In this document: positions 1-64,000 of the stretch, piece after piece | How the letters are laid out: each line of letters opens with the position of its first letter | How positions within the stretch are numbered: the first letter of the stretch is position 1 | Source: a phage | Reading direction: 5' to 3' (one strand) | Length of the DNA: 64,000 bases | Sequence record: PZ445489.1 | Translations under genes and position numbers: made by a program | The notes under the pieces: model-generated | The model's input: the letters and a program-made list of their open reading frames with translations, nothing else | The model's database searches: none | Told to the model about the DNA's origin: nothing

Positions 1-573
1 ACTTTCGTTGATAGATGTAAATAAGAACTTGATTTGACCCTGAGTTACTTTAACATTAGATTCTAGTATTAAGTGCATTCGGATACCTGGTTTTAGCCCA
101 GCCGAAGATGACGCATGAGCGATAAACCCTGCATCAAGAGGAAACATATCCTCACTAATACTATTTAACATCCTAATAATATGTCGAGCCATGCCAACAA
201 GATCAAACTTGTTACAACCTCCTGTATCTACAATACCATCCACATCCATTGCGATTATATGACTTGGATTAGATACATTAAAGTTGCCCTTCTTACGTCG
301 CACATTATTTTTAGGTGCAAGACATCGACCTCGTACCGCAACGATATGAGGGTCAGACGTTAAACGTCTCATAAGAGGAAGCATTTCTACTAGGGTTTGA
401 GGATCAACTTCATCAATTACATCAAACTTGAAGGGCATTGAAGCTGGTTTACCTTCAGGATGCTTTGAGGAAAATCTTTTAGCAAAAAGATAATCTTCTG
501 CTTTAACTTCTCGCCAATTGCCTGTGGCTAAATCGCGATGAAATCCTGCATGACCTTGTAGGATTGAAAACAC
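1..573 (-). CDS. hypothetical protein, 3' end truncated by window edge
   Basis: Open minus-strand frame running off position 1; GTG at 571-573 with AGGAG 7 nt upstream; absent from ORF track because incomplete. Confidence 0.45.
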   Translation of the reverse strand, partial: MFSILQGHAGFHRDLATGNWREVKAEDYLFAKRFSSKHPEGKPASMPFKFDVIDEVDPQTLVEMLPLMRRLTSDPHIVAVRGRCLAPKNNVRRKKGNFNVSNPSHIIAMDVDGIVDTGGCNKFDLVGMARHIIRMLNSISEDMFPLDAGFIAHASSSAGLKPGIRMHLILESNVKVTQGQIKFLFTSINES

Positions 574-1059
574 AACAATACTCCTGTATTGGAAATGAAA
601 TAAGTTTTCTTTAGGACTATTCAGAAAGAATAGAACAACTGTTACTGTCAATTTCTCAACAAATTAATCGCAAATACTGAAGGGGGGTGGCAACTTCCCC
701 TTTCACGCTACACTGCCGCTTCACTATACCGCACAAATCCTTGAGGATGGCCGCTAAGCCAGATTTGCTCACCTAATGCTTCATGTACTAGCTCATACTA
801 GATGTAGTATACCTTACGTCATCACTTCTCAGAGTTTTTCACTCTTCCCGTCTCACTTCACAACCACCTCACACTAGGTTGCTTCGAGGCCTTACCAGGG
901 TTCCTACGGGATGTAGATCGCTAAGTATTCTATTAACTATTTGTTTAAAAACTAACACGTAACAGTTAAAACAACCCTTAATGGGGCAGCCTAACTGTTC
1001 CGTATCGCGGATTGTAAACAAGAAAAATTAGCAAAATCAATTTTTACTAATGTCTCTCA

Positions 1060-1112
1060 ATTCAATATAAATATTATATCAAGATTTTGGGCATCATGCA
1101 AGTAAAATTTTC
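1060..1112 (-). promoter_or_regulatory. T5-type sigma70 promoter, minus strand
   Basis: On minus strand: TTGCAT (1096-1101), 17-nt spacer, TATAAT (1073-1078), conserved leader. Confidence 0.5.
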
Positions 1113-1139
1113 CGGATGGTGCTATCATTGGTCTTGAGT

Positions 1140-1172
1140 ACGGATAAAACCGAGCCAAAATGACTCGGTTAT
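1140..1172 (-). terminator. hairpin terminator downstream of 1178..1375
   Basis: Minus-strand hairpin aaccgagtcattttggctcggtt followed by T-rich run. Confidence 0.4.
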
Positions 1173-1177
1173 GTGGA

Positions 1178-1375
1178 TTAGACACTTAAAATACTTCTAA
1201 TCTCTTCTATATACTTATCTACTTTTTTAGCATCTACTTTATTTAGTTTTCCTATATCAAAACTAGGATCAGTAAACATTCTAGCTATCTCTATCTCTAG
1301 AGACTTACTAATTTTCCCTGTAGTATTCCACTTAGAAATCTTACCTTTTATTTTCCAAAATTCCTTATTCATCAT
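1178..1375 (-). CDS. hypothetical protein (65 aa)
   Basis: ORF; start overlaps stop of upstream gene (translational coupling). Confidence 0.4.
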   Translation of the reverse strand: MMNKEFWKIKGKISKWNTTGKISKSLEIEIARMFTDPSFDIGKLNKVDAKKVDKYIEEIRSILSV

Positions 1376-1757
1376 TTAATCCCGGAACATATATCCCAAC
1401 ACGGTTTAATTGTTCTTTAGCTTCTTTGAGAATATCTGGAGTGTACTCCCAAATATCATCTTCCACCTGTAAAAGATGGGGCGAACAACCATCATCAGGC
1501 ACACGACATATGGCAAAACCACGTGGATGGAACAAAGAGAAATTTAGTGCAACAATTAAACCCATAGCAGACAATTCATTCCAATCCAATTCCCATTCCC
1601 CAGCGTAGCCTGATAGGCAAACACCAATACAGGGATCGTCTATTTGCTGCTCCGGAAAAGTGAAGGAGACTTGTCTTACTCCCAACCAACGTTGTAGCAG
1701 CTTCTCCGCACGTTTCACCAAACTAGGGTCAATCTGACGCCAATATACTTGTTCCAT
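1365..1757 (-). CDS. hypothetical protein (130 aa), paralog of 1767..2195
   Basis: Shares motifs with neighbour: SF.F....ID.PCIG, W.EL..MGL..ALN..LF.P, G..IPGL. Confidence 0.55.
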   Translation of the reverse strand: MEQVYWRQIDPSLVKRAEKLLQRWLGVRQVSFTFPEQQIDDPCIGVCLSGYAGEWELDWNELSAMGLIVALNFSLFHPRGFAICRVPDDGCSPHLLQVEDDIWEYTPDILKEAKEQLNRVGIYVPGLNDE

Positions 1758-1766
1758 TCTGCCTCC

Positions 1767-2195
1767 TTAAGCAGTTAAACCTGGGATCATATACCCGAAA
1801 CGTCGAAGTTTCTGAATCCCCTCATTTACTTCTTCCGGTGAGTAAGACCAACCATAACGTTCATTAACCTGAAAACCAGGAGATTCACTAGTTTTATAGT
1901 TAACAACGAGGCGATGCTTAGCAGGCATAAACAGCTTATAGTTTAACGCAAAAACTAAGCCCATTTCATCTAACTCTTTCCAGCCAACAATTTCTTCAAG
2001 ACCATCTTCTACCTGCACAATTAAACCAATACAGGGGGCCTCATCAATATCATCTTTAAAAGCAAAGGAGATTTCATTATTCTCACACCATATTTTCAGA
2101 GCATTAATAGCCTCATTGTACAGGTTGGCTGGAAGAGTATGCCAAAAATTAACCAATATTGGGTTAGCTTCTTTAGAGAATACATTATTGAACAT
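1767..2195 (-). CDS. hypothetical protein (142 aa), paralog of 1365..1757
   Basis: Tandem duplicate of downstream gene by shared motifs. Confidence 0.55.
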   Translation of the reverse strand: MFNNVFSKEANPILVNFWHTLPANLYNEAINALKIWCENNEISFAFKDDIDEAPCIGLIVQVEDGLEEIVGWKELDEMGLVFALNYKLFMPAKHRLVVNYKTSESPGFQVNERYGWSYSPEEVNEGIQKLRRFGYMIPGLTA

Positions 2196-2197
2196 AT

Positions 2198-2704
2198 TTA
2201 CACCTTAAATTGTTGTAAGGATTTACACATTTCAAGATCTGGGCTAAATTCTAGCATATAGCTAACAGCTTTTAAATCTTGAAGATTTATTCCAGTTCTA
2301 CCATTGACTATAACTGTTGGATACTGATACATCATAGCACCAGCGTCATCCAGTACACACCAATGTTTGAGCTTATGCTTTTCAACGAAGCGAAGAACAG
2401 AATTACCCCTAGATAGCCCACCACCAGTAAAATCCGTTGTACCAAGAAAACGATCGATAAGACCTAATCCGGTCATAATCTGAACGTTCTCCATCTCATT
2501 CCTGACAGAGAACCATGAGGATACTCCAACAATCATTATCGGAGAAGGACGAATAAAGTCCTGAAAAGCCTTGAGAAGCGGTTTGAAAACCCAGTCACTT
2601 CCAAAGAAAATCTTTTCATCATCAGGTGCATGATGGTGGGAGATGCTCGAATTGAGCACCCCATCAATGTCTAGAAAAATAATTGGAGTATTACTTATTT
2701 CCAT
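2198..2704 (-). CDS. HAD-superfamily phosphatase-like protein
   Basis: N-terminal IIFLDIDGVLN resembles HAD motif I (DxDGT/V). Confidence 0.5.
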   Translation of the reverse strand: MEISNTPIIFLDIDGVLNSSISHHHAPDDEKIFFGSDWVFKPLLKAFQDFIRPSPIMIVGVSSWFSVRNEMENVQIMTGLGLIDRFLGTTDFTGGGLSRGNSVLRFVEKHKLKHWCVLDDAGAMMYQYPTVIVNGRTGINLQDLKAVSYMLEFSPDLEMCKSLQQFKV

Positions 2705-2873
2705 TTTTGTTCCTTTCTAAGAACGTATCATACTCAACCGTATTCACATATATAACACCATAGTCATCGGATTTATAGTCCATTTCCCACAACTCACAGC
2801 GATAGTACCAACTACCGTCCGCCCATACAAATATATCATCAGGGTGTGTATACACAGATTTAATTATGGACAT
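2691..2873 (-). CDS. hypothetical protein (60 aa)
   Basis: ORF with start/stop overlaps to neighbours in operon. Confidence 0.35.
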   Translation of the reverse strand: MSIIKSVYTHPDDIFVWADGSWYYRCELWEMDYKSDDYGVIYVNTVEYDTFLERNKNGNK

Positions 2874-3688
2874 ATTTGTTTCCCTGGCATATAAGGTCTA
2901 CCCTCTAGATGAGCTTCTACACGAGCAATAAAATCAGGGTCACTAAAAGCATCTACCGCACCTTTACTCCAGTAAGGAATACCACGATCTTCCAACTGGT
3001 ACATCTCACTACGAGTCATACCTTGATAGCCCGGTTCTGCCGCTAGGGCACTATCGTAGTAGTTAACTACCATTAATTTGGCAGCAGTCAAATTAAGAAC
3101 AGGAAATAATTCCCAGTAGAAGTTAATTACTTGGTTAGAACAACCAACCACAATGATCATATCTTGACTGGTAATATCATCAAAAACATTGTACATTTCT
3201 GTATATGCTGGAGCATGCTCACCAAAGAAGATTACATTAGGTTTAACCCATTTATAATCATCTGGGTCAATAGAGCTATACCCAACATCAATAATTCGTT
3301 TATTACTACTATTGTAGCTGTCAGCTACAACAACCTCTTTTAAATATCCGTGAATGTGCAGAATGTCACTATGTGGAACGCCAGCACGTTCAATAAGGTC
3401 ATCAACATTGGTAGTCAAGTTTACTACTTGACCTGGATATTGTTTATACCATTCACCAATACGCAAATGTGCAAGATTGGGTTCAACAGTTTTTAGCTCT
3501 TCACGACGCTTGTTGTAAAACATATGGGTTTTATGATAAAAATTACCACGAAAGGCATGAATATTACATACTTCTTCTAGATTATAATCATCCCACAATG
3601 CTTTACCACTAGCAGTATCAGTACGAAAAGCTCGTACACCACTTTCAACACTCAAACCCGCACCGCTAATAATAATTAATCTACGCAT
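2864..3688 (-). CDS. Sir2-family (sirtuin-like) NAD-dependent protein
   Basis: Motifs SGAGLSVESGVRAFR, TTNVDDLIERAG, ILHIHG, IVVGCS match sirtuin signatures. Confidence 0.7.
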   Translation of the reverse strand: MRRLIIISGAGLSVESGVRAFRTDTASGKALWDDYNLEEVCNIHAFRGNFYHKTHMFYNKRREELKTVEPNLAHLRIGEWYKQYPGQVVNLTTNVDDLIERAGVPHSDILHIHGYLKEVVVADSYNSSNKRIIDVGYSSIDPDDYKWVKPNVIFFGEHAPAYTEMYNVFDDITSQDMIIVVGCSNQVINFYWELFPVLNLTAAKLMVVNYYDSALAAEPGYQGMTRSEMYQLEDRGIPYWSKGAVDAFSDPDFIARVEAHLEGRPYMPGKQICP

Positions 3689-3902
3689 TTTTCACCTGTT
3701 CTCTGAAGTTTTGCCCAATACTGTCTAATAGCTCAGCTAATTCTTTATTGCCTTTCTCCATTAAGGTGTTAGCAATAACTTCTAGCATAGTAGCGCAGGA
3801 TTCAACCCCATCCTTATAGCCAGTTTCCCAGTGCTGCATTAATGCGTTTTCCAAAGCGGCGTTTAAACCCTTATCTGGTAGCATCGGCTTCGAGAATGCC
3901 AT
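3681..3902 (-). CDS. hypothetical protein (73 aa)
   Basis: ORF, overlapping start/stop in operon. Confidence 0.4.
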   Translation of the reverse strand: MAFSKPMLPDKGLNAALENALMQHWETGYKDGVESCATMLEVIANTLMEKGNKELAELLDSIGQNFREQVKNA

Positions 3903-4074
3903 AAAGTTTCTCCTCTAGTTCCATAACACGATTTTCATAAGAGGCACGCAACTTTTCAATTGCCAGTGCACGCACTGTAACCTCATTAGAATTAATAGCT
4001 AACTGGGCCAGATCTTCTGTTTCCATACGTCCGTTGTAAATTAAGCGATATTTAAGATGTTTTACGTTTTTCAT
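3871..4074 (-). CDS. hypothetical protein (67 aa)
   Basis: ORF in operon. Confidence 0.4.
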   Translation of the reverse strand: MKNVKHLKYRLIYNGRMETEDLAQLAINSNEVTVRALAIEKLRASYENRVMELEEKLYGILEADATR

Positions 4075-4083
4075 TCTTGTTCC

Positions 4084-4365
4084 TTAGTTCTGTACTGTAA
4101 ATTCATTCTTATCACAGTGAGCATAATAATACCCATACATACGATAAATTTTCACAGCCTTAGTAGACCCCTTCGATTCTTCATAATCAATCCAGAGCCA
4201 CTTGTCTTTACCTACATAATGTACCCGAAACTTCTTAGCTTTCTTATCATTCCATGTTGCAACAACACGACGATAATCAAATCCGCCCAACCAATCTAGA
4301 GCCTTACGTTCTTCACTAGGCTCTCCAAGATGGGAGACATCTACTTTAGGAAGCAATTCGCTCAT
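4084..4365 (-). CDS. hypothetical protein (93 aa)
   Basis: ORF immediately downstream of nrdD; no radical-SAM CxxxCxxC motif. Confidence 0.45.
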   Translation of the reverse strand: MSELLPKVDVSHLGEPSEERKALDWLGGFDYRRVVATWNDKKAKKFRVHYVGKDKWLWIDYEESKGSTKAVKIYRMYGYYYAHCDKNEFTVQN

Positions 4366-4399
4366 AGCTTTCTCCTCTCAAATTTATAAATCTATTATA

Positions 4400-4450
4400 T
4401 ATAAATTTTTGGCTGAAAGCAAATAAAATAAAAGCCAGGTCGACTAGCAA
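4400..4450 (-). terminator. candidate hairpin after nrdD
   Basis: Imperfect hairpin agccgggttgc..ctggct followed by T-rich run on minus strand. Confidence 0.35.
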
Positions 4451-4464
4451 CCCGGCTGATTAGC

Positions 4465-6339
4465 TTACTTAGCTCGAATATCCTGATGCTTCACTCTACC
4501 CATCACCTCGTGCTGTTTGCCAGGGTTAAATGGACGAGCACCCGGATTTCCAAGATACCCACAAACTCGACGAGTTACTTCAAGAGTTTCGGGGTCATGA
4601 TTACCACAGATAGGACACTTAAACCCATCTTCGGATGCTATTGTTTCACCTAAGAATCCGCATTTACCGCAAGAATCCACTGGAGTATTAATACCGAAGT
4701 AATGAACTTTACTAGCAGCATAATTAATAACCCATTCCAGTGCATCTGGGAATCGTTTCATATCCGGTAGTTCTACATAGGAAATGCACCCACCAGAAGC
4801 AATAGGCGTAAAGTTAGATTCATAATCAAATTTCACGTTAGGAGCAACTTTACGCTCTACATCAAGGTGGTGCGAGTTAGTGTAGTATCCTTTAGACAGA
4901 ATATCTTCATGCTCTGGGAAATATTCACGGTCTAAACGGCAAAACCTATCACATAGGGACTCTGACGGTGTAGCATACAGGCTATAACCTAACTTAGTCT
5001 CTTCCTTCTTCTGATCGACTCTATCTCGCATGTACTGCAATACACGCTGAACAAACTTGATGCAGGTCTCTGACATTGTGTCTACATCTTTGCCAAACAT
5101 GAACTGTAGCATTTCATGGCAACCAATATACCCTAGAGATACAGAAGCACGGTTATAGAAATGATCGAATACATATTCATCAGGCTCCAAGCGTAACCCA
5201 AAGGCTCCTGACATATAGAGGATGGGTGCAGCTTTAGCTTGGATGTATTTTAAGCGATCAACTCTCCACTCCAATGCTTTTAACGCTGTATCCACACGTA
5301 GCTCAAGCAAATCAAAGAATAGATCAATATTTCCTTCAGCTTCGATAGCAATTCTAGGCAAGTTTACAGAAACAACACCTAAGTTATTACGGCCAGCAGT
5401 TTCACCATCTTCTGCAGCAGCTAGGAATGAACGGCAGCCCATAGAAACTTTATAGTCTCCAGTAACTTCTACAACCTTGTCATAGCTGATATAATCTGGA
5501 TACATACGTTCAGCAGTACATTTCATAGCTAACTTCTTGATGTCATAATTAACATCTCCTGGTTTCATATTTACGCCATCGCGAAGTACAAATACCAGTT
5601 TCGGGAAGATAGCTGTACGTTTATTGATACCTAAACCATCCATGCGTACTTTCAGTATTGCTTTCTGTACTAGACGTGCTTCCCAGGAAGTTCCTAGACC
5701 AAAACCAAAGGTAATAAATGGACTCTGACCATTAGAGTTGAACATGGTATTGATTTCATATTCTAAACCCTGACAAGCGTCATAGACTTCTTTTTCAGTC
5801 ATCTCCGTAGCCATTACTGATGCTTTGGCTTCATCCTTAGTCCAACGTTTTGCAAACGCATGATTTTTGTCATAGGATTTACGAACATAAGGGGCTAATA
5901 CTTCATCAAGGCGATCTACAGAAGTACCACCGTACTGATGGGAGCTAACCTGAGTGATAATCTGAGCAGTAATAGCCGCCGCAGTAGTGATAGAGTTTGG
6001 AGTGCTAATTTCAGCATTACCAACCTTCATACCATTCTTCAACATATCTTCCAAAGCTACCAGACAACAGTTAGTCATGCCTAATGCAGCATAATCAGCA
6101 TCGTGGAAATGAATATCCCCAATCATATGAGCATTTCGAATCTGAATAGGCATTTCTTCTAGAATTAGATACTTACTCAATTCACCTGCAAGCATATCCC
6201 TTTGTGTAGGGAAACGTTCTGAGGGTTTATTGGCATTATTAAACAGCAGCTCTTCATCTGCTGACCCTTCGATAATCTCTTTGCAGTTTCTAATTAACGC
6301 CTGCATTTCTTTATACTTTAGTTCTTCATTACGATTCAT
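4465..6339 (-). CDS. nrdD: anaerobic ribonucleoside-triphosphate reductase (class III)
   Basis: 624 aa; C-terminal glycyl-radical motif RVCGYLG and Zn-ribbon CGKCG..CPICG. Confidence 0.9.
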   Translation of the reverse strand: MNRNEELKYKEMQALIRNCKEIIEGSADEELLFNNANKPSERFPTQRDMLAGELSKYLILEEMPIQIRNAHMIGDIHFHDADYAALGMTNCCLVALEDMLKNGMKVGNAEISTPNSITTAAAITAQIITQVSSHQYGGTSVDRLDEVLAPYVRKSYDKNHAFAKRWTKDEAKASVMATEMTEKEVYDACQGLEYEINTMFNSNGQSPFITFGFGLGTSWEARLVQKAILKVRMDGLGINKRTAIFPKLVFVLRDGVNMKPGDVNYDIKKLAMKCTAERMYPDYISYDKVVEVTGDYKVSMGCRSFLAAAEDGETAGRNNLGVVSVNLPRIAIEAEGNIDLFFDLLELRVDTALKALEWRVDRLKYIQAKAAPILYMSGAFGLRLEPDEYVFDHFYNRASVSLGYIGCHEMLQFMFGKDVDTMSETCIKFVQRVLQYMRDRVDQKKEETKLGYSLYATPSESLCDRFCRLDREYFPEHEDILSKGYYTNSHHLDVERKVAPNVKFDYESNFTPIASGGCISYVELPDMKRFPDALEWVINYAASKVHYFGINTPVDSCGKCGFLGETIASEDGFKCPICGNHDPETLEVTRRVCGYLGNPGARPFNPGKQHEVMGRVKHQDIRAK

Positions 6340-6426
6340 TATACTCTCCTTCTCTAACTAAGACTACTATTATAACTCATTCGAGGGCGGATGTCAACAA
6401 TATTTTACTATAAAGTTCTGTAACAT

Positions 6427-6480
6427 GATCTGAGTCAAAAAATTTTATTTGCCAATCTCTATTAAAAATTGTATAATCAC
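6427..6480 (+). promoter_or_regulatory. T5-type early promoter
   Basis: TTGCCA 6439-6444, 17-nt spacer, TATAAT 6462-6467. Confidence 0.6.
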
Positions 6481-6576
6481 GCACTCGTGCACGCGATATA
6501 AAATGATTATCTAGTATCACACATCTCACGTTAAAAGCAAGCAAATTTTTTATTTAAATGCAATATCATAGGCTTA

Positions 6577-6630
6577 TTTAAAATTGTAGTTGCTTTTTAC
6601 TGTATATATTGGTATAATATATTTGTAAGT
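6577..6630 (+). promoter_or_regulatory. T5-type early promoter
   Basis: TTGCTT 6589-6594, 17-nt spacer, TATAAT 6612-6617. Confidence 0.65.
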
Positions 6631-6691
6631 TGATAAACAAGATCTTTTTGTTGATCCTCTGTTAGCGAAGTACACTATAGGAGTGTTATTT

Positions 6692-7444
6692 ATGGGAAAA
6701 GCACGTCAAAAAAGAGAGAACCGCAATGGTTCAAGAAAGCGTGGCAACAAATATGAGAATAACGTAATTCAGGCTGATTTTTCTAATGATTACGCTAACC
6801 CAGTTGCTAAATCCCTAGTAGGTAAAAACCGCGAGCAAAAATCATATATCAATATGATCAAGAACAACACAGTGACTGTGGGTATCGGTGAGCCAGGTAC
6901 TGGTAAAACCTTTATTCCGTCCGTTCTTGCAGCTCAGGAACTAGTAGACATTCACTCAGATATTGAGCAAGTGATTCTCGTACGTCCTAATGAACCTCTA
7001 GGTAAGTCTCTTGGTATGCTTCCTGGTGATCTAGCGGAAAAGCTAGAGCCTTGGTTGGAGCCAATAGCTGATGGTATGAAATGGGCCATCGGCGATCATG
7101 CATATAAAGGATATGTCGAACGTCAGAAAATTAAATTTTTGGCTATCGAACATGCTCGTGGCAGAACTTTCAACAACTCCTATGTAATTGTCGACGAAGC
7201 TCAGAATATTTCCGTTGAGGCAATGATTTGTCTCCTAACTCGTGTAGGGCAAGACTGCCGTTTAATTATCTGCGGAGATATAGCTCAGAAAGACATTAAA
7301 GGTGACTCAGGTCTAGCACTCCTTCTGGAAGTCTATGAGAAATATGAAAATGCCCCATTCTCAATGATCGAATTGATTGATAACGTTCGTTCTGTTGAGT
7401 CTAAAGCATTCTATGACATTTTTAAAGACATGGGGAAGGTGTAA
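6692..7444 (+). CDS. phoH: PhoH-like ATPase
   Basis: Walker A GEPGTGKTF, Walker B VIVDEAQN; ATG 6692 after AGGAG (track start 6683 is GTG). Confidence 0.85.
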   Translation: MGKARQKRENRNGSRKRGNKYENNVIQADFSNDYANPVAKSLVGKNREQKSYINMIKNNTVTVGIGEPGTGKTFIPSVLAAQELVDIHSDIEQVILVRPNEPLGKSLGMLPGDLAEKLEPWLEPIADGMKWAIGDHAYKGYVERQKIKFLAIEHARGRTFNNSYVIVDEAQNISVEAMICLLTRVGQDCRLIICGDIAQKDIKGDSGLALLLEVYEKYENAPFSMIELIDNVRSVESKAFYDIFKDMGKV

Positions 7445-7445
7445 T

Positions 7446-7667
7446 ATGGGAAACGTCGTTCATCTGAGCCGTAAAACTAAAATACATCGTACTTCACTGA
7501 GTGCTGCTAATATGATTACACGTAAGGAAGGGGAAGAAAGTCCTAAGACAACCCTAGCGTGGAAAATTGTAACCTCAAACCCAAATAAACCATTCAATTA
7601 TAACGAGCTGAGCACCTCCATAGATATTCTATTAAAAGAAGTAGCTAGAGCTAAAGTAATTGAATAA
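7446..7667 (+). CDS. hypothetical protein (73 aa)
   Basis: ATG overlaps phoH stop (TAATATG); track start 7377 lies inside phoH. Confidence 0.45.
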   Translation: MGNVVHLSRKTKIHRTSLSAANMITRKEGEESPKTTLAWKIVTSNPNKPFNYNELSTSIDILLKEVARAKVIE

Positions 7668-7729
7668 GCTAAAAAGCTAGACTGGTAATATACAGGCCTG
7701 GGTATGAAAATACTCGGGCCTTTTCTATC

Positions 7730-7783
7730 AGAAAATTTTATTTGCCTAATGACCAATAATAATGTAGAATATTCCTTAAATCC
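7730..7783 (+). promoter_or_regulatory. T5-type promoter upstream of nrdA
   Basis: TTGCCT 7742-7747, 17-nt spacer, TAGAAT 7765-7770. Confidence 0.55.
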
Positions 7784-7808
7784 TGATAACTATAAAAAGG
7801 AAAGCCAA

Positions 7809-10139
7809 ATGAGCCATCGCATTGAAAAAGTAATTAAACGTGACGGTACTGTAGAAGACTTTGCTCCTGAAAAACTCAATGGTTGGGCAGAGTATGGTTG
7901 CAAAACAGTTGATGTAAGTTGGTCAGCCATTACTATGGCTGCTCAAAAAACTCTACCTAAAGGGGTTGTAGATTCCGACACTCTGATGGACGCATTAATT
8001 AAAGCTGCTGAAAGTCTTATCAAAGATAATCCAGCATACGATGTGCCAGCAAAGGAATTACGTCTTGCGCAAATGCGTAAACGCCTTTATGATTCTTTCG
8101 AACCACCCTCTCTACGCTTCTTCCATGACCATATGGTTAGCGTAGGTGCATGGGAAGACATGAGTGCATGGATTACCGATGAGCAATTTGAAGCTCTGAA
8201 TCAGGTTATAGACCACGATCGTGACCGTCTTTTTACTAGTGGTGGACTGAAGCAGTTCTTTGATAAGTATTCCCGTCGTAACATAGCCACTGGTGAAATT
8301 TACGAAACCCCGCAGTTTGCCTACATGGGTATGGCAATGGCGATGTTATCTCAACCTAACTGGACAATTCTAGATGCAATCGACCTCTACAACGCAATGT
8401 CACTCCACAAAATCAACGTTCCTACGCCGCCACTGGTTGGTCTGCGCTCTAGTGACCGTGGATTTGCTAGTTGCTGCCTCGTGGATTCCACTGACACGTT
8501 GGATTCAATCGACACCGCCGAGCACATCGTCTTCAAAATGGTCGCAGCCAGAGCGGGAATCGGGTATCATCTTGAAAGCCGATCAATTGCTGATCCGGTG
8601 CGAAATGGGGCATTCCCACATTCCGGAAAACTGCCATATTATCGACACATTGACCGCTCAGTAAAGGCCAATACTCAGCAAACTCGTGGTGGTTCTGCCA
8701 CAGTGTCTTATCCATACTTCGACCCTGAAATCATTCAATTGATGCAGGTTAAGCAACAACGTGCTACAGATGAGAATAAAATCGATAAGATGGATTATTC
8801 TCTGAGCTTTAACAATCTTTTGTTAAAACGTTATCTTAAAAACGAGGATATTACGCTAATGTCATACTTCTATGCTCCAGAAGTTCATGAAGCGTTTTAT
8901 AGTGATGACGAGGCTAAATTTGAAGAAATCTACGTGGCAGCGGAGAAACGTGTGGCATCTCTTACAAAGATCGACCACGAAGGAAAAACAGTTCCTGCAG
9001 CTCCTAAAGTCTCTGCAAAAGAAATCCTAGATACTTGGCTACGTATCCGAATGGAAACAGGACGTATGTATGCTCATCACATCGGGGAATCTAATCGTCA
9101 CGGTAACTTCCTTGATCCAATCCGTATGACAAACCTTTGTGTTGAAATTACTCAGCCTACGCGCCCGTTCCATCATATCACAGAACTGTATAAGACAAAA
9201 GAGCAGCTTGATCAAATGAAGCCGGAGGATATTGGTGAAGTATCTCTGTGTAACTTAGGTGGTGTTGTACTGGGGCGCATGGAATCTCTGGCTGAGTGGG
9301 AAAAAACTTGCTACATCCTCCTGAAATTCGTTGATACAATTATTGAAATTCAGGATTATCCGTTCCCAACTATGGAATATACGGCTAAGAAACGTCGTAA
9401 TGTTGGTATTGGCCTAATGAACGCAGCAGGTGCAATGGCAGCAGAAGGTCTGGCTTATGAAGGTATTGAAGCCCGTAACTGGATTCACCGTGAGGCTGAA
9501 AAACTGTCCTACTTCCTGCATAAAGCCTCTGTACGCCTAGCTAAAGAACAGGGTGCATGTGAGTGGTTTGATCGTACTAAACCATCTAAAGGAATTCTGG
9601 TAATCGACACGTACAAGAAAACTGTTGATGAACTGGTATCCGTAGGTCTAGAAATGGATTGGGAGTCTCTGCGTGCAGATATTCTGAAATACGGTATGCG
9701 TAACTCTGTTCTGACTGCTCAGATGCCAGGAGAAAGTTCTTCTGTTCTGTTAGGTGTTACTAATTCTATTGAACCGCCTCGTAAGATTGTATCTATCAAG
9801 GGTAGTGCAGTGAATAAAGTAATTGCAATTGCTCCGGGTGCAACCGATTGGGAAACGTTAATGAGCTATAAACTGGCTTATGATGTAGATCGTATCGAGT
9901 GGATCAAATGGGTAGCAACTATGCAGAAATTCTTCAGTCAGTCTATCAGTACGAATATGTACTATGACTACACCAAGTTTGAGAATGAAATCATTCCTGG
10001 TCCAGTAGTAGTTCGTGATTTCATGACTGCTGTTAAGTATGGGTGGAAGACTTTCTACTACGCAAACTTCAACACCGCTAATGGTGGTGGTGCAGGGGAA
10101 GAATCCGCAGGCTGCGCTTCTGGTGGTTGTACCATCTAA
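7809..10139 (+). CDS. nrdA: ribonucleoside-diphosphate reductase alpha subunit (class Ia)
   Basis: ATP-cone HRIEKVIKRDGT, NLCVEI active-site region, C-terminal CASGGC; start chosen at ATG 7809 after promoter and RBS. Confidence 0.9.
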   Translation: MSHRIEKVIKRDGTVEDFAPEKLNGWAEYGCKTVDVSWSAITMAAQKTLPKGVVDSDTLMDALIKAAESLIKDNPAYDVPAKELRLAQMRKRLYDSFEPPSLRFFHDHMVSVGAWEDMSAWITDEQFEALNQVIDHDRDRLFTSGGLKQFFDKYSRRNIATGEIYETPQFAYMGMAMAMLSQPNWTILDAIDLYNAMSLHKINVPTPPLVGLRSSDRGFASCCLVDSTDTLDSIDTAEHIVFKMVAARAGIGYHLESRSIADPVRNGAFPHSGKLPYYRHIDRSVKANTQQTRGGSATVSYPYFDPEIIQLMQVKQQRATDENKIDKMDYSLSFNNLLLKRYLKNEDITLMSYFYAPEVHEAFYSDDEAKFEEIYVAAEKRVASLTKIDHEGKTVPAAPKVSAKEILDTWLRIRMETGRMYAHHIGESNRHGNFLDPIRMTNLCVEITQPTRPFHHITELYKTKEQLDQMKPEDIGEVSLCNLGGVVLGRMESLAEWEKTCYILLKFVDTIIEIQDYPFPTMEYTAKKRRNVGIGLMNAAGAMAAEGLAYEGIEARNWIHREAEKLSYFLHKASVRLAKEQGACEWFDRTKPSKGILVIDTYKKTVDELVSVGLEMDWESLRADILKYGMRNSVLTAQMPGESSSVLLGVTNSIEPPRKIVSIKGSAVNKVIAIAPGATDWETLMSYKLAYDVDRIEWIKWVATMQKFFSQSISTNMYYDYTKFENEIIPGPVVVRDFMTAVKYGWKTFYYANFNTANGGGAGEESAGCASGGCTI

Positions 10140-10198
10140 TATTAACAAGGGGACATACGTCCCCTTTATTAGACCTTCTATGGCTGTAATTTTAAATT

Positions 10199-10681
10199 AT
10201 GGAAGAAAAATACAAAGAAATAGTGGGGTTATTTGATTATAATCCAGAAACAGGGATATTTACCCATAAAGCTAGAGAAGATAAATCCTTCAATACTAGA
10301 TTTGCTGGCAAAGAAGCTGGTTCTCTAGAAAAATGCTCTGGATATATTGTAATGCAAGTAAAAGGCACTAAGTATTACGCGCATATCCTAGCATTCCTTA
10401 TCGTTAATGGGTATATTCCAAAGGAAGTAGATCACGATAATAGAATACGGCACGATAACCGAGCTATTAATTTAAAGGCCTCTGACAGACACAGTAATGG
10501 TAAAAATGTCGGGGCGCACAAAGATAATAAATTAGGTATTAAAAATATTCACCAAAAAGCGAGTGGATCTTACCAGGTACAGATAGCCCGTAAAGGTGTA
10601 AAATATACTAAAACATTCAAAGAACTTGAGGATGCTATAGAGTGGCGCGATATGAAACTATTGGAGCTTGATAGTTTATAA
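10199..10681 (+). CDS. HNH homing endonuclease
   Basis: HNH-like VDHDNRIRHDNRAINL plus C-terminal AP2-like DNA-binding region; sits between nrdA and nrdB. Confidence 0.7.
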   Translation: MEEKYKEIVGLFDYNPETGIFTHKAREDKSFNTRFAGKEAGSLEKCSGYIVMQVKGTKYYAHILAFLIVNGYIPKEVDHDNRIRHDNRAINLKASDRHSNGKNVGAHKDNKLGIKNIHQKASGSYQVQIARKGVKYTKTFKELEDAIEWRDMKLLELDSL

Positions 10682-10729
10682 TTTTACTTGCTAATCGCTA
10701 CCAGATTTGCTATAATATTCCTGAAATAG
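10676..10729 (+). promoter_or_regulatory. T5-type early promoter
   Basis: TTGCTA 10688-10693, 17-nt spacer, TATAAT 10711-10716. Confidence 0.6.
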
Positions 10730-10747
10730 TGAGAAAGAGGAAAATCA

Positions 10748-11893
10748 ATGACTACTTTACTAAACCTGAATTGGGATCATACTAATGCTGACCTTTTCCT
10801 GGGAGATTCTCTCGGTATCGCAGATTATGTACGTGTAGCACATCCAGAACTAGAACGTCTGGCACTTCTGCAACGCTCTCAATTTTGGACTGAAACTGAG
10901 ATCAGTCTGGAAGCAGATAAGAAACAATGGCCTAACCTCCCACGGGAAATTCAGGAAATTACACTCCTGAACTTAGCATGGCAGACTCAAACAGACTCCT
11001 TTATCAGTCGTGCTCCTGAAGCAGCTATTATGCCACTTGTAAGTCGTCCAGAATTGGAAGGTATGCTCAAACAGTGGAGCTATTTTGAAGACCTGCATAG
11101 TCGTGCTTATAGCAATATTATTCGTAATGTGCTGACTGACCCAGCAGAATTTATTGATTCTGTAACCAAAAACCAAGAAGCATTCGCACGCATCGCTGAT
11201 TCTGTTGAACTATTCGATGAACTGTACCTGTTAGGTCAGTATTTCATTGCAGTACGCGATCATCGTGGCGACAATACATACCCAGAAACTGAGTTCCCTG
11301 AAGTTAAACGTGAAACTCAGGCTAAACTATTAGACGCTTACTTTGCGATCTACGGTCTGGAAGCAATGCAGTTTTACGCATCCTTTGCATGTACCTTTGC
11401 ATTAGCAGAGAATGATATTCTGCAAGGTATTGCTAAAAATCTGCAATTAATCGCTAAAGATGAAGCTCTGCATACTCAGATGTCCAAAGCAATCATCCAG
11501 ATTATGTTTCAGCAATTTGACAAAGATCTGGTAGATGAAGCAGTGGCTAAAGCACCAGCACAGCTCCTGAAAACTCTGAAAACTGAAATTGAATGGGGTC
11601 ATTTCATTTTCAAAGGTCGTAGTCTGATTGGCTTGAACGCAGAACTTCTAGAAGAATATCTGTACTTTGTGGGGCGTAATGCATTTATGCACATTGGTGT
11701 AGAATGGCCTAGTCACTTACCAGTAATCACCAAAAACCCTATTCCGTGGATCATGAACTGGTTGGATACTACTTCTCTACAGCCTGCTCCACAAGAAATT
11801 CAGATTGGTGCAGCTTACCGTGTAGGTCAGGTAACTGAGACATCTACTGATACTCTGAAAGATCTGGGTAATGAATTTGGAGATTTCTTATGA
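10748..11893 (+). CDS. nrdB: ribonucleoside-diphosphate reductase beta subunit
   Basis: 381 aa; di-iron ligand motifs EDLHSRAY and EALHTQ. Confidence 0.9.
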   Translation: MTTLLNLNWDHTNADLFLGDSLGIADYVRVAHPELERLALLQRSQFWTETEISLEADKKQWPNLPREIQEITLLNLAWQTQTDSFISRAPEAAIMPLVSRPELEGMLKQWSYFEDLHSRAYSNIIRNVLTDPAEFIDSVTKNQEAFARIADSVELFDELYLLGQYFIAVRDHRGDNTYPETEFPEVKRETQAKLLDAYFAIYGLEAMQFYASFACTFALAENDILQGIAKNLQLIAKDEALHTQMSKAIIQIMFQQFDKDLVDEAVAKAPAQLLKTLKTEIEWGHFIFKGRSLIGLNAELLEEYLYFVGRNAFMHIGVEWPSHLPVITKNPIPWIMNWLDTTSLQPAPQEIQIGAAYRVGQVTETSTDTLKDLGNEFGDFL

Positions 11894-12423
11894 TTACAGC
11901 AATGTATGCAGTTGGGCCGAATGGGGAGTTCGGCCTCCGCGGTAAACTTCCATGGGGTTCCTTCAAAGAAGAACTAGATGCTTTCTATTCTCAACTGGAC
12001 GTGTTGAATCCAGATAACATCATCATTGGTGCGGGTACTTATTTAGCTCTTCCATACGCCGTTAGAGAACGTATGATTGGAGCTTCTGACCTATTTATTC
12101 GTGCTGATCGTCCACTGCCAGACGATATTACACATGATATTTACACTCCAATTTCTAAGATTGGGGATGCTTTACCTACATTTCTGAAAGATCAGCAGAC
12201 AGTAGTTCTAGGTGGGGCTAACCTTCTTCTAGAAATGTATATTCATGGACATATTGAAAGTGCTTTTGTATCCACAATCTTTAGTGATCAAAAACTAGAG
12301 GCAGATGTACATCTGGATAATACGATTCTAGATTACAACTACGAATCTACTCGTTTAGTTTACGCAACTGGCGCAAACAGTGATAACAGCCTGCGATTTG
12401 TACAGGAATTGGTTACTTATTAA
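11890..12423 (+). CDS. frd: dihydrofolate reductase
   Basis: 177 aa; N-terminal motif ending LPW; position between nrdB and thyA. Confidence 0.7.
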   Translation: MITAMYAVGPNGEFGLRGKLPWGSFKEELDAFYSQLDVLNPDNIIIGAGTYLALPYAVRERMIGASDLFIRADRPLPDDITHDIYTPISKIGDALPTFLKDQQTVVLGGANLLLEMYIHGHIESAFVSTIFSDQKLEADVHLDNTILDYNYESTRLVYATGANSDNSLRFVQELVTY

Positions 12424-13262
12424 TGCAACAATACTTAAAAATTTTGACAGATGTAACTTTACTAGGTGAACCCCGTAATGACCGTACAGGAACGGGCACA
12501 GTTTCAATTTTTGATTCCTATGCTAAGTTCGACCTACGTGAGGGATTCCCGGCTGTAACTACTAAACGCCTGGCCTGGAAATCAGTAGTAGGAGAACTCT
12601 TATGGTTCTTGTCTGGTTCCACAAATCTCCATGATCTACGTGTATTCACATTTGGTCGTGACGAAGGACAGTGGACCATCTGGACTCCAAATTATGAAGA
12701 CCAAGCTATAAGTATGGGGTATGATAAGGGTAATCTAGGACCAGTATATGGTAAACAGTGGCGCAACTTTGGTGGGCGAGATCAGATTCTAGAACTTATT
12801 GAAGGACTCAAGAATAATCCTCATGGCCGCAGACATCTAGTTTCTGCATGGAACGTAGCTGAACTTGATAAAATGGCATTACCACCCTGTCACTACGGCT
12901 TCCAGTGCTATGTAAGCAACGATGGATACCTAGATCTTAAATGGACACAACGTTCTGTAGACTGTTTTCTAGGCCTACCTTTCAATATTGCTAGTTATGC
13001 TTTATTAACACATATCCTGGCAAAACTGACCGGGTTAAAACCTCGCTACCTTATCTTTAGTGGCGGTGATACTCATATCTATAATGACCATATGGAACAG
13101 GTAGAAGAACAGGTAAAACGTAAACCTCGTTCTTTACCAACTCTAGTAATGCCAGAATTTGTAGATCTCTACGATTTACTGGAGAATAATACTGCAGCTT
13201 GGTCATTCCATTTAGAGGGGTACGATCCTCACCCAGCTCTTAAAGCTAAGATGTCTTCTTAA
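12423..13262 (+). CDS. thyA: thymidylate synthase
   Basis: Active-site LPPCHYGFQ and GGDTHIYNDH. Confidence 0.9.
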   Translation: MQQYLKILTDVTLLGEPRNDRTGTGTVSIFDSYAKFDLREGFPAVTTKRLAWKSVVGELLWFLSGSTNLHDLRVFTFGRDEGQWTIWTPNYEDQAISMGYDKGNLGPVYGKQWRNFGGRDQILELIEGLKNNPHGRRHLVSAWNVAELDKMALPPCHYGFQCYVSNDGYLDLKWTQRSVDCFLGLPFNIASYALLTHILAKLTGLKPRYLIFSGGDTHIYNDHMEQVEEQVKRKPRSLPTLVMPEFVDLYDLLENNTAAWSFHLEGYDPHPALKAKMSS

Positions 13263-13267
13263 CTCAA

Positions 13268-13295
13268 ATAGCCCTTTCGGGGGCTATTATATTTA
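13268..13295 (+). terminator. hairpin terminator after thyA
   Basis: tagccctttcgggggcta hairpin then AT-rich run. Confidence 0.45.
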
Positions 13296-13345
13296 AATTT
13301 CATTTGCTTATTTAGTGAAATTTAAATATAATATATTTTATAAAT
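13292..13345 (+). promoter_or_regulatory. T5-type early promoter
   Basis: TTGCTT 13304-13309, 17-nt spacer, TATAAT 13327-13332. Confidence 0.6.
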
Positions 13346-13357
13346 TGGAGGTATACA

Positions 13358-13639
13358 ATGATTTCAGCCAAAGAAGCCCAAGAACTTGCAGGATTAACAG
13401 AAGTACCCGCATTTCTAAAGTTTATAGAAGAAAAGATTGTAGAAGCTGCTAAGTCTGGAAATACAGAAGTAATTATTCGAGATAATCCTTACGCTAGGTG
13501 GCTATATAATCCTAGAGAAATGCCAGGAGCAGCTAAATCGGTACTAAAAACCTTATCGGATAAGGGGTATCATCTCTCACAATACTACCGAGAAGCCGCC
13601 TTTGTAGACATGGGTCTTAAAATTAGTTGGGAGGTATAA
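13358..13639 (+). CDS. hypothetical protein (93 aa)
   Basis: ORF with GGAGG RBS after promoter. Confidence 0.5.
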   Translation: MISAKEAQELAGLTEVPAFLKFIEEKIVEAAKSGNTEVIIRDNPYARWLYNPREMPGAAKSVLKTLSDKGYHLSQYYREAAFVDMGLKISWEV

Positions 13640-14115
13640 TGTCGGTTTTCCACATTTATACAGATGGTGCTTGTAAGTCTAACCCAGGTCCAGGTGCCTG
13701 GGGTTTTATTGTCTATGATGATAACGACGATCGTTTAGGTTCTAAATCTGGTTATAATCCTAAAACTACAAATAATGAGATGGAACTCACAGCTATCGTA
13801 GAAGCCCTACGTTGGTCTGTTAAAAAAGATAATAGACCAATTGCTATCTATACTGACTCTGCTTATTGCAAAAATGGTATGGAAAGTTGGATGTTTTCTT
13901 GGCAAAGGAAAGGCTGGAAGAAAGCAGATGGTGAAGTTCCTCTTAATCTAGAACTTTGGCAGGAAGCATTTAAATTAACACAGCAGTATATCAACTTTCA
14001 TAATACTAATCCTACCTTTATTAAGGTTAAAGGACATTCTGGTATTAGTGGTAATGAAGCTGTAGATGCATTGTGTAACACAGTTATTACTGAGCAAGAA
14101 CTTGCCGAGATGTGA
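13639..14115 (+). CDS. rnhA: ribonuclease H
   Basis: YTDGACKSNPGPGAWG, TNNEMEL, DSAY motifs; ATG 13639 after GGGAGG (track start 13627 is TTG). Confidence 0.8.
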   Translation: MSVFHIYTDGACKSNPGPGAWGFIVYDDNDDRLGSKSGYNPKTTNNEMELTAIVEALRWSVKKDNRPIAIYTDSAYCKNGMESWMFSWQRKGWKKADGEVPLNLELWQEAFKLTQQYINFHNTNPTFIKVKGHSGISGNEAVDALCNTVITEQELAEM

Positions 14116-14123
14116 TAAATAAA

Positions 14124-14177
14124 TTAAAAATCTTCTTGCTTAAAGCCCTCTAATTTAGTATAATATTCGTATTGAAA
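14124..14177 (+). promoter_or_regulatory. T5-type early promoter
   Basis: TTGCTT 14136-14141, 17-nt spacer, TATAAT 14159-14164. Confidence 0.6.
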
Positions 14178-14191
14178 GTGAGGAGGGCTTT

Positions 14192-14470
14192 ATGCGAATT
14201 TATAACTCAAATTCATTAGGATTTAAACCGTTGAGAAAACGTGCACAATCACCTCGTCAAATAAGAAAGGCTAATATTGGTGAGCCAGAGACACGTCTTC
14301 CGCCTCCTCCAGAACAACGTTTAGTTTATCTGGACGAAGAGTTAGCTGAACGCGAAAGAAAAGCTCAAGAAGAGATTGAGCGTAAGAAAATGTGTACTGC
14401 TCCAGCGTATAATAAAGGAGCGTATCAATATGTTTCCGACGCAGAACAAGCTAAGATGGTTGGTAGATAA
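14192..14470 (+). CDS. hypothetical protein (92 aa)
   Basis: ORF with GAGGAGG RBS. Confidence 0.5.
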   Translation: MRIYNSNSLGFKPLRKRAQSPRQIRKANIGEPETRLPPPPEQRLVYLDEELAERERKAQEEIERKKMCTAPAYNKGAYQYVSDAEQAKMVGR

Positions 14471-14471
14471 T

Positions 14472-14535
14472 TTTTAAAAAATTCATTTGCTAAACGCTTC
14501 AAATTCTTGTATAATATACTTCATAAATTGATAAA
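14472..14535 (+). promoter_or_regulatory. T5-type early promoter
   Basis: TTGCTA 14487-14492, 17-nt spacer, TATAAT 14510-14515, leader CATAAATTGATAAAC. Confidence 0.7.
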
Positions 14536-14553
14536 CAAAAAGGAAAACAAATA

Positions 14554-15069
14554 ATGGCTAAGCAGAAAAACGCAAAAACTCAAGCAGCTACTACAGTTAA
14601 AACTTTCCCGCAGACTGAGGCTAACCGCAAAGCTCGTCTGGAACGCCACCTGCGCAAGCACCCTACTGATGCTCAAGCTGCACAGGCACTGAATCGTCCG
14701 GCTCCGATTCGTCAAAAGCCGAAGGCTAAGAACGCTACTCGTTCTGTAGCCCGCCTTGTGACCTATGTACAAGGTTATGGTCACAAATCTGTTCCAGTAA
14801 CACTGAGTTTCAATGCTGGTGCAGAATTGTTCCCTCGTAATGGCATGGCCATGAAAGATTACGAGAAAGCAGTTAACCAGAAACGCAAACCAACGGCAGA
14901 TGTACTGCGTGATGCTCGTGGACAGTTTGGTTCTGTTAAGCCAAATATCTTCGGTGTAGAGTATAGCAAAGATAACGTTCGTGCTCTGTGTTACGGTGTA
15001 GGCATTAAGTTCACGGGTGATTCTGCTCGTAAATCTGCTAAACCAGCTCGCAAGCGTAAAGCGAAGTAA
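14554..15069 (+). CDS. basic Lys/Arg-rich protein, possible nucleic-acid binding (171 aa)
   Basis: Lys/Arg/Ala-rich composition, host-like codon usage. Confidence 0.5.
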   Translation: MAKQKNAKTQAATTVKTFPQTEANRKARLERHLRKHPTDAQAAQALNRPAPIRQKPKAKNATRSVARLVTYVQGYGHKSVPVTLSFNAGAELFPRNGMAMKDYEKAVNQKRKPTADVLRDARGQFGSVKPNIFGVEYSKDNVRALCYGVGIKFTGDSARKSAKPARKRKAK

Positions 15070-15072
15070 TAG

Positions 15073-15100
15073 ATAAGTAGGGGCGAAAGCCCCTACAATC
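15073..15100 (+). terminator. hairpin gtaggggcgaaagcccctac
   Basis: GC-stem hairpin right after stop; weak T-run. Confidence 0.4.
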
Positions 15101-15133
15101 TACTAATTCTCTAACTAATCAAGGATATTTTTT

Positions 15134-15349
15134 ATGTTCTCTAAGAAACCACGTTCTGTTACTGAAATCGTTGCTTCCTTTACCACTATCACTGATGAGC
15201 TTCAAGCTCGTATTGAGGCTGATCAAAAAATCGCAGCTGATATTCAGAAACAGCAGGAAGAACTCGCTTTAAAGTTGGCTGAAACTAACAAGAGTGAAAA
15301 GTCTGCCCAAACTATTATGGAAAATATCCTTAAACTGCTGGGCAAGTGA
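15134..15349 (+). CDS. hypothetical protein (71 aa)
   Basis: ORF. Confidence 0.45.
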   Translation: MFSKKPRSVTEIVASFTTITDELQARIEADQKIAADIQKQQEELALKLAETNKSEKSAQTIMENILKLLGK

Positions 15350-15355
15350 TTTAAA

Positions 15356-15385
15356 TCAGGGGGCGAAAGCCCCTCTTATTTGGAG
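15356..15385 (+). terminator. hairpin agggggcgaaagccccct
   Basis: Hairpin right after stop, followed by TTATTT. Confidence 0.4.
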
Positions 15386-15390
15386 AAACT

Positions 15391-15627
15391 ATGCGTAATT
15401 TTGTAGCAAAGAATGATTTTAACCGTGCTAGCACCCATAAGTCCACTAGAGATTATACACGACTTTCTAGTCATGAGGTAATGGATACCTGTTATGAAGA
15501 GCTGGAAGGTAGCTGGAATGAATGGCCTGACTTTTCTATGGAAGAGAACTGGGATGTCAGTGAGGATATGCTTCCTGGTTTTAAAGACCCCAAGAAGTGG
15601 GAGTCTATTAAAGAGACAGCTCTTTAA
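15391..15627 (+). CDS. hypothetical acidic protein (78 aa)
   Basis: ORF. Confidence 0.45.
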   Translation: MRNFVAKNDFNRASTHKSTRDYTRLSSHEVMDTCYEELEGSWNEWPDFSMEENWDVSEDMLPGFKDPKKWESIKETAL

Positions 15628-15655
15628 TAGTTTTCTACACAATAAAGGATAAGTT

Positions 15656-16357
15656 ATGAAAGTAAAACCATTTGGTATGCTAGATATTGAATCTCTAGGA
15701 ACTCCGGGAGATTGTGGTACTACTCATATTGTAATGCCTTCTTTCGCTTTTGTGGCTATGCATGGGATTGATAAAGACCCTGATCTAGTGTTTGTTACTT
15801 TAGATGTACAAGATCAGCTTAATTCTGGAGCTAAAGTTACGGCATCTACTCTAGCATTCTGGATGGATCAAGCTAAACATAGCCCGTCTGCTATCCACAT
15901 TATGGAAGCTATGAAGGAACGTAATCCAAAACTGATTGCCTTCCAAAATGGTAAACATCATTGCACTAATAAACTCGGCTCTAACTATGCTGCCTTCTCT
16001 ATGGCTAAAAACATTATGGAATTGGCTCTAGGCGACAATGCTTTGTACTATGGCAATGGCCCAGAGTTTGATATGACTATCTACTCTGCAAATACGTTCC
16101 ATGCTGGAACCAATGAAGAGGTAGTTCCGTGGAAATTCTGGAATTTGGGCAATGTTCGATCTCTTCGTAATCTCTGGATGCAAGCTGGATACAGTTATAA
16201 GGCTCTAGAGACCGAAGGTATTAGCTGGGCAATAGCTAAAATGGAGAAGATGGACACTATTCGTTATGGGATCTATCCGGTTAAGCATGATCCTGCATTT
16301 GATGCCTTAGTTGAAAGCTATTGTGTTGCAGCTATGATCGAAAAAATGAAAATTTGA
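15656..16357 (+). CDS. DEDD-type 3'-5' exonuclease-like protein
   Basis: N-terminal LDIESLG (DxE) and C-terminal HDPAFDAL resemble DnaQ-like exonuclease motifs; weak. Confidence 0.4.
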   Translation: MKVKPFGMLDIESLGTPGDCGTTHIVMPSFAFVAMHGIDKDPDLVFVTLDVQDQLNSGAKVTASTLAFWMDQAKHSPSAIHIMEAMKERNPKLIAFQNGKHHCTNKLGSNYAAFSMAKNIMELALGDNALYYGNGPEFDMTIYSANTFHAGTNEEVVPWKFWNLGNVRSLRNLWMQAGYSYKALETEGISWAIAKMEKMDTIRYGIYPVKHDPAFDALVESYCVAAMIEKMKI

Positions 16358-16405
16358 TTTGCTTCCGGCCCCAAAATTCTGTATAATATATTCATAAATT
16401 TGAGA
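16345..16405 (+). promoter_or_regulatory. T5-type early promoter (overlaps 3' end of previous CDS)
   Basis: TTGCTT 16359-16364, 17-nt spacer, TATAAT 16382-16387. Confidence 0.6.
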
Positions 16406-16427
16406 AAACAATAAAAGGAAAACAAAT

Positions 16428-16610
16428 ATGCCAGTATCTAAAAATGTTCGTAAAAATGGTAAGAAAGCTACTCGTAATCTGGGTATCCGTCGTATGGCTG
16501 AACGTCAATCAGGTATCCAGAAAATCTTTGATCTGCTAAATCGTGCTAATCCTAAAATTGATAACAGTAACGATACTGTTCTGCGCACTCTGCTGGCAAT
16601 TGGTCTGTAA
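16428..16610 (+). CDS. hypothetical basic protein (60 aa)
   Basis: ORF after promoter. Confidence 0.4.
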   Translation: MPVSKNVRKNGKKATRNLGIRRMAERQSGIQKIFDLLNRANPKIDNSNDTVLRTLLAIGL

Positions 16611-16663
16611 TAGACCAAATTTAAACAAATTCAAATCTCAAACTTCATATAAGGAAGCAAATA

Positions 16664-17302
16664 ATGACTACTCGTATCTCTAAAACTCGCGCTCTGGCAA
16701 CTATCAAATCTCTGGAAGCTAAAATCCGTAAAGCTACTGAACAACAGCTTCTGATCGCTGTTGGTGAAGGTAAGGATAAAAATAAGGTTGTAGTTGGCGC
16801 TGCAATCGAAGTAGACGATCTATCTGCTCGTATTAAGGCAGATTTCCAGTCTCTGCTGGATATGATGTCCCAGCGTGATCGTATCAAAGCTGCTCTGATT
16901 AAGAGCAATGCGGAAACAATCGTTGAGATTGGCTCTCGTAAGATGACTGTTGCGGAAGCAATTGAAGCTAAGCGTTCTATGGAACTTAAAGCTCAACTGC
17001 TGGCTAACATGCGTAAGCAGTTCCATGCTGCTACGGTTAAGTTTAACACGCAGAAAGTACAGTTTGATGCTAAATATGAGCGTTTGCAGGATAGCATGGC
17101 TACCCGCGATAAGAAAACTTCCGAAGATGAAGTTAAAATGCAGCTCAACCTGCTGGAACTCAAGAATACTCCATTCTTGATTGATCCGCTGGAACTGGAG
17201 AAGCTGATTAAGCAGCATGACGAGGAATATCAGGACTTTGCAACAAATGTTGACTTTGTTCTGTCCGAGTCTAACGCCTCTACCTTCATTGAAGTAGAGT
17301 AA
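16664..17302 (+). CDS. hypothetical coiled-coil protein (212 aa)
   Basis: ORF with host-like codon usage. Confidence 0.55.
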   Translation: MTTRISKTRALATIKSLEAKIRKATEQQLLIAVGEGKDKNKVVVGAAIEVDDLSARIKADFQSLLDMMSQRDRIKAALIKSNAETIVEIGSRKMTVAEAIEAKRSMELKAQLLANMRKQFHAATVKFNTQKVQFDAKYERLQDSMATRDKKTSEDEVKMQLNLLELKNTPFLIDPLELEKLIKQHDEEYQDFATNVDFVLSESNASTFIEVE

Positions 17303-17671
17303 TAATTTAAAAGCTAGTAAATCGGTAGACGAAAGCCCAAGCATCTTACCTCGCAGCAGCGGTTGAAATACGAGGTTAAATAAGACCGCTGACCATACTA
17401 TAAGGTATAATCTATTGGAGATTATGTTTATTACATCAGACATTTAATCTGACACGTAAAAACAAAGCGTCGTTGATATTACCGACACAACTTCAAAGAT
17501 CAACATTTAAGTATGAAAGCTGAAAAGTTTAAAGAACTCAAACTTCTAAACTTCTAAAGCTAAAAGATGCAAAGTATTCGTTGATGATTCAAACCCTAGA
17601 TCAAAGGTACATGGCTCATAAGATATGGCCTGTGGCGCCTCTAGGCTGTTTATCGGTTTACTAGTTTCACA

Positions 17672-17732
17672 ATTTAAAAATGTATTTGCTAATTTACTAA
17701 ATTATATGTATAATATATTTTTAAATTGATGA
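17672..17732 (+). promoter_or_regulatory. T5-type early promoter
   Basis: TTGCTA 17686-17691, 17-nt spacer, TATAAT 17709-17714. Confidence 0.65.
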
Positions 17733-17744
17733 AACGAGGCTATT

Positions 17745-18062
17745 ATGACTTTTCATATTTTGATTGATGATGTGCGTAATCTTCACGGAATGGACATTAT
17801 CATTCGAACCCCAGAAGCCGCTGTCGAGTTTCTGAATAAAACTGATACCACAGGCCACTTCGTTTATATGGATAATGACTTGGCTGTAGATGGTATGGAA
17901 GGTTATCAAATTCTTCGTTTACTCTTAGAATTTGGGCAGAGACCAAAGAAAGTGGTACTAGTAACCTCGAACCCAGTAGCTAAGCAACATATGCGTAATG
18001 ATTTGCTTGACTTAGGGTACAAAGAAAACCCCAATCGTGTTGAATATGATTGGCAGGAGTAA
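17745..18062 (+). CDS. hypothetical protein (105 aa)
   Basis: ORF after promoter. Confidence 0.5.
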   Translation: MTFHILIDDVRNLHGMDIIIRTPEAAVEFLNKTDTTGHFVYMDNDLAVDGMEGYQILRLLLEFGQRPKKVVLVTSNPVAKQHMRNDLLDLGYKENPNRVEYDWQE

Positions 18063-18067
18063 AAAGA

Positions 18068-18517
18068 ATGAAGGCAGCTTTGCTTTTAGTAGCTGCCCTT
18101 ACCTTCAGCTTTAGTAGTCAGGCATCGCACGATGCAAAAGAAATAGATTGCATTGCTAAAAATATCTATTTCGAAAGTCGTGGTGAGGGCATAAAGGGAA
18201 TGACGGCGATTGCACACGTTACTAAAAACCGTGTAAACTCCGGTAAATTCCCAGATTCCTACTGTAAAGTAGTATATCAGTCTAACCAGTTCTCTTGGGT
18301 ATCTAAGAGACCAAAAGTTGATAAAACTGATGAGGCTTGGCAAACCGCTAAGAATTTAGCTAGAGTGATATACTACGTTGATTTACCACAAGATCCTACA
18401 CATGGAGCACTATACTTCCATAGTGGTAAAGATAAACCTTACTGGACAAAGAAGTTTAAGAAAACAACTAAGATTAAGGGACATACGTTTTATAAACCTG
18501 TTGTCACTAAAACTTAA
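18068..18517 (+). CDS. secreted cell-wall hydrolase (SleB/CwlJ-like)
   Basis: Signal peptide MKAALLLVAALTFSFSSQA, then hydrolase-like region IAKNIYFESRGEG..AIAHVTKNR. Confidence 0.6.
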   Translation: MKAALLLVAALTFSFSSQASHDAKEIDCIAKNIYFESRGEGIKGMTAIAHVTKNRVNSGKFPDSYCKVVYQSNQFSWVSKRPKVDKTDEAWQTAKNLARVIYYVDLPQDPTHGALYFHSGKDKPYWTKKFKKTTKIKGHTFYKPVVTKT

Positions 18518-18572
18518 AAATTTACTTGCTTAAATACTTAAATTTCCGTATAATACTTCCATAAATTAATGA
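18512..18572 (+). promoter_or_regulatory. T5-type early promoter
   Basis: TTGCTT 18525-18530, 18-nt spacer, TATAAT 18549-18554. Confidence 0.6.
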
Positions 18573-18585
18573 GAGGAAGCGAAAT

Positions 18586-18756
18586 ATGAAATCAGTTGTA
18601 ATTATTGGTGTTAACACTCGCGGTATTCGTACTACGAAAATTGTTAAAACTTCTAACGTTGCTGAGATCACTACGAACCCTAAAAAGTTTGATTTCGCCA
18701 AAGTCTCAGCAGTTATGACAGAACAATCTTTTAACCAAGCGTTAGGAATGAAATAA
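18586..18756 (+). CDS. hypothetical protein (56 aa)
   Basis: Small ORF with GAGAGGAAG RBS after promoter; below ORF-track cutoff. Confidence 0.4.
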   Translation: MKSVVIIGVNTRGIRTTKIVKTSNVAEITTNPKKFDFAKVSAVMTEQSFNQALGMK

Positions 18757-19199
18757 TGGAAGAGAATATTTTAGATGTTTTGCGTAGAGCTTTGCAGGAT
18801 TCTAAGTTTAATGGTTCTGATAAAGAAGTCGCTAAAAGCTATCAGACCATAATCGGGGATCTTCAGCGTATTAATAAAGATTTCATCACTTCTGAACAAT
18901 TTGTGTCTTATCTCAAAGCTCAACTAAAAAGCATTAACCAGATGAAAGCTAAACTTCATGGTCAAGATCTTGATAGTTATAGCTTGCAGTCCGCTCAGTA
19001 TGAGTACATTCTAAATAAGTGGTTGCAGGAGTATCTGCCCCCTCAGTTATCTGATACTGAGATTCGTAAATACTTTGCAGAATTAGTTAAGCTAAACCCT
19101 GGAATTACAAAAGGTATGCTGATGAAAGCGATTAAGGAAGAATTTCCTGGGCGTTATGATGGTGGTACTGCTGCTCAGATTGCTGGTGAATTTAATTAA
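18756..19199 (+). CDS. GatB/YqeY-domain protein
   Basis: C-terminal EIRKYFAELVKLNPGITKGMLMKAIKEEFPGRYDG resembles YqeY domain. Confidence 0.5.
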   Translation: MEENILDVLRRALQDSKFNGSDKEVAKSYQTIIGDLQRINKDFITSEQFVSYLKAQLKSINQMKAKLHGQDLDSYSLQSAQYEYILNKWLQEYLPPQLSDTEIRKYFAELVKLNPGITKGMLMKAIKEEFPGRYDGGTAAQIAGEFN

Positions 19200-19254
19200 A
19201 AATTTATTTGCTAAATGCTTATAAATTCTGTATAATATATTCATAAATTAGAGA
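19196..19254 (+). promoter_or_regulatory. T5-type early promoter
   Basis: TTGCTA 19208-19213, 17-nt spacer, TATAAT 19231-19236. Confidence 0.65.
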
Positions 19255-19255
19255 A

Positions 19256-20048
19256 CAGCGAGCCGATTACGCTGAACTTGTCTTAATGTAAGATGCGTCG
19301 AGCACTAAGATTCGTTGAATAGAGTCGGTAGGTTAGTTGTAAAACTAGTACACAGGGGGCGGCAATCCCGGTTAGTGGCTAGAACGTGTAAAATGAGGCG
19401 TCTGAAACCTCTCCCCTAAACTCTTCTCTAATTTATAAATAGTGGGGTGTGGAAATCACTTATGTAGTAACACTGCCGTCCTAGTATAATTGGTATTATC
19501 AAGCCGTAACTGGTGGAAGATATAGATTCGAATCCTACGGTCGGTAAGAACTGGATAACTGATGCTTTTAACGTAAAAGCTTCCGAGGTTAGTTGCGCAC
19601 TGCCTAAACCACGCGGTAGTTGGTTCCAGGCTAACCAACCAGTCTGCTGAATAGTTTTATTACGATTTAACTATGTCCAGGCTAAAGAAGAACTTTAGAA
19701 GGTATTCTAGGATAGTGAAGTTTTTTCTCCATATCGGAGTAGTTTTTCAAGCTATCCACAAAGTGGGAAATGCTGACATGAGAGATGTCACTAATGGTGC
19801 ACAATAGCACAGGTAATTCGCGATAACTCCTGTTGAGTAGCAGCAAAAGGCGGGAAGTCATGACCCCAAGCCTAACCGAGTCCTCAATATACCGCAGGAC
19901 ATAACCACTAAGTCACCCTGACTTAAACTGGAAAATAATAGACGTTACTGTATTTTGTCTTGAAATACTTAATGAGTGAGACTTATGACTCTCCCGGTAT
20001 CGTCTGTATTTTTAAGAGTTTTTACGAGAGTTCTTAAAAATATTTAAA
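19256..20048 (+). ncRNA. promoter-driven ORF-free structured region (function unknown)
   Basis: About 790 nt with no ORF over 10 codons with RBS on + strand; hairpins and a T-loop-like GATTCGAATCC; precedes tRNA-Arg. Confidence 0.3.
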
Positions 20049-20123
20049 CGGGGTGTAGTCTAAGGGAGAGGCAGGAGTCTTCTAAATTCCTTTATGCAGG
20101 TTCGAATCCTGTCACCTCGGCCA
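20049..20123 (+). tRNA. tRNA-Arg (anticodon TCT)
   Basis: Hand-folded cloverleaf: acceptor cggggtg/cacctcg, anticodon loop CTTCTAA, T-loop TTCGAAT, encoded CCA. Confidence 0.7.
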
Positions 20124-20157
20124 ATTTTATTAACTGTAACTAAAACAAAGGAAATAT

Positions 20158-21105
20158 ATGTTTAATACTAAAAATATGAAAGAACTGACTTCTGAGCAGA
20201 AAGTAATTCGTACTATTAAACGTTGGGGTATTGGTGCTGTAGTTGGTTTAGCAGGCTTGATTCTAGCCTTTAATTCATATACTATTGTTTCTGATGGTAC
20301 GGTTAAAACCCAAACATTTCTGGGTAAAGTAGATCCTAACCCAGTATTACCAGGTTTCCATCTTGTAAACCCATTTGCATCTTTCGACACTTTTAGTACA
20401 AAAGATATTGCTGTAAAATTAGATAAACTTCAGGTTCCTAGCCAGGATAAGTTTAAATCCACTGTTGACCTGACTGTTATGTTGCAGTTTGATGGTTCTA
20501 AGGCACCAATTAACCGTATTAACGCAGGTACTCAGGATCAAGCGTTAGACAAATATGTAACTGAAAAATTACTGTCTACTATTCGTGAGTTTGGTAAGTC
20601 TGTACCTAAAGCACAAGATTTGTTTGATGCTAAAATTCAGGCTCAATTGCAAACTGCAATTCAACAGGAAGTTGAAGAGTATGCACGCCCATATGGTTAC
20701 ACAGTTAAGCAGGTATTCCTTCAGGATATTACTTTGCCACCGGTAATCATGGAACAGGTACAGAATACCAAAGTTCGTGAAGAACAGGTTAATGCTGCTA
20801 AAGCTGAATTAGCTCGTGTTGAACAGGAAGCACAGCAAAAAGTTAAACAAGCAGAAGCAGATCGTGAAGCTCGCAACAACCAAGCTATCGCTAATGAACG
20901 TGACGCAGATGCTAAACTGTACGCAGCTAAGAAAGAAGCTGAAGCTAACGCCGCACTGCAACGTACCATTACTCCTGAGATGATTCGTTGGAAACAACTG
21001 GAAGTCGAAATGATTCGTGCTCAGAAATATCAAGGTGGTGTACCACAGACTGTGGTAGGTACTGGCTACGATGGTCAAATGATCATGGATATGCGTAATA
21101 AATAA
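20158..21105 (+). CDS. SPFH/band-7 (prohibitin/HflC-like) membrane protein
   Basis: N-terminal TM helix then SPFH-like region and Ala/Gln/Glu-rich coiled coil. Confidence 0.7.
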   Translation: MFNTKNMKELTSEQKVIRTIKRWGIGAVVGLAGLILAFNSYTIVSDGTVKTQTFLGKVDPNPVLPGFHLVNPFASFDTFSTKDIAVKLDKLQVPSQDKFKSTVDLTVMLQFDGSKAPINRINAGTQDQALDKYVTEKLLSTIREFGKSVPKAQDLFDAKIQAQLQTAIQQEVEEYARPYGYTVKQVFLQDITLPPVIMEQVQNTKVREEQVNAAKAELARVEQEAQQKVKQAEADREARNNQAIANERDADAKLYAAKKEAEANAALQRTITPEMIRWKQLEVEMIRAQKYQGGVPQTVVGTGYDGQMIMDMRNK

Positions 21106-21127
21106 TATCCGCATGTAACATCTGAAG

Positions 21128-21170
21128 TAAGCCCTGCGTTCCCTGGAGAGCGCAGGGCTTTTCTTTTATC
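21128..21170. terminator. rho-independent terminator
   Basis: agccctgcg..cgcagggct stem followed by TTTTCTTTT. Confidence 0.6.
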
Positions 21171-21180
21171 TTAAATACAG

Positions 21181-21220
21181 AAAAGCCCCTAAGTCTTTCG
21201 ACTAGGGGCTTTATTGTTTG
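21181..21220. terminator. rho-independent terminator between convergent genes
   Basis: aaaagcccctag..ctaggggcttt stem with A/T runs on both sides. Confidence 0.6.
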
Positions 21221-21225
21221 GTTCT

Positions 21226-21420
21226 TCAGAACCACACTCTCGGTGTACAGCAACCACCCATACGGGAGGCCAATCTTGACTGAAAATCTACTCTAGGGGG
21301 CAGGATAAGAGTAGGCTTAAAGGCAAAGGGATTGAACGCCGGTATTTGTGTAAACATTGCTGGAGAGCAACAACGTGCTACAGGCATTGGGCAGCACGAA
21401 ACAGGTTTTCTGCAACACAT
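21226..21420 (-). CDS. Cys-rich small protein (64 aa)
   Basis: Strong RBS AAGGAG 5 nt before ATG; four CC pairs. Confidence 0.4.
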   Translation of the reverse strand: MCCRKPVSCCPMPVARCCSPAMFTQIPAFNPFAFKPTLILPPRVDFQSRLASRMGGCCTPRVWF

Positions 21421-21429
21421 AATTTCTCC

Positions 21430-21846
21430 TTAGGAGTTATTACCACCATTTTGAGCTTTTGCAACTTGGCTTTGGCAGAAGCTATTAAACTTACCCATAA
21501 GTGATACAAGCTGCTTCCCATCCTCTGTCTTTGCGAAGTCTTCGAAAAGGGCTAGTACTGCCTGTCCTTCCGCAGAAACCTGCGGTTGTTGGGTTTGCTG
21601 CTGAACTTGCTGCTGCGGCATCTGTTGTTGCATTTGTTGAGGCATTTGCGACTGCCCGCTCATTTGCTGCATCATTTGCATAGGACTCACACTTCCAGGG
21701 TTTTGCTGGAGTTGTTGTTGCATCTGTTGCGCTTCTGCTAAACGCTGTTGCAATTGTTGTAAGTAGGGGTTATCCAGACCCGGAATGGGCTGCTGGGAGC
21801 CCATACTTTGATTAAGTCCGTTATTTACAAAACCATATTTACTCAT
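21430..21846 (-). CDS. Gln-rich low-complexity protein (138 aa)
   Basis: ORF with poly-Q/M repeats and structured C-terminal segment. Confidence 0.5.
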   Translation of the reverse strand: MSKYGFVNNGLNQSMGSQQPIPGLDNPYLQQLQQRLAEAQQMQQQLQQNPGSVSPMQMMQQMSGQSQMPQQMQQQMPQQQVQQQTQQPQVSAEGQAVLALFEDFAKTEDGKQLVSLMGKFNSFCQSQVAKAQNGGNNS

Positions 21847-21867
21847 AATGGGCTCCTCCCCTTAATA

Positions 21868-22860
21868 TTAAGCCGGCAGTTTAGCCTGCAGACCAGCCAG
21901 AGTCTGAGTGATAGCACCAAGACTTACAGCGATTTGATTAATTACCTGACCGTTAGCACCGTTACCCGCAGCGATTGCTTCACGTAGGCGACATGCATCT
22001 AACTCATCCTGAATACGAGCAGTAGTTACACCAGCGATAGCAGTCTGAAGTTCACAGCAACATTCAGCGATCTGACGTTCCAGAGAGTTCTGGTTAGCAC
22101 ACATCTGAGCCTGAACAGCGGCAAACTGGTTATTAGTTTGTAAAGTCTGCTGGAAAGCGATCTGTGCAGAATCAAACTTATCTTGTGCACGAGCTATCTG
22201 ATTAGCTGCGAAAGATTGATCAATCTGGCGAGAAAGATCGAACTGACCCTGAATAACGTTGCGAGTTTCCTGACAGATCTGATTAGACAGATTAGCACCT
22301 GTACCATAGATCGTAGTTAGTACAGACTGAGTATCACGGCTCTGGTTTTGGGATGTCTGGCTAAACCCATTGTTAACTGCGCTTAAAACAGCTCCAGTAC
22401 CCTGGTTAGCTTCTGTACGAGTAGTGTTAATAGCTGCTAGAATACTAGCGGTATCTTGGTTCTGAAGTACTGCATCAACTGCGGTACCATCACCAACTAC
22501 ACCACGTCCACCGAATCCACCGAAACCACCGAATCCGCCTGTTAATAGAGCACCGATTAGGATAGCTCCGAATAGTCCCATACCTTCACCACCGAAAGCA
22601 CCTGCGTTTGCTGGGTAACCACCCAGTAGGCCAGGGAAGCCACTAGTAAATACGTTTACTGGTTCTTGCATTTTATGTTTTCCATATTTATGACAATGTT
22701 CATCGTCATCTTCTTCATCATCGTGTTCACGATGTTTTTCTTCGTAGGCTCTGACCTTCTCCCACTTTTTCTTATCTGATTCCTCGTGACGGTGCAGTTC
22801 TGCTGCAACGCTAGCGACGGTCTCAGGACTCTTAGCTACTTCTTCTGTCATTTTTGACAC
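21868..22860 (-). CDS. membrane protein with His/acidic N-terminus, Gly-zipper TM segment and Q/N/T-rich domain
   Basis: GLFGAILIGALLTGGFGGFGGFGG hydrophobic Gly-rich segment; ECCCELQ cluster; RBS GGAGG. Confidence 0.55.
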   Translation of the reverse strand: MSKMTEEVAKSPETVASVAAELHRHEESDKKKWEKVRAYEEKHREHDDEEDDDEHCHKYGKHKMQEPVNVFTSGFPGLLGGYPANAGAFGGEGMGLFGAILIGALLTGGFGGFGGFGGRGVVGDGTAVDAVLQNQDTASILAAINTTRTEANQGTGAVLSAVNNGFSQTSQNQSRDTQSVLTTIYGTGANLSNQICQETRNVIQGQFDLSRQIDQSFAANQIARAQDKFDSAQIAFQQTLQTNNQFAAVQAQMCANQNSLERQIAECCCELQTAIAGVTTARIQDELDACRLREAIAAGNGANGQVINQIAVSLGAITQTLAGLQAKLPA

Positions 22861-22912
22861 CTCCTAGTATATAGAAAATGTGTGTCTCTTTGATCACTCA
22901 TCCATAACATAT

Positions 22913-22942
22913 ACTTTACACTACCCCAGCGAAAATGTCAAG
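22913..22942 (-). promoter_or_regulatory. candidate sigma70 promoter for leftward operon
   Basis: Minus strand TTGACA (22936-22941), 16-nt spacer, TAAAGT (22914-22919); not the T5 early consensus. Confidence 0.3.
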
Positions 22943-23043
22943 GGGTCTTTAAAAATTGCCCCTGAATTTTTAGTGGGGTCACAAATTTTGGTCCTCACCA
23001 CTTATCTGCTATCCTTAAGTGCCCTATGATTTTCCTCTAAAAA

Positions 23044-23104
23044 GTTAAAAAATTTGATTGCTTGAATGCTAAATTCTCTGTATAATATATCTATAAATTT
23101 GAAA
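23044..23104 (+). promoter_or_regulatory. T5-type early promoter
   Basis: TTGCTT 23058-23063, 17-nt spacer, TATAAT 23081-23086. Confidence 0.65.
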
Positions 23105-23116
23105 GAGGAACCAAAT

Positions 23117-23635
23117 ATGAATGTTGATGAGCTAACACAGCACCTCTTATCTAGAGGATTTGATACAGATAAATATCATTGCTGGTTAAGTCCGGAAGGA
23201 TGGCTAACAGTCCCGTTGTATGACTTCTCTGGGATGTTGAGGGGCTATCAAACTTATAATCCTTCTGCTCCAAAAGGTCATGGTAAGTGCCCCTTTGAAG
23301 CTAAATACTTTACTTATTCTACTACCCAGTGTGTATGGGGACTAGAAACTCTCAATGGAGATGAAAAAGTAGTATTGATTGCTGAATCTGTATTTAAGGC
23401 AGTTGCGTTACATAATGCTGGTTATCCAGCCCTAGCAATGTTGGGTTCTTCTCCAGGAAAAGCGTTATTAAAGCAACTGAAATTACTACCTTTTAAATTG
23501 GTAGCTGTCGGAGATAATGATCCTGCGGGTGAAAAATTTGCTAGAAAATTAAACGGCTTTGTTTCTCCCGTAGATGTGGATGAGATGTCTACCGAAAACT
23601 TGAAAAATTTTCTTGCTATGAAGCTAAATTTCTAA
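23117..23635 (+). CDS. Toprim-domain-like protein (172 aa)
   Basis: VVLIAESVFKAVAL..LVAVGDNDPAGEKFARKL resembles Toprim acidic motifs; ATG 23117 after GAAAGAGG. Confidence 0.45.
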   Translation: MNVDELTQHLLSRGFDTDKYHCWLSPEGWLTVPLYDFSGMLRGYQTYNPSAPKGHGKCPFEAKYFTYSTTQCVWGLETLNGDEKVVLIAESVFKAVALHNAGYPALAMLGSSPGKALLKQLKLLPFKLVAVGDNDPAGEKFARKLNGFVSPVDVDEMSTENLKNFLAMKLNF

Positions 23636-23655
23636 TATAATATATCTTATAAATT
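23600..23655 (+). promoter_or_regulatory. T5-type promoter inside 3' end of CDS, upstream of tRNAs
   Basis: TTGCTA 23613-23618, 17-nt spacer, TATAAT 23636-23641. Confidence 0.55.
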
Positions 23656-23656
23656 C

Positions 23657-23745
23657 GGAAGAATAGCATAACGGTATTGCAGCAGATTGCTAATCTGTCG
23701 GTTTGAAATATAGCCTTGTGGGTTCGATTCCCGCTTCTTCCGCCA
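23657..23745 (+). tRNA. tRNA-Ser (anticodon GCT)
   Basis: Acceptor ggaagaa/ttcttcc, anticodon loop TTGCTAA, 19-nt variable arm, T-loop TTCGATT, CCA. Confidence 0.7.
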
Positions 23746-23751
23746 AATTCT

Positions 23752-23829
23752 GGTTCTCAAGCTCATATGGTATGAGCACCCGGCTCATAACCGGAAGGTA
23801 CGTAGGTTCGAATCCTCGGGGAGCCACCA
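23752..23829 (+). tRNA. tRNA with anticodon CAT (Met, fMet or Ile2 undetermined)
   Basis: Acceptor ggttctc/gggagcc (2 G-U), anticodon loop CTCATAA, T-loop TTCGAAT, CCA; T-stem has 2 mismatches. Confidence 0.55.
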
Positions 23830-23848
23830 AATTAAATAGAGGTCACAA

Positions 23849-24037
23849 ATGGATCTATATATAGTTTATGTTGTGTTTATCCAAGATAGAGAATACCCGG
23901 ATGAATATAAAAAAGGATATAGGTTAGCCAGAGCTACCTCTGAAGCCCAAGCTATGGATAAAGTGGCAGATTATATGATTACGGTAGAAAACATACACTA
24001 TATCGACTACCTTGAAGCCTCAAAAGTAATTGACTAA
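23849..24037 (+). CDS. hypothetical protein (62 aa)
   Basis: ORF with GAGG RBS. Confidence 0.4.
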   Translation: MDLYIVYVVFIQDREYPDEYKKGYRLARATSEAQAMDKVADYMITVENIHYIDYLEASKVID

Positions 24038-24046
24038 GGAGACTAT

Positions 24047-24232
24047 ATGTCTAAGTTTCAAGAACTCAAGCAAGAGCTAGAAGAATGTGCCTGCCCTGAG
24101 TGTAGAGGAATTGGTGAAAGTTCTGATGCAGAAGCAGGAGATACTTTTTGCAATATCTGGGTTTGCCCAAATTGCAATGGTACAGGTATTAATCCTAACT
24201 GTGGTATTTCCCTAGATATTGAACGAGGATAA
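24047..24232 (+). CDS. Cys-rich zinc-ribbon-like protein (61 aa)
   Basis: CACPECRG...CPNCNG paired CxxC motifs. Confidence 0.4.
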   Translation: MSKFQELKQELEECACPECRGIGESSDAEAGDTFCNIWVCPNCNGTGINPNCGISLDIERG

Positions 24233-24333
24233 TACCTGTAAAACTAAAAGATTATTATATTGGTTGGTTTGTGGGACTAGTAGTAGGATTTTCACTAGGC
24301 TATAATATGTATCAACTAATAAACTGATTACAC

Positions 24334-24410
24334 GGGGGTGTAATCGAATTGGCATAGGTACTGGACTTAAAATTCAGGTTTTGTGGGTTCGAATCCCACC
24401 ACCCCTACCA
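24334..24410 (+). tRNA. tRNA, anticodon TAA (Leu codon UUA) with short variable loop
   Basis: Acceptor gggggtg/cacccct, anticodon stem ctgga/ttcag, loop CTTAAAA, T-loop TTCGAAT, CCA. Confidence 0.55.
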
Positions 24411-24425
24411 AACTAAGGAAATAAG

Positions 24426-24593
24426 ATGTATAGACATCCACCTCCGCCAACACGTCGTTCTAGAGAAGTTATCCTCATGGAATTGACTAAAAACTTCAAG
24501 GCAACTCTTGAAGATAGAGATCTAGGTACAGATGAAGACGTTGATTTCATTTGTAAACTATTAAAAATGAAGCTGGAGAAACATCATGGCTAA
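24426..24593 (+). CDS. hypothetical protein (55 aa)
   Basis: ORF with AAGGAA RBS; stop overlaps next start. Confidence 0.4.
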   Translation: MYRHPPPPTRRSREVILMELTKNFKATLEDRDLGTDEDVDFICKLLKMKLEKHHG

Positions 24594-24792
24594 CCGTGAA
24601 ATTACTATGCAACGAATCATGACTAAAGGCATGATAGCCGAGGCAGGTATTGAACAAGAAGTAAAAGGCTATTACGAACAGATTAAGACTATTATAGACT
24701 CTGCTAAAAACACCGGAGAAAAAGAACACGGTGCAGCAATTATGGCTATAACTCTTATTAGCCTAGACTTAGCTGAAGAATCTGGAGTTTAG
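24586..24792 (+). CDS. hypothetical protein (68 aa)
   Basis: ORF, ATGGCTAA overlap with upstream ORF. Confidence 0.45.
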   Translation: MANREITMQRIMTKGMIAEAGIEQEVKGYYEQIKTIIDSAKNTGEKEHGAAIMAITLISLDLAEESGV

Positions 24793-24809
24793 CTCCTCCA
24801 AACAGAATT

Positions 24810-24868
24810 TTTAAAAATGTACTTGCCTTTTGCTTTAAATTTCTGATATAATAGTTGTATAAATTGAT
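24810..24868 (+). promoter_or_regulatory. T5-type early promoter
   Basis: TTGCCT 24823-24828, 18-nt spacer, TATAAT 24847-24852. Confidence 0.6.
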
Positions 24869-24882
24869 GAAGGAGTTAACGA

Positions 24883-25158
24883 ATGCAAAATCGTGTTGTA
24901 GCAACTGGTATTGAAAGTGCAATCTGCAAATCCTGGGAAGACTGGGAAGGTGAGATTGAGTGGCTCTATCTCTATAACGTAGATCTTCTACCGGAGGTTA
25001 AAGCTAAATGTATTGAAGCTGGCATGGCTCCAGATGCAAAAGCTGATATTGATATTTCAATGTCTGAACTTAAAGGTCGTGTAATTACTGTTAGTGATGA
25101 GGGCGAAGAAGTTTTCGAACTTCCGTTCTCCTTAACTGTCACTCCTAAGTTCGACTAA
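24883..25158 (+). CDS. hypothetical protein (91 aa)
   Basis: ORF with AAGGAG RBS. Confidence 0.5.
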   Translation: MQNRVVATGIESAICKSWEDWEGEIEWLYLYNVDLLPEVKAKCIEAGMAPDAKADIDISMSELKGRVITVSDEGEEVFELPFSLTVTPKFD

Positions 25159-25181
25159 CTAATACAGCACTGAGCAAGTTC

Positions 25182-25238
25182 TTTAAAATTTGACTTGCTC
25201 AGTGCCTTAAAACTTGGTATAATATTTACCTAATTTGG
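25182..25238 (+). promoter_or_regulatory. T5-type promoter upstream of tRNA block
   Basis: TTGCTC 25195-25200, 16-nt spacer, TATAAT 25217-25222. Confidence 0.55.
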
Positions 25239-25288
25239 AAACATATTTAAAAGTGTTTAAATGAGAATTTTTGAATACTTCTAAATAT

Positions 25289-25379
25289 GTTGGATTAGTA
25301 TCGTAGAGGTAGCGAAGCAGACTGTAAATCTGCCGACTCGGAAGGGTCTCGGGTGGTTCGACTCCATCATCCAACACCA
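25289..25379 (+). tRNA. tRNA-Tyr (anticodon GTA)
   Basis: Acceptor gttggat/atccaac, anticodon stem gcaga/tctgc, loop CTGTAAA, 18-nt variable arm, T-loop TTCGACT, CCA. Confidence 0.7.
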
Positions 25380-25386
25380 AATTTAA

Positions 25387-25463
25387 GTCCTGTTAGACAA
25401 ACTGGTAAAGTCACTACCCTTTCAAGGTAGGATTTGCGGGTTCGATCCCCGCACAGGACGCCA
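25387..25463 (+). tRNA. tRNA-Glu (anticodon TTC)
   Basis: Acceptor gtcctgt/acaggac, anticodon stem ctacc/ggtag, loop CTTTCAA, T-loop TTCGATC, CCA. Confidence 0.7.
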
Positions 25464-25471
25464 ATTTCTGC

Positions 25472-25548
25472 ATTCCTAGAGTGTTACTGGACAGCATGTC
25501 GGTCTCCAAAACCGTACGGTCTAGGTTCGAGTCCTAGTAGGTTTGCCA
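25472..25548 (+). tRNA. tRNA-Trp (anticodon CCA), possibly degenerate
   Basis: Perfect T-arm ctagg-TTCGAGT-cctag, anticodon loop CTCCAAA, CCA; acceptor stem has two U-U mismatches. Confidence 0.5.
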
Positions 25549-25554
25549 AAATTT

Positions 25555-25629
25555 GCACCTTTAGCTGAGATGGATTAGCGCTTGCCTGAAGAGCTTGAGA
25601 GGTTCGTTCGATACGAACAGGGTGCACCA
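25555..25629 (+). tRNA. tRNA-Phe (anticodon GAA)
   Basis: Acceptor gcacctt/agggtgc, T-arm gttcg-TTCGATA-cgaac, loop CTGAAGA; anticodon stem has 2 mismatches. Confidence 0.5.
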
Positions 25630-25646
25630 AATTGAAGGAGCTGCTG

Positions 25647-25919
25647 ATGCATCCTGAAAACTTCTTTATTTACTGCGCTGATAAGTCGCTAAAACGTAGA
25701 ATTAACAAAGTCTACCATTATCGTGCTAGTCAACAGCCTTATGTATATGCTTTTGACGGTGATCACATTCCATTAGAACAATTATCTTGTGATTACATGA
25801 TATTAAAGAACTTTGACGAGACGAAGATCTCAAGCGTTCACAATCGGCAGAATCCATTAACGTGGAAATATAAGAAGAAAAAGAAAGGCATCAAATTCTT
25901 AAAAAATATAGTTGCTTAG
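25647..25919 (+). CDS. hypothetical protein (90 aa)
   Basis: ATG 25647 after AAGGAG RBS (track start 25632 is TTG). Confidence 0.5.
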   Translation: MHPENFFIYCADKSLKRRINKVYHYRASQQPYVYAFDGDHIPLEQLSCDYMILKNFDETKISSVHNRQNPLTWKYKKKKKGIKFLKNIVA

Positions 25920-25955
25920 TTTCCAAAAGTTCTGTATAATAATTACATAAATTGA
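25898..25955 (+). promoter_or_regulatory. T5-type promoter
   Basis: TTGCTT 25912-25917, 17-nt spacer, TATAAT 25935-25940. Confidence 0.55.
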
Positions 25956-25988
25956 ACTGGAGAAGCAACATGACAGAACAAGATAAAC

Positions 25989-26064
25989 CGACCGTTGGCT
26001 GAATGGCTTAGGCGAAGGATTGCAAATCCTTTTTATGTGAGTTCAAATCTCATGCGGTCGTCCA
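25989..26064 (+). tRNA. tRNA-Cys (anticodon GCA)
   Basis: Acceptor cgaccgt/gcggtcg, anticodon stem aagga/tcctt, loop TTGCAAA, T-loop TTCAAAT, CCA. Confidence 0.65.
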
Positions 26065-26071
26065 AATTTTA

Positions 26072-26154
26072 GGGTCGTTAGCCAAGCGGTTTGGCGGTGG
26101 ACTGTTAATCCATGTCGAAAGACAACGTAGGTTCGAATCCTACACGGCCCGCCA
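26072..26154 (+). tRNA. tRNA-Asn (anticodon GTT) with 13-nt variable hairpin
   Basis: Acceptor gggtcgt/acggccc, D-stem gcca/tggc, anticodon loop CTGTTAA, variable gtcGAAAgac, T-arm gtagg-TTCGAAT-cctac, CCA. Confidence 0.6.
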
Positions 26155-26256
26155 AATTCTGTGTAGAGTTAAGTAAACCGGTAGCCAACCAGCTATCATT
26201 GCTGACATCGAATTCAGCCACAGATACCATTTTCATTAATAACTGAGGAAACAAGC

Positions 26257-26442
26257 ATGTCCAAGAATGTAATTGCGCAGCTAGAAGTTCATCGTGATAG
26301 CACTATCAACAATATTGAAGTTGAAAAGAAATACATCGAAGAACTTAAACATGATATACTAGTGAGTCTCAACCGTCTTAATGTACGAAAAGAGTTTCTT
26401 AAAGAACTTAATGCAGCTATTGAAAAACTCAAAGCTGAGTAA
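26257..26442 (+). CDS. hypothetical protein (61 aa)
   Basis: ORF with GAGGAA RBS. Confidence 0.45.
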   Translation: MSKNVIAQLEVHRDSTINNIEVEKKYIEELKHDILVSLNRLNVRKEFLKELNAAIEKLKAE

Positions 26443-26451
26443 ATGAATTAT

Positions 26452-26528
26452 GCGACCGGGGCTGGCTTGGTAATGGTACTCCCCTGTCACGGGAGAGAAT
26501 GTGGGTTCAAATCCCATCGGTCGCGCCA
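26452..26528 (+). tRNA. tRNA-Asp (anticodon GTC)
   Basis: Perfect acceptor gcgaccg/cggtcgc, anticodon stem ctccc/gggag, loop CTGTCAC, T-loop TTCAAAT, CCA. Confidence 0.75.
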
Positions 26529-26554
26529 AATTAATTTAGTATGAGAAATATGCT

Positions 26555-26902
26555 ATGATTAATGCTAAAGAAGAATTGTTACTTGCCCTAAAGAATACTA
26601 ATTCTGAAGTTAAGTGTATTAAGATAGAATTCGGTTATTATGGAGACAAAGAAGTTTGGGTATTACCCGTAGGTTATACAGAAAAAGATATTGAAGATTT
26701 TCTAAATAATCTAGACTTTAAATATGATTCTGGTTTCGGTGGACAATTGCTTTATGGTAACGTATGGTTTACTGATGGAACTTGGTTAGAACGTGGTGAA
26801 TATGATGGTTCTGAATGGTGGGAATATAAGACTACACCAGCAATTCCAGAGGAATGCCGAACAATTAATGGTGAAGTAGATCGTACTTTACTATTAAATT
26901 AA
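26555..26902 (+). CDS. hypothetical protein (115 aa)
   Basis: ORF. Confidence 0.5.
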   Translation: MINAKEELLLALKNTNSEVKCIKIEFGYYGDKEVWVLPVGYTEKDIEDFLNNLDFKYDSGFGGQLLYGNVWFTDGTWLERGEYDGSEWWEYKTTPAIPEECRTINGEVDRTLLLN

Positions 26903-27024
26903 CAAAATCTCAGTGCAGAACACGGAGCTAGCAATTCGGAAGTGCTGACTCATGATAAGCTGCCTATGTACTTGCGAAGCGGTCGTGTCCAAGACTCGGA
27001 CTCTTGCACTGAAAACAATCAAAC

Positions 27025-27145
27025 ATTCTAGCGTGGTTGATGGGGAAACCAGCTTGGCTAGGGCAGAAGCTCGTTCGATTCGAGTGAAAGAATGGTTCTC
27101 GTAAGTCCGCACAAGTGATAGCAGGTTCGAGTCCTGTCTAGAATG
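27025..27145 (+). ncRNA. tRNA-like RNA with about 50-nt internal expansion (about 121 nt)
   Basis: Perfect 7-bp acceptor pairing attctag/ctagaat 113 nt apart, canonical T-arm gcagg-TTCGAGT-cctgt, D-arm-like hairpin; no normal anticodon arm. Confidence 0.35.
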
Positions 27146-27334
27146 ACATATTCTGGAGGTTTTGTGAATTACAAAGAATTAGATCTTTTAGCAAATAAAT
27201 TCACAGAGCTATCTGATAACGTTGTATCAAAGGACTCCAACATAGATAATTTTATTACTGAATATCGTGATGGTATAATCTCTAAACAAGAGTTGTTAGA
27301 TAAAACGTATAAATATTTAAAGGGGTTCAGCTAA
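27143..27334 (+). CDS. hypothetical protein (63 aa)
   Basis: ORF; start overlaps end of tRNA-like element; weak RBS. Confidence 0.35.
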   Translation: MTYSGGFVNYKELDLLANKFTELSDNVVSKDSNIDNFITEYRDGIISKQELLDKTYKYLKGFS

Positions 27335-27631
27335 ACGGTTAAGCACTGTCCTACTTCGGACAGAGGGAGTAACACGTAGTCTCCCAAACTCCCCCAAATT
27401 TAGATTTCTGCTTCCTAGAGAACGGACTTCTGAATAAACAAGGCGATGAAGTTTCCGGCCGGTTCTAGTCGCTAAAGTCCCTCTAACGGGGCGTAAGTAA
27501 ATGAAAGTTTACTTATTATGTAGGTTCCGATAGATCGGCGGGTCTATTCTGGCATTTAAGAGAGGTCTCGCAAACTTCTTTGTCAGCCGTGGGGTTGGTA
27601 GCCTCCAGGTGGCCTACACAATAAGTAAATT

Positions 27632-27692
27632 TATTAAAAATTCATTTGCTATTCTGCTATATTATCTGTATAATATATTTTATAAAGTGAAG
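27632..27692 (+). promoter_or_regulatory. T5-type early promoter
   Basis: TTGCTA 27646-27651, 17-nt spacer, TATAAT 27669-27674. Confidence 0.65.
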
Positions 27693-27706
27693 AGAAGGAA
27701 AGCAAA

Positions 27707-27865
27707 ATGAAACACAAGATAGCTCAAGTTTTTATGACATTATGGTGTATGCCAATAGCTATAACAGCATTTAATCTAGATACTTTTACTATAGAAGAAA
27801 AATGTATCGGATTAGTTAGCGGCTTTAGTATGCTGGGCTTATCTTTGTTGTGGTTGAAGAAATAA
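27707..27865 (+). CDS. small hydrophobic membrane protein (52 aa)
   Basis: ATG after GAAGGAAAG RBS and promoter; below ORF-track cutoff. Confidence 0.4.
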   Translation: MKHKIAQVFMTLWCMPIAITAFNLDTFTIEEKCIGLVSGFSMLGLSLLWLKK

Positions 27866-27868
27866 TAT

Positions 27869-27946
27869 TCTCCGTGTAGCTCAGTTTGGCCAGAGCGTTT
27901 CGTTTGGGGCGATAGGGTCGGGGGTTCAAATCCTCCCACGGAGACC
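27869..27946 (+). tRNA. tRNA-Pro (anticodon TGG)
   Basis: Acceptor ctccgtg/cacggag, D-arm TAGCTCAGTTTGGCCAGAGC, loop TTTGGGG, T-loop TTCAAAT, CCA. Confidence 0.65.
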
Positions 27947-27952
27947 AAACAA

Positions 27953-28030
27953 TTGCGGGTTAGATCTCTGGTAGAGATCGCTAGTCTCATAAGCTAGAAA
28001 GAGGTAGGTTCGATTCCTGCACCCGCTTCC
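27953..28030 (+). tRNA. tRNA with anticodon CAT (Met, fMet or Ile2 undetermined)
   Basis: D-stem gatc/gatc, anticodon stem ctagt/gctag, loop CTCATAA, T-loop TTCGATT, CCA; position 1:72 is U-U. Confidence 0.6.
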
Positions 28031-28220
28031 ACTTTAATAGAGGATTTCGAAATGAAAGTATTTCGATTAGTAGTAAGTGACAAACGTTTAGGTAATAATA
28101 CCTCAAGATCCTTACTTGCACATTATGGTAAAAATTGGGATGAAGTAATGGCAGAGTTTAATACTAATCACCCTTACTTGAAAGTTCACTCTATTAAAGA
28201 GGTATATAATGGTTACTAAT

Positions 28221-28298
28221 AGATCGCTAGCTCAACTGGATAAGAGTAGCGGACCTTTAATCCGTCAGTTCTGGGTTCGAATCCCAGGCGATCTACCA
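28221..28298 (+). tRNA. tRNA-Lys (anticodon TTT)
   Basis: Acceptor agatcgc/gcgatct, D-arm GCTCAACTGGATAAGAGT, loop CCTTTAA, T-arm ctggg-TTCGAAT-cccag, CCA. Confidence 0.65.
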
Positions 28299-28302
28299 AA
28301 TT

Positions 28303-28376
28303 GCTCGGTTAGTTTAATGGGAGAACCCCGTCTTTACACGGCGGTTGTGATAGTTCGATTCTATCACCGAGTACCA
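28303..28376 (+). tRNA. tRNA-Val (anticodon TAC)
   Basis: Acceptor gctcggt/accgagt, anticodon stem ccgtc/ggcgg, loop TTTACAC, T-arm gatag-TTCGATT-ctatc, CCA. Confidence 0.65.
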
Positions 28377-28395
28377 ATTAACTCAAAATAAGGAA

Positions 28396-28764
28396 TTGCA
28401 AATGCAATTATCAAACAAGATTCAAGGTTATTTCGGTCATGTGACAATGGAGTTCGCATTGCAGCATGGCTGGGATATGGAAAAAGATCTATCGGAATTT
28501 TATGAGTCTCATAAAGAGATTGATCTTAGTTCTGTCTATTTGGGATTATCTACTGGTCAAGAACTTACAGAATATGATGTATTCAAGGCAAGTCAAGGTG
28601 AGATAACACCTAGTTTTGCCGAGTTCTGGCTAGGAATTACCTTGAAGGATAATGCACCAGATGAAGGTGTGGTTATGCAAAGTATGCACTCTGGAAGCTC
28701 TGATTACCTTTACGTTCGTGATGTAAAGGAACTACAGGAAATCGCTAAAAATGTACTTGCTTAA
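28396..28764 (+). CDS. hypothetical protein (122 aa)
   Basis: ORF with AAGGAA RBS. Confidence 0.5.
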   Translation: MQMQLSNKIQGYFGHVTMEFALQHGWDMEKDLSEFYESHKEIDLSSVYLGLSTGQELTEYDVFKASQGEITPSFAEFWLGITLKDNAPDEGVVMQSMHSGSSDYLYVRDVKELQEIAKNVLA

Positions 28765-28803
28765 TGCTTAATTTCTTGTTATAATATTTATATAAATTGA
28801 TGC
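28743..28803 (+). promoter_or_regulatory. T5-type promoter (overlaps 3' end of CDS)
   Basis: TTGCTT 28757-28762, 17-nt spacer, TATAAT 28780-28785. Confidence 0.6.
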
Positions 28804-29124
28804 GAAAATAGCTGCCTAGATACCAGGTGTATGACGTCTACACTAGCAGAGCTACCGAAAAAGAGATCCTCAGGATAAACGTCGTAGCAAAATTAGTCTG
28901 GTATCCATCAATTTAGTTCACTAAGGTATTAGCTCGACCTAGGACTGGCTGCCAAAAAGCACGATCCCTACAATTCGGGAGAAGTTCTAGATTAGTCCAC
29001 TAGATTCAGCGGCAACTGAATAGTGTATCGGGTTTGCGAGATGACGCAGTTCCTTCCGCTCGAAGCGAAGGTGCTGTAGTTACGCCGAGCTAATAGCCTT
29101 AGTAAACTTACAGGGGTTAACGCA

Positions 29125-29511
29125 GTGTGTACAAAAACATGTAGAGCCTGTGGGAATGAATATCCGTTAACAACCGAATATTTTTATTCGAATGGATTTA
29201 CTCCTAATGGCACAAAGAAGTGGAAGCCAACATGTAAAGCATGTGAAAAAGCTGAACGAGTAGCTGGACATGAAGAATTAATTAAAGAAGTATTTCCTGT
29301 ATTAGAATGTAGTATTTGTGGATATAATAGGTGTAAACAAGCCCTAGATTTCCACCGTACTAATCCAGAAGAAAAGGAATACTCCATTGCAAGGTTTAGA
29401 ACTTCTCGTAGAAACAGAGAAGTAGTAATAGCAGAACTTAAAAAGTGCGTACTATTATGCTCTAACTGCCATAGAGAAGTACATGCTGGATTAATAAATT
29501 TGGGCGAATAG
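29125..29511 (+). CDS. HNH endonuclease
   Basis: C-terminal LLCSNCHREVHAG HNH motif plus CxxC pairs; GTG start; stop codon lies inside tRNA-Ala acceptor stem. Confidence 0.6.
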   Translation: MCTKTCRACGNEYPLTTEYFYSNGFTPNGTKKWKPTCKACEKAERVAGHEELIKEVFPVLECSICGYNRCKQALDFHRTNPEEKEYSIARFRTSRRNREVVIAELKKCVLLCSNCHREVHAGLINLGE

Positions 29512-29577
29512 TGTCAGCGGGAGCACACCAGACTTGCAATCTGGTAGGGAGGGTTCGAGTCCCTCTTTGTCCACCAA
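29503..29577 (+). tRNA. tRNA-Ala (anticodon TGC)
   Basis: Acceptor gggcgaa/tttgtcc (2 G-U), anticodon stem ccaga/tctgg, loop CTTGCAA, T-arm gaggg-TTCGAGT-ccctc, CCA. Confidence 0.7.
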
Positions 29578-29582
29578 ATACG

Positions 29583-29659
29583 CGTGATTGATGGAATTGG
29601 CATACATACCGTCCTTAGAAGTCGGGTTTTGAGGGTTCGAATCCCTTGTCACGCACCAA
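29583..29659 (+). tRNA. tRNA, anticodon TAG (Leu codon CUA) with short variable loop
   Basis: Acceptor gcgtgat/gtcacgc, D-loop AATTGGCAT shared with tRNA at 24334, loop CTTAGAA, T-loop TTCGAAT, CCA. Confidence 0.55.
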
Positions 29660-29771
29660 ATTTGATGGTCAGAGTAAATTAAACCTACTATCTCGGTTGA
29701 GCTGTTTTAATGGGTTCGAATCCCAGCGAGGCGTAACTGCCTGGTGTGATAGAGGCATCATCTTATTATTG

Positions 29772-29862
29772 GAAGAGCAAATCGAATTGGCGACGAAAAC
29801 CGCTTGGAAAGTGGCTGACTGGTAAAACGGCTTGAGAGTTCAAATCTCTCCTCTTCCGCCAA
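29772..29862 (+). tRNA. tRNA-Ser (anticodon GGA)
   Basis: Acceptor ggaagag/ctcttcc, anticodon loop TTGGAAA, 18-nt variable arm, T-arm gagag-TTCAAAT-ctctc, CCA; architecture parallels E. coli tRNA-Ser. Confidence 0.65.
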
Positions 29863-29868
29863 ATAATA

Positions 29869-29958
29869 GAAGATAGGACGTAGTGGTACGTAACTGGTCT
29901 TGAAAACCAGCCCGCTGTAGCGATACGGTGATGGTTCGACTCCATTATCTTCTGCCAA
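29869..29958 (+). tRNA. tRNA-Ser (anticodon TGA)
   Basis: Acceptor agaagat/atcttct, perfect anticodon stem ctggt/accag, loop CTTGAAA, 19-nt variable arm, T-loop TTCGACT, CCA. Confidence 0.7.
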
Positions 29959-29977
29959 TTAGCTATAAGGAAACCTT

Positions 29978-30151
29978 ATGAGCAAAACAGTTACTGTAAC
30001 AATGAAGGATGGCAAAAAATTTAAAGCATGTCTTCATGAAACAGATAAGGGATGGATGGCTTACTTGCCACACCTAGATTCCACCGGGTATGGAATGACC
30101 CAACGTGAAGCTATTGTTGATGCTTTAAATGAGGCTTCTGCTGGTTTATAA
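29978..30151 (+). CDS. small protein (57 aa), possible HicB-like fold
   Basis: ATG after AAGGAAACC RBS; KDGKKFKACLHETDKGWMAYLPHLDSTGYG loosely recalls HicB-type antitoxin N-termini; unverified. Confidence 0.3.
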   Translation: MSKTVTVTMKDGKKFKACLHETDKGWMAYLPHLDSTGYGMTQREAIVDALNEASAGL

Positions 30152-30520
30152 AAAATTCTTGAAGTATGCCGGAATCGGTAGACGGGGCTGCCTAAAAGGT
30201 TTATAGGGAACATCCACTCCCTGCAACATACCTCATAAAGCGGCTGAGATAAATGGTCTATCTCGTGAAGGTTCAAGTCCTTCTGCTTCTTGATACATCT
30301 ATGGCTCAAAGTGTAACGGTGCTATTTGATGCTCTTGGTAAGACTTCCCCGACATGCGTTCGGGAGTAAGCTGCTAAGACTAGAGTAGAAGAGTTTCTGA
30401 GAGCCGCCACAATTGAAAATTCGTACTCGTCTTGAGCTGCGTGCAATAGGAGATAACTTGATTAGTATTCTAGAACATGCTAATTGAGGAAGGTTTCGCT
30501 AACCCTGCGAGTTTTCAATT

Positions 30521-30597
30521 GTGGCTATATCATAATTGGTTAATGATCCTGATTGTGAATCAGGCCTATGTGGATTCGAATTCCACTAGCCACCCCA
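30521..30597 (+). tRNA. tRNA-His (anticodon GTG)
   Basis: Acceptor gtggcta/tagccac, D-stem tcat/atga, perfect anticodon stem cctga/tcagg, loop TTGTGAA, T-arm gtgga-TTCGAAT-tccac, CCA. Confidence 0.75.
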
Positions 30598-30622
30598 AAT
30601 TAACTTAAATAGGAAATAAAAT

Positions 30623-30829
30623 ATGGCTGATTTCTGCAAACAATGCTCCATTGATATGTGGGGCAGAGATACTGGTGATCTTTCTGGTTTGATTACAGAA
30701 GCTGAGGTCAAAGAAGGTTATGGTGTAGTTGTGGTTTGCGAAGGGTGCGGAGTTATTCGAGTAGATCATGAAGGCAAACGTTTAGAAGATCCAAAAAGTA
30801 TTAAGAAGAAGGTTAGCCAAGTCGGTTAA
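30623..30829 (+). CDS. Cys-rich small protein (68 aa)
   Basis: CKQCS...CEGCG motifs; 3' end overlaps tRNA-Gln by about 23 nt. Confidence 0.4.
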   Translation: MADFCKQCSIDMWGRDTGDLSGLITEAEVKEGYGVVVVCEGCGVIRVDHEGKRLEDPKSIKKKVSQVG

Positions 30830-30882
30830 GGCTGGGGTCTCTGAAACCCCGATCAGTGGTTCGAACCCACTACCTTCTGCCA
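30807..30882 (+). tRNA. tRNA-Gln (anticodon CTG)
   Basis: Acceptor agaaggt/accttct, perfect anticodon stem ggggt/acccc, loop CTCTGAA, T-arm agtgg-TTCGAAC-ccact, CCA. Confidence 0.7.
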
Positions 30883-30888
30883 AACAGT

Positions 30889-30966
30889 TGGGGATTAGCT
30901 TAGCCTGGTCTAAAGCTTCGGCCTTTGAAGTCGAGATCATTGGTTCAAATCCAATATCCCCTGCCA
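30889..30966 (+). tRNA. tRNA-Gln (anticodon TTG)
   Basis: D-stem gctt/aagc, anticodon loop CTTTGAA, T-arm attgg-TTCAAAT-ccaat, CCA; position 1:72 is U-U. Confidence 0.6.
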
Positions 30967-30974
30967 AACAATAA

Positions 30975-31050
30975 GCGGTTAAGCACACGGGTTGTGTCGC
31001 AGGCCTTCCAAGCCTCGCTGAGTAGGGTTCGATTCCCTCTAGCCGCTCCA
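30975..31050 (+). tRNA. tRNA-Gly (anticodon TCC)
   Basis: Acceptor gcggtta/tagccgc, anticodon loop CTTCCAA, T-loop TTCGATT, CCA. Confidence 0.6.
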
Positions 31051-31066
31051 ACTTTAAGGGAACATT

Positions 31067-31288
31067 ATGCACGTTTTTGAGTTTCGTAATAAAAGTACTG
31101 ATAAACGAGTTATTGTTATTGGGGAAACATACCGAGCATACGAACAAACTGACGGTTCTGTTATCCTGAATGATGAGAAAGGAGGTTTTAGCTTTTATCC
31201 CAAAGAAACTTACGAAGAATTTCGTACAAAGTTTCTTCTACCAGACTGGCTAGAAGTAGCGCAGCAACGAGAACCCGAAGATGGCTGA
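31067..31288 (+). CDS. hypothetical protein (73 aa)
   Basis: ORF. Confidence 0.45.
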   Translation: MHVFEFRNKSTDKRVIVIGETYRAYEQTDGSVILNDEKGGFSFYPKETYEEFRTKFLLPDWLEVAQQREPEDG

Positions 31289-31445
31289 CAACCTAAAAGT
31301 CAAGATCGATAAACAAAAGAAACGTGTAGAAGTAGAGATTGGTGAAGAACGTGTAGCCTTCACCTTTGAATTTCTACAACAAATGGCAATGACAGTTATG
31401 ACTGATAAGTCTCCTGTTATTGAAAAAGAAATCCCGTTGAAATAA
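31281..31445 (+). CDS. hypothetical protein (54 aa)
   Basis: ATGGCTGA overlap with upstream stop; below ORF-track cutoff. Confidence 0.3.
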   Translation: MADNLKVKIDKQKKRVEVEIGEERVAFTFEFLQQMAMTVMTDKSPVIEKEIPLK

Positions 31446-31455
31446 CGGGATCATC

Positions 31456-31530
31456 GCTCCTAAAGCATTGCTGGCGATGCAGTTGCCTTGTAAGCATCTG
31501 AACCGGGTTCGATTCCTGGTGGGAGCACCA
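31456..31530 (+). tRNA. tRNA-Thr (anticodon TGT)
   Basis: Acceptor gctccta/tgggagc, D-stem gcat/atgc, anticodon loop CTTGTAA, T-loop TTCGATT, CCA. Confidence 0.65.
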
Positions 31531-31531
31531 A

Positions 31532-31592
31532 ATTTAAAAATTCATTTGCCTTCTCTCTTATTTCTTGTTATAATATCTATATAAATTAATGA
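31532..31592 (+). promoter_or_regulatory. T5-type early promoter
   Basis: TTGCCT 31546-31551, 17-nt spacer, TATAAT 31569-31574. Confidence 0.65.
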
Positions 31593-31604
31593 GAGGGAAA
31601 CCAA

Positions 31605-31895
31605 ATGAAACGTTATCTTTCTGTAGTATTCCAAACTGGTGGTCAAAGATATACCTATGAATTTCCATCTTCTTGGAAAATCAAAGAAGGTGATCAAGTA
31701 GTAGTGTTAACACCGCGTGAAGGATATAAAGTAGTAACGGTTAAACAAGTATTCCCAAAAGATCATGAACCAGCTAAAGGCATTCGCTATAAGATGATTC
31801 ATGGTGTGGTTCGTCAAGTACCACGAACTGAGGTAGAAGTAGATAAGACTGGAGAAGCTAAATTCCATTATACTTCTTACTTAGACAGTGTATGA
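31605..31895 (+). CDS. hypothetical protein (96 aa)
   Basis: ORF with GAGAGGGAAA RBS. Confidence 0.5.
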   Translation: MKRYLSVVFQTGGQRYTYEFPSSWKIKEGDQVVVLTPREGYKVVTVKQVFPKDHEPAKGIRYKMIHGVVRQVPRTEVEVDKTGEAKFHYTSYLDSV

Positions 31896-31910
31896 TGTAA
31901 ATATTCTAAT

Positions 31911-31987
31911 ACTTCGGTAGCTTAGCGATCTAAAGCACTCGGCTGATAACCGAGAGATCGGGGGTTTAAATCCCTCCCGGAGTACCA
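31911..31987 (+). tRNA. tRNA-Ile (anticodon GAT)
   Basis: Acceptor acttcgg/ccggagt, D-stem gctt/aagc, perfect anticodon stem ctcgg/ccgag, loop CTGATAA, T-loop TTTAAAT (atypical), CCA. Confidence 0.65.
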
Positions 31988-32083
31988 AATCTAGGAATTA
32001 AGACTATGCGTCCAGGAAAGTTTAAAAAAGCTAATTGGTCTAAAGAGTATAAAGAATACTTACTTAGTCTAGTAAAACATAAC

Positions 32084-32159
32084 AGTTAGTTGGCAGAGTG
32101 GTTATGCACCTCCTTCATACGGAGCGACTACAGTGGTTCAAATCCACTACTAACTACCA
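32084..32159 (+). tRNA. tRNA with anticodon CAT (Met, fMet or Ile2 undetermined)
   Basis: Perfect acceptor agttagt/actaact, anticodon loop TTCATAC, T-arm agtgg-TTCAAAT-ccact, CCA. Confidence 0.6.
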
Positions 32160-32196
32160 TTAAAAGAGCTAGAGATAGCTAAATATAGGAGCAATT

Positions 32197-32391
32197 ATGT
32201 TAACAGTTAAAATAATGTCCACTGATGGTGGTGAGCAGATTCATGTTGGTAAAAGCGTAGGGTTTAATCCCAGAAATAAAAGCATAGCTATTTCTGGAAT
32301 AGATCAAGCAATCTTCTTAAAAGAAGATGAAGTAGCATACGTTATGAACCAAACTGGTAAGACAGTTTCTGTATATCGTGGTAAACTATAG
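32197..32391 (+). CDS. hypothetical protein (64 aa)
   Basis: ORF with AGGAG RBS. Confidence 0.4.
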   Translation: MLTVKIMSTDGGEQIHVGKSVGFNPRNKSIAISGIDQAIFLKEDEVAYVMNQTGKTVSVYRGKL

Positions 32392-32433
32392 ACAATAAAG
32401 AGCTGAGCCAAATTCTAACATCAGGGAGATCTA

Positions 32434-32802
32434 ATGAAAGCATATCAAAATCTTAAGTCTGGCGTAATTAACCTTGTTCATGAAAATCAGATTATTCAGC
32501 TATACTCCGACAATGGTGAACTTAAACAGAAAGTTCTAGTTGAAGATCTAGAAGGTATCACACCACAATTCGATCCCGAAGCCTTCCGTGAAGTTAAGGT
32601 GGAAGTCGCCCCTCAAATCGAAGGTGGTCAGCACCTAAATGTCAATGTGTTAAGCCGTGATCAGCTTTTGGATGCGCAGAAACATCCTGAAAAATATCCT
32701 CAGTTGACCATCCGTGTCTCTGGCTACGCTGTTCGATTTAATGCACTGACTCGTGAACAACAGAACGACGTTATTAGTCGTACATTTACTCAGGCGATGT
32801 AA
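32434..32802 (+). CDS. grcA: autonomous glycyl-radical cofactor (GrcA/YfiD-like)
   Basis: C-terminal [34 protein letters not shown] closely matches the E. coli GrcA glycyl-radical region as I recall it. Confidence 0.8.
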
Positions 32803-32883
32803 TGGGGTTTGGATACGATTTCTCCCAGCTACGCAAGGTAGTCGAGCAAACTCCGTTTATCTCCCAAGTTTTAGGAGAAATGT

Positions 32884-33198
32884 GTGGATCGAGCATTAAG
32901 ACGCCATCACCGGCAACGTGTGAAGAACAACCGCAAGAAGTATTGGACAGTCTTCCCACATGAAGAAAGCCCTAAGCGGTTAGGTATTATCACTACTACT
33001 CCTTGCATCTGTTCTTGTTGGATGTGCGGGAACCCTCGCAAATATTATAAGAATAGTAAAGCAGGCATGAAAATTTCGGAGATTAGGAAAATGGAAGCAA
33101 TGATTATGGGCATCTCAAATGATGAATTTGATGGCTTTGTAGGATTCGGAGAAGGAATTAGCTCAGGCTGTTTCGAAGATGAACGCCCCGATCTGTAA
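32884..33198 (+). CDS. hypothetical Cys-containing basic protein (104 aa)
   Basis: ORF. Confidence 0.4.
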   Translation: MDRALRRHHRQRVKNNRKKYWTVFPHEESPKRLGIITTTPCICSCWMCGNPRKYYKNSKAGMKISEIRKMEAMIMGISNDEFDGFVGFGEGISSGCFEDERPDL

Positions 33199-33202
33199 TT
33201 AA

Positions 33203-33243
33203 TAACAAACCCCAGCTATTGAATAAGTAGTCTGGGGTTTTTC
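33203..33243 (+). terminator. rho-independent terminator
   Basis: ccccag...ctgggg stem followed by TTTTTCTG. Confidence 0.55.
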
Positions 33244-33319
33244 TGTATAAAGGTACATAATATATGTATAACAAAATTCATCCACATTAGGTTAATTTAA
33301 AAGACTTAATGGAGGTAAT

Positions 33320-33667
33320 ATGAGCCGTACTTATCGTAAACAATCTGGTGATCAGTGGTGGAAGTCTAAAGAACAATTCTCTCAAGAATATTCTTTCATC
33401 AAAGAAAATGGCTACTGGATTCGTGTTATTTATGCTAAATCCTGGGATGATGTAGAACAGGAAATGAAGGAAGCAACCATTCGTAATGAGAAAAAGGATG
33501 GTTATAACTGGAATTCTATTAGTAAGAATGTTAAGTGGCATTCTAATAAAATGGTTCGTCAAGGGAATCGTCAAGAACTCCACCGCGTGATGAAAGATCC
33601 AGAAAATTATGATTATAATCGCGATCATGACATGCGTAAGCGTGGATTATGGTGGTGCTATGACTAA
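33320..33667 (+). CDS. hypothetical Trp-rich protein (115 aa)
   Basis: ORF with GGAGG RBS. Confidence 0.5.
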   Translation: MSRTYRKQSGDQWWKSKEQFSQEYSFIKENGYWIRVIYAKSWDDVEQEMKEATIRNEKKDGYNWNSISKNVKWHSNKMVRQGNRQELHRVMKDPENYDYNRDHDMRKRGLWWCYD

Positions 33668-33670
33668 ATT

Positions 33671-33731
33671 CTGAAATAATTCATTTGCTAAACCTCTCTT
33701 TTCTTGCTATAATATATTTATAAATTGATGA
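33671..33731 (+). promoter_or_regulatory. T5-type early promoter
   Basis: TTGCTA 33685-33690, 17-nt spacer, TATAAT 33708-33713. Confidence 0.65.
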
Positions 33732-33743
33732 GAGAGGTTTGAA

Positions 33744-34025
33744 ATGAAAACTCGTCTAGACTGTGCTGTTCATGTTCTTGAACATGATGTTGTGGGAACC
33801 TGTATGTCTTATCACGAAGCAGGTCGTTTAATTAAAGAACGTGTGGCAGATGTGTGCGGATTGAAGATTACTGCTGAGGAAGCTGATGATCTTTTAGGTC
33901 AAGCACTAGAGAAAACCGAAATGTTTCTCTGCGATTCTTGTTCTTGGTGGTGTGAAGCTCACGAACGTTCTTTCAACGATTATGATGTATGTCGTGATTG
34001 TAGTGGGGAGGATGAAGATGAATAA
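33744..34025 (+). CDS. Cys-rich acidic protein (93 aa)
   Basis: CDSCSWWCEAHE..CRDCSG motifs. Confidence 0.5.
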   Translation: MKTRLDCAVHVLEHDVVGTCMSYHEAGRLIKERVADVCGLKITAEEADDLLGQALEKTEMFLCDSCSWWCEAHERSFNDYDVCRDCSGEDEDE

Positions 34026-34317
34026 GTTTATTATTGCACTGATGATCTCCACAGTTAGTTTCGGTTCTCTGGCATCTATCAAAGTTTCTATGAAAAATGG
34101 TAATGTTAAAGTCCAACAGAACGGCATTATTACCGAGTATGGTAAAGTTCGTGATGTTAAGGAACGTAATGGTAAAGTAGAAATATATACTAATAAAAAC
34201 TTCTCTACTCCAGCCGTTACTATTAGCAAACGCGGTGAAATAACCACTCAACGTACTAATAGCTCCAGTTCTTTTACTTGTCGTTATGATTGCGACTTTG
34301 AAGGTGAAGATGAATAA
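34018..34317 (+). CDS. secreted small protein (99 aa)
   Basis: Signal-peptide-like MNKFIIALMISTVSFGSLAS; ATG overlaps upstream stop. Confidence 0.45.
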   Translation: MNKFIIALMISTVSFGSLASIKVSMKNGNVKVQQNGIITEYGKVRDVKERNGKVEIYTNKNFSTPAVTISKRGEITTQRTNSSSSFTCRYDCDFEGEDE

Positions 34318-34729
34318 TTTAGACCCTAGAATTAAATTTGCAATTACAGAAATCCAAGATCAAATTGATGAGGATTTCACTGTTTGGTCAAGATCTGGTA
34401 ATGGAGAATATTGCCAGCTTTATAGCATGAAAATGGGTATCTCAATTGATCTTAATATCAACTCTGAAGGTAGAGTGGAAGCCCAACCCATGTTCAGTGT
34501 TCCAGGCTTCTCTGGATTTGTTGCAGGTATAAAATTGTGTCTACCAAATAACCATCTTCATCGAGTTATTTGTCAGCTAGAGACTATTAAGCATTTCTTG
34601 CCAGAAGGTAACATTAATGACTACTACCATGAAGTTGTAGCAGCTCATATGATGAAAGAATGCAAACGTAGGAGAGAAGAACGTGAAAAAGCTAAACATC
34701 AACAGCACGGTGCAGATTCCAGCAACTAA
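34310..34729 (+). CDS. hypothetical protein (139 aa)
   Basis: ATG overlapping upstream stop. Confidence 0.45.
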   Translation: MNNLDPRIKFAITEIQDQIDEDFTVWSRSGNGEYCQLYSMKMGISIDLNINSEGRVEAQPMFSVPGFSGFVAGIKLCLPNNHLHRVICQLETIKHFLPEGNINDYYHEVVAAHMMKECKRRREEREKAKHQQHGADSSN

Positions 34730-34979
34730 GGATGTTTTAACATTCCTACGTAGTGAGAATACCCAGTTTTGGCATGACTATATTCAGGAAAATAAAAATA
34801 ATCCAGATGTAGTTGCCTTTGCCAAAAAACGTATCGAAGAATATAAAGATCCAGAGATTAAAGATGGGATGATCACTATGCAGCTGTGGGTAGCTATGAA
34901 TACGTTTGGACCTGCTATGAGTCTAGGGGTTATTCCACTGTTTACTAATATTCTAATTAATGAAAAGGATCTGAAATGA
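34683..34979 (+). CDS. hypothetical protein (98 aa)
   Basis: ORF. Confidence 0.45.
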   Translation: MKKLNINSTVQIPATKDVLTFLRSENTQFWHDYIQENKNNPDVVAFAKKRIEEYKDPEIKDGMITMQLWVAMNTFGPAMSLGVIPLFTNILINEKDLK

Positions 34980-35260
34980 TTATCTCTCCATTTGCTCTTT
35001 GGTTCGTCATTGGATCTATAGTAGCTATTTACAGCTTGGTTGATGATCTGTATATTTCTAAGAATAAAGATGTAATATTATACGTTATACATAAAACTCG
35101 ACCGTTAGATCTGCCTCCTCTTGATGATAAAACATTACTCAGATGTGCTAGATCTATGATATTTATTGTGGATATTCTTCTAGGCCCAACATCTGTGTTT
35201 TTCTTTTATAGAAAGACTCGTAATATGAAAAAATTTAAAGCTGAAATGCAGAATACCTAA
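34976..35260 (+). CDS. small membrane protein (94 aa)
   Basis: Hydrophobic N-terminus; ATGA overlap with upstream gene. Confidence 0.45.
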   Translation: MIISPFALWFVIGSIVAIYSLVDDLYISKNKDVILYVIHKTRPLDLPPLDDKTLLRCARSMIFIVDILLGPTSVFFFYRKTRNMKKFKAEMQNT

Positions 35261-35370
35261 AGAACTCGCGTAGGACCGAGTTGCGTCACCTGCAACTGTT
35301 ACGGATAAGGGAGTCGTGCCCCTTAGTGCGGTAAGTGGTGAGTTGGTCGCTGACCTTAACTGGAGATTAT

Positions 35371-35715
35371 ATGACTATAATACTAATTCTTGTTACCACT
35401 TGGTTTTTAATTGGCGCTGGGTATGCAGTAGCTATACTTAGACACTTAGATGAATATTCTGCTGAATGGTTCATTAAACACCTTCGTATAGACAACAAGG
35501 AGCACGAGTTTGAAAACGAAAAACAAAGAAAAGCAGTTGAAGAAATGACAGGCGAAGAATGCTTGTTCTATATGCGTGCAATAGGATTCTTAGGGTTATT
35601 TAGTGCTGGCCCACTAGGTTTTACCATAGCTCCTTATAAAGAAACAGTAGACGATATTAAGTTATGGAGAAATGCAGGGGTACTACGCAAAGCTAGAGAA
35701 ACTAATATTACATAA
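35371..35715 (+). CDS. membrane protein (114 aa)
   Basis: ATG after GGAG RBS; two hydrophobic segments. Confidence 0.45.
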   Translation: MTIILILVTTWFLIGAGYAVAILRHLDEYSAEWFIKHLRIDNKEHEFENEKQRKAVEEMTGEECLFYMRAIGFLGLFSAGPLGFTIAPYKETVDDIKLWRNAGVLRKARETNIT

Positions 35716-35754
35716 GATTGACACTAAGTCAACTTACTAGCAAAAGCAAATAAT

Positions 35755-35795
35755 GACAAAGCCCAGCACGCACTTTTGCGACTGGGCTATTTTTA
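35755..35795 (+). terminator. rho-independent terminator
   Basis: gcccag...ctgggc stem followed by TATTTTTAT. Confidence 0.55.
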
Positions 35796-35856
35796 TAATA
35801 AAATTTTAGTTGCTTAGATGCCCAAACTTTTGTATAATATGTTTATAGATTGAGGC
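35796..35856 (+). promoter_or_regulatory. T5-type early promoter
   Basis: TTGCTT 35810-35815, 17-nt spacer, TATAAT 35833-35838. Confidence 0.65.
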
Positions 35857-35869
35857 AAGAGGATTAAAT

Positions 35870-36568
35870 ATGAGGATTATTTCTAAGTTCGCCGATGTGT
35901 ATGATTTGCAGAACAGTTTGTTCGACCCCGATCGTGTTTGGGAGCGTAAAACTGAAGAGCTACTGGTTAAGGTAACTGATGATGCAGAAAAGAACATTGT
36001 GCATACTCGCCAAGTATTTCGGGATGGTTCACTATCTTTCCGTGGCGACTTCGAATACTTTGTAAACCCACTGTTTGTTGCAGGTGAAGTTTACTGGTTA
36101 CACGAGCTGTACTGCTGGCATCCAGCATTTAGCTTCAAAACGTTTAATCTCGACACTATGTTTGATAAAATGGAAGAGATGGGATTACATGCTCGCTCTT
36201 ACTTAATGGATAAGAGTCGTGGAGATGTTCGTGAAACAATGCGTGATCTGCTCGCTGAAGCAAAACCTAAAGCAGAACGTATCTTATCCGAACTGCGTGT
36301 ACCAATTGCATATGTGAAAGGTATTAAAAAGAACGATAACGATGATGTTCGTAACTTCGTAATTCAGACTAACATTCGTTTCCATCAGTCCGGTATTCCG
36401 TGGCAGGAAATTGAAAGTAACTTATACCGTTTACACCAAGTTCTCGAACAGTATATCTTCGGTGTACTAGGAACTGGTGAGCCTGATATGATTAAAGTAT
36501 CAGATAAAGACAGGTTAGCAGCGCATGGATTTGATACAAAAACTTCTTTCAGGAATATGGCACGGTAA
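35870..36568 (+). CDS. hypothetical protein (232 aa)
   Basis: ORF with GAGGATT RBS and host-like codon usage. Confidence 0.55.
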   Translation: MRIISKFADVYDLQNSLFDPDRVWERKTEELLVKVTDDAEKNIVHTRQVFRDGSLSFRGDFEYFVNPLFVAGEVYWLHELYCWHPAFSFKTFNLDTMFDKMEEMGLHARSYLMDKSRGDVRETMRDLLAEAKPKAERILSELRVPIAYVKGIKKNDNDDVRNFVIQTNIRFHQSGIPWQEIESNLYRLHQVLEQYIFGVLGTGEPDMIKVSDKDRLAAHGFDTKTSFRNMAR

Positions 36569-36974
36569 GTGGTGTATCCTGGGAGCAGGTCTAGCGATAG
36601 GCATCGGGTTCGGTGCTTATCACTTAGTAGATAAAGTGGAGACTTTAGCGGGTGATCTTGCGGTAGCTACTAAAAAGATCTCTTCTCTAGAAACTTCCTT
36701 GAATAATGTAAAAGTTGAGAGTGAACGTCGTGAGACACGCATGAATCAATATTTTACACTGAATAATGTATCTCAAGCAGATCTAGACAAAAAGATTAAG
36801 CAGCTAGATAAAGCTCTTAGTCGCCAAGATGTTATCGCTGCAAAGCCTGGATTGGTAACATTAATTGCTAAAAAGCAGAATAAAGAGTTCGAGGAAAGAT
36901 TAGCGTGTTTAACTGGAAACTTGGAGTACTGCTCGCAGCCACAATCACAATCACAGGCTGTGCAGAAGAAATAA
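36525..36974 (+). CDS. membrane-anchored coiled-coil protein (149 aa)
   Basis: N-terminal hydrophobic segment then heptad-like region. Confidence 0.45.
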   Translation: MDLIQKLLSGIWHGKWCILGAGLAIGIGFGAYHLVDKVETLAGDLAVATKKISSLETSLNNVKVESERRETRMNQYFTLNNVSQADLDKKIKQLDKALSRQDVIAAKPGLVTLIAKKQNKEFEERLACLTGNLEYCSQPQSQSQAVQKK

Positions 36975-37258
36975 AACCAGAGCCATCTCATGAGTTAAAG
37001 CAAGCTCATGTAGACTGGCCTAAAGGACTTCAACCTTGTAGCTTTGACTTTAAGTTTGAAAAGAAATTAGCTACAAATGGAGAAGATGGCGTAGTAGTTG
37101 TTGTACCGTATAAAGATTGGAATGCAAAAGCAAAATGTGAGGAAGCAGTTTACTCTTACATTTCACGACTGACTGGTATGGTTTGCTTCTATCGCCAAGA
37201 TTTACAAGAAAAACGTTGCTTAGTTTACTATCCACCAATTAACAATAGGAAAGATTAA
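36905..37258 (+). CDS. putative lipoprotein (117 aa)
   Basis: Signal peptide with lipobox-like ITGC; GTG start. Confidence 0.45.
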   Translation: MFNWKLGVLLAATITITGCAEEIKPEPSHELKQAHVDWPKGLQPCSFDFKFEKKLATNGEDGVVVVVPYKDWNAKAKCEEAVYSYISRLTGMVCFYRQDLQEKRCLVYYPPINNRKD

Positions 37259-38010
37259 TGTCAGTATTAGTCGGTTTACATGGTGAAGCTGGTTCGGGAA
37301 AAGATACCGTTGCAAAATTAATTATCGATTGGTGTAATGACACGTATCCAACGTGTTTATCCCGTCGTTATAGTTTTGCTAAGCCCGTTTATGAACTTGC
37401 ATCCGTAATCCTCGGTGTAACTCCAGAGTTTTTAGGAGAGCGCAGGGGAAAAGAGATTGACCAATGGTTTACGGTCACACAATCTCAATTGGAGCGAGCC
37501 AGAGATGTGTGGTTTAAGTACGGTATCGATAAGTTTGAAGACTTCTCGTACGTTTGGCCTATTTTTGAGGAAAAATATCTTAATCCTCAACAACTTATCT
37601 CAGAGAATAAAGAAGACGGACTTTATAGTTTATTTAGTTCTCCGAGAAAAATGTTACAGCTCATAGGGACAGAGCTAGGAAGGCAGCTGGTGCATGAACG
37701 CATTTGGCTCATAATTCTGGAGCAATCCATCGCTAAAGACGACCCAGACGTCGCCGTAATAACAGATGTTAGATTCCCCAATGAAGGAGAGTTACTCAGA
37801 GAAACAAACCATTTAGATATGGATTCTTTGATAGTAAATGTAGTACCCGCTGAGCAGAAGTTCACTATTAAATCAGATCATCCATCTGAAAGTGGTATTC
37901 CTGCAAAATATATTACTCACGAATTAGTTAATAAATTCGATGGTATCAATAACCTTAAACTAGAAGTTTATAACTTCTGTGACTTAGAGCTAGAACCACT
38001 AGTTGGATAA
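37258..38010 (+). CDS. dnk: deoxynucleoside monophosphate kinase-like P-loop protein
   Basis: P-loop GEAGSGKDT near N-terminus; 250 aa matches the T5 dNMP kinase size as I recall it. Confidence 0.6.
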   Translation: MSVLVGLHGEAGSGKDTVAKLIIDWCNDTYPTCLSRRYSFAKPVYELASVILGVTPEFLGERRGKEIDQWFTVTQSQLERARDVWFKYGIDKFEDFSYVWPIFEEKYLNPQQLISENKEDGLYSLFSSPRKMLQLIGTELGRQLVHERIWLIILEQSIAKDDPDVAVITDVRFPNEGELLRETNHLDMDSLIVNVVPAEQKFTIKSDHPSESGIPAKYITHELVNKFDGINNLKLEVYNFCDLELEPLVG

Positions 38011-38022
38011 TCAAGGATCGCT

Positions 38023-38622
38023 ATGACTAATAAAAAAGAAGAAAAGACTAACCTGTTTCACTCCATTCGCCAATCTAATGAGTATACCTTTTTCTTTGAT
38101 GAAGAATTAGGCCCGCCGGATGAATACCGTGATTTATCAATGGTACTTATGCAAGCAAATGAGGACGACGAAATTAATCTGATGATTAATGGCCCGGGTG
38201 GTTATGTTGATACTGCTGCACAGTTATCTAACTTAATTGCTAATTGCCGTGGAACAGTTATAGGGCATCTGATTGGTCCTAGTGCTTCTGCTTACTGCAC
38301 AATTTTCCTATCTTGCCATGGATGGGTAGTACATCCACATGCTACGCTAATGGGACACACGTTCTCTGGCGGGTTCTGTGAGAAAGGTCAAGAAATCAAG
38401 AAAGCCTATGAATCTTACAACAAGTTTGTAGAAGATATGATGCTAGATGTCTACTATCCGTTCTTCTCAATAGATGAAATCGACGAGATGGTAAAAGACA
38501 ACAAAAATATCTATCTAGATAGCAAGGAAATCCGTAAGCGTATTGAAATCTTGGCAAAATATCGATCTGAGCAATATAATAAAGCCCAGTTACCTCAATC
38601 AGAGGAGCATAACGAAGAGTAA
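38023..38622 (+). CDS. ClpP-like serine peptidase
   Basis: INGPGGYVDTAAQL resembles the ClpP INSPGG motif region. Confidence 0.5.
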   Translation: MTNKKEEKTNLFHSIRQSNEYTFFFDEELGPPDEYRDLSMVLMQANEDDEINLMINGPGGYVDTAAQLSNLIANCRGTVIGHLIGPSASAYCTIFLSCHGWVVHPHATLMGHTFSGGFCEKGQEIKKAYESYNKFVEDMMLDVYYPFFSIDEIDEMVKDNKNIYLDSKEIRKRIEILAKYRSEQYNKAQLPQSEEHNEE

Positions 38623-38624
38623 GT

Positions 38625-38660
38625 AATTTTAAGCCAGGGTTTAACGACCCTGGCTTTTCT
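38625..38660 (+). terminator. rho-independent terminator
   Basis: agccagggt...accctggct stem followed by TTTCTTTTAT. Confidence 0.55.
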
Positions 38661-38713
38661 TTTATCTAAAATTCTTCTTGACAACGACAAAATTTTATGC
38701 TCCAGAAGTGATC

Positions 38714-38768
38714 TTTAAAAACACATTGTAATTTTCCTCCAAAATTAGTATAATGGTATTGGTTAGAG
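38714..38768 (+). promoter_or_regulatory. sigma70 promoter upstream of lysis genes
   Basis: TTGTAA 38726-38731, 17-nt spacer, TATAAT 38749-38754; an additional TTGACA at 38678. Confidence 0.5.
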
Positions 38769-38778
38769 GAGGTTACAA

Positions 38779-39435
38779 TTGGAAAAGTTCTTACAATTAT
38801 TAACGGTACTGCTCCAAGAAGCGAAAGATCCAGCATCGCTTCTTAAACGTCTGCTAACTATCTTAGTTGCTGTCATTATTTTCTTATTTGTTAGTAATAC
38901 TAGCGAGGTGATGTCATTCTTAAAGACTTTCTCCACGTCTGCGGTTCTACAGGATGTTCAAACTCAAAGGATAGATAACTTTCCTAATGTAGCTAGAGAA
39001 AAGAGCATGGTACTCTTTTCTCAAACGGGTGCGGATGCTGTTTTTGTCGTCAAGTATAAACCCGATGCCATTAATGATTATTCTAACATTATTGCATGGG
39101 AAAGCAATGCGCAATTAGATAGGGCTGACTTGGCCGATAAAGCGGTAAATAAAACGTCTGAGCTATATAGACGTCACTTGGAAGGCTTTAACTACGCATC
39201 GGATTTAAGTGTAAAAGTAAATAAATACATGGGGTTAAATATACCTGCGTTTAAGAACGTTACTTTTAATTACATATACACTTGTCCGTATTTCAATCTA
39301 AACAATATCTATGCTGGATATATTGGTATTGCTTGGAAAGATAACCCTGTAGATGCAGCCGATTCTGAGAAATTTAAGGAATATTTAACAAAGCTCTGTT
39401 CACCACAACAGAGATCTTTAGGTAGATCAATATGA
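38779..39435 (+). CDS. putative holin (218 aa)
   Basis: N-terminal TM helix LLTILVAVIIFLFV; sits directly upstream of endolysin with 4-nt overlap; TTG start after AGAGGAGG. Confidence 0.45.
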   Translation: MEKFLQLLTVLLQEAKDPASLLKRLLTILVAVIIFLFVSNTSEVMSFLKTFSTSAVLQDVQTQRIDNFPNVAREKSMVLFSQTGADAVFVVKYKPDAINDYSNIIAWESNAQLDRADLADKAVNKTSELYRRHLEGFNYASDLSVKVNKYMGLNIPAFKNVTFNYIYTCPYFNLNNIYAGYIGIAWKDNPVDAADSEKFKEYLTKLCSPQQRSLGRSI

Positions 39436-39845
39436 GTTTTAAATTTGGTAAAAATAGCGAAAAACAATTAGCTACCGTCAAGCCAGAGCTACAAAAAGTA
39501 GCTCGTAGAGCTTTAGAATTATCTCCATATGATTTTACGATCGTACAGGGTATTCGTACAGTAGCACAAAGTGCCCAGAATATTGCTAATGGTACTTCAT
39601 TTTTAAAAGATCCTAGTAAAAGTAAGCATATTACTGGGGATGCTCTTGATTTTGCTCCATACATTAATGGCAAAATTGATTGGAATGATTTAGAAGCATT
39701 TTGGGCAGTTAAGAAGGCTTTTGAACAAGCTGGTAAAGAGCTAGGCATTAAACTTCGTTTTGGTGCTGATTGGAATGCTTCGGGAGACTATCACGATGAA
39801 ATAAAACGTGGTACCTATGATGGCGGTCATGTCGAACTAGTTTAA
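39432..39845 (+). CDS. lys: endolysin, L-alanyl-D-glutamate peptidase (M15-like)
   Basis: 137 aa; HITGDALDF ... DGGHVEL zinc-peptidase motifs; same size as the T5 endolysin as I recall it. Confidence 0.8.
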   Translation: MSFKFGKNSEKQLATVKPELQKVARRALELSPYDFTIVQGIRTVAQSAQNIANGTSFLKDPSKSKHITGDALDFAPYINGKIDWNDLEAFWAVKKAFEQAGKELGIKLRFGADWNASGDYHDEIKRGTYDGGHVELV

Positions 39846-39851
39846 TTAATA

Positions 39852-39880
39852 ACTTAGGCGGGAGTATTCCCGCCTTTTTA
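39852..39880 (+). terminator. rho-independent terminator
   Basis: ggcgggagtattcccgcc hairpin followed by TTTTTAGG. Confidence 0.55.
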
Positions 39881-39923
39881 GGCAAAGGGGGCTTTAATAA
39901 TTTTTTGAAGATAGGAGAAAGCC

Positions 39924-40340
39924 ATGTTTGCAGAACTATTCACTATGATGCTGCTAGGTATCTGGAAAATAAGTCTAGTAGTATTCGTTTTAATGATAGT
40001 CTTTACTATCATTGCATTAACTACCCGAAATAGCTTATTAATAAAGGTTATTCACGGACTAGAGTATATAATTATGGGTTCATTCGGCGTTTGTAAATGC
40101 AATTGCCATAGAGATACGAAATATTGTTGGTTATGGATGGAACTAGAGAATCCTATATCCATAGCTTTGGCTGTTTCATTCGGCATGATTCTTATGGCCC
40201 TTACTCTAGCATTAATACCTTTGATGTTAGCTGGGGGAGTTACAGCGTATTTCACCCTTTTCTCCCCGATACTTATGTACTCAATTTACCCAATAACTAT
40301 GTATCTAGTTAGGAAAAGATTTATACATGCAGTAGATTAA
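39924..40340 (+). CDS. polytopic membrane protein (138 aa)
   Basis: Four hydrophobic segments; just downstream of lysis genes. Confidence 0.45.
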   Translation: MFAELFTMMLLGIWKISLVVFVLMIVFTIIALTTRNSLLIKVIHGLEYIIMGSFGVCKCNCHRDTKYCWLWMELENPISIALAVSFGMILMALTLALIPLMLAGGVTAYFTLFSPILMYSIYPITMYLVRKRFIHAVD

Positions 40341-40400
40341 GATAAAAAAGTAGTTGACTTTTAGCCCTAGTTATTATATAATATATACATAAATTAGTTA
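40341..40400 (+). promoter_or_regulatory. T5-type early promoter
   Basis: TTGACT 40354-40359, 17-nt spacer, TATAAT 40377-40382. Confidence 0.6.
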
Positions 40401-40415
40401 AGAGAGGTATATAAT

Positions 40416-40847
40416 ATGTCTGATCGTTTCTACACTCAAATGGCGGAACATTTTCGTATACCACATTACGAGCTAAACATTGCACTCCGCGATCATGACT
40501 CTCCTGAGTACAAAAAGCTCGAAAAGAAAGCGGAAAAATCTATTGATACAAAGGTAGGTGCATCTATGTCTAAGGGCAAAAAGTTAACTCGTCTTGATCT
40601 TAATAAAATTTTAACTGAACTTTTGGGTACTGATATTGAGGGTGCTAAATTACCGCTTCTTGTACTAGAGACTATGATTAAAAAGGTCAAAAATAAAGAA
40701 TATAAGAAGGTAGAAGTCCCAGAAGGCAGATTAAAGGCTCCTTATCAGGAAGCATTAACCGAGTGTTTGGGTGTAAATCTTGATCTGAGCACCGCAACCG
40801 TAAAAACTATGAAAAACTTCTTAGAGGCCATTAATAACTATGAGTAA
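40416..40847 (+). CDS. hypothetical protein (143 aa)
   Basis: ORF with GAGAGG RBS. Confidence 0.5.
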   Translation: MSDRFYTQMAEHFRIPHYELNIALRDHDSPEYKKLEKKAEKSIDTKVGASMSKGKKLTRLDLNKILTELLGTDIEGAKLPLLVLETMIKKVKNKEYKKVEVPEGRLKAPYQEALTECLGVNLDLSTATVKTMKNFLEAINNYE

Positions 40848-41130
40848 ATTAGTATATCTATTGAAAGGTTCTACTTGCAATCCTTGCAAAATGTTTGAGC
40901 CAGTATTTGATAAAGTAGTCAATGACTATAATTTGGAAGTCCATAAAGAGACTGATAATACAGAATTAATGCAGAAATTTGGTGTACGCCAAGTTCCTGT
41001 AGTAGTTCTAGCGGATCGCTTACCTAATGGTCGAGTAGAAGCTAATCATATTTTGATTGGACGCCAGCTTCGTAAAGAAACTATGCACGAAGCTATTAAA
41101 AATTTCCTGGATGATAATCCAGAGGATTAA
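40840..41130 (+). CDS. thioredoxin/glutaredoxin-like protein
   Basis: CNPC CxxC motif near N-terminus and RQVPVVVL beta-strand typical of the Trx fold. Confidence 0.5.
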   Translation: MSKLVYLLKGSTCNPCKMFEPVFDKVVNDYNLEVHKETDNTELMQKFGVRQVPVVVLADRLPNGRVEANHILIGRQLRKETMHEAIKNFLDDNPED

Positions 41131-41137
41131 TAAACCA

Positions 41138-41168
41138 AGCCTGATCTTAGCGGATCAGGCTTTTATTT
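41138..41168 (+). terminator. rho-independent terminator
   Basis: agcctgatc..gatcaggct stem followed by TTTTATTTT. Confidence 0.55.
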
Positions 41169-41218
41169 TACTTGCTTTTTGCTAAAAATTTTGGTATAAT
41201 AATTATATAAATTGATAA
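41160..41218 (+). promoter_or_regulatory. T5-type early promoter
   Basis: TTGCTT 41172-41177, 17-nt spacer, TATAAT 41195-41200. Confidence 0.6.
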
Positions 41219-41257
41219 GAAGGCTATCTACACACTACAAGAAATAGGGGTATTCCA

Positions 41258-41635
41258 ATGAACTATGCATATCTAATTATTAATAATAACGTAGTTTGTG
41301 GTACTCGCGCTGTTGAGATGGGTATTACAGAAGAAAAGTATAAGTCACTTCCAGAAAAGGAACAACAATATTATGTTGAAGAAGCTGCTTGGGAGTATGC
41401 TGAGGTTTATCCCGAAGAACGTGAAGATTGTCTTACTCTTGTTGTGTCTCTGGGTTTGGTTGGCTGTGATACCGAAGTTGATACAGACCTAGAGACTTTA
41501 GAGGAGTGGGAAGAGTTAGATATTTCAGCTAAAAACTCCTTAATCCGTGAAGCCTTTTGGGAAGCTGTAGATTGCCACGTAGTATTTGAACCTAATGATG
41601 AAGAGGCTGAAAAACATACTAACCATTGGGGATAA
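41258..41635 (+). CDS. acidic protein (125 aa)
   Basis: ORF; Glu/Asp-rich. Confidence 0.45.
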   Translation: MNYAYLIINNNVVCGTRAVEMGITEEKYKSLPEKEQQYYVEEAAWEYAEVYPEEREDCLTLVVSLGLVGCDTEVDTDLETLEEWEELDISAKNSLIREAFWEAVDCHVVFEPNDEEAEKHTNHWG

Positions 41636-41639
41636 TTAA

Positions 41640-41885
41640 ATGTTAGCAGAACAAGCAAAACGTTTAGCTAGAATAAATAGAGCTGCACTCCTTAAGAGCC
41701 GAAAGAAGCCGTATAGATACGTTAAAAGACGGATTCTAGCTTCTGTAGAGGCTGGGGGTTCTTTTATACAATTTAATCGTGATGAAATTAGTTATGAAGC
41801 TATAAAAGCCCTCTATAAAGATGGTTATACTCTAAAACTATCAAATAATTATGGTACAACTATTTTAAATGTTATTTGGGAATAA
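41640..41885 (+). CDS. hypothetical protein (81 aa)
   Basis: ORF. Confidence 0.4.
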   Translation: MLAEQAKRLARINRAALLKSRKKPYRYVKRRILASVEAGGSFIQFNRDEISYEAIKALYKDGYTLKLSNNYGTTILNVIWE

Positions 41886-41887
41886 TT

Positions 41888-42751
41888 ATGAAAAAAGAAT
41901 TTAATGTGCATAAAACACTAGTAGTACCTGATGACGTTAATTTATTCTTTGTTGGTGATATTCATGGATGCAACGATTTACTAGAAGATGCACTACAATT
42001 AGCTGGCTATAACGGCAAGAAAGACTGCGTTGTATGCGTGGGGGATTTAATTGATCGAGGCACGCAGAACCTACAAGTTTTAGCCAAATTCCTGTATAAT
42101 CCACGCTTTATCAGTGTCCGTGGTAATCATGACCAATTTATGATTGTGGGAGATTGGGCTAACTGGATGTATAACGGTGGTATGTGGGCCATGAATGAAC
42201 TAGATGCAGATACCATTAAAAATATTGCTGAAGACATGGCTGAAAAAATGCCAGTATTTCTGACTGTATTGCATCGTGGTAAAAAGTATGGTGTTGTTCA
42301 TGGTGGTGTACCTTTTACGTACAAAGAATGCGGTAACGAAGTAGAAACCCCAGTATGGGATAGTCTTATTGCACAAGTAGAAGCAGCTAAGGAAGACCCC
42401 CATGACCATCCTGGATACCATGTTGAGCCATACTTATGGGATCGAGATGTAATCCAAGAAATAGGTTTTCACTTAGCTAAAAATGGTGAAGAACACTCAT
42501 ATTTCCAGCGTTATGCAGGGTTTAAAGAGAAATACATGGTAGAAGTACCTCCAGTTAAAGGTGTAGATTTCGTGTTTCACGGACATACTGGAGTTCCTTA
42601 CCCACTTCTTTATAAGAACCGTGTTTATCTTGATACTGGCGGTGTTTTCAACGGGCAGTTGACGGTTGCGCAGGTTAACGATGAAACTGGCAAAATCACC
42701 ACATTTACCACAGACAAAAATGATAGCTGCGGTGTACAGAGGATCCTTTAA
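41888..42751 (+). CDS. Ser/Thr protein phosphatase (PPP family, calcineurin-like)
   Basis: GDIHGC, GDLIDRG, RGNHD signature motifs; ATG 41888 (track start 41876 is TTG). Confidence 0.8.
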   Translation: MKKEFNVHKTLVVPDDVNLFFVGDIHGCNDLLEDALQLAGYNGKKDCVVCVGDLIDRGTQNLQVLAKFLYNPRFISVRGNHDQFMIVGDWANWMYNGGMWAMNELDADTIKNIAEDMAEKMPVFLTVLHRGKKYGVVHGGVPFTYKECGNEVETPVWDSLIAQVEAAKEDPHDHPGYHVEPYLWDRDVIQEIGFHLAKNGEEHSYFQRYAGFKEKYMVEVPPVKGVDFVFHGHTGVPYPLLYKNRVYLDTGGVFNGQLTVAQVNDETGKITTFTTDKNDSCGVQRIL

Positions 42752-43050
42752 TGAATGATAGAATGAAAGAAGTACAAGAAGAATTACGAGCAATGCGTAT
42801 TGATGCCCTTCGTTGGAGGGCATTAGTTAATGCTTTCGTCAAAGGAGACACCGGAGTAATATATTCTGGAATAGCAGTCAATTTTTGTTTTAATTCTCCT
42901 GCTGAAATAGAGATAGAAACAAGGCTTACTACCTACCTTAATGAGGTAGATCTTAAGGAAGGAGAGACTCCCGAGGAGTTTAAAACCAAAGTGTTAACCT
43001 CTTGGGTTGATAGTTTAATACAGAATAAGGAAAAGAGTAATGAAAGTTAA
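42751..43050 (+). CDS. hypothetical protein (99 aa)
   Basis: ORF. Confidence 0.45.
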   Translation: MNDRMKEVQEELRAMRIDALRWRALVNAFVKGDTGVIYSGIAVNFCFNSPAEIEIETRLTTYLNEVDLKEGETPEEFKTKVLTSWVDSLIQNKEKSNES

Positions 43051-43630
43051 ATTCTGGTCAGACTTGCATCTAGACCACCCTGGAGCGTTACGTTTCCGTC
43101 CGTGGTTTAAGAACATGAAAGAGCACGATGAGTATATTCTAGATACTTTGTCTAAGCATATTGGTAAACGAACAAAACTTATTTTGCTAGGAGATATTGC
43201 AGTAGGTCGTGAAGGTCTAACCAAATTAAAGTCGGTTATCCACAATGTCCCTAATCAACTTATTATGGGTAATCATGATGCGGAACGTCAAGGACTGAGC
43301 ATCAGGGATTTAGCGGAAGTTTATGACGATATCCAGGCTCTAGGTAAACAGACTGGAGGCGGCAAAAAGTTTTGGCTATCTCACTGCCCTTTGCACCCTA
43401 ATGAACTTCGTGGCAAACTAAATATTCACGGACATGTACATACTACTTCTCTACGTGATCCACGTTATATTAATGTCTCATTTGAAATGAGTAAAACTCC
43501 AATCCCACTGGAGGATATTGTATCTGGTAAGTTTACTAGCTATGATAGAGTAGTTAATTGTACTACCGGCGAAGTATTACAAATAGGGGAAGATGTAGCT
43601 GCCGTATTGCGTGGAGATATAAATGTCTAA
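43040..43630 (+). CDS. metallophosphoesterase
   Basis: DLHLDHP, LGDIAVGREG, MGNHD motifs. Confidence 0.6.
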   Translation: MKVKFWSDLHLDHPGALRFRPWFKNMKEHDEYILDTLSKHIGKRTKLILLGDIAVGREGLTKLKSVIHNVPNQLIMGNHDAERQGLSIRDLAEVYDDIQALGKQTGGGKKFWLSHCPLHPNELRGKLNIHGHVHTTSLRDPRYINVSFEMSKTPIPLEDIVSGKFTSYDRVVNCTTGEVLQIGEDVAAVLRGDINV

Positions 43631-43716
43631 GTATATAGCTGAGGCTATTATTAAACGAATCATACAAACAGTAGCAATACTTATAATCATTTGTATTGCT
43701 ATTGGCACAGGATTAG

Positions 43717-43777
43717 GCATTTTAACTAAAAGTTTTATTTGCTAAAATGCTTAAGTTTCTGTATAATTACTTTATAA
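43717..43777 (+). promoter_or_regulatory. T5-type early promoter
   Basis: TTGCTA 43731-43736, 17-nt spacer, TATAAT 43754-43759. Confidence 0.65.
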
Positions 43778-43797
43778 ATTGATGAGAAGGAATCAAA

Positions 43798-44229
43798 ATG
43801 AACAAAGTTGATAAAGCTCTAGTTTTCGCAGCAGCAGATAAGTTTGAACAAGTTAAGGCAACTTTCCGAACCCTGTTTCAGTCTTACGTTCAGGATAAGT
43901 CTAATCCTATTTCTGAACGCTTGATGGTTTGGGAGTGTCATGCTTGCAATGCCCTATTAATTGCGGATTATCGTAGCGATATAGATAAAGATCTTTGTGA
44001 AATCCTTATCCCCGAGGAAGCAGAACGTTATCAGCTAATCTCTTTCCAAGATTTGGCGGAGCACATCATCCCCGATGATCTTTGGGATAAATACTATGGT
44101 GATCCTGAAGATGAAGGAATGACTCCAGAAGCATGCATTGAGCTGATCTGCAAAGATCATCCTGAAATTACAGAGAAATTTGAAAAAGTTTTTGCTTCTG
44201 AGTTCTCCGGCGTTGTTAATGATTGGTAA
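43798..44229 (+). CDS. hypothetical protein (143 aa)
   Basis: ORF. Confidence 0.5.
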   Translation: MNKVDKALVFAAADKFEQVKATFRTLFQSYVQDKSNPISERLMVWECHACNALLIADYRSDIDKDLCEILIPEEAERYQLISFQDLAEHIIPDDLWDKYYGDPEDEGMTPEACIELICKDHPEITEKFEKVFASEFSGVVNDW

Positions 44230-44232
44230 GTA

Positions 44233-44293
44233 ATTAAAAAATTCAGTTGCTTTAAGCCTTAAAATTCTGTATAATAAGTTCATAAATTAATGA
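44233..44293 (+). promoter_or_regulatory. T5-type early promoter
   Basis: TTGCTT 44247-44252, 17-nt spacer, TATAAT 44270-44275. Confidence 0.65.
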
Positions 44294-44307
44294 GAGAGGA
44301 AATTCTA

Positions 44308-44559
44308 ATGGAAAACATGACTAAAAATGAAATGGCTAACGTTCTGGCAATTCTCCTCGACATGCAGGGTTTTGAGGGTCAGCTCATGAAGATGTCTATT
44401 CCGGCAATGAAAAAGATGTATGATTCTCTGAATAAGAATGCTATGGCATTCAACCTTGCAAAACAGGAAGCACGTTTTGCTAAAGAGCATCAAGCGACTG
44501 CCGAACGTCGTGCAGCATCTTTTGAGCGTGAAGTTAAGCAACTGAAAGGTAAGAAATAA
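44308..44559 (+). CDS. hypothetical protein (83 aa)
   Basis: ATG 44308 after GAGAGAGG; track start 44290 lies in promoter leader. Confidence 0.5.
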   Translation: MENMTKNEMANVLAILLDMQGFEGQLMKMSIPAMKKMYDSLNKNAMAFNLAKQEARFAKEHQATAERRAASFEREVKQLKGKK

Positions 44560-44723
44560 TGGAAAGAGTATCAATTTCAATACTGTCATTCCTTATAGGA
44601 ATACTAATATATAATATGGTTTCTCTTAACATACGCTTAACTGAAGTAGACAAGTCTCTTCATGAGCTAAACGTAGAGATTTGCAAAGTAACGCCAAATA
44701 ACGAAAAATGTAGGGGCATTTAA
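44559..44723 (+). CDS. small membrane protein (54 aa)
   Basis: TAATG overlap with upstream gene; hydrophobic; below ORF-track cutoff. Confidence 0.35.
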   Translation: MERVSISILSFLIGILIYNMVSLNIRLTEVDKSLHELNVEICKVTPNNEKCRGI

Positions 44724-45004
44724 TGTTAACTGAAATTCTCATTGGATTGCTAGTGCTTATGACACTAGTAGCGATTGGCGGGATTATTGGTATTGTAAGC
44801 ATGCGAAAAAATATAGAGAGTATGCTTACTACTAATAGTGGACTTCACTGCCGCTTAATAGAACAAGAACAAGATATTGAACTAGCACAGAGACGCTCAG
44901 ATATTCTAAAAGAAAAACTAAATAATATTGAAGCAATAGCTGGGAATACAAAATTACCTAATAAAGTAATGCGTGCACAGATAATTACGGAGATTAAAAA
45001 ATGA
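44723..45004 (+). CDS. membrane-anchored protein (93 aa)
   Basis: TAATG overlap; N-terminal TM segment. Confidence 0.45.
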   Translation: MLTEILIGLLVLMTLVAIGGIIGIVSMRKNIESMLTTNSGLHCRLIEQEQDIELAQRRSDILKEKLNNIEAIAGNTKLPNKVMRAQIITEIKK

Positions 45005-45246
45005 TGATGTTTATTCTAGCGTTTTATCTAATTGTGGTTGGTGTACTGGTTACCAAGTACCACACATGGACGCCAAAGAATGTTGTTAAGGTAGCTTTAT
45101 TTGTTATTCCAGTCCCACTTATTATATTTTCTATGTTACTGGTGATGTTAATCGGTAGAGTGACGAAGACCGATATTAAGCGCATTGCTGACGAATTGCA
45201 ACAGTCCTGTGATATGGTTGAGGATATTCTTAAAGATGAAGCTTAA
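45001..45246 (+). CDS. membrane protein (81 aa)
   Basis: ATGA overlap; two hydrophobic segments. Confidence 0.45.
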   Translation: MMMFILAFYLIVVGVLVTKYHTWTPKNVVKVALFVIPVPLIIFSMLLVMLIGRVTKTDIKRIADELQQSCDMVEDILKDEA

Positions 45247-45562
45247 TTTTAATGAATTAAATACCTTACATGAGATATTACAGTTTGTGAATAATAATAT
45301 TAGTATTCCAGATGATACACTAGAAGTCCTCATGGTAATCGAGAAAAAGGTAGGAATTGAGATTGAGGACTTCTGGAAACCGCTTTCTGTATTAACACCT
45401 CTTAATATGAAAGTGATAGTTAAAAATATCGATACTGGTGAAGAATGTAAGATGATTCGTAAAGAGCTAGCTGATAGCTATTCACCAAAGTCTGTAGTAA
45501 TGTATCATGATGACACACCTAAGGTTCTACAGACAGCTAATTACGTATGGCGTCTCCCATGA
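45236..45562 (+). CDS. hypothetical protein (108 aa)
   Basis: ATG overlapping upstream stop; track start 45185 is upstream in-frame. Confidence 0.45.
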   Translation: MKLNFNELNTLHEILQFVNNNISIPDDTLEVLMVIEKKVGIEIEDFWKPLSVLTPLNMKVIVKNIDTGEECKMIRKELADSYSPKSVVMYHDDTPKVLQTANYVWRLP

Positions 45563-45661
45563 TTGATTTAGTACCAATTACTGCGGGGCTAATAGCACTA
45601 TTAGTGCTCGCAGTTTTCATTATTGTGGAGCAGGCCAAAGTAATAAGGAGACTTAAAAACA

Positions 45662-45862
45662 ATGATAAAACGTCTTGTTTATCGGGCACCAAAGATTGTA
45701 ACTGAGTATTTTGTATTACTGCCCCAGATTGTATTTCTAACAGCATTATTTAATATACTTTTTCGACATCTAGGAATAACGGAAAATATCTTCTACACTT
45801 CTGAACTACTTCCTTTTATGTATGAAGGCATCATCGTGGCAATTAACGGAGTTCGTAAATGA
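45662..45862 (+). CDS. hypothetical protein (66 aa)
   Basis: ATG after AAGGAG RBS. Confidence 0.45.
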   Translation: MIKRLVYRAPKIVTEYFVLLPQIVFLTALFNILFRHLGITENIFYTSELLPFMYEGIIVAINGVRK

Positions 45863-46320
45863 CAGCACTACAACAACTACAGAATTACTGGTTTGATAAC
45901 CAATTTAACGATCTTTTCATCCAGTTGTTTGTCGAAACGAACGGACGCTTCAACTACCGATTCTTTAATAAGTTTCACGAAACAAAATTCTCGCATACAG
46001 AAATTAATGCAGCGATCCAAGACCTAACTGGTTCTAAAGTAGTTCAATATCGTGAAGTAGACTTTACACCAGATTGTTTTGGGTTTGAATTGTTTAAGAA
46101 AGCATATAAATTTGGTAAGTTTGAGGATGCTCGTCAATGGGTTCATGATTTCTGGTACAACACTGATATTGTTCCTAGTCGTGTACTGATTCTTAGCTGG
46201 ATTGCTAAACAACATCCGCCTAAAGCTCAATCATCCTTCTTACCGACTGACACAGGAAACCTCTACCATGACAGAAAAGAAAAATCCATTATTGGAGCAG
46301 ATGAAGGAGTGGGAGAGTAA
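45859..46320 (+). CDS. hypothetical protein (153 aa)
   Basis: ORF, ATGA overlap. Confidence 0.5.
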   Translation: MTALQQLQNYWFDNQFNDLFIQLFVETNGRFNYRFFNKFHETKFSHTEINAAIQDLTGSKVVQYREVDFTPDCFGFELFKKAYKFGKFEDARQWVHDFWYNTDIVPSRVLILSWIAKQHPPKAQSSFLPTDTGNLYHDRKEKSIIGADEGVGE

Positions 46321-46639
46321 TATTGAATCTGGTCTAATAGATGGTGAAGATATTGTTAACTCCATGCTAGAAGTAACAGTAGATAATATTAATCCTATTC
46401 TGGCTGGAGAAACCTCAGATCTTATAGGACTCTCTAGCACATTTGATTCTTTGGCTAAATTAGCCTTAGACGATGAAGAGATAACCAAAGAAGATCTCGC
46501 TACAGCTATGAATATGGCTATTAACGCTTACATTGGTAAACGTACCGATGAACTCGGTAAACAGATCAATAAGCGTGATACTACGCTAGGTCTTATGGAA
46601 ACGGCCACTATGTTAAGAAGTGGTAAACAACTTCATTAA
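46268..46639 (+). CDS. hypothetical acidic protein (123 aa)
   Basis: Internal ATG chosen to minimise overlap with upstream ORF. Confidence 0.45.
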   Translation: MTEKKNPLLEQMKEWESNIESGLIDGEDIVNSMLEVTVDNINPILAGETSDLIGLSSTFDSLAKLALDDEEITKEDLATAMNMAINAYIGKRTDELGKQINKRDTTLGLMETATMLRSGKQLH

Positions 46640-46641
46640 TT

Positions 46642-46680
46642 TTAAGGGGCCAGGACTTAGTTGTTCTGGCCTTTTGTGCT
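46642..46680 (+). terminator. rho-independent terminator
   Basis: ggccag...ctggcc stem followed by TTTTGTG. Confidence 0.5.
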
Positions 46681-46694
46681 TCAAGGAACTTCAA

Positions 46695-46898
46695 ATGCAA
46701 GTATATGTCCTTACTAGAGATATAAATGAGTATAATCAGGATGGTGAGTATTTTGTAAAAGTATTCGCTGAAAAGCCAAGTAAACAACAATTATTAGATG
46801 CTGGAGTACCGGAAGACCAAGCTAAGTGTTTACTGCAGGATAAAGAGTTTACTGGGGATGCTTACGAATGTTTCTACCTTAACTGTGAGACTATTTAA
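46695..46898 (+). CDS. hypothetical protein (67 aa)
   Basis: ATG after AAGGAA; follows terminator. Confidence 0.45.
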   Translation: MQVYVLTRDINEYNQDGEYFVKVFAEKPSKQQLLDAGVPEDQAKCLLQDKEFTGDAYECFYLNCETI

Positions 46899-46899
46899 T

Positions 46900-47346
46900 A
46901 TGAGAGAGAAAGTAAATGAATTATTAATCGAGGAAGCTAACAACTTTCCAATAAATAGGTTCATTAAATCGGATGGATCTATTAATAGAACTAAGATTAA
47001 GCAGCTACACCCCGACTTTCAACAAGAAGCACTAAACCTTATATTTATCAAGAAAGCCGTTGCAGCTCACGGGGCTTTCTTCGGATATGAGCGTGTAAAT
47101 TATAAAACAATGCAGCAGCAAGTCGAGATTTATTGTCCAGATCATGATGGTTATTACTGGCAGACTGCTAGATCTCATTTAGAAGGGCATGGTTGTCGAC
47201 TGTGTGCACACAAGGTTGTGCAGCGCGTCACGGATTATGGAACTTATACCGTACCAGCATGTTACCATAAATTTGTGATTGACGATAATCATATAGTTTG
47301 GTATAATAAGTTTTCAAAGCTAAGAATGGAGATAAATAGTGAGTAG
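46900..47346 (+). CDS. hypothetical Cys/His-containing protein (148 aa)
   Basis: CPDHDGYYWQ..HGCRLCAH cluster suggests metal binding. Confidence 0.45.
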   Translation: MREKVNELLIEEANNFPINRFIKSDGSINRTKIKQLHPDFQQEALNLIFIKKAVAAHGAFFGYERVNYKTMQQQVEIYCPDHDGYYWQTARSHLEGHGCRLCAHKVVQRVTDYGTYTVPACYHKFVIDDNHIVWYNKFSKLRMEINSE

Positions 47347-47629
47347 CTATATTGTATGGTCAAACCCACTAGCAGCACTTAGTAACAAACTATTTAAAAC
47401 AACGTGGGGATATAATGAGATAGACTTAGGTAGTCGCCCAATACCAAACAAACACCCCTTAGTTCCAGAGCTGTATAGGGTAGTAATAAATGGCGCAGAG
47501 TATTTGGTTGATAAATTTGACAGAAAACGTTTACTAGAGGGTATCTACGATAATTCTACATCAATAAATGAATTAGTAGAACATGCTCAAATATATGATA
47601 AAAGCTGGATGTTAATATGGAGATCATAG
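47339..47629 (+). CDS. hypothetical protein (96 aa)
   Basis: ORF; GTG start. Confidence 0.45.
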   Translation: MSSYIVWSNPLAALSNKLFKTTWGYNEIDLGSRPIPNKHPLVPELYRVVINGAEYLVDKFDRKRLLEGIYDNSTSINELVEHAQIYDKSWMLIWRS

Positions 47630-47850
47630 TAATTATTTTAGCAGTTATGTTATTTATTGTAACATTTGTATCATTTGCTATTATGCGCAGAGCTAGAGAA
47701 CTAGCGGAAGATATAACAAAATTACGTGGTGAGTTAGCTGCTCTTAAATTACAGCGTGAGGCTTTAAAGTTGTTTGTGGTTCAGGGTAGCGTAGAACATA
47801 CAACAGAAGACTTCATCACGTATCTCAAACGTTACATGGGAATTAAATAA
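47617..47850 (+). CDS. membrane-anchored protein (77 aa)
   Basis: N-terminal TM segment. Confidence 0.45.
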   Translation: MEIIVIILAVMLFIVTFVSFAIMRRARELAEDITKLRGELAALKLQREALKLFVVQGSVEHTTEDFITYLKRYMGIK

Positions 47851-48035
47851 TGGAAACTCTTTTTCTTTTAATGCTCGTAGGTTCCCTGCTAGTTATACTA
47901 GCACTTCTACTAATCTGTAATATTCTTAATAATAAGAATTTAGAGTTAAAGTGTGAGAACCAAATCCTTAACCGTGAACTTAAACAATATAACCTAGCAG
48001 CTCATAAGCTGTTAGACAAACTGGAGAATAAATAA
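47850..48035 (+). CDS. membrane-anchored protein (61 aa)
   Basis: N-terminal TM segment; ATGG overlap. Confidence 0.45.
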   Translation: METLFLLMLVGSLLVILALLLICNILNNKNLELKCENQILNRELKQYNLAAHKLLDKLENK

Positions 48036-48655
48036 TGACTTTATATGCACAACAATCTATTCAAGTAGTACCAGAGCATGAACTGAATACATGGGATTAT
48101 AGCTTTAAAGATTTAACTGCTACTGTACAATTCAAATCTATGAAGCTAACCTTTGCACACACTAGTATTAAAGCATGTAAAGATCTTGAAGGTAAGCTCG
48201 AAGATGCTCGCAAGATTTTTGGTACGGCTCGCATCCCGGCGGATAACCTGATTAATGCACTGATCGATGCAGGGTACAAACTTGTGAAGACTGAGGTGAA
48301 CCGCCCCAGTACTCCAGTGACTATTAGAGATCCGTGGCAGTCAGGGACAATCTCAATGCTGAATAACTCCGATAAAAGATTAATGTCGGATATGCACAAT
48401 GTTCCTTGTGGGGGTGTGGTAAGTAGTACGAAGTCATATAAGTTTGGGGAAGATTACGGCCCTTCTGTACAGTTGAAACATACCCAAGAAGCTTTTGAAT
48501 CTGATATGCGAAGCGTAGCACCTGTGGATGCTGGAGTTTCTAGGAGTTCTGTTTGTACTATTCATTTTAATAATCCTAGTAAACATGGAAGTCTAGAAGA
48601 TGCAATTATGGAAGCACTGGGAGCTGTTATTAATGAAGATAAGAGGGGTAATTAA
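48035..48655 (+). CDS. hypothetical protein (206 aa)
   Basis: ORF. Confidence 0.5.
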   Translation: MTLYAQQSIQVVPEHELNTWDYSFKDLTATVQFKSMKLTFAHTSIKACKDLEGKLEDARKIFGTARIPADNLINALIDAGYKLVKTEVNRPSTPVTIRDPWQSGTISMLNNSDKRLMSDMHNVPCGGVVSSTKSYKFGEDYGPSVQLKHTQEAFESDMRSVAPVDAGVSRSSVCTIHFNNPSKHGSLEDAIMEALGAVINEDKRGN

Positions 48656-49386
48656 TGAAAGATTTGGCAGTAAAATTTAAGAATATTCTAGCCCTCGCTA
48701 AGGGGGCTGATCATCGCTGTTTCTCTGATCTAACTGCTCAAGAGAAACATGCAGTAATGTTTGTTTGTGAGATGTTCCCAGCTAGGTGGGAAGGTGGTAA
48801 GATTAAGTATGATAACAAAGCTGCAAAAGCTGACCTTGCTTACTCTTATGTTGATATGAATAAACTTCTCAAGTCTTTAGATCCAACTGCTAAAGGTCAC
48901 ATGGGAAACTATATTCATGTTATTATTGATGAACCTCTCCCAGCGTATAGAGAAACATCCGCTAGAGAAGCGTTAGAAGCGTATCCTGAGCAACTTCTTA
49001 TCCCACCTAAGAAATGTAAGTTCGATCATCTTCCAGCATTAGCTTTTGAAACTAGCATTACGTTTGAAGATATTTATAGAACGATTGGAGCTGTAGTAGC
49101 ACGGATTGCAGTGGCACATCATCGTGATATAGAACTAACTACAGCGGAAGATTACATTCTATATGCTATCCACGATGAAAAGGACTCCTTCAAACGTTTA
49201 ATGGATGCGCTAGGATTAGGTAGTCTCACTGCACTTGTGCTTAACCAGGCTCCTAGAACTAAGCGTTATGCAAAAGGATCTATTACTCTTGAAGAAACAG
49301 GATCTACATCTTCATTCCTTGCTACGTATATTTATCTAGCATCTAAAGGAATCTATCTAAAGGCTAGAAAGAATGTCACTATATAA
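48655..49386 (+). CDS. hypothetical protein (243 aa)
   Basis: ORF. Confidence 0.5.
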   Translation: MKDLAVKFKNILALAKGADHRCFSDLTAQEKHAVMFVCEMFPARWEGGKIKYDNKAAKADLAYSYVDMNKLLKSLDPTAKGHMGNYIHVIIDEPLPAYRETSAREALEAYPEQLLIPPKKCKFDHLPALAFETSITFEDIYRTIGAVVARIAVAHHRDIELTTAEDYILYAIHDEKDSFKRLMDALGLGSLTALVLNQAPRTKRYAKGSITLEETGSTSSFLATYIYLASKGIYLKARKNVTI

Positions 49387-49729
49387 AGTATATATTCTTG
49401 CAAATAGGGATCTGACGAAGATCCCTAAGAGAACAAAGATCGGTATTAGTATGAATCCACATAATAGGATTCAAACACTAAACTTAGATAAGATAGTTTA
49501 TCGTGGTTTTGACGATTTATACGTGTATGGGATCTATGAAACCCATAATCCTAGAGATCTAGAAGCCGCTGCACATATCTACTTTAAGAAATACCGCTGT
49601 AATTTAAAGGGATTCGAAGGATGCACAGAGTTCTTTGATATTCACCCACAACTTGCAGAACGATTCCTATTAAATACAGGAGCCAAGAAGATTTACGACC
49701 CCAATATCAATCTCGAAGGAGATGTATAA
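49373..49729 (+). CDS. GIY-YIG-like nuclease domain protein (118 aa)
   Basis: YKVYIL...KIGISMNPHNRIQTL resembles the GIY-(N10)-YIG-..R..N pattern; weak. Confidence 0.4.
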   Translation: MSLYKVYILANRDLTKIPKRTKIGISMNPHNRIQTLNLDKIVYRGFDDLYVYGIYETHNPRDLEAAAHIYFKKYRCNLKGFEGCTEFFDIHPQLAERFLLNTGAKKIYDPNINLEGDV

Positions 49730-49734
49730 ACGTT

Positions 49735-49790
49735 AACAAAATCTTCTTGACAACTCATTGCGGAACATGTTATAATAATCTCATAGATTA
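49735..49790 (+). promoter_or_regulatory. near-consensus sigma70 promoter with no downstream ORF
   Basis: TTGACA 49747-49752, 18-nt spacer, TATAAT 49771-49776. Confidence 0.5.
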
Positions 49791-49815
49791 AAAACAACTC
49801 TTGTTTTGAACTCTA

Positions 49816-49911
49816 GGGGCGATGATTATTACACTTAGTATTACGTCTATACGTTGCGACAGCACGAGTATAGATCTAATTACTAAGTCTTCCGTAATAC
49901 TCACGCGCCCC
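49816..49911. repeat. imperfect nested palindrome (about 95 bp)
   Basis: ggggcg..gtattacg..ctatac..gtatag..cgtaatac..cgcccc. Confidence 0.5.
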
Positions 49912-50224
49912 ACGAGGAATCTCACATGAAATGGGGGTATATTTACTTTTAAATAACTAAAAATATTTAAAGGCAATATCTGTGTTCAAGATGATACACC
50001 TGTTGCCGCTCATCTGCTAGGATGGCACAACACTTTCTAGTAGACTCCTAAGTTTCTAGGAATAGTTGAGCACTAACTCTAGAGTTTACATTAAACTTTA
50101 AATCTGTTTCTCTAGCCAACTCAGGCGGTTTTCATTGTTCCTAGAAACTCTAGCAATAGGCGGTTATAGGGAGGGCGGTTATTTCTAGAAGACATTTTTT
50201 GAAAACACATTTCCAGAAATTACT

Positions 50225-50825
50225 GTCGGATTTGCACACTGCATTTCTAGAAATTTATGGTCGGATTTGCACAAACGCCTAAGTTTTTAGGGACACATAA
50301 TCTCCTGAAAATAGCAGCATTATTTCGGGCCGAAGGCCCATGATTGCCTGAGTTTTTAGAGCCACAGAAATTTTCACTTGTCAAGCTATTTTGCCCCGTT
50401 TAGCTAATAAAATTTTACTTTTTCTGCACCTATCTCAAATTAACCCAAATTATCTCACATCTTCCCCAAAATCCCCGCAAATCAGGTGCTCCGCACCAAA
50501 CATGCGCCCCATCCTTCTAGCCTCCCAAATTTCTCTCACTCTCTCATCTTCTCCTCAAACCCACACAATCACACACCCTCCAATCGAAGTCACAAAAATC
50601 TTGTCGGATTCGCACAAATAAACCCATGTCGGATTTGCACATATTCTAGCTAATTCCACAGGATTGATGCGCAGCATCGGATTGCTGGAGTTTTTGGGAA
50701 AATTCATTGTCGGATTTGCACACTATAAAAATTTTTCGGGTCGGATTTGCACACTACCAAAAATTGTCGGATTCGCACATACATGCCCGCACGTAACACC
50801 CGTGGAGCAATGTCGGATTTGCACA
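50225..50825 (+). repeat. eight direct copies of 14-bp box GTCGGATT(T/C)GCACA
   Basis: Copies at 50225, 50260, 50603, 50628, 50709, 50740, 50766, 50812, all same orientation. Confidence 0.8.
50510..50585 (+). other. G-free C/T/A tract on + strand (about 75 nt)
   Basis: cctcccaaatttctctcactctctcatcttctcctcaaacccacacaatcacacaccctc has no G. Confidence 0.7.
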
Positions 50826-50871
50826 AAAGCGCAGGGCAATTGCCCTGCTAGCCTGAATGCGAATGATAATA

Positions 50872-51000
50872 AGAATCATTATCATTTAAAAAGCGAAATG
50901 AGAACTATTCAAAAAGTGAAATGATTCTCATTTAGGAAAGGAAATGATTATCGGTTAGAAAGTGAAATGCGAATGAGAATAATTCTCATTTAAGAATGGA
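50872..51000. promoter_or_regulatory. cluster of palindromic AATGAGAAT-N-ATTCTCATT-type operator-like boxes
   Basis: Palindromes at 50872-50896, 50928-50943, 50982-51000 plus GAAATGA half-site repeats. Confidence 0.55.
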
Positions 51001-51023
51001 AGTGAGAAACACTGTTATTTAAG

Positions 51024-51105
51024 TTATCCACAGACTTATTAACAGCACGATTTGACTTGACAGAATCCTAGCCATTTTGAGGCGTTATTAACAGACTTAT
51101 CCACA
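51024..51105 (+). promoter_or_regulatory. two DnaA-box-like TTATCCACA sites
   Basis: TTATCCACA at 51024-51032 and 51097-51105. Confidence 0.5.
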
Positions 51106-51129
51106 GCTTATCCTACTGTATAAATATAC
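51094..51129. repeat. 36-bp inverted repeat, left copy (partner 54637-54672)
   Basis: gacttatccacagcttatcctactgtataaatatac; 34 of 36 match reverse complement of right copy. Confidence 0.7.
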
Positions 51130-51327
51130 AGTATTCCTACGTAGTGAATAATTCTAATATACCGCTAAAACGTCCTAGATCGCATTCTAACGCGTTTAAT
51201 TTTGGTGGGGATACTAAAACAAGGGCAAAATTGGAGGAGGCTTAAAAATTAGTTAGCCCGCTAACGATCACACAAGTCGACACGTAACACCCTAATCATT
51301 AGCAGGCTAACCATCGCGGGCGCGCTC

Positions 51328-51348
51328 AAATGAGAATGATTCTCATTT
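51328..51348. promoter_or_regulatory. palindromic operator-like box AAATGAGAATGATTCTCATTT
   Basis: 10-bp arms, same family as the 50.9-kb boxes; just beyond 3' end of leftward operon. Confidence 0.5.
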
Positions 51349-51389
51349 GAGAATTGGGGGCACTCCCTGGTAGTTGCGCCCCGTTATTA

Positions 51390-51584
51390 TTAATCCGGTA
51401 ATTGATGCGTGATCTTCTCCTCTTCCCCATAGGAATCGACCAAATGCTGATAATAACCATCGGCATCATAAATAACGCTATCATATTCCCCCCGCTCGAC
51501 CGCTTGCCGGTTTTCCGGCGTATCGGGCACGTAAAAAACATCAACCATTGTACTGATTTTGGTTACAACAATTTTATTGCTCAT
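51390..51584 (-). CDS. hypothetical pre-early protein (64 aa)
   Basis: ORF, last gene of leftward operon; ATGA overlap with upstream gene. Confidence 0.45.
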   Translation of the reverse strand: MSNKIVVTKISTMVDVFYVPDTPENRQAVERGEYDSVIYDADGYYQHLVDSYGEEEKITHQLPD

Positions 51585-51925
51585 TGCGCCACCTTTCGAA
51601 ACGCTGTTTCAATACTATCCGCAGTGGATTGAATATACGCGCCTTTCATTACTAGGCGCTCGGTGCATACCTTGCGGAAAATATTAATAAAATCATCTTC
51701 ATTTTCTGCAATTAATGCTTCACCCATAACCTGAACGTCACAAGATGCAAAGGTCAAAAATTGAAACGCTAGTTCACGGGCAACGACCGCATTAATCTTA
51801 TAATGCGCTTTGCCCTCATAAATATTAATAACGCCCTTATAAGCTGGTGAAAGCTGGTTTAAATAGTTTGCTAACAATGCCGGGCGGCAATTAGCAACAA
51901 AGCGGTTGCCCTCATAAATAACCAT
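51581..51925 (-). CDS. hypothetical pre-early protein (114 aa)
   Basis: ATG after GGGAGG RBS (track start 51940 is upstream in-frame). Confidence 0.5.
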   Translation of the reverse strand: MVIYEGNRFVANCRPALLANYLNQLSPAYKGVINIYEGKAHYKINAVVARELAFQFLTFASCDVQVMGEALIAENEDDFINIFRKVCTERLVMKGAYIQSTADSIETAFRKVAQ

Positions 51926-51926
51926 T

Positions 51927-52052
51927 TTATAACCTCCCAATCAGATAGCCAGATAAAAGCATAAAAACCCCCAGTAAAAGGGGATCATTCTTAAATAGGG
52001 TGGCGGTAAAACCGCCAACCATTGCAAGGATAATAATAATAACGCTTTTCAT
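51927..52052 (-). CDS. small hydrophobic membrane peptide (41 aa)
   Basis: Single TM helix; stop overlaps next start; below ORF-track cutoff. Confidence 0.3.
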   Translation of the reverse strand: MKSVIIIILAMVGGFTATLFKNDPLLLGVFMLLSGYLIGRL

Positions 52053-52261
52053 AGTACCCCACGAAACGCAGCGTAAAAGGTGGCAAAGTGTTTAACCGTT
52101 TCAGCGATCACGTTGCCGCGCTTGTCAAATTTCTTTTCTGTAACACGAAAGGCATTCTTATTACGTGCTACATATTCGATTTTACAATCTTCACGCTCGA
52201 ACGTGTTAACATCCACCAGCTTAAAGCCTTTCGAACGGGCAAGGGAAACATTGCGGATCAT
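52049..52261 (-). CDS. hypothetical pre-early protein (70 aa)
   Basis: ATG after AAGGAG RBS. Confidence 0.5.
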   Translation of the reverse strand: MIRNVSLARSKGFKLVDVNTFEREDCKIEYVARNKNAFRVTEKKFDKRGNVIAETVKHFATFYAAFRGVL

Positions 52262-52263
52262 TT

Positions 52264-52419
52264 TTATTCTCCTTTACTAGTCATGCAGCCCAGCAGATAA
52301 GAAAATGCAGCGATACCTGCGCCAATAATAACCGCGTGAACGCCGAAAGCTATTGCAAACAACGATAAAATAGCGCCCAAGATACCCGCTAAAATAGCTC
52401 GAAAAATAACCATTTTCAT
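52264..52419 (-). CDS. small hydrophobic membrane peptide (51 aa)
   Basis: Single TM helix; below ORF-track cutoff. Confidence 0.3.
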   Translation of the reverse strand: MKMVIFRAILAGILGAILSLFAIAFGVHAVIIGAGIAAFSYLLGCMTSKGE

Positions 52420-52460
52420 TCCCCCTAGTTAGTGGGGCGAAAATAACGCCCCGTTATTAA

Positions 52461-52769
52461 TTACATTAAAACAATTTTAGCCGCTTGTTTTTTGGTGCAA
52501 TGTTCTGCTTTCAGGGTATCCAGCAAAAAGCCCGCCGTTTGCTGATCGATTTGATCATTATCATAAAGCGCCTGAATGGTAGTGTATGTTTTAGCAATGC
52601 CATATTCTTGCACCATTTCGTGAATAATAACGCGGTTAGATACCCAGCCTTGAGCGGTGAACAGATGACTAGCAGAAGAATAAGCAACCATTTTAAGCCT
52701 CCAATTTTTGGGAAAATTTTCAACCGTCCTCAAACGGTGTAAAGGCATTATAACAAAAAAGGCCACCAT
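52461..52769 (-). CDS. hypothetical pre-early protein (102 aa)
   Basis: ORF. Confidence 0.5.
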   Translation of the reverse strand: MVAFFVIMPLHRLRTVENFPKNWRLKMVAYSSASHLFTAQGWVSNRVIIHEMVQEYGIAKTYTTIQALYDNDQIDQQTAGFLLDTLKAEHCTKKQAAKIVLM

Positions 52770-52796
52770 AAAAGGCGACCTTTACAAAACTTTACA

Positions 52797-53291
52797 TTAG
52801 ACTACTTGTAGGGATTCAATATTGAAACATCGTTTCAATTCGTCATGCAAAACAGCATATTCATCCCATCGGGTACTATCAGGAATATAAACAAGCTGTT
52901 TTAATCGATTTGCGTATATTACCGCTTTGTTACCAACTATCTCGACGCCACCATATTTAATAATTAATCTCATGACGGAATTAATAGGATCGCCGCCGTT
53001 TACATATGTGCCGGATTTACTTAATTGATAATGATAAAGGCTTGCATATACGTTTTCATTTTCATACCATTCGCCAGTTTCTTCGTCTTCGTAACCATCG
53101 CTACCAAAACGAGAAGCATTATCAATAGCCATTTCCTGAGCGAAAGCGTCCAGATTACAGCCAGCTGGAACAAAATGTTCCTCCGTCCAACCTTCCCCGC
53201 AATAGCCAGTATGACAATCGACCAAAATGATCATATCATGTTTTGCCATGCTCACTTCTCCCAGTGAGAAGCCATATTTTTCATCAGCCAT
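52797..53291 (-). CDS. hypothetical pre-early protein (164 aa)
   Basis: ORF with GGAGG RBS. Confidence 0.55.
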   Translation of the reverse strand: MADEKYGFSLGEVSMAKHDMIILVDCHTGYCGEGWTEEHFVPAGCNLDAFAQEMAIDNASRFGSDGYEDEETGEWYENENVYASLYHYQLSKSGTYVNGGDPINSVMRLIIKYGGVEIVGNKAVIYANRLKQLVYIPDSTRWDEYAVLHDELKRCFNIESLQVV

Positions 53292-53356
53292 TTATTAGCC
53301 TCCTATTAATTAACAAGGGAATACTAAAGCGGGGTAACAATCCCCGCTTAGTATTA

Positions 53357-54367
53357 TTACTCGCTTTCGGTGTTAGTAGTAAAAGTAGAAATATCAATAC
53401 CTTTTACCATTTCATCAATCATTTCAGCGATGTTAAAACTTTGCACCATTTCTAACATAGCCGCTTCCATAGCCGCGCCTGCTACCGCTTTCGCTTTCTG
53501 GTTACTCGGGGCATACTGGTCAACCGCTACACTCAGCAGGTTGGCAATCACTACCCGACCAATCGGTGTATCAATATAACCTTTGATCATAAACGGTGCT
53601 TTTTTAGCCGCTACTTTCGTGATTTGAGTCAATGCAATTTTACCTGCTTCCAGTTTTGCAGCATTTACAACAGCGGATTTATTAGCGGCAACAATATTAG
53701 CGATCTTGGTCATGGTGTTTTTTCCTTTGTTTTCAGTAGTTTGAATTTTAACGCTTTGAGTGTTAGAATTTACAGCATGGTTTTCTACGCTGTCAATAAT
53801 CTGATCTTCATCTTTCCAGAAAGAAAAACCAGCGCTTTCTATATCCCCATCATAAATATATGGGTATAGCTCCCGTGGTAACAAAAAATTACCGTCGCCA
53901 TCAAAAGCCATTATACCGGTATATTGAGATCCGTCGTTATCCGGCTTATGCCATCCAGCCGGTAAATACTTCCAGATAACATCTAAAAATCCCTCAATAC
54001 TAGAAAGTCCGTTTATCAGATCAAGCCCAATAAGCTCAAAACCATTTATATTAAATGATTGACGGCCTGAATTGCTATGATACGCAACAATATTATTACC
54101 CTGTGCAACAATAAAATCGGTATCCGGCCCCGCTCCCCTGCCAGTAAAGATATGGCAATCACGGTTATATAAAACTAGCGTTGCCCCGTACTTATATAAT
54201 GGCAAAAAACCTTCCATATCATAGGCGTCATAGTCATCAAAAAAGTTTTGATGAATAGTTTCAGCCTTGTTAATAAAATGTTTAATGCTGGTTGACTTGC
54301 TACCGTCCAGCAGGTTACGCAGCGCACCTTTTAAGACGGTAGCATTATCAGGTTTATACAGCCTCAT
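53357..54367 (-). CDS. hypothetical pre-early protein (336 aa)
   Basis: First and largest gene of leftward operon; RBS GGAGG. Confidence 0.55.
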   Translation of the reverse strand: MRLYKPDNATVLKGALRNLLDGSKSTSIKHFINKAETIHQNFFDDYDAYDMEGFLPLYKYGATLVLYNRDCHIFTGRGAGPDTDFIVAQGNNIVAYHSNSGRQSFNINGFELIGLDLINGLSSIEGFLDVIWKYLPAGWHKPDNDGSQYTGIMAFDGDGNFLLPRELYPYIYDGDIESAGFSFWKDEDQIIDSVENHAVNSNTQSVKIQTTENKGKNTMTKIANIVAANKSAVVNAAKLEAGKIALTQITKVAAKKAPFMIKGYIDTPIGRVVIANLLSVAVDQYAPSNQKAKAVAGAAMEAAMLEMVQSFNIAEMIDEMVKGIDISTFTTNTESE

Positions 54368-54636
54368 TTGTTCGGCCTCCCTCGTTAATCGGTGAGTGAA
54401 TGATATAGATATTTTCTTTCTAGGGGCAAATATTATTTTACCTTTTTATTTTCCTTGCCTAGCGCCTAGTTTTATGCTAACCGCGCAGCGGTGCAATAAA
54501 GAGCAAAACACGGCGAAGCCCCCAGGGCGACGGGTGAAGGCTTTACTTTAATATTACCCCACCGCATTTAGCTCGTTAGAAAGCGTTTTAGGCCGCTTAA
54601 AATTGATTGCAGTTGTTAACACTACCTTTTTACCTT

Positions 54637-54672
54637 GTATATTTATACAGTAGGATAACATGTGGATAAGTC
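54637..54672. repeat. 36-bp inverted repeat, right copy (partner 51094-51129)
   Basis: gtatatttatacagtaggataacatgtggataagtc. Confidence 0.7.
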
Positions 54673-54742
54673 TGTGGATAAGCCCTTATATCGCCGCCTA
54701 TTGTGTCAAATCATTTTGTGCTGTGGATAACGTTGTGGATAA
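54661..54742 (-). promoter_or_regulatory. cluster of four DnaA-box-like sites
   Basis: TGTGGATAA on + strand at 54661, 54673, 54722, 54734 (TTATCCACA on minus). Confidence 0.55.
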
Positions 54743-55025
54743 CTTAAATGATAGTGGTTCTCACTTAGGCCGATAGTTTCTTATAGTTATTATTTCTATT
54801 GGTTACGATTTCTTATAATTATTATTTCTCATTAATTTATATGTATATTATATATCATGAAATAGTTAGTTGGCTAATGAGATTTTCCGTGATTAATAGT
54901 CTGCTAATAATTTAAGCCGTTACAATCCACCAGCACGATTATCATCCTAGCAATTATAAGCCTGCTATTCTCCCAATACACACTAACAAACAAAAGTCAA
55001 TTAATTTATTTCATAAAATAAGTAG

Positions 55026-55058
55026 TTATCCACTGGAAAATAAAAGTCAAGTGGATAA
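55026..55058. promoter_or_regulatory. inverted pair of DnaA-box-like sites
   Basis: agttatccact and agtggataact, 11-bp arms 14 nt apart. Confidence 0.5.
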
Positions 55059-55459
55059 CTAGGAAAATTTCATTTTTGCTTTTTGGGGATAAGTTATCAA
55101 CAAGGCTAGAATGCGCCTAAAACGCCCTAGAACGCGATGAAAGTTTTAGCCATGCCATTGCATTGCCTACCCTCGTTTATCGCTGCCACGAGCTTTTTAA
55201 GTTTTGTCAATACCCCCAAAGCAAATATAGATGAAAAAATTACTTGCCAACCTGCTGGGTTTTATGGTATTCGCGCGCCCGTTTCTTTTAATTTTAGTGC
55301 GGCGCGCCCAGGTCGCCGCACGCCGTCCGGTTAATCGTGTCTTTACGTTTCTTTACAAAAATAAGGTTGCGCCATTTTTGGTATTTGCTATTATTTACCA
55401 CGTAGGGCGGCAATGACGAACTACACGGCGGGAAGTTTACCGCCGCGCTCTTTAAAAAT

Positions 55460-55483
55460 TGGGTACATCTTAAAGCCTATCGG
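55460..55483. repeat. 24-bp perfect inverted repeat, left arm
   Basis: tgggtacatcttaaagcctatcgg; exact reverse complement at 55729-55752. Confidence 0.8.
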
Positions 55484-55516
55484 CGGTAAACTTATTCATT
55501 ATAAGGAATCGACGAT

Positions 55517-55720
55517 ATGAAACAAACTTTATTGATCACTGGTAAACCTAGCAAGGCACTGGACAGCAAAACAAAAAATTTGTTGACAGTAGCGCAAAGA
55601 TCGGTAAAATATCGATTTAAGCAGTACAAGAAAGGCCGCCAGCAAGGTCTGGAAATGATCTGGCGTAATATTATGATTGACTTAAAAGAAAATCATAAAA
55701 AACTGCAAAAAATTGTTTGA
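55517..55720 (+). CDS. small basic protein (67 aa) bracketed by 24-bp inverted repeat
   Basis: ATG with weak purine-rich RBS (GGAATCGACGAT upstream); Lys/Arg-rich. Confidence 0.45.
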   Translation: MKQTLLITGKPSKALDSKTKNLLTVAQRSVKYRFKQYKKGRQQGLEMIWRNIMIDLKENHKKLQKIV

Positions 55721-55728
55721 CACCCTAG

Positions 55729-55752
55729 CCGATAGGCTTTAAGATGTACCCA
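55729..55752. repeat. 24-bp perfect inverted repeat, right arm
   Basis: ccgataggctttaagatgtaccca. Confidence 0.8.
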
Positions 55753-55947
55753 GTTCGATAAGAGCGATAACTTGATAAAATTTGACGGTCGGCACTTACC
55801 ATAATGTGCCCCGCCCCCTAACTGGGATATAGCGGCCTGCGTGGAGTTCTTTAAATTGATTATATTGGCGAGCGGATTGTTGCTTATTACCTGCTAGAAA
55901 GTAGCAGGTAATGCGGAACAATCCCCTAAATAACTGGAGTTTATACT

Positions 55948-56199
55948 ATGCAAAACGTTATCATTACGCCGAAAGTTGGTCAATCCGTTTTTATTCCTTT
56001 CGTTACTAAAACGGATGAATTAACCGGAAAGGCCGAACGCATTAAAGGCGCGGCGCTTATGCCGTTCGATACAATCGACGCGGTATACGCTGAAACGGAA
56101 CGGAGTAACAACGGCAAAACCGTTTTTAGCGTTCGCGTTAAATCCGGCGACGTTGTAAAGGTTGTCCAGCGTAACGAAAAATGGGAAGCTGTAGCGTAA
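55948..56199 (+). CDS. hypothetical pre-early protein (83 aa)
   Basis: ATG after GGAG RBS. Confidence 0.5.
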   Translation: MQNVIITPKVGQSVFIPFVTKTDELTGKAERIKGAALMPFDTIDAVYAETERSNNGKTVFSVRVKSGDVVKVVQRNEKWEAVA

Positions 56200-56300
56200 T
56201 ATAGTGTTAACTTTATATTCCTCTGAAATATGGGGAATATAATGATTAACATTAAGTTAATCATTAAATCCCTTAAATTAAACTAACAGGAGCTACAATC

Positions 56301-56708
56301 ATGACTAACGTTAAAACCGCAAAATTCTCATGGAATGAAGAAAACACCCAAAAAGCTGTTACCATGTACCAGCAGTTAATTAATGAAAACGGTTTAGATT
56401 TCGCAAATAGCGACGGCCTGAAAGAGATTGCAAAAGCAGTTGGCGCGGCCTCCCCCGTGTCCGTTCGCTCAAAATTGACCAGCGCGAAAGCGTATCAGAA
56501 AAGCGATAAGCCGCGCAAAGTTGGCGGCGGTAGCTCAATCCGCAAAGCGCATTATGTGCGCGTTATTGCAAAACACGCTATCGATTCCGGCATTATCAAA
56601 GACGCCGACGATCTGGCATCACTGGAAAGCGCAAAACTGGAAACGCTGGACGCCGTGGCGCAACTGTTAGGCGTTGCCGATGAAGTGAAACAAGCCGCAG
56701 GCGAATAA
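56301..56708 (+). CDS. A2: pre-early protein, A2-like by size and position
   Basis: 135 aa, AGGAG RBS, directly upstream of A1-like gene; assignment by synteny and size only. Confidence 0.4.
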   Translation: MTNVKTAKFSWNEENTQKAVTMYQQLINENGLDFANSDGLKEIAKAVGAASPVSVRSKLTSAKAYQKSDKPRKVGGGSSIRKAHYVRVIAKHAIDSGIIKDADDLASLESAKLETLDAVAQLLGVADEVKQAAGE

Positions 56709-56765
56709 ATTTAATTAGTGGGGAATATTCCCCACTATAATTTCCCTTTGACTGGAGTTATTAAA

Positions 56766-56963
56766 ATGATCTTTTACCCTACTGAATCCTTAATTCTAGG
56801 CTTATTTATTATGGCGGCCTCATTACTATTCGCTTATTTTCAAAATGATTTAGATTCATATTATTTTAAACGTAAATCTAAGTTAGCAAAGCGTTTAGGT
56901 CTGATTTGTTTTATTGCCGCCGTTGTTTGTGGTGTTAGTTCTAGCCTTATGCCTTTAAATTAA
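56766..56963 (+). CDS. small membrane protein (65 aa)
   Basis: ATG after GGAG RBS; two hydrophobic segments (track start 56718 is upstream). Confidence 0.45.
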   Translation: MIFYPTESLILGLFIMAASLLFAYFQNDLDSYYFKRKSKLAKRLGLICFIAAVVCGVSSSLMPLN

Positions 56964-57060
56964 TGTTGCAAATTATAACGCCTCAAATAATAGGCGTTAT
57001 ATTTGGCAATATTTGCCAATAACAAACGTTTTTTAATCCCTTTAATGGAGTTTTATTACT

Positions 57061-58725
57061 ATGATTATTTCCGCAGAAAAACAAACCGTTATCCTGAAAA
57101 TGGCCGCTGACTTTAATTTCTACGGTAAACGTCTGCGCGCTACTAAACTGGAGGTCTGCGACGATATATCAAAAGCGGTTTACGATACTCCAAAACATTC
57201 CACCGCTATTTGTGATTGGCTGGAAGCAAATAAACCAGCGAAACCGAAAGCGGCGAAAGTAGCAAAAGCCATTAAAAACGATGAGCGCCCAGAAGCGGCG
57301 GGGATTGTTTCTAGCACGGTGGAAAGCTGGGAAGTAAAACAAGGCAAACGCTTTATTATTACATCGATTCAGAATAATACGTTCCCGCATAAAAACTTTT
57401 TAGCCTCACTGGAGCAATTTGCTAAATATATCGGCGCTGATTTGCTGGTTAGCAAGTATATTTATAATAAAAACGGATTCCAAAATGGCGAGGGCGCGGA
57501 TGGAATAAAATATGATTCCGCGTTCGATAAATATATTTGCAGCAAAAACGTGTTTTTGAATAATCGCCGTTTTGCTTTCATGGCTGAAATTAATGTTTTG
57601 CCCACCGCAGATTATCCGCTTTCTGGATTCGCTGAAACTGCAACCGCGCTTAATCTGGAAGGTCTGGCAATTGGTCACGCTAAAATCACCGCCGAAAGCG
57701 TGCCAGCTTTAAAAGGTGAAGTAGTGCGCCGCATGTATTCAACTGGCACGGCAACGCTTAAAAATTACATCCAGCAGAAAGCAGGACAGAAAGCGGAAGC
57801 ACTGCATAACTTCGGTGCGCTGATTGTTGAGTTCGACGAAGACGGTGAGTTTTTTGTTCGCCAGCTTGAAACAATGGACGAAAGCGGGGTGTTTTATGAT
57901 CTGAATGTTTGCGCTACTCCCGCCGGATGCTATGAAACATCGGGGCATGTTTTAGGCTTACAATACGGCGATATTCACGCAGAAAAATTAGATGAAGAGT
58001 GCGCCGCCGCGTCATGGGCTGGCGAAAATAGCTTGCTTGATATTCTTAAACCAAAATATCAGTTTATCCATGACGTTCACGACTTTACATCACGCAACCA
58101 TCACAACCGCGCTTCGGGTGTATTCCTAGCAAAACAATACGCCGCCGGACGTGATAAAGTTCTGGATGATCTTATCGATACCGGTCGCGTGCTGGAATCA
58201 ATGGAACGTGATTTCTCGCAAACAATCATTGTTGAATCTAATCACGATCTGGCGCTATCCCGTTGGCTGGATGATCGTAATGCTAACATTAAAGACGACC
58301 CCGCAAACGCGGAACTATATCACCGCCTTAATGCCGCGATTTATGGCGCTATTGCAGAAAAAGACGATACTTTCAACGTGCTAGATTATGCGCTGCGTAA
58401 GGTTGCAGGTTGCGAGTTTAACGCCATTTTCCTAACGACTGACCAATCATTTAAAATTGCAGGCATTGAATGCGGCGTACACGGTCACAATGGCATAAAC
58501 GGCAGCCGTGGCAATCCGAAACAGTTTAAGAAATTGGGCAAATTAAACACGGGGCACACTCATACCGCCAGCATTTACGGCGGGGTATATACCGCTGGCG
58601 TGGCTGGTAGTCTGGACATGGGTTACAACGTTGGCGCGTCAAGCTGGACACAAACGCATTTAATTACCTATGCAAATGGTCAGCGTACTTTGATCGACTT
58701 TAAGAACGGTAAATTTTTTGCGTAA
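57061..58725 (+). CDS. A1: pre-early protein A1-like with calcineurin-like phosphoesterase motifs
   Basis: 554 aa; GDIHAE, ESNHD and GHTHTAS resemble Mre11/SbcD-type metallophosphoesterase motifs; size matches T5 A1 as I recall it. Confidence 0.55.
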   Translation: MIISAEKQTVILKMAADFNFYGKRLRATKLEVCDDISKAVYDTPKHSTAICDWLEANKPAKPKAAKVAKAIKNDERPEAAGIVSSTVESWEVKQGKRFIITSIQNNTFPHKNFLASLEQFAKYIGADLLVSKYIYNKNGFQNGEGADGIKYDSAFDKYICSKNVFLNNRRFAFMAEINVLPTADYPLSGFAETATALNLEGLAIGHAKITAESVPALKGEVVRRMYSTGTATLKNYIQQKAGQKAEALHNFGALIVEFDEDGEFFVRQLETMDESGVFYDLNVCATPAGCYETSGHVLGLQYGDIHAEKLDEECAAASWAGENSLLDILKPKYQFIHDVHDFTSRNHHNRASGVFLAKQYAAGRDKVLDDLIDTGRVLESMERDFSQTIIVESNHDLALSRWLDDRNANIKDDPANAELYHRLNAAIYGAIAEKDDTFNVLDYALRKVAGCEFNAIFLTTDQSFKIAGIECGVHGHNGINGSRGNPKQFKKLGKLNTGHTHTASIYGGVYTAGVAGSLDMGYNVGASSWTQTHLITYANGQRTLIDFKNGKFFA

Positions 58726-58781
58726 ATAATTAATACCCTAGCGGCTTGAAATATAGCCGCTATTATAGGAGCTAAATTAGA

Positions 58782-59039
58782 ATGAAAGTTACATTACCCA
58801 AAACGCTGGACGAAAAAGCATTTATTTCACCGGATGAAATGGAATCCGATAAAGTTTACAGCTTCGGGCCTATCCTAGCCGCCAAAACTAATACGGATGG
58901 GATTATTACGGTCGATTATCGTGATAATGATATTATCCCTTTTGACGATGATGACGCTTTTTATGAGTGGCTAAGCGATAATAATTTACCCGTAAATGGT
59001 GAATTAACGCCGTATCAAATGCAGATTATTATCAAGTAA
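58782..59039 (+). CDS. hypothetical pre-early protein (85 aa)
   Basis: ATG after AGGAG RBS. Confidence 0.5.
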   Translation: MKVTLPKTLDEKAFISPDEMESDKVYSFGPILAAKTNTDGIITVDYRDNDIIPFDDDDAFYEWLSDNNLPVNGELTPYQMQIIIK

Positions 59040-59079
59040 ATTAAATACCCTTTATTAAATTAATTGGAGTTTTATAAAT

Positions 59080-59472
59080 ATGAAAAAGCAAAATATCCCA
59101 TTCGATCGCGCTCAATCTTCCATTGTTCTGGTTTATTCTAATGGTGAACGTTACCACGTCGAGGCGGGGCACGTTATTGATGAGCTATTGGACTTTAACG
59201 ACGCTTTGCAGGTTACTACCTTTGCCTATACGCAAGGTAAACTAACTAGCCATATTAAAGCAAAAGGTGTTTATGTTGACACTGTGAAACAAGAAACGAT
59301 TATCATCGACGCCGTAAAATCCGGCCTAGCCTTTGCAGTTGTCGCGCCTTGCCCCGCTTGCCTCGATGATCAATTGACCAGCGCAAAGGTATATACCTGC
59401 GCGGGCATTCGTTCCGGTGTATCTGGTGAAGATATTAGTTTTATTGCTGATGCGTTGGCGTATGGTCTTTAA
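59080..59472 (+). CDS. hypothetical pre-early protein (130 aa)
   Basis: ATG after GGAG RBS. Confidence 0.5.
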   Translation: MKKQNIPFDRAQSSIVLVYSNGERYHVEAGHVIDELLDFNDALQVTTFAYTQGKLTSHIKAKGVYVDTVKQETIIIDAVKSGLAFAVVAPCPACLDDQLTSAKVYTCAGIRSGVSGEDISFIADALAYGL

Positions 59473-59552
59473 TAGTTAATTTATTATTACCCGCTTATAA
59501 ATAGCGGGTAATGCTGAATTAATCTAATCCCTTAAATGGAGAACGTAACAAA

Positions 59553-60287
59553 ATGAATCAAGTTAAAACGAATATTACCCGTAATTTCCCGCATATTTCC
59601 CGCGTCATGATTTGGGATCTGGACGGAACTATCATTAATTCTTTCCATCGCGTAGCGCCTTGCTTTGATAGCGAGGGCAATTTAGATTTAAATAAGTATA
59701 AAAATGAAGCATGTAAACATGATTTAATAATGCAAGATACACTATTGCCGCTTGTTACATATATGCGCCAGTGCATGAATGATGTTAGTACGTTAAACAT
59801 TATTTGCACCGCTCGACTGATGAGCAAGTCGGACTATTATTATTTGCGCAAACAAGGATTGCGAGGGCGTGGGGATAGTAATATCCGTGTATTTTCCCGC
59901 GATACACTACACAAATATTTTGAGGCTGATAAAGTTAGCGAGATATACCACAGCAAAGACGCTATTTATAAAAGCCATTACTTTGAGTTATTTAAACAAT
60001 TATATCCGAACGCTGATTTCACGATGATTGATGATCATAAAGGCGTGCTATCAGCGGCGGCGTCATACGGATTTAAAACGCTGGACGCGCAAGCCGTTAA
60101 CGATATTCTATCGATTGGGGTTACATTGATAGGTGAAACCTTTATCGATGAATCTCTTGAGGATGATAATGATTATCAGTTCCTAGCCGACCGCCTGCAA
60201 TTATGTTGGGAAGGTATGACCGAAGAAGAACGCGCAGAATATAGTTGCAGCCCGCAACAATATATTGAGAAATTAAAAGTTGCGTAA
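59553..60287 (+). CDS. dmp: HAD-family 5'-deoxyribonucleotidase-like protein (Dmp-like)
   Basis: 244 aa; HAD motif I IWDLDGTIIN; size and position match T5 dmp as I recall it. Confidence 0.55.
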   Translation: MNQVKTNITRNFPHISRVMIWDLDGTIINSFHRVAPCFDSEGNLDLNKYKNEACKHDLIMQDTLLPLVTYMRQCMNDVSTLNIICTARLMSKSDYYYLRKQGLRGRGDSNIRVFSRDTLHKYFEADKVSEIYHSKDAIYKSHYFELFKQLYPNADFTMIDDHKGVLSAAASYGFKTLDAQAVNDILSIGVTLIGETFIDESLEDDNDYQFLADRLQLCWEGMTEEERAEYSCSPQQYIEKLKVA

Positions 60288-60299
60288 TAATTAAAGTTG

Positions 60300-60345
60300 A
60301 AATAGTCACGGTGTGTAATGATAACATGCCGTGACTATTAGCCTG
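60300..60345 (+). terminator. hairpin after dmp-like gene
   Basis: agtcacggtgtgtaatgataacatgccgtgact stem-loop; no clear T-run. Confidence 0.35.
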
Positions 60346-60438
60346 CTAAGTACCGGGCGGTAATGAGACTCATTCTCATCTGGAGGGCCACTGGACACAC
60401 CTCCATGTGTAATCTTATGAAATTTGGCAAAAAGTCAA

Positions 60439-60684
60439 TTAGCGCATAGAAGGGTCATCAAAACGATGTTCAGGTTTAAACTCACGAAATCTCTTCCGCG
60501 ACGCCCGAGATCCATCCGACCATTCTCGCTCAAACTCCGCACGTTTCTCGTCAAACTTCCGCTCCCTATCCGCAATCTCCCGCGTCACTCCCGCAATATA
60601 TTTACGATGCTTGTTGATTGCCGCAGTTGTCCCGAAAACCCCCGCGAGTATCCCGATAATAAAAGCAATTACAATACTAAACAT
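60439..60684 (-). CDS. small membrane protein (81 aa)
   Basis: N-terminal TM helix then charged tail. Confidence 0.45.
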   Translation of the reverse strand: MFSIVIAFIIGILAGVFGTTAAINKHRKYIAGVTREIADRERKFDEKRAEFEREWSDGSRASRKRFREFKPEHRFDDPSMR

Positions 60685-60871
60685 CTAATTCCCTCTCAAT
60701 TTGCAGAATACGGGTACTATCACAACGTTGCAGTAGTGCTAGCTTTTCTAGAGTAACTTGTTGTTGTTTTACCTGAGCTTCTAGCGTTTTTAGGCGAACG
60801 TACACGGTGTAAGAAATAATGAAAACTGCCCAGACTAGTATTACTGTTAGTGTAGCTACTACCTCCATCAT
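60677..60871 (-). CDS. small membrane protein (64 aa)
   Basis: N-terminal TM helix; overlaps downstream gene start. Confidence 0.45.
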   Translation of the reverse strand: MMEVVATLTVILVWAVFIISYTVYVRLKTLEAQVKQQQVTLEKLALLQRCDSTRILQIERELDV

Positions 60872-60974
60872 TTACATTTCTCCGATAGTAAGGTTTCGAT
60901 TCTAGCTAAGTGATTATCTAAGATACATTGCCCAATAATCACAATCCCTAGTAATGCAATAATTACCCATTCCA

Positions 60975-61160
60975 TTAAATCCATCCCGCCATAGCTGCTA
61001 ACCAAAAACCTACGAAGATTAGGAATAATACAAAACCAAATCCGTAAATATTAATCCACTCTTCGTACACCTCTCCGCGTCTGTTCTTTCTTTTGTTGCC
61101 GTTTGACATGTCTTTCATACTCCCGTAAATGTGGTATTTGGAATATTCTAGCAATTGCAC
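60975..61160 (-). CDS. small membrane protein (61 aa)
   Basis: C-terminal TM helix. Confidence 0.4.
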   Translation of the reverse strand: MQLLEYSKYHIYGSMKDMSNGNKRKNRRGEVYEEWINIYGFGFVLFLIFVGFWLAAMAGWI

Positions 61161-61272
61161 AAGTCATAACATTTTATCTTATATGATGTTCTGAATGACC
61201 TCAATTGCATTGTGAACTAGTTTTGACCTAGGATCCACCCTAAGTGGCATGGGTTTATGGGAGGGATTCTCC

Positions 61273-61506
61273 TCAGAAAACTCCTTCACATGTATTCCCC
61301 TCGGTAAAGTAGCTTACTGGAGCCCAGAAAGATCCATAGGCCATGATTGGTGCCACCAGGAACATATCCCCTTTTCTATCAAAAACATTAGCCTTATATT
61401 TCACATGATCTTGTACATAGTAGGCCTCACATTTAATATCTTTAGGCCCAAAAGTAGAGCAAGCCGAAAGAAGTACCACTGCCATAGCTAAAAATAATTT
61501 TTTCAT
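61273..61506 (-). CDS. llp: lytic-conversion lipoprotein Llp-like
   Basis: 77 aa; signal peptide with lipobox LSAC; AGGAG RBS; divergent from pb5-like gene as in T5. Confidence 0.75.
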   Translation of the reverse strand: MKKLFLAMAVVLLSACSTFGPKDIKCEAYYVQDHVKYKANVFDRKGDMFLVAPIMAYGSFWAPVSYFTEGNTCEGVF

Positions 61507-61585
61507 TTACATTCTCCTCTGTTTAATTTATAATACTATTATACAGAATTATAGCAACATAAGCAATTAAATTTTTGGAGAACTT

Positions 61586-63508
61586 ATGAGTTTTTTCGCT
61601 GGCAAGCTAAATAACAAATCTATACTCTCTCTACGCAGGGGTAGTGGCGGAGATACTAATCAACATATTAATCCTGACTCTCAGACCATATTCCATTCAG
61701 ATATGCCCCATGTTATCATAACAGAAACTCACTCCACAGGGTTGAGGCTAGATCAAGGTGCTGGAGATTACTACTGGTCTGATATGCCTAGCAGAATTAC
61801 CCAGTTACATAATAATGATCCTAATAGGGTTGTGCTGACAGAGATTGAGTTCTCAGATGGCTCTAGACATATGCTATCTGGCATGTCTATGGGGGTAGGA
61901 GCTAAAGCGTATGGAATTATAAATCCGCAGGTCATGTCTCAAGGTGGTTTAAAAACACAAATAACAGCTAGTGCTGATCTATCTCTTGATGTAGGCTATT
62001 TTAATAGTGGTACTAGCGGTACGATCCCCCAGAAGCTTAGAGATGGTACTGGATGTCAGCATATGTTTGGAGCCTTTAGTGGGCGTAGAGGATTTGCATC
62101 TAGTGCAATGTACTTAGGCGGTGCCGCTCTTTACAAATCTGCCTGGGATGGTTCAGGATATGTAGTGCCGGATTCAGGAACTCTAACTATCCCTAGCGAC
62201 TACGTTAGGCATCCAGGAGCTAGAAACTTTGGATTTAACGCCATATATGTTCGTGGTAGGTCTTGTAATAGAGTTCTTTATGGTATGGAAGGGCCCAACT
62301 ACACCACTGCTGGAGCTGTACATGGGGCGTCGAGTTCAGGGGCTCTTAACTTTATGTCTAATCCTAGCAATCCCTCGGCTCCTAAGTACTCTGTAGGTTT
62401 CGCACGTGCTGATCCCACTAACTATGCGTATTGGGAAAGTATGGGTGATCCGAATGATGCTGCTAATGGGCCCATAGGTATATATAGTGAGCACCTCGGT
62501 ATTTATCCATCTAAAATTACCTGGTATGTTACTAACTTAGTGTATAATGGTTCAGGTTATAGTATTGATGCTGGATTATTTACAGGTAATGATATAAAAT
62601 TAAGCCCCACTGAATTTATTATTAAAGGTATTAACGTTAATAATACATCTTGGAAGTTTATCAACTTTGTTGAGAAAAACTTTAATGTAGGGAGCAGAGC
62701 TGATTTTCGTGATGTTGGGTGTAACTTGAGTATGGGTGGCCCCTCTACTGGGATCTCTGGCATAGCAACATTTGGACTACCAACCACAGAAAGCAATAAC
62801 GCACCAAGTATTAAGGGTGGTAACGTTGGTGGTTTAAATACTAATGTAGTTAGTATTTATAACTTTTTACCTTCAGCATCTTGGTATGTTTCTAGTAATC
62901 CTCCAAAAATAGGGAGTAATTATGGGGACGTTTGGAGTGAAAATCTTCTACCTTTAAGACTTCTAGGTGGTAGCGGAAGTACTGTACTATCTGGTAACAT
63001 AGTATTTCAGGGTAATGGTTCCGTGCATGTTGGTACCGTGGGACTAGATCTTAATAGTAGTAGAAATGGTGCAATTGTATGTACTATGGAGTTCCTAGAT
63101 GACACATGGTTGTCTGCAGGAGGTATTGGCTGCTTTAATCCTACGGAAATGCTATCTAAAGGCGCTGAATATGGCGATAGTAGGTTTAGAATGGGTGGCA
63201 ATACTATTGATAAAAAACTTCACCAAATATTGTCCCTACCTGCAGGAGAATATGTACCATTTTTTACTATTAAAGGTACTGTAGTAAATGCTTGTAAATT
63301 ACAGGCTGCTGGGTATACTCCAACTCCGTACTGGGTATCTGGGTTGCCAGGATCCGTAGGTCAAACGGGTTACTATACTCTAACATACTATATGAGAAAT
63401 GATGGAAATAATAATATCTCTATTTGGTTAGAATCCTCTATGAGCAATATAATTGGCATGAAAGCATGCTTACCAAATATTAAACTTATAATTCAACGCC
63501 TTACCTAA
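61586..63508 (+). CDS. oad: receptor-binding tail protein pb5-like
   Basis: 640 aa, the size of T5 pb5 as I recall it; Gly/Ser/Asn-rich; adjacent and divergent to llp-like gene. Confidence 0.65.
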
Positions 63509-63518
63509 AGGAGGAAAT

Positions 63519-64000
63519 ATGGCAAATGATGTATTAGTACCAGATCTTATGTCCCCTGAAGGGATGGATGTAATTGAAGCTTATTTACAGTGCGGCAGCG
63601 ATGTGCCTTCTGCCGCACGTAGTCTTGGAATGTCCGAAATTGCTTTCCGAGATATTATGAATCGTAGTGAGGTTAAGAACTACTTAAATGGTATTTTTAT
63701 GGAGAGTGGTTTCCGTAATAGGGATCGTTTATTTGGTGTTCTGGATGAAGTTATTAAGCGTAAGCTGGAGGAACTAGAAGAAACTGGCATGGGTTCTGAC
63801 CAGGATATTATGGATATTCTCTGGAAAGCACACAAAATGAAGATGGAAGAAATGAAGATGATGGTGGAGTTAGAAAAAGCTAAAGCTGCCATCCGAGCTC
63901 CTGCTAATCAGACTAATATCCAGAATAACATTATTGCTGGAGCCGGGGATCAAAACTACATGGATTTAATTACTTCCCTAGCTACTGGAGGTAAGAAGTA
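63519..64000 (+). CDS. late-region protein with HTH-like N-terminus, possibly terminase small subunit; 3' end beyond window
   Basis: Open frame from ATG 63519 to window end; RBS AGGAGG; [16 protein letters not shown] helix-turn-helix-like segment. Confidence 0.35.

What the first reader, a model, noticed from the sequence alone, without database searches (positions are those of the whole stretch)
49735..61250. Compositional and promoter-type break, read as a single-copy terminal-repeat region joining early and late regions
All 27 T5-type promoters lie below 49.8 kb. From 49.8 to about 61.2 kb the sequence is GC-richer with different repeats and gene styles, then llp and pb5-like late genes follow. 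In T5 the pre-early region lies in the terminal repeat, so early and late regions flanking one copy suggests a circularised or repeat-collapsed assembly. A different genome arrangement in this phage is also possible.
Basis: inference. Interest (0 to 1): 0.4.

Follow-up and report, generated by a model that had tools for sequence, protein, structure and literature searches.

The report
Collapsed terminal repeat of T5-like phage
This stretch is the ordinary 10-kb terminal repeat (pre-early, first-step-transfer region) of a T5-like phage, shown once between the early and late genes because assemblers merge the two end copies, which is a well-known artefact and not a new genome layout.

Summary
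The window comes from a T5-like phage (Tequintavirus). The flagged block holds the canonical T5 pre-early region: dmp, A1 and A2, a leftward operon of small genes, and the untranslated injection-stop region with its repeats and eight paired DnaA boxes.

Homology to four genomes with determined ends (T5, Elw, BF23, Kenya-K37) places the repeat at window 50359-60397, about 10,039 bp.

Early-region unique DNA adjoins one side and late-region unique DNA (T5.159-162 homologues, llp, pb5) adjoins the other. A linear virion genome cannot show this. It is the concatemer-junction or repeat-collapsed form, and at least 19 GenBank relatives are deposited the same way. The literature describes it explicitly.

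The promoter break is real. TTGCTW-N17-TATAAT gives 21 hits against 0.11 expected, none of them in the repeat, but one sits at 61538 upstream of llp. The GC rise is small (40.9% against 39.1%).

One side observation may be new. Just outside the repeat (49747-49911) there is a consensus promoter followed by a 96-nt hairpin with strong covariation. It looks like an unannotated small RNA gene.

The parts
50359..60397 (.). Single copy of the T5-type long direct terminal repeat (first-step-transfer, pre-early region), about 10,039 bp.
   Evidence: The right physical ends of T5 (121750) and Elw (118119) and the inner repeat end of BF23 (9743) all align to window 50359. Position 1 of T5 aligns to 60397, and position 1 of BF23 and the inner repeat end of Elw to 60396. 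Kenya-K37 gives 50388 and 60381.
50225..50825 (+). Eight direct repeats GTCGGATTYGCACA (the DRD repeats of T5 Repeat Region 3, part of the injection-stop region). Two copies lie outside the repeat boundary at 50359.
   Evidence: Davison (10.1101/866236, section 3.3.1) describes nine DRD repeats in T5 and says Repeat Region 3 overruns into unique DNA.
51000..51130 (.). 131-nt inverted repeat IRD'spacerIRC' carrying two DnaA-box pairs (51024/51036 and 51085/51097). This is the candidate injection stop signal. The palindromes AATGAGAATNATTCTCATT lie on either side, at about 50972 and 51329.
   Evidence: The arm is 79% complementary to 54636-54766. The layout matches the one described.
54636..54766 (.). 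Partner arm IRCspacerIRD, with four TTATCCACA boxes in two pairs separated by 3 bp.
51390..54367 (-). Leftward pre-early operon. It holds homologues of T5.017, .015, .014, .013, .012 and .011, plus a 164-aa ORF (52797-53291) that T5 lacks.
   Evidence: blastn against T5, Elw and oldekolle. PHROG hits phrog_4263, 6741, 5145 and 4379. Annotations.
54368..55136 (.). Untranslated Repeat Regions 1 and 2, lying between the two diverging pre-early gene blocks. T5's HNH endonuclease gene hegG is absent here.
   Evidence: T5 5419-6098 corresponds to only 231 bp in the window. T5 promoter features are listed.
55583..55610 (+). Pre-early promoter of the TTGACA type (TTGACA-N16-TAAAAT), the counterpart of T5 P-H22.
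   Evidence: and the T5 annotation at 4799-4873.
56301..56708 (+). A2 DNA-binding protein gene.
   Evidence: phrog_1725, E = 9e-52. Homologous to T5.006.
57061..58725 (+). A1 DNA transfer protein gene.
   Evidence: phrog_1745, E = 3e-244.
59553..60287 (+). dmp, deoxynucleoside-5'-monophosphatase gene. It is the last gene before the repeat boundary.
   Evidence: phrog_415, E = 2.4e-56. Annotated as dmp in T5, Elw and BF23.
60439..61167 (-). Small membrane-protein genes (T5.162-159 homologues) in late-side unique DNA. They are not part of the repeat.
   Evidence: ORFs. T5 and Elw annotations.
61273..61566 (-). llp (Cor-type receptor-blocking lipoprotein) with its own early-type promoter TTGCTT-N17-TATAAT at 61538-61566.
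   Evidence: phrog_1119, E = 1.4e-18. Promoter.
61586..63508 (+). pb5 (oad), receptor-binding tail protein gene.
   Evidence: phrog_4815, E = 3.6e-257.
49747..49911 (+). Side observation in early-side unique DNA. A consensus promoter (49747-49776) is followed by a small hairpin (49791-49807) and a 96-nt hairpin (49816-49911). This is a candidate unannotated small RNA gene.

Best explanation
Window 50359-60397 is the one retained copy of the roughly 10-kb direct terminal repeat of a T5-like phage.

In the virion this segment is present at both ends. It is the first DNA injected, and it carries the pre-early genes (dmp, A1, A2 and small ORFs). These are read from TTGACA-type host promoters that differ from the TTGCTW/TATAAT early promoters. 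It also carries the untranslated injection-stop region with DnaA boxes.

The two copies are identical, so a short-read assembler merges them and closes the genome into a circle. The single copy then sits between the early region (rightwards in T5, leftwards in this window) and the late region (llp, pb5, terminase). A replicative concatemer would be expected to show the same junction (inference by analogy with T7).

Shown here: the identity of the segment, its boundaries by homology, and contiguity on both flanks. Inferred: that this phage's virions carry two copies with ends at these positions.
For: 1. The block matches 525 phage records, nearly all Demerecviridae. The best are Elw at 96% and OSYSP at 92%, annotated A1, A2 and dmp.
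2. The ends of T5, Elw and BF23 map to 50359 and 60396/60397. Those of Kenya-K37, supported by PhageTerm and PFGE, fall within 30 nt of them. Sepoy's PhageTerm inner end is at about 50342 (PMC10644984 and PMC10783031).
3. Both junctions are contiguous with T5 unique DNA.
4. In records that start at a physical or curated left end, the match stops near query position 20397, which is window 60396 (Elw, NBSal005). At least 19 records of 106-112 kb carry the whole 24-kb early|repeat|late stretch internally.
5. The canonical anatomy is present: dmp-A1-A2 order, eight DRD repeats, a 131-nt inverted repeat, and eight DnaA or DnaA* boxes in pairs 3 bp apart. This matches Davison's description.
6. Davison states that GenBank T5-like records with dmp, A1 and A2 in the late region are assembly artefacts of the large terminal repeats. 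PMC10783031 states that the two repeats overlap in assembly into one high-coverage segment of a circular contig.
Against: No reads are available, so doubled coverage and read-start pile-ups at 50359 and 60397 cannot be shown for this phage. Its nearest relative is only 96% identical. Repeat boundaries are not universal in the family: Kenya-K36 has an 8,641-bp repeat whose inner end corresponds to about window 49735, and K37's annotated ends are shifted by 15-30 nt.
Confidence: 0.93

Rival explanations
1. The phage really has a different physical arrangement. For example, its repeat boundaries are shifted (K36-like, inner end near 49735), or its repeat is of a different length, while the sequence is still a collapsed circle.
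For: In Kenya-K36 the annotated repeat (1-8641) includes the promoter-and-hairpin element that lies outside the repeat in T5, Elw, BF23, K37 and Sepoy. K37's ends differ by 15-30 nt.
Against: The sequence around 50359 is identical to T5 over 80 nt, and the 60397 junction is conserved. The closest relatives (Elw 96%, BF23, T5) all cut at the same two positions. K36's copy of the junction-side element (window 49730-49990) is only 78.5% identical.
Confidence: 0.05
2. The phage has no terminal repeat here at all. It would be, for example, a circularly permuted headful packager, or it would have the pre-early region as an internal single-copy module. In that case the early|pre-early|late order is the true virion order.
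For: None beyond the bare fact that only one copy is seen in the window.
Against: Every characterised member of the family has long direct terminal repeats covering exactly this segment. Gene order is fully collinear with the T5 circular map. Two-step injection needs this region at the leading end of the DNA.
Confidence: 0.01
3. The GC-richer block is a horizontally acquired island inserted between the early and late genes.
For: GC is 1.8 points above the rest of the window and 3.9 points above the preceding 10 kb, and the promoter type differs.
Against: The block is conserved at the same place in 525 relatives. T5's own repeat has the same promoter type. The tRNA region reaches the same GC.
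Confidence: 0.01

Closest known systems
Phage T5 terminal repeats (NC_005859: left 1-10219, right 111532-121750; first-step-transfer DNA)
   Same: It shares the gene order dmp-A1-A2, the leftward operon T5.011-017, Repeat Regions 1-3, the DRD repeats, the 131-nt inverted repeat with paired DnaA boxes, and TTGACA-type pre-early promoters. Both boundaries fall at homologous nucleotides. Identity is about 85-91%.
   Different: Only one copy is present in the window. T5's hegG HNH endonuclease gene is missing. A 164-aa ORF (52797-53291) and a roughly 110-bp segment (51940-52048) are present here and absent from T5. The T5.003 homologue is divergent.
Escherichia phage vB_EcoD-Elw (OR621298, 118,119 bp, annotated repeats of 9,935 bp) and BF23 (OR083247, repeats of 9,743 bp by PhageTerm)
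   Same: These are among the closest relatives with both repeats written out. Elw is 96-97% identical, and both have their ends at window 50359 and 60396.
   Different: Those records are given as linear virion genomes with two copies. The window has the collapsed form.
Repeat-collapsed, circularly permuted GenBank records of T5-like phages (for example SUT_E1520, EC142, slur09, phiLLS, mar004NP2)
   Same: They carry the same contiguous early|repeat|late arrangement inside a 106-112 kb record. The literature treats this as an assembly artefact.
   Different: Nothing in kind. They differ only in sequence divergence of about 8-11%.
T7-type concatemer junction (one copy of a short direct terminal repeat between genome units)
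   Same: By analogy, a single repeat copy joins the right and left unique ends in replicating DNA. This rests on my own knowledge and was not tested here.
   Different: The T7 repeat is about 160 bp and non-coding. Here it is 10 kb and encodes a whole temporal gene class.

Membership tests
T5-type (Demerecviridae) terminal repeat / first-step-transfer region | Carries dmp, A1 and A2 in that order, starting at the physical left end. | tested here: met
   dmp is at 59553-60287, A1 at 57061-58725 and A2 at 56301-56708, read from the boundary at 60397. Davison gives this as the criterion for true T5-like phages.
T5-type (Demerecviridae) terminal repeat / first-step-transfer region | Has a large untranslated region at the inner end with IRD'spacerIRC', DRD repeats, and eight DnaA or DnaA* boxes in pairs 3 bp apart, with the partner IRCspacerIRD further in. 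| tested here: met
   There are eight DRD copies at 50225-50825. The 131-nt inverted repeat arms are at 51000-51130 and 54636-54766. Four box pairs are present (compared).
T5-type (Demerecviridae) terminal repeat / first-step-transfer region | Boundaries coincide with mapped virion termini. | tested here: met
   Met by homology only. The ends of T5, Elw and BF23 map to 50359 and 60396/60397, and K37's fall within 30 nt.
T5-type (Demerecviridae) terminal repeat / first-step-transfer region | The segment is present twice, in direct orientation, at the two ends of virion DNA. | not testable with these tools
   The window holds one copy. Reads, PFGE or long reads are needed.
T5-type (Demerecviridae) terminal repeat / first-step-transfer region | Pre-early promoters are distinct from the early TTGCTW-N17-TATAAT class. 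| tested here: met
   None of the 26 early-type sites falls in the repeat. TTGACA-type sites occur at 55583 and 55717. T5's left repeat shows the same pattern.
Repeat-collapsed / circularised assembly | One repeat copy is flanked by left-end unique DNA on one side and right-end unique DNA on the other. | tested here: met
   T5 10220-10608 maps to window 50358-49985, and T5 107935-111531 maps to window 64000-60398. Both are contiguous with the repeat.
Repeat-collapsed / circularised assembly | Read depth is about twice as high over the collapsed segment, with read-start peaks at its ends. | not testable with these tools
   No reads are available. This signature is described for Kenyan T5-like phages in PMC10783031.
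Known RNA families (Rfam 15), for the side-observation hairpin at 49816-49911 | Scores against a curated covariance model. | tested here: not met
   No hit at E <= 1 at that position in 49000-62000.

The most novel reading that the evidence does not exclude
The main finding holds nothing new. The most novel reading left open concerns the left edge of the flagged block, in the unique DNA just inside the left terminal repeat.

Many T5-like phages carry there a small RNA gene that I did not find described in the searched library or in Rfam. It consists of a consensus sigma-70 promoter (49747-49776), a small covarying hairpin, and a 96-nt hairpin (49816-49911). The basal 15 pairs of the long hairpin are invariant. 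Its apical roughly 55 nt occur as at least four sequence types that share only about half their positions, and all stay paired on the plus strand.

Invariant flanks around a swapped apical part are the pattern one would expect if the RNA interacts with a variable host or phage factor. Examples would be a decoy or antidote against a defence system, or a regulator of pre-early shut-off by antisense read-through into the convergent T5.011-017 operon.
Probability: 0.35. Interest if true: 0.5.

Novelty: already known. Interest (0 to 1): 0.1.

Why it matters
The practical consequence is for annotation. This contig should be re-opened at window 60397 (minus strand, the T5 left end), and the 10,039-bp segment should be duplicated at the other end. 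The true genome is then about 10 kb longer, and the pre-early genes are not misread as lying between early and late modules.

The result adds nothing to the biology of T5 terminal repeats. The candidate small RNA at 49747-49911 is the only item that might repay experiments.

Tried and rejected
- The generic sigma-70 and terminator scan did not separate the regions (63 found against 61 expected). Only the specific T5 early pattern did.
- The horizontally acquired island idea was rejected on synteny.
- I looked for the window's own record. Nothing in the phage collection exceeds about 96-97% identity, so no deposited annotation or stated topology could be consulted.
- The roughly 110-bp extra segment at 51940-52048, relative to T5, Elw and oldekolle, turned out to be common in other relatives (156 records). 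It is ordinary mosaicism.
- For the hairpin RNA, Rfam gave no hit.
- blastn of the transcript against 5,426 E. coli genomes found nothing at E <= 10.
- Scans of viral and metagenome contigs added only a few variants, and several were chance matches to the 19-mer.
- Three literature searches for a T5 small RNA or a T5 transcriptome found no description. Rad, the T5 anti-retron factor, is a protein in the tRNA region and is unrelated.
- Small ORFs overlapping the hairpin region are not conserved. The ATG at 49927 opens 8 codons here, is followed at once by a stop in GEC_N5, K36 and UTK0010, and other annotators called 38-41-aa ORFs on either strand.
Full report
**Identity of the window**

The flagged block (49735-61250) matches 525 phage records. 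Almost all are T5-like phages of Escherichia, Salmonella and Klebsiella. The best matches are Elw (96%) and OSYSP (92%), and the features under the match are annotated A1, A2 and deoxynucleoside-5'-monophosphatase. Upstream the window carries 23 tRNA genes at 20-32 kb and a dense set of T5 early promoters. It is therefore a Tequintavirus-type genome read in the reverse of the T5 convention.

**The observation**

- *Promoters.* The specific early-promoter pattern TTGCTW-N17-TATAAT occurs 21 times against 0.11 expected. With one mismatch it occurs 26 times against 2.3 expected.
  - Nineteen of the exact hits are on the plus strand between 6.6 and 44.3 kb. None lies between 44,276 and 61,537.
  - One exact site at 61538-61566 (minus strand) precedes llp, so 'all below 49.8 kb' is off by one.
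  - A perfect TTGACA-N18-TATAAT lies at 49747-49776.
  - T5's own left repeat also lacks the TTGCTW class and uses TTGACA-type sites such as P-H22. The window has the counterpart at 55583-55610.
- *Composition.* GC is 40.9% in the repeat, 39.1% in 1-49734 and 37.0% in the preceding 10 kb. Only 2.8% of 10-kb windows reach the repeat's GC, and the others start at 20.8-21.3 kb and cover the tRNA region. GC skew flips with the direction of transcription.
- *Repeats.* The different repeats are real.
- *Flanking genes.* llp and pb5 follow the block.

**What the block is**

I used blastn against T5 (NC_005859), Elw and oldekolle and fine alignments.

- The right physical ends of T5 and Elw, and the inner repeat end of BF23, all align to window 50359.
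- Position 1 of T5 aligns to 60397. Position 1 of BF23 and the inner repeat end of Elw align to 60396.
- Kenya-K37, whose repeats are supported by PhageTerm and PFGE (PMC10783031), gives 50388 and 60381.
- Sepoy's PhageTerm boundary falls at about 50342.

The repeat in the window is therefore 50359-60397, about 10,039 bp. The latter holds four small membrane-protein genes homologous to T5.159-162.

The anatomy inside the repeat is canonical:

- *DRD repeats.* Eight GTCGGATTYGCACA repeats lie at 50225-50825, and two of them are outside the boundary. Davison notes the same overrun of Repeat Region 3 in T5.
- *Inverted repeat.* Its 131-nt arms are at 51000-51130 and 54636-54766.
- *DnaA boxes.* There are eight DnaA or DnaA* boxes in four pairs, each pair 3 bp apart (description in 10.1101/866236).
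- *Leftward operon.* It holds homologues of T5.017 to T5.011.
- *Repeat Regions 1 and 2.* These are untranslated and lack T5's hegG insertion.
- *Rightward genes.* They run T5.009/008/007, A2, T5.005, A1, two small ORFs and dmp.

**Why one copy sits between early and late genes**

In the virion, the dmp end of the left repeat is a physical end, and the injection-stop end of the right repeat is a physical end.

In the window, the injection-stop end runs without a break into T5 10220-10608 (early side). The dmp end runs without a break into T5.162-159, llp, pb5 and the small terminase gene (late side). This is exactly what results when two identical end copies are merged and the genome is closed into a circle. 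I would expect a concatemer junction to look the same (by analogy with T7, not tested).

The search with 40000-64000 shows both behaviours among relatives. Records opened at a real or curated left end stop matching near query 20397, which is window 60396 (Elw, NBSal005), or at 20382 (K37). At least 19 records of 106-112 kb carry the whole stretch internally.

The literature describes the artefact outright. [quoted passage not shown] The Kenyan phage study describes the two repeats overlapping in assembly into one segment of more than twice the coverage, in a genome assembled as a circle.

**Rivals**

- A truly different arrangement is not supported, because collinearity with the T5 circular map is unbroken.
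- A shifted boundary is conceivable. Kenya-K36's 8,641-bp repeat ends at the equivalent of about 49735. However, the nearest relatives all cut at 50359, and the 80 nt around that junction are identical to T5.
- An acquired island is excluded by conservation across the family.
- Direct proof (read depth, terminal reads) cannot be obtained here.

**Side observation**

- *Structure.* The consensus promoter at 49747-49776 (with TG upstream of the -10) is followed by a 7-bp hairpin (49791-49807) and a 96-nt hairpin (49816-49911). The 203-nt stretch folds at -59.6 kcal/mol, z = -5.8.
- *Distribution.* 272 phage records hold it, and most have no feature annotated there. T5 itself has a different structured segment behind an analogous promoter (TTGACA-N17-TTATCAT at T5 10879, minus strand).
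- *Conservation pattern.* Across 11 relatives the promoter -10, the leader and the basal part of the long hairpin are invariant. The apical roughly 55 nt fall into four types sharing only 46-74% of aligned positions (33/72 to 46/62), yet each folds into a continuous hairpin.
- *Strand.* Pairing is stronger on the plus strand than on the minus strand in every type. Inner-region z scores are -4.7, -1.5, -4.5 and -1.7 on the plus strand, against -3.5, +0.4, -0.25 and +0.6 on the minus strand. U-G pairs on the plus strand explain the difference, which argues for an RNA and not a DNA cruciform.
- *Covariation.* I used a covariance-model alignment of 13 distinct sequences.
  - 94.6% of cells are paired, against 30-41% when partners are slid.
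  - 17 of 44 pairs change on both sides (0 of 500 shuffles reach this).
  - 14 of 19 pairs in the variable helix are compensatory.
  - The caveat is that the alignment was fitted to the model.
- *Negative searches.* There was no Rfam hit, no similarity to E. coli genomes, and no description in the searched literature.
- *Function.* It is unknown. The gene lies in the unique DNA next to the left repeat, so it should be among the first second-step DNA to enter the cell (my inference). It points towards the convergent pre-early operon.

**Verdict**

The feature is a textbook T5 terminal repeat in a collapsed assembly. It is already known, and interest is low.

Noticed in passing
window 49747-49955 (+): A consensus sigma-70 promoter is followed by a small covarying hairpin and a 96-nt hairpin. 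The basal stem is invariant. The apical stem is hypervariable (four sequence types) but always paired. The element is present in 272 T5-like records, mostly unannotated, and has no Rfam family. It is a candidate small RNA gene.
   Followed up: partly
L009 (Kenya-K36, OQ291033) 145-557, equivalent to window ~49735: The annotated repeat of K36 (8,641 bp) includes the promoter-and-hairpin element. The same element lies outside the repeat in T5-, Elw-, BF23-, K37- and Sepoy-type genomes. Terminal-repeat inner boundaries therefore differ within the family, or that annotation is imprecise.
   Followed up: no
window 50225-50273 versus 50359: Two of the eight DRD repeats (GTCGGATTTGCACA) lie outside the terminal-repeat boundary in unique DNA. 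The repeat array of the injection-stop region therefore straddles the end of the repeat, as reported for T5.
   Followed up: yes
window 61506-61566: Back-to-back promoters lie between llp and pb5. An exact early-type TTGCTT-N17-TATAAT (minus strand, 61538-61566) faces llp. A TTTACA-N17-TATAAT (plus strand, 61506-61534) faces pb5. T5 annotates the same pair of promoters.
   Followed up: partly
window 52797-53291 (-) and 54765-54996: Mosaic differences from T5 inside the repeat. A 164-aa ORF (phrog_6741, unknown function) is present here, in Elw, oldekolle, BF23 and K37, and absent from T5. T5's HNH endonuclease gene hegG is absent here.
   Followed up: partly
window 55231-55520 (+): Elw annotates one 96-aa ORF here (Elw_00188). 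The window has two overlapping ORFs of 61 and 35 aa joined by ATGA, and the second corresponds to T5.009. This is either a frameshift or a real two-gene arrangement.
   Followed up: no
window 49373-49729 (+): The last early-side gene before the promoter-and-hairpin element is a 118-aa ORF. Its homologues are annotated as a putative homing endonuclease or GIY-YIG nuclease in Sepoy, DT571/2 and GEC_vB_N5. Other relatives have a different ~240-aa gene at this position.
   Followed up: no
window 20049-32159 (+): There is a cluster of 23 tRNA genes, all on the plus strand. Its GC content equals that of the terminal repeat, which weakens GC as a marker of the repeat.
   Followed up: yes
window ~6400-6600: GC skew changes sign here, and divergent promoters are present (6369 minus strand; 6449 and 6590 plus strand). 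This marks a switch of transcription direction within the early region.
   Followed up: no

What the first reader, a model, noticed from the sequence alone, without database searches (positions are those of the whole stretch)
50225..50825. Eight iteron-like 14-bp direct repeats GTCGGATT(T/C)GCACA
Eight same-orientation copies in two groups of 2 and 6 within 600 bp of ORF-free DNA at the inner edge of the pre-early region. This is where the T5 injection-stop locus is reported to carry repeats, as I recall. They look like protein-binding iterons, for a phage protein such as A2 or a host protein.
Basis: partly seen in the sequence, partly recalled or inferred. Interest (0 to 1): 0.6.

Follow-up and report, generated by a model that had tools for sequence, protein, structure and literature searches.

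The report
T5-type DRD repeats, function unknown
The eight 14-bp repeats are real and under strong selection, but they are the already catalogued "direct repeat D" elements of the phage T5 injection-stop / terminal-repeat-boundary region, and what binds them and what they do is still unknown.

Summary
There are eight exact, same-strand copies of GTCGGATTYGCACA at the stated coordinates, against about 0.45 loose matches expected by chance. The window is a T5-like (Tequintavirus) genome read in reverse orientation.

The repeats coincide one for one with "direct repeat D" (DRD) copies 1-8, annotated in T5 GenBank record AY587007 since 2005. Davison lists them as "nine DRD repeats" of Repeat Region 3, the injection-stop (iss) region, and gives them no role. 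The feature is therefore already known.

What I could add:
- Motif positions change 3-8 times more slowly than the spacers.
- The two groups flank the right boundary of the terminal repeat in 8 of 8 genomes with resolved ends.
- The innermost copy lies 3 nt from the 7.9 % nick site.
- All 12 copies in a whole genome are co-oriented.
- Homologous arrays occur across Demerecviridae with lineage-specific variants, while true DnaA boxes nearby stay unchanged.

This favours a co-evolving, phage-encoded binding protein over DnaA. A2, a predicted helix-turn-helix protein, is a plausible but unproven candidate. Packaging-signal and replication-origin readings are not excluded.

The parts
50225..50238 (+). 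DRD copy (equivalent to T5 DRD 8), outside the terminal repeat
   Evidence: Exact match. Same position and spacing as the annotated T5 'direct repeat D copy 8'.
50260..50273 (+). DRD copy (equivalent to T5 DRD 7), outside the terminal repeat
   Evidence: Exact match. About 86 bp from the inferred TR boundary, as in T5.
50359..50359 (.). Inferred right (inner) boundary of the terminal repeat. The TR runs from here to about 60397.
   Evidence: Homology with the T5 NC_005859 TR end at 10219|10220. The boundary falls between the two DRD groups in 8 of 8 TR-resolved genomes. It was not determined for this window itself.
50400..50590 (+). C-rich, G-poor spacer between the two DRD groups
   Evidence: GC skew reaches -0.75. 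A similar C-rich spacer separates the groups in the Aeromonas phage, and a similar C/A-rich, G-poor stretch occurs in the Proteus phage.
50603..50616 (+). DRD copy (equivalent to T5 DRD 6), C variant, inside the terminal repeat
   Evidence: Exact match. About 244 bp from the inferred TR end, as in T5 and several other genomes.
50628..50641 (+). DRD copy (equivalent to T5 DRD 5)
50709..50722 (+). DRD copy (equivalent to T5 DRD 4)
50740..50753 (+). DRD copy (equivalent to T5 DRD 3)
50766..50779 (+). DRD copy (equivalent to T5 DRD 2), C variant
50812..50825 (+). DRD copy (equivalent to T5 DRD 1), innermost, next to the nick site
50829..50836 (+). GCGCAGGG, homologue of the T5 major nick 1 (7.9 %) site. 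The nick is expected between 50828 and 50829 on the + strand.
   Evidence: T5 annotations. The nick-site sequence R^GCGCAGGG is shared by T5 nicks 1-3. DRD followed by GCGCAGG is retained in Klebsiella, Vibrio, Aeromonas and Proteus phages, and as GCGCAGAGG in locus L223.
50831..50848 (.). Palindrome J (GCAGGGCAATTGCCCTGC). It is terminator-like on the - strand.
50860..51010 (.). Palindromic AATGAGAATnATTCTCATT-type repeats (T5 DRC/DRE, palindromes E-I)
   Evidence: Repeat families D2, D4 and D5 and inverted repeats I3 and I8. T5 annotation.
51024..51105 (+). Two pairs of DnaA / DnaA-like boxes, each pair separated by 3 bp: TTATCCACA 51024-51032 with TTATTAACA 51036-51044, and TTATTAACA 51085-51093 with TTATCCACA 51097-51105
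   Evidence: Read directly from the sequence. Matches Davison's description of IRD'/IRC'.
48385..48398 (+). Outlying DRD copy (one mismatch) inside ORF 48035-48655, same orientation
   Evidence: The homologous copy is exact in phiR201 and several IMG/VR genomes and present in Kenya-K45.
56301..56708 (+). A2 gene (pre-early DNA-binding protein), candidate binder only
   Evidence: 98 % identical to T5 A2. PHROG 1725 'DNA binding protein'. AlphaFold2 model with mean pLDDT 84 and an HTH at residues 38-61. No binding evidence.

Best explanation
These are the DRD elements of the T5-type 'Repeat Region 3'. They form a co-oriented array of about 14-bp sites (consensus RTCGGATTYGCACA, preceded by a short A-tract) lying on both sides of the inner boundary of the terminal repeat. 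The innermost copy sits 3 nt from the 7.9 % nick.

The most likely reading is that they are recognition sites for a sequence-specific, phage-encoded DNA-binding protein. That protein would load on the DNA segment lying at the cell envelope or tail when first-step transfer pauses. My preferred candidate is the pre-early HTH protein A2, which together with A1 is required for second-step transfer. Binding to successive co-oriented sites would mark or grip this segment and help transfer resume. The DRDs would not themselves be the stop.

Shown here: the repeats, their selection, their orientation, their family-wide distribution with lineage-specific variants, and their position relative to the TR end and the nick.
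Inferred: that a protein binds them, that it is phage-encoded, that it is A2, and the role in restarting transfer.
For: - Identity with the annotated T5 DRD copies.
- Purifying selection. Motif positions differ from the window at 5.7 % against 16.1 % for spacers. For T5 the figures are 1.8 % and 11.2 %, for Stitch 2.7 % and 22.5 %, for phiR201 7.1 % and 32.8 %.
- The motif is retained in the same orientation and in two groups in Myunavirus, Sugarlandvirus and another genus, where spacers cannot be aligned.
- Homologous arrays carry lineage-specific variants: Vibrio phage Chester T[CA]G[GA]ATTTGCACC, Vibrio phage 70E34-3 TWGRWTTYGCACAT, Aeromonas phage AhSzw-1 TCGRAWWWSTACT, and an environmental relative TCGGWTTYGCACT. 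Genuine TTATCCACA DnaA boxes next to them stay unchanged. That pattern is what co-evolution with a phage-encoded partner would produce.
- No ORF, no promoter pattern tied to the copies and no Rfam family explains them.
- The locus is where T5 transfer pauses. SST needs A1 and A2, and A2 is annotated as a DNA-binding protein.
- The A2 model shows a confident N-terminal HTH (helices 38-47 and 52-61).
- The residue in the conserved VR-x-KL of the putative recognition helix is S (or G) in the lineages sampled that keep a GCAC-type array. It is Q in the Aeromonas phage, whose motif ends in TAC. It is T in the two lineages that have lost all copies except the one by the nick.
Against: - There is no binding or genetic evidence of any kind. 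The covariation rests on about three independent changes and is confounded by phylogeny.
- Foldseek gives no significant structural relative for A2 (best E = 0.64).
- If the DRD segment sits inside the tail tube during the pause, a cytoplasmic protein could not reach it.
- Lineages with a degenerate array (Proteus phage 2, L223) keep A1 and A2, so the array is not indispensable in its T5 form.
- The copies in the D13 gene and in the gene 1.8 kb away are not explained by a role at the pause site.
- The conserved position of the TR end between the two groups is not predicted by this model.
Confidence: 0.4

Rival explanations
1. Packaging signal. The two DRD groups would be binding sites for the small terminase subunit (or another packaging factor) on either side of the site where the concatemer is cut to make the right genome end. 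This is analogous to pacL/pacR of SPP1 or cosB of lambda.
For: The TR right boundary falls in the spacer between the groups in 8 of 8 TR-resolved DRD-bearing genomes from three genera or subfamilies. It is typically 244-246 bp from the nearest inner copy and about 86 bp from the nearest outer copy. The sites are co-oriented, asymmetric and repeated, as for terminase sites (resemblance recalled from established knowledge of SPP1 and lambda). If the left end leaves the capsid first, the right end would be packaged first, which would place the start site here (inference).
Against: In Vibrio phage Chester all eight copies lie outside the TR as deposited, on one side of the end. The L223/L224 lineage has a TR end in the same region but no DRD array. 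No DRD lies near the other TR boundary. Extra copies inside genes would be hazardous cut sites. TR ends in some records may have been set by homology rather than measured.
Confidence: 0.2
2. Replication-origin iterons. DRDs together with the adjacent DnaA boxes and AT-rich palindromic repeats would form an iteron-type origin. A phage initiator would bind it, for example the UL9-like helicase D2. The DRD pair in D13 would be a secondary site.
For: The architecture is co-oriented repeats in groups of 6, 2 and 1 plus paired DnaA boxes plus AT-rich palindromes. T5 D2 is related to herpesvirus origin-binding helicases and has been proposed as an initiator. The C variant of the DRD shares the 7-mer TTCGCAC with the HSV UL9 box as I recall it (memory, not tested). 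Multiple origins were reported by electron microscopy (cited).
Against: Spacing is irregular (25-81 bp) and the unit is short. No Rep-like gene lies alongside: neighbours have no Pfam match or are homing-endonuclease-like. The D2 match to the UL9 family covers only profile positions 51-197 of 820, which is not the part of UL9 that I recall (from memory) as its C-terminal DNA-binding domain. Published mapping puts origins near the genome centre.
Confidence: 0.1
3. Host-factor sites. DRDs would be weak DnaA boxes (or sites for another host protein) that extend Davison's proposed DnaA-mediated tethering of the iss region to the membrane.
For: The 3' nine bases ATTTGCACA match TTWTNCACA at 8 of 9 positions. 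By my own hand calculation (not a tool result) the a-posteriori chance of such a match somewhere in a 14-mer is about 0.01. Genuine DnaA boxes lie 200-300 bp away. The stop needs no new protein synthesis (recalled from the classical T5 literature, not from a paper read here), which would favour a pre-existing factor.
Against: The invariant 5' half GTCGG is not explained by DnaA. In the Aeromonas phage the equivalent repeats end in TACT while a perfect TTATCCACA is kept nearby. Two Vibrio phages carry different variants. Spacing is unlike the oriC low-affinity arrays.
Confidence: 0.08
4. Nick-related element. DRDs would guide or hold the enzyme or end at the 7.9 % single-strand interruption.
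For: The copy next to GCGCAGG is the most deeply conserved unit. It is the only copy left in Proteus phage 2 and L223. All copies lie on the nicked strand, and the nick is 3 nt 3' of DRD 1. The D13 pair lies about 370 bp from nick 4.
Against: T5 nicks 2 and 3 have the same GCGCAGGG site with no DRD nearby. Seven of the eight copies have no GCGC beside them. From memory, nick-deficient T5 mutants are viable.
Confidence: 0.1
5. No present function: remnants of an old duplication carried along in a conserved block.
For: Within Markadamsvirinae the whole region, spacings included, is inherited as a block.
Against: Motif positions evolve 3-8 times more slowly than spacers. The motif persists where spacers and spacings are completely different.
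Confidence: 0.02

Closest known systems
T5 'direct repeat D' (DRD) of Repeat Region 3 / iss region (GenBank AY587007; Davison 2020, bioRxiv 10.1101/866236)
   Same: Same sequence, orientation and order, and near-identical spacing. Same neighbours: palindrome J, nick 1, DRC/DRE repeats and DnaA-box inverted repeats.
   Different: The window has eight array copies instead of nine, because copy 9 has decayed. It also has an extra homing-endonuclease-like gene next to the region.
Plasmid and phage replication iterons (RK2 oriV, P1 oriR, pSC101)
   Same: Co-oriented direct repeats in separate groups, next to DnaA boxes and AT-rich DNA.
   Different: The unit is about 14 bp rather than 17-22 bp. Spacing is irregular. 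No initiator gene lies alongside. No origin activity is known here.
Terminase recognition sites flanking a cut site (SPP1 pacL/pacR, lambda cosB R sites)
   Same: Repeated asymmetric sites on both sides of a genome-end cut site.
   Different: The position relative to the end is not kept in Vibrio phage Chester. The array is absent in a lineage that still has a TR end here. Terminase binding is untested.
Low-affinity DnaA boxes of oriC
   Same: 8 of 9 match to TTWTNCACA, co-oriented, close to strong DnaA boxes.
   Different: An invariant extra 5' half. Lineage-specific variants lose the CACA. Spacing is tens of bp instead of 2 bp.
Short repeat arrays next to the terminal repeats of T7-like phages (recalled from memory, not tested)
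   Same: Arrays of short direct repeats at the inner edges of a direct terminal repeat.
   Different: Unrelated sequence and phage family. Their role is also not established.

Membership tests
T5 DRD repeats (Repeat Region 3) | Sequence identical to the annotated 'direct repeat D' copies | tested here: met
   Pattern matches in AY587007 coincide with the features 'direct repeat D copy 1-9'. The window has the same 14-mer.
T5 DRD repeats (Repeat Region 3) | [quoted passage not shown] | tested here: met
   Window-to-T5 homology map, T5 annotation, boundary analysis.
T5 DRD repeats (Repeat Region 3) | Copy 1 abuts palindrome J and the 7.9 % nick site | tested here: met
   GTCGGATTTGCACA-AAA-GCGCAGGGCAATTGCCCTGC at 50812-50848. 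T5 features.
Injection stop signal (iss) | Lies within the region annotated or mapped as iss | tested here: met
   NC_005859 iss 9140-10149 covers DRD 1-6. DRD 7-9 lie outside it.
Injection stop signal (iss) | Cis-acting ability to halt DNA transfer | not testable with these tools
   None of the papers read here reports a functional dissection. In 2026 the mechanism is still described as poorly understood.
Replication iterons | Regularly spaced 17-22 bp co-oriented repeats | tested here: not met
   A 14-bp core with spacings of 25-81 bp and 343 bp and no phasing.
Replication iterons | Cognate initiator gene adjacent | tested here: not met
   Flanking ORFs give no Pfam match, or belong to PHROGs of unknown function, or are homing-endonuclease-like.
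Replication iterons | DnaA boxes and AT-rich DNA alongside | tested here: met
   Paired TTATCCACA/TTATTAACA boxes at 51024-51105 and AT-rich palindromic repeats at 50860-51010.
Replication iterons | Origin activity | not testable with these tools
   Published mapping places origins near the genome centre (cited).
DnaA boxes | Match to TTWTNCACA that is kept across relatives | tested here: not met
   8 of 9 in this window, but Aeromonas phage equivalents end in TACT while a true box nearby is kept.
Terminase pac/cos recognition sites | Sites flank the genome-end cut site | tested here: inconclusive
   True in 8 of 8 DRD-bearing TR-resolved genomes. Not true in Chester as deposited. The cut site persists without the array in L223/L224.
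Terminase pac/cos recognition sites | Bound by the small terminase subunit | not testable with these tools
   No data.
HSV UL9-type origin boxes | Phage protein with a UL9-type DNA-binding domain | tested here: not met
   The D2 homologue matches Pfam Herpes_ori_bp only at profile positions 51-197 of 820.

The most novel reading that the evidence does not exclude
The DRDs would be a family-wide, co-evolving set of co-oriented recognition sites for a phage-encoded protein (A2 is the best guess). That protein would act on the DNA segment at the first-step / second-step transfer boundary. The outlying copies, one in the neighbouring gene and a pair in D13, would belong to the same system. If so, the 50-year-old question of how T5 restarts (or stops) DNA transfer would gain a defined cis element and a testable protein-DNA pair.
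Probability: 0.3. Interest if true: 0.7.

Novelty: already known. Interest (0 to 1): 0.33.

Why it matters
T5's two-step DNA transfer has had no molecular explanation since the 1960s, and 2026 papers still call the mechanism poorly understood. The DRDs are the most strongly selected short elements in the non-coding region where transfer pauses and where the terminal repeat ends, yet the literature I could read gives them no role.

Showing which protein binds them would decide between three basic processes: transfer restart, genome-end formation, and replication initiation. The comparative pattern found here gives concrete, cheap experiments. As a discovery, however, the repeats themselves are not new.

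Tried and rejected
- Promoter or terminator function: the scan found nothing tied to the copies, only the palindrome J hairpin beside copy 1.
- Structured RNA: no Rfam match at E <= 1.
- Coding: only short ORFs, and T5 annotates none here.
- General nick-site element: T5 nicks 2 and 3 lack DRDs.
- DnaA sites: rejected on the Aeromonas variant.
- UL9-like recognition by D2: the Pfam match does not reach the part of the profile that I recall as the UL9 DNA-binding domain.
- Shared cut-site sequence at the two TR boundaries: no convincing similarity by eye.
- A2 relatives of known structure: none by sequence and none significant by fold.
- Exact-motif literature search: no paper prints the 14-mer.
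- Davison 2015 and Bourguignon 1976 could not be read.
- The search for related loci with the A2 alignment failed because no conserved stretch was long enough. The A1 alignment was used instead.
- A de novo k-mer search script timed out and was replaced by the repeat finder.

Full report
**Observation.** The eight copies are present exactly as described. GTCGGATTYGCACA occurs on the + strand at 50225 and 50260, and at 50603, 50628, 50709, 50740, 50766 and 50812. Allowing two mismatches, the 64-kb window holds 10 matches. The expectation is 0.45, and none of 100 dinucleotide-preserving shuffles reached 10. The surrounding 1.6 kb (49730-51325) lies between convergent gene blocks and has only short ORFs.

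**Where the window comes from.** The region is 95 % identical to phage NBEco001 and 86-91 % identical to many Tequintavirus genomes, on their minus strand. Mapping to T5 shows the following layout:
- early genes up to about 49730;
- the non-coding region;
- the pre-early genes, with A2 at 56301-56708, A1 at 57061-58725 and dmp at 59553-60287;
- after about 60400, the llp and oad genes of the far end of the genome.

The assembly therefore has the terminal repeat (TR) collapsed, as at a concatemer junction.

**Identity of the repeats.** T5 record AY587007 annotates 'direct repeat D copy 1' to 'copy 9' at 9672-10409. My pattern search hits exactly those nine features. The same record places 'major single-stranded nick 1, 7.9 %' and palindrome J immediately beside copy 1, and it ends the left TR at 10139, between copies 6 and 7. 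NC_005859 labels 9140-10149 'injection stop signal (iss)'. Davison's 2020 preprint lists 'nine DRD repeats' among the elements of Repeat Region 3 and says the region is conserved in T5-like phages. He attributes the stop to the DnaA-box inverted repeats and DRE repeats and gives the DRDs no function. Papers from 2026 still call the mechanism poorly understood. The feature is therefore known and annotated, and its function is not known.

**Anatomy in the window.**
- By homology with T5, the TR boundary is at 50358|50359, which is 86 bp from the outer pair and 244 bp from the inner six.
- Between the groups lies a C-rich, G-poor stretch with GC skew down to -0.75.
- The innermost copy is followed by AAA and then GCGCAGGG. 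This is the sequence at which T5 is nicked, and it is shared by T5 nicks 1-3.
- Next come palindrome J, AT-rich palindromic repeats, and two pairs of DnaA or DnaA-like boxes.
- Each DRD is preceded by an A-tract at positions -7 to -5 and a T at position 0.
- Spacings are not helically phased.
- No promoter pattern accompanies the copies, and there is no Rfam match.

**Selection.** Relative to the window, motif positions differ at 5.7 % and spacers at 16.1 %, pooled over 21 non-identical relatives that are not phylogenetically independent. For T5 the figures are 1.8 % against 11.2 %, for Stitch 2.7 % against 22.5 %, and for phiR201 7.1 % against 32.8 %. Much of the motif variation is the T/C at position 9. 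In Pectobacterium phage My1, in Klebsiella Sugarlandvirus and in a further genus, the spacers and spacings are entirely different. The motif, its orientation and the two-group layout persist all the same.

**Deep conservation with lineage-specific variants.** Homologous arrays occur in the same place in distant Demerecviridae:

| Phage | Motif | Copies |
|---|---|---|
| Vibrio phage Chester (A1 33 % identical) | T[CA]G[GA]ATTTGCACC | 8 |
| Vibrio phage 70E34-3 | TWGRWTTYGCACAT | 6 |
| Aeromonas phage AhSzw-1 | TCGRAWWWSTACT | 4 + 4, around a C-rich spacer |
| Environmental relative (L254) | TCGGWTTYGCACT | 6 |

- In Chester, the Aeromonas phage, the Klebsiella phage and Proteus phage 2, the copy nearest the pre-early genes is followed by GCGCAGG. 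In L223 the following sequence is GCGCAGAGG, and in 70E34-3 the element is diverged.
- In L254 it is an earlier copy that is followed by GCGCAGG.
- In Proteus phage 2 and in L223, only the copy beside the nick-like site remains recognisable.
- True TTATCCACA boxes persist unchanged beside these arrays, including in the Aeromonas phage, whose repeats no longer resemble a DnaA box.
- This argues against DnaA and for a partner that evolves with the phage.

**Genome-wide distribution.** A complete Tequintavirus genome (Kenya-K45, 108 kb) has exactly 12 sites at up to one mismatch, all on one strand. Nine are in the array, one is in the gene 1.8 kb away (the equivalent of window 48385), and two form a tandem pair in the D13/exo2 gene. 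AY587007 annotates the D13 pair as DRD copies 11 and 12. The pair is present in all 28 Markadamsvirinae examined. Vibrio relatives carry two similar sequences, GTCGGWTTTGNGCT, nearby. For the one I checked (locus L170), the reading frame differs from T5's, which hints at selection on the DNA rather than the protein.

**Relation to the genome end.** In eight TR-resolved genomes from Markadamsvirinae, Myunavirus and Sugarlandvirus, the TR right end lies in the spacer between the two groups. Several contigs end 243-245 bp from the nearest inner copy. In Chester as deposited, the whole array lies just outside the TR. The array-less lineage L223/L224 still has a TR end in the equivalent region. The array therefore tracks the inner edge of the left TR, and it does not seem to be indispensable for end formation.

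**Candidate binder.**
- A2 is annotated as a DNA-binding protein and is required with A1 for second-step transfer.
- It has no match in the local Pfam copy and no relative in the PDB by sequence.
- An AlphaFold2 model (mean pLDDT 84) shows an N-terminal helical domain with an HTH (helices 38-47 and 52-61), a basic disordered linker, and a helical C-terminal domain.
- Foldseek finds only insignificant HTH-like similarities.
- In the conserved VR-x-KL of the putative recognition helix, x is S (or G) in the sampled lineages with GCAC-type arrays. It is Q in the Aeromonas phage with its TAC-type array. It is T in the two lineages with degenerate arrays.
- This is a hint from about three events, not a test.

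**Verdict.** 'Iteron' in the replication sense is not supported, and a host factor is less likely than a phage protein.

My best explanation is a binding-site array for a phage-encoded protein, possibly A2, acting at the boundary between first-step and second-step DNA. I give it a probability of 0.4. The packaging-signal reading (0.2) and the origin, nick-related and host-factor readings (about 0.1 each) remain open.

Noticed in passing
window 48385-48398: A one-mismatch DRD copy (GTCGGATATGCACA), in the same orientation, sits inside ORF 48035-48655 (PHROG 5271, unknown function). The homologous copy is exact or near-exact in many relatives about 1.8 kb from the array.
   Followed up: partly
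L137 1320-1349 (T5 AY587007 79019-79048); L141-L172: A tandem DRD pair (GTCGGATTTGCACC TGTAGGATTTGCACA, 15 bp apart) lies in the coiled-coil part of the D13/exo2 gene, about 370 bp from major nick 4. It is kept in 28 of 28 Markadamsvirinae. Vibrio relatives have two GTCGGWTTTGNGCT sequences nearby; in L170 the one checked is in a different reading frame.
   Followed up: partly
window 49747-49776 (+): A perfect sigma-70 consensus promoter (TTGACA, 18 nt, TG-TATAAT) points into the non-coding region. It lies just after ORF 49373-49729, which is homing-endonuclease-like (T5orf172/MUG113). This segment has no homologue at this position in T5.
   Followed up: no
window 50400-50590: A strongly C-rich, G-poor stretch on the + strand (GC skew down to -0.75) lies between the two DRD groups, just inside the inferred TR end. 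A comparable C-rich spacer is present in the Aeromonas phage, and a similar stretch occurs in the Proteus phage.
   Followed up: partly
L132 6514-6673; L133 3104-3271; L254 4217-4304; L223 3816-3891: Vibrio, Aeromonas and environmental relatives carry about 7-14 tandem 8-bp units (TCTAGACT / TCTATCCA type) between the nick-like site and the AATGCGAATGA repeats. In Chester the deposited TR end falls inside this tract. The window has no such tract.
   Followed up: no
L011 4951-5138: Proteus phage 2, whose DRD array is degenerate, has a different array of at least 7 direct repeats (CCATTCTATTAYTC type, 15-18 bp apart) on the outer side of the region. This may be a replacement array.
   Followed up: no
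window 50829-50836 and T5 loci L135, L136, L137: T5 major nicks 1-3 share the sequence R^GCGCAGGG on the nicked strand (nick 4 has GCGCGGGC). The DRD-plus-GCGCAGG unit is the most deeply conserved part of the region.
   Followed up: partly
window 50359 to about 60397: The window is a collapsed-terminal-repeat assembly. Early genes, one TR copy and then llp/oad from the other genome end are contiguous, so the two TR boundaries can be read as at a concatemer junction. T5 records AY587007 and NC_005859 disagree by 80 bp on the left terminus.
   Followed up: partly
window 49800-51400 (GenBank relatives): Many GenBank records annotate one to seven 'hypothetical proteins' across this non-coding repeat region. 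T5 reference records annotate none, so these are probably spurious gene calls.
   Followed up: no
window 56301-56708: The precomputed annotation gives A2 homologues a Pfam family (PF26822), whereas the local Pfam copy returned no match. The model has an HTH N-domain, a basic linker (KSDKPRKVGGGSS) and a helical C-domain.
   Followed up: partly

What the first reader, a model, noticed from the sequence alone, without database searches (positions are those of the whole stretch)
50872..51348. Family of palindromic operator-like boxes AAATGAGAAT-N-ATTCTCATTT
Four palindromes with 9-10-bp arms and related GAAATGA half-sites occur in 130 bp (50872-51000), and again at 51328-51348 just beyond the 3' end of the leftward operon. 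The periodic spacing and symmetry look like dimeric repressor binding sites.
Basis: seen in the sequence. Interest (0 to 1): 0.55.

Follow-up and report, generated by a model that had tools for sequence, protein, structure and literature searches.

The report
Fur boxes in T5 injection-stop region
The palindromes are real, conserved parts of the long-known but unexplained "injection stop" region of T5-like phages, and their sequence is practically the same as the binding site of the host iron regulator Fur, so a specific host protein can now be tested for a role at the point where T5 DNA entry pauses.

Summary
The window is a T5-like phage. Positions 50217-51351 are the reverse complement of T5's injection stop signal (iss, "Repeat Region 3"), whose palindromes (palE/G/H, DRC repeats) have been named since 1987 with no known function.

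There are two perfect palindromes (50972-50990; 51325-51351), one composite (50862-50886), one truncated copy and several decayed units.

The palindromes match the E. coli Fur box:
- A matrix built from 20 experimentally verified K-12 Fur sites scores them 25.7-26.7 bits (native sites 11-28). About 0.001 such hits are expected per 64 kb.
- All 11 hits of 15 bits or more in the window lie in the 10-kb terminal repeat.
- A matrix built from phage DNA alone recovers the validated Fur sites in 47 kb of E. coli DNA.
- Overlapping sites sit 6 nt apart, as in Fur operators.
- The cluster recurs in Escherichia, Salmonella, Erwinia, Pectobacterium, Vibrio and Aeromonas phages, next to DnaA boxes and a consensus LexA box.
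- No promoter overlaps the boxes.

Best reading: host Fur binding sites. Fur binding is inferred from sequence, and their function is unknown. The main rival is binding by the phage A2 protein. I found no published link between T5 and Fur.

The parts
50217..50827 (.). Eight DRD-type iterons with core GTCGGATT(T/C)GCACA, on the left flank of the palindrome cluster. The two leftmost copies lie outside the terminal repeat.
   Evidence: family D1; corresponds to the nine DRD copies of T5 Repeat Region 3
50828..50848 (+). Homologue of the T5 major single-strand interruption (AAAA|GCGC, between 50828 and 50829), followed by the GC-rich hairpin GCAGGGCAATTGCCCTGC (palI/J type) at 50831-50848.
   Evidence: T5 annotation and sequence; hairpin found
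50862..50886 (.). Composite Fur-like box made of two overlapping 19-mers 6 nt apart: 50862-50880 (20.5 bits) and 50868-50886 (25.7 bits). Positions 50865-50883 match 17 of 19 bases of the classical consensus GATAATGATAATCATTATC.
50897..50955 (.). Three decayed repeat units at 50897, 50914 and 50937 (8.4-9.4 bits). They are strong sites (17-24 bits) in close relatives.
50966..50990 (.). Fur-like box AATGAGAATAATTCTCATT at 50972-50990 (26.4 bits). It matches 18 of 19 bases of the gel-shift-verified E. coli gpmA site. A weak overlapping site lies 6 nt to the left (50966, 9.1 bits).
51001..51019 (.). Weak Fur-like unit (9.1 bits) next to the DnaA-box repeat. Its inverted partner at 54747-54765 scores 19.4 bits.
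51023..51107 (.). IRC'-spacer-IRD' module: two pairs of DnaA boxes (TTATCCACA at 51024 and 51097, each 3 nt from a TTATTAACA).
   Evidence: described for T5-like phages
51114..51133 (.). palD-type palindrome TACTGTATAAATATACAGTA, one mismatch from the 20-nt E. coli LexA (SOS) box consensus.
   Evidence: the only such match in 64 kb; 0 expected
51325..51351 (.). Perfect palindrome with 13-nt arms, starting 39 nt downstream of the last gene of the leftward pre-early operon. The Fur-like 19-mer 51329-51347 scores 26.7 bits.
   Evidence: (I19); present in most relatives but not in T5
54636..54765 (.). Mirror copy of the module in Repeat Region 2: LexA-like TTGTATATTTATACAG, four TTATCCACA DnaA boxes (54661-54742), and a Fur-like box at 54747-54765 (19.4 bits).
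60162..60180 (.). Fur-like site GATGATAATGATTATCAGT (20.5 bits) inside the 3' end of the dmp coding sequence. It is conserved in nearly all T5-like loci.
60356..60397 (.). GGGCGGTAATGAGACTCATTCTCATC. The Fur-like palindrome 60362-60380 (18.6 bits) overlaps a conserved GGCGGTWA..AGAC motif and ends 17 nt from the inferred left genome end (60397).

Best explanation
The boxes are high-affinity binding sites for the host iron-responsive repressor Fur. Fur binds as a dimer, or as two dimers on overlapping sites, when loaded with Fe2+. The boxes lie in the non-coding injection stop signal region at the right end of the terminal repeat of a T5-like phage.

Inferred mechanism: this DNA is the last part of the first-step-transfer segment to reach the cytoplasm. 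As it arrives, the abundant Fur-Fe2+ occupies the 3-7 strong sites and spreads between them, because the units are 29/35 nt apart and carry 6-nt overlaps. Together with DnaA on the adjacent DnaA boxes and LexA on the neighbouring SOS box, Fur would build a host-protein complex on the phage DNA at the boundary between first- and second-step transfer. Smaller copies of the module lie at the mirror repeat (54636-54765) and near the entering genome end.

The most likely consequences are a physical barrier (to DNA movement, or to RNA polymerase converging on the region from both flanking operons) or protection of the DNA, rather than classical promoter repression.

Shown here: the sequence identity with Fur sites, the enrichment in the terminal repeat and the conservation across phages. 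Inferred: that Fur actually binds, and every functional consequence.
For: 1. A 19-nt matrix was built from 20 experimentally verified K-12 Fur sites, using coordinates from Chen et al. 2007. It scores 51329 at 26.7 bits, 50972 at 26.4 and 50868 at 25.7. The native sites score 11-28. About 0.0012 hits of 25 bits or more are expected per 64 kb.

2. Site 50972-50990 differs by one base from the gel-shifted gpmA site. Relatives carry the exact gpmA sequence and the perfect consensus AATGATAATSATTATCATT at 30 bits.

3. All 11 hits of 15 bits or more lie in the terminal repeat (50359-60397), and none in the other 54 kb. BF23 shows the same pattern.

4. Reciprocal test: a matrix derived only from phage DNA (66 sites) was scanned over 47,165 bp of E. 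coli DNA. Every hit of 15 bits or more is a validated Fur site or lies in the same footprinted promoter. Eighteen of 20 validated sites score 15 bits or more, and the two matrices correlate at r = 0.95.

5. Offsets between neighbouring hits are almost only 6, 29 and 35 nt, plus nine pairs at 17, 18, 23 or 36. A 6-nt overlap is the signature of Fur clusters.

6. In an unbiased search for 19-nt palindromes, this is the only recurrent family.

7. The cluster is kept at the same place in Markadamsvirinae, My1, Erwinia KEY, Vibrio PG07 (A1 protein only 32% identical) and Aeromonas AhSzw-1, although the surrounding DNA has diverged.

8. The neighbouring elements are also consensus sites for host proteins: DnaA boxes and a LexA box.

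9. In T5 itself the sites (9552-9715) bracket the published estimate of the first-step shear point, 9618.
Against: - No binding experiment exists. Everything rests on sequence.
- The boxes overlap no promoter, whereas 83% of E. coli Fur clusters do. A regulatory role in the usual sense is therefore not evident.
- The cluster is absent from Vibrio phages Chester and D411 and is degenerate in Proteus phage 2. T5 lacks the 51329-type site and the site near the genome end. Several units have decayed in this phage. The boxes are thus not indispensable for the family.
- The phage motif is slightly biased relative to host sites: G is about as common as T at position 6, and the centre base is mostly C or G.
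- Several lower-scoring hits (52035, 52402, 55947) coincide with ORF start codons and may be coding coincidences.
- How a cytoplasmic protein bound to DNA that has already entered would stop further entry is not obvious.
Confidence: 0.6

Rival explanations
1. The palindromes are recognition sites for a phage-encoded pre-early DNA-binding protein, most plausibly A2 (window 56301..56708). A2 is an essential DNA-binding protein needed for second-step transfer. It would bind them to release, cut or pull in the paused DNA. The resemblance to Fur boxes would be coincidental, or would reflect competition with Fur.
For: - A2 is essential, binds DNA and has no known target.
- The model of A2 has an N-terminal three-helix, HTH-like domain.
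- The boxes occur only in phages that carry A2. They are absent from A1-bearing loci without A2.
- The boxes lie at the place where transfer pauses.
Against: - The loci without A2 and without boxes are probably not T5-like phages: the closest cultured A1-only relatives found infect Flavobacterium, Caulobacter, Shewanella and similar hosts. The co-occurrence therefore mostly tracks phylogeny.
- The large D411 group of Vibrio phages, and phage Chester, have A2 with the putative recognition helix conserved (SVRSKL in D411, AVRSKL in Chester). Yet they have no palindrome cluster and no other recurrent palindrome.
- An unrelated protein would have to match Fur's preferences across all 19 positions, including the 6-nt overlapping arrangement.
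- A2 has no Pfam family or solved relative that would suggest such a specificity.
Confidence: 0.2
2. The palindromes act as DNA structures (cruciforms or hairpins), not as protein sites. They would form a mechanical obstacle in the tail or channel, or a signal for nicking or packaging at the end of the terminal repeat.
For: - The region is rich in palindromes of several kinds and lies next to the major nick and the repeat boundary.
- The palindromes have long been suggested as part of the stop signal.
Against: - A structural role would need symmetry only. Yet all recurrent palindromes share one sequence, and its asymmetric variants keep Fur-matrix scores of 17-25 bits.
- AT-rich 9-nt arms with a 1-nt spacer extrude poorly.
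- Complete ejection occurs in vitro into FhuA proteoliposomes, according to the literature summarised. This argues against a purely DNA-intrinsic block.
Confidence: 0.08
3. The boxes, especially 51325-51351, act at the RNA level as 3' hairpins or terminators for the converging pre-early and early transcripts.
For: - The minus-strand RNA of 51290-51395 folds with the palindrome as a 12-bp hairpin (z = -3.8).
- The site starts 39 nt after the last ORF of the leftward operon.
Against: - No U tract follows the hairpin and no Rfam family matches.
- T5 has an ordinary terminator there instead.
- This reading does not explain the cluster at 50862-50990, the 6-nt overlaps or the match to Fur sites.
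Confidence: 0.04

Closest known systems
E. coli Fur operators (for example gpmA, ryhB, fecI, entC; the 19-nt 'iron box', 7-1-7 / 9-1-9 model)
   Same: Sequence: 16-18 of 19 bases are identical to individual verified sites, and the information scores fall in the same range. The sites share the dyad symmetry, the overlapping sites 6 nt apart and the clustering.
   Different: The boxes do not overlap any recognisable promoter. They lie in a virulent phage's terminal repeat, repeated every 29/35 nt. They show a mild preference for G at position 6 and C/G at the centre. Binding has not been tested.
T5 injection stop signal / Repeat Region 3 palindromes palE, palG, palH and DRC repeats (Heusterspreute 1987; Wang 2005; Davison 2015, 2020)
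   Same: They are the same elements by homology and by order: DRD iterons, palI/J, DRC/pal cluster, IRC'-spacer-IRD' DnaA boxes, palD.
   Different: The literature names them but assigns no binder. Davison proposes DnaA boxes as the stop and a palindrome as a possible A1/A2 cleavage site. The papers I could read or search do not mention Fur.
Fur site next to cos of lambdoid phages (the nohA/nohB sites of prophages Qin and DLP12; identical sequence in lambda)
   Same: It is a strong Fur box close to a phage genome end. GATGATAATCATTATCACT lies 36 nt before cosN in Qin and 34 nt from the right end of lambda. The Qin site was gel-shifted by Fur. The T5-like box 60362-60380 ends 17 nt from the left end.
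   Different: It is a single site, not a cluster, and the phage family and packaging mechanism are different. Whether proximity to the end matters is unknown.
Phages that co-opt a host repressor (for example LexA on the SOS boxes of Bacillus phage GIL01)
   Same: A host global regulator would bind consensus boxes in phage DNA (one search lists the GIL01 work). The T5-like region also carries a consensus LexA box.
   Different: GIL01 is temperate and its boxes overlap a promoter that controls lysogeny. Here the phage is virulent and no promoter is involved.

Membership tests
Fur box (binding site of E. coli-type Fur) | Score under a matrix of experimentally verified sites at or above that of the weakest verified site | tested here: met
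   The three best boxes score 25.7-26.7 bits, and verified sites score 11.4-28.1 (leave-one-out 8-27.6). The phage-only matrix recovers the verified sites.
Fur box (binding site of E. coli-type Fur) | Inverted repeat of the 7-1-7 type, TGATAATnATTATCA | tested here: met
   TGAGAATnATTCTCA is perfect at 50974 and 51331. The G variant of the half-site also occurs in the verified oppA and fecI sites. T variants occur in relatives.
Fur box (binding site of E. coli-type Fur) | Clusters of overlapping sites offset by 6 (or 3) nt | tested here: met
   The window has the pairs 50862/50868 and 50966/50972. Relatives give 34 distinct pairs at offset 6 and none at offsets 1-5 or 7-16.
Fur box (binding site of E. 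coli-type Fur) | Overlap with a sigma-70 promoter (operator function; true for 83% of E. coli clusters) | tested here: not met
   Promoter-like matches are at chance level (5 against 4.6 expected) and weak at the boxes. The strong pre-early promoters at 55583 and 55717 carry no box.
Fur box (binding site of E. coli-type Fur) | Physical binding by metal-loaded Fur, and an iron- or fur-dependent phenotype | not testable with these tools
   This needs EMSA or footprinting, a Fur titration assay, ChIP, and infections of fur mutants.
T5 injection stop signal region (Repeat Region 3) | Homology and conserved order of repeats at the right end of the terminal repeat | tested here: met
   194 phage records cover at least 80% of the 1.4-kb query, and the best matches are about 91-94% identical over its full length. 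The T5 record annotates iss at 9140-10149. The element order matches Davison's description.
Operators of a phage-encoded repressor (A2 as cognate protein) | The boxes and the cognate protein are present or absent together across lineages | tested here: inconclusive
   The boxes are found only in phages with A2. However, D411 and Chester have A2 with a conserved helix and no cluster.
Intrinsic (rho-independent) terminator | GC-rich stem followed by a U tract | tested here: not met
   The stems are AT-rich and no U tract follows.
Known structured RNA family | Match to an Rfam covariance model | tested here: not met
   No match with E-value up to 1 in 49800-51700.

The most novel reading that the evidence does not exclude
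T5-like phages build their injection stop signal out of binding sites for three abundant host proteins: Fur, DnaA and LexA. The pause between first- and second-step DNA transfer, or the survival of the first-step DNA while A1 destroys host DNA, would then depend on these host factors and so on the cell's iron and SOS state. The essential A2 protein would act by displacing or overriding this host-protein complex. A Fur box close to the DNA end that enters first (17 nt in T5-like phages, 34 nt in lambda) would be a more general device for protecting the end.
Probability: 0.2. Interest if true: 0.85.

Novelty: new member of a known kind. Interest (0 to 1): 0.62.

Why it matters
The way T5 stops and restarts DNA injection has been an open question since the 1960s. 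The stop signal region was sequenced in 1987, and its palindromes have stayed unexplained. The stop needs no new protein synthesis. It does not occur when DNA is ejected into receptor-bearing liposomes, which points to a host factor.

Showing that the palindromes are near-consensus Fur boxes, flanked by DnaA boxes and a LexA box, names specific host proteins that are easy to test. It predicts that two-step transfer or early gene expression depends on iron or on Fur. It would also be an unusual use of a host metal regulator by a virulent phage, away from any promoter.

It also suggests rechecking a published result. Overexpression of iron-uptake genes protects E. coli from T5, and this was attributed only to repression of the receptor gene.

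Tried and rejected
- Classical operator reading: promoter scans around the boxes and in the divergent pre-early control region found nothing above chance at the boxes.
- RNA element or terminator: the palindrome forms a hairpin but no U tract follows, and Rfam has no match.
- A2 as a recognisable DNA-binding family: there is no Pfam hit and no solved sequence relative. The single-sequence AlphaFold model has pLDDT 75. Foldseek gives only non-significant Myb, homeodomain and transposase-HTH matches.
- Distant A1-bearing loci as a test of conservation: 26 metagenomic loci (426 kb) have chance-level Fur scores and no palindrome family. They also lack A2 and are probably not T5-like, so they do not separate the hypotheses.
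- A different recurrent palindrome in A2-bearing phages that lack the boxes (D411, Chester, Proteus phage 2): none was found.
- Link to FhuA use: rejected, because BF23, which uses BtuB, has the same cluster.
- Literature searches for T5 with Fur, or with LexA: nothing relevant. Davison's 2015 review could not be retrieved.
- I first placed the nick homologue at 50827/50828. Recounting gives 50828/50829.

Full report
**What the region is**

The 1.4 kb around the finding matches more than 450 phage records. The best matches are about 91-94% identical over the whole query, and the listed best hits are T5-like phages of Escherichia, Salmonella and Citrobacter.

Annotation of a close relative places the pre-early genes in the window: A2 at 56301..56708, A1 at 57061..58725 and dmp at 59553..60287. 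By homology with the T5 ends, the terminal repeat spans window 50359-60397. The assembly runs across the collapsed repeat junction at 60397/60398.

[quoted passage not shown] Davison calls it Repeat Region 3. It contains palC, palD, the IRD'-spacer-IRC' module with DnaA boxes, DRC repeats, palE/H/G, palI/J and nine DRD repeats.

The same order is visible in the window:
- DRD iterons, 50217-50827.
- Homologue of the major T5 nick, 50828|50829.
- A GC-rich hairpin, 50831-50848.
- The palindrome cluster, 50862-51019.
- Two DnaA-box pairs, 51023-51107.
- A palD-type palindrome, 51114-51133.
- A further perfect palindrome, 51325-51351, starting 39 nt beyond the last gene of the leftward pre-early operon.

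A 2020 preprint and a 2026 preprint both still describe them as unexplained repeats and palindromes.

**Check of the observation**

Two palindromes have the stated form, AATGAGAAT-N-ATTCTCATT. One is at 50972-50990 with 9-nt arms. The other is at 51325-51351 with 13-nt arms.

A third, at 50862-50886, is a composite variant. A fourth, at 50919-50933, is a truncated copy. Four more units are decayed.

The spacing is not regular in this phage. In relatives where more units are intact, neighbouring sites are almost always 6, 29 or 35 nt apart.

**Identity of the motif**

The composite box contains GATAATAAGAATCATTATC. That matches 17 of 19 bases of the classical E. coli Fur consensus, where 0.04 matches with up to three mismatches are expected in the window.

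To test this properly I took the coordinates of footprinted or gel-shifted Fur sites from Chen et al. 2007. I fetched those regions of E. coli K-12 and built a symmetrised 19-nt matrix from 20 sites.
- The native sites score 11-28 bits.
- The window's three best hits are 51329 (26.7 bits), 50972 (26.4) and 50868 (25.7). They rank with the strongest sites of the E. coli genome.
- Site 50972-50990 differs by one base from the verified gpmA site.
- The exact probability of 25 bits or more is 1.9e-8 per position.
- All 11 hits of 15 bits or more lie inside the 10-kb terminal repeat, and none in the remaining 54 kb. About 0.2 are expected there.

**Reciprocal and unbiased tests**

A search for near-perfect 19-nt palindromes of any sequence, in the terminal repeats of eight diverse phages, found 53 distinct ones. 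The only family that recurs is the Fur-like one.

I then built a matrix from phage DNA alone. It was seeded with the two perfect palindromes of the window and iterated on the eight phages, giving 66 sites. This matrix was scanned over 47 kb of E. coli DNA.
- Every hit of 15 bits or more was a validated Fur site or lay in the same footprinted promoter.
- Eighteen of the 20 validated sites scored 15 bits or more.
- The two matrices correlate at r = 0.95.

The residual differences are small. In the phage motif, G is about as common as T at position 6, and C/G is preferred at the centre.

The 6-nt offset of overlapping sites (34 distinct pairs; none at offsets 1-5 or 7-16) is the arrangement Chen et al. 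describe for Fur clusters. An unrelated dimeric repressor would not be expected to show it.

**Conservation**

All 40 loci of close T5 relatives that cover the region carry 3-7 sites of 15 bits or more at the same place. These include perfect consensus sites of 30 bits.

The cluster is also present in more distant phages:
- Pectobacterium phage My1 and a 106-kb relative (L053) whose A1 is 68% identical.
- Erwinia phage KEY, with ten sites.
- Vibrio phage PG07, whose A1 protein is only 32% identical.
- Aeromonas phage AhSzw-1.

In PG07 the whole architecture is retained: iterons, Fur-like cluster, DnaA boxes, a CTGT-N8-ACAG box, two Fur-like sites after the leftward operon, one site in the divergent control region and one near the genome end. 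Only about 70 nt of its DNA is still alignable to the window.

BF23, which uses BtuB rather than FhuA, has the same cluster. The boxes are therefore not tied to the Fur-regulated receptor.

The cluster is degenerate in Proteus phage 2 and absent from Vibrio phages Chester and D411. Twenty-six A1-bearing metagenomic loci without A2 score at chance level, with 8 hits of 15 bits or more in 426 kb.

In T5 itself the sites lie at 9552-9570, 9656-9674 and 9691-9715. They bracket Davison's estimate of the first-step shear point (9618) and sit just left of the major nick at 9748/9749.

**Context**

The neighbours of the boxes are also consensus sites for host proteins.
- Six of the window's seven perfect DnaA boxes lie in the repeat.
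- Positions 51114-51133 are one mismatch from the 20-nt LexA box consensus. It is the only such match in 64 kb.
- The module LexA-like box, DnaA pair, spacer, DnaA pair, Fur-like box occurs twice in inverted orientation, at about 51001-51133 and 54636-54765.

No promoter signal above chance overlaps the boxes. The two strong pre-early promoters (55583, 55717) carry none. The flanking operons converge on the region. Classical promoter repression is therefore not supported.

**Best explanation and rivals**

I conclude that these are binding sites for host Fur. The sequence evidence is about as strong as sequence evidence can be, but binding itself is inferred. What Fur would do there is open. 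The options I consider are:
- a nucleoprotein barrier, together with DnaA and LexA, at the transfer boundary;
- a roadblock for converging transcription;
- protection of the first-step DNA or of its entering end.

The mild preference for GAGAAT over GATAAT would weaken accidental -10 elements. That fits a role away from promoters, but it is speculation.

The main rival is A2, which is essential, binds DNA and has no known target. Its model shows a three-helix, HTH-like N-terminal domain with no informative relatives.

Two points count against A2. Its putative recognition helix (SVRSKL) is essentially unchanged, with at most one conservative substitution, across all seven lineages aligned. These include D411 and Chester, which have no palindrome cluster. 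A2 would also have to mimic Fur's specificity over 19 positions.

Purely structural or RNA-level roles explain neither the sequence constraint nor the 6-nt overlaps.

**Novelty**

The palindromes are already described. Their identity with Fur boxes, and of palD with a LexA box, is not mentioned in the papers I could read or search. Older subscription papers (Heusterspreute 1987, Wang 2005, Davison 2015) could not be checked.

One published screen found that overexpression of feoB or ydiE protects E. coli BL21 from T5 and the T5-like phage CEV2. The authors attributed this to Fur repression of fhuA. A direct effect of Fur on the phage DNA is an untested alternative.

Noticed in passing
window 51114-51133 (also 54636-54655): TACTGTATAAATATACAGTA is one mismatch from the E. 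coli LexA (SOS) box consensus, and it is the only such match in the window. A CTGT-N8-ACAG box sits at the same place, next to the DnaA boxes, in T5, BF23 (two copies), Vibrio phages PG07 and Chester, Aeromonas AhSzw-1 and Proteus phage 2. It is conserved more widely than the Fur-like boxes. I found no report linking it to LexA.
   Followed up: partly
window 60356-60397 and 50124-50182: GGGCGGTAA..AGACT lies about 25-40 nt from the inferred left genome end. It is conserved in every lineage examined, including D411, T5 and Proteus phage 2. Two or three GGCGGTTAT repeats lie just outside the right boundary of the terminal repeat in this window and in T5; the same repeats occur on that side in My1, KEY and AhSzw-1, where the boundary was not mapped. 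This could be a signal for the terminase or the repeat boundary, or a target for A2. It overlaps the left half of the Fur-like site near the end, so that site's Fur score may be partly coincidental.
   Followed up: partly
L090 (lambda 48450-48468); L008 (Qin prophage, reverse strand 291-309): The gel-shift-verified 'nohA' Fur site of E. coli K-12 lies 36 nt upstream of cosN of prophage Qin. The identical sequence is in phage lambda, 34 nt from the right end, which from my own knowledge is the end that enters the cell first. This parallels the Fur-like box 17 nt from the entering end of T5-like genomes.
   Followed up: partly
window 50217-50827: The eight DRD iterons have the core ATTTGCACA, one mismatch from the relaxed DnaA box TTWTNCACA. 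The iterons of Vibrio, Aeromonas and Proteus relatives have different sequences.
   Followed up: no
window 52035-52053, 52402-52420, 55947-55965: Three Fur-matrix hits of 15-18 bits coincide with the start codons of small ORFs (ATGAAAAnnGTTATT, encoding M-K/Q-x-V-I). They may be coding coincidences rather than sites.
   Followed up: no
window 60162-60180: A 20.5-bit Fur-like site (GATGATAATGATTATCAGT) lies inside the 3' end of the dmp coding sequence. It is kept in nearly all T5-like loci (20.1-24.6 bits), and Proteus phage 2 has a comparable site in dmp.
   Followed up: partly
window 60397/60398: The window runs straight from the left genome end into sequence that in T5 directly precedes the right terminal repeat. 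The source assembly therefore has the terminal repeat collapsed and circularly permuted.
   Followed up: partly
L089 (Vibrio phage D411) 5700-6400 and 14900-15400: This large group of oyster Vibrio phages has A1 and A2 but lacks the DnaA, LexA and Fur box module altogether. Whether these phages inject in two steps is unknown, and they would be a natural comparison.
   Followed up: no
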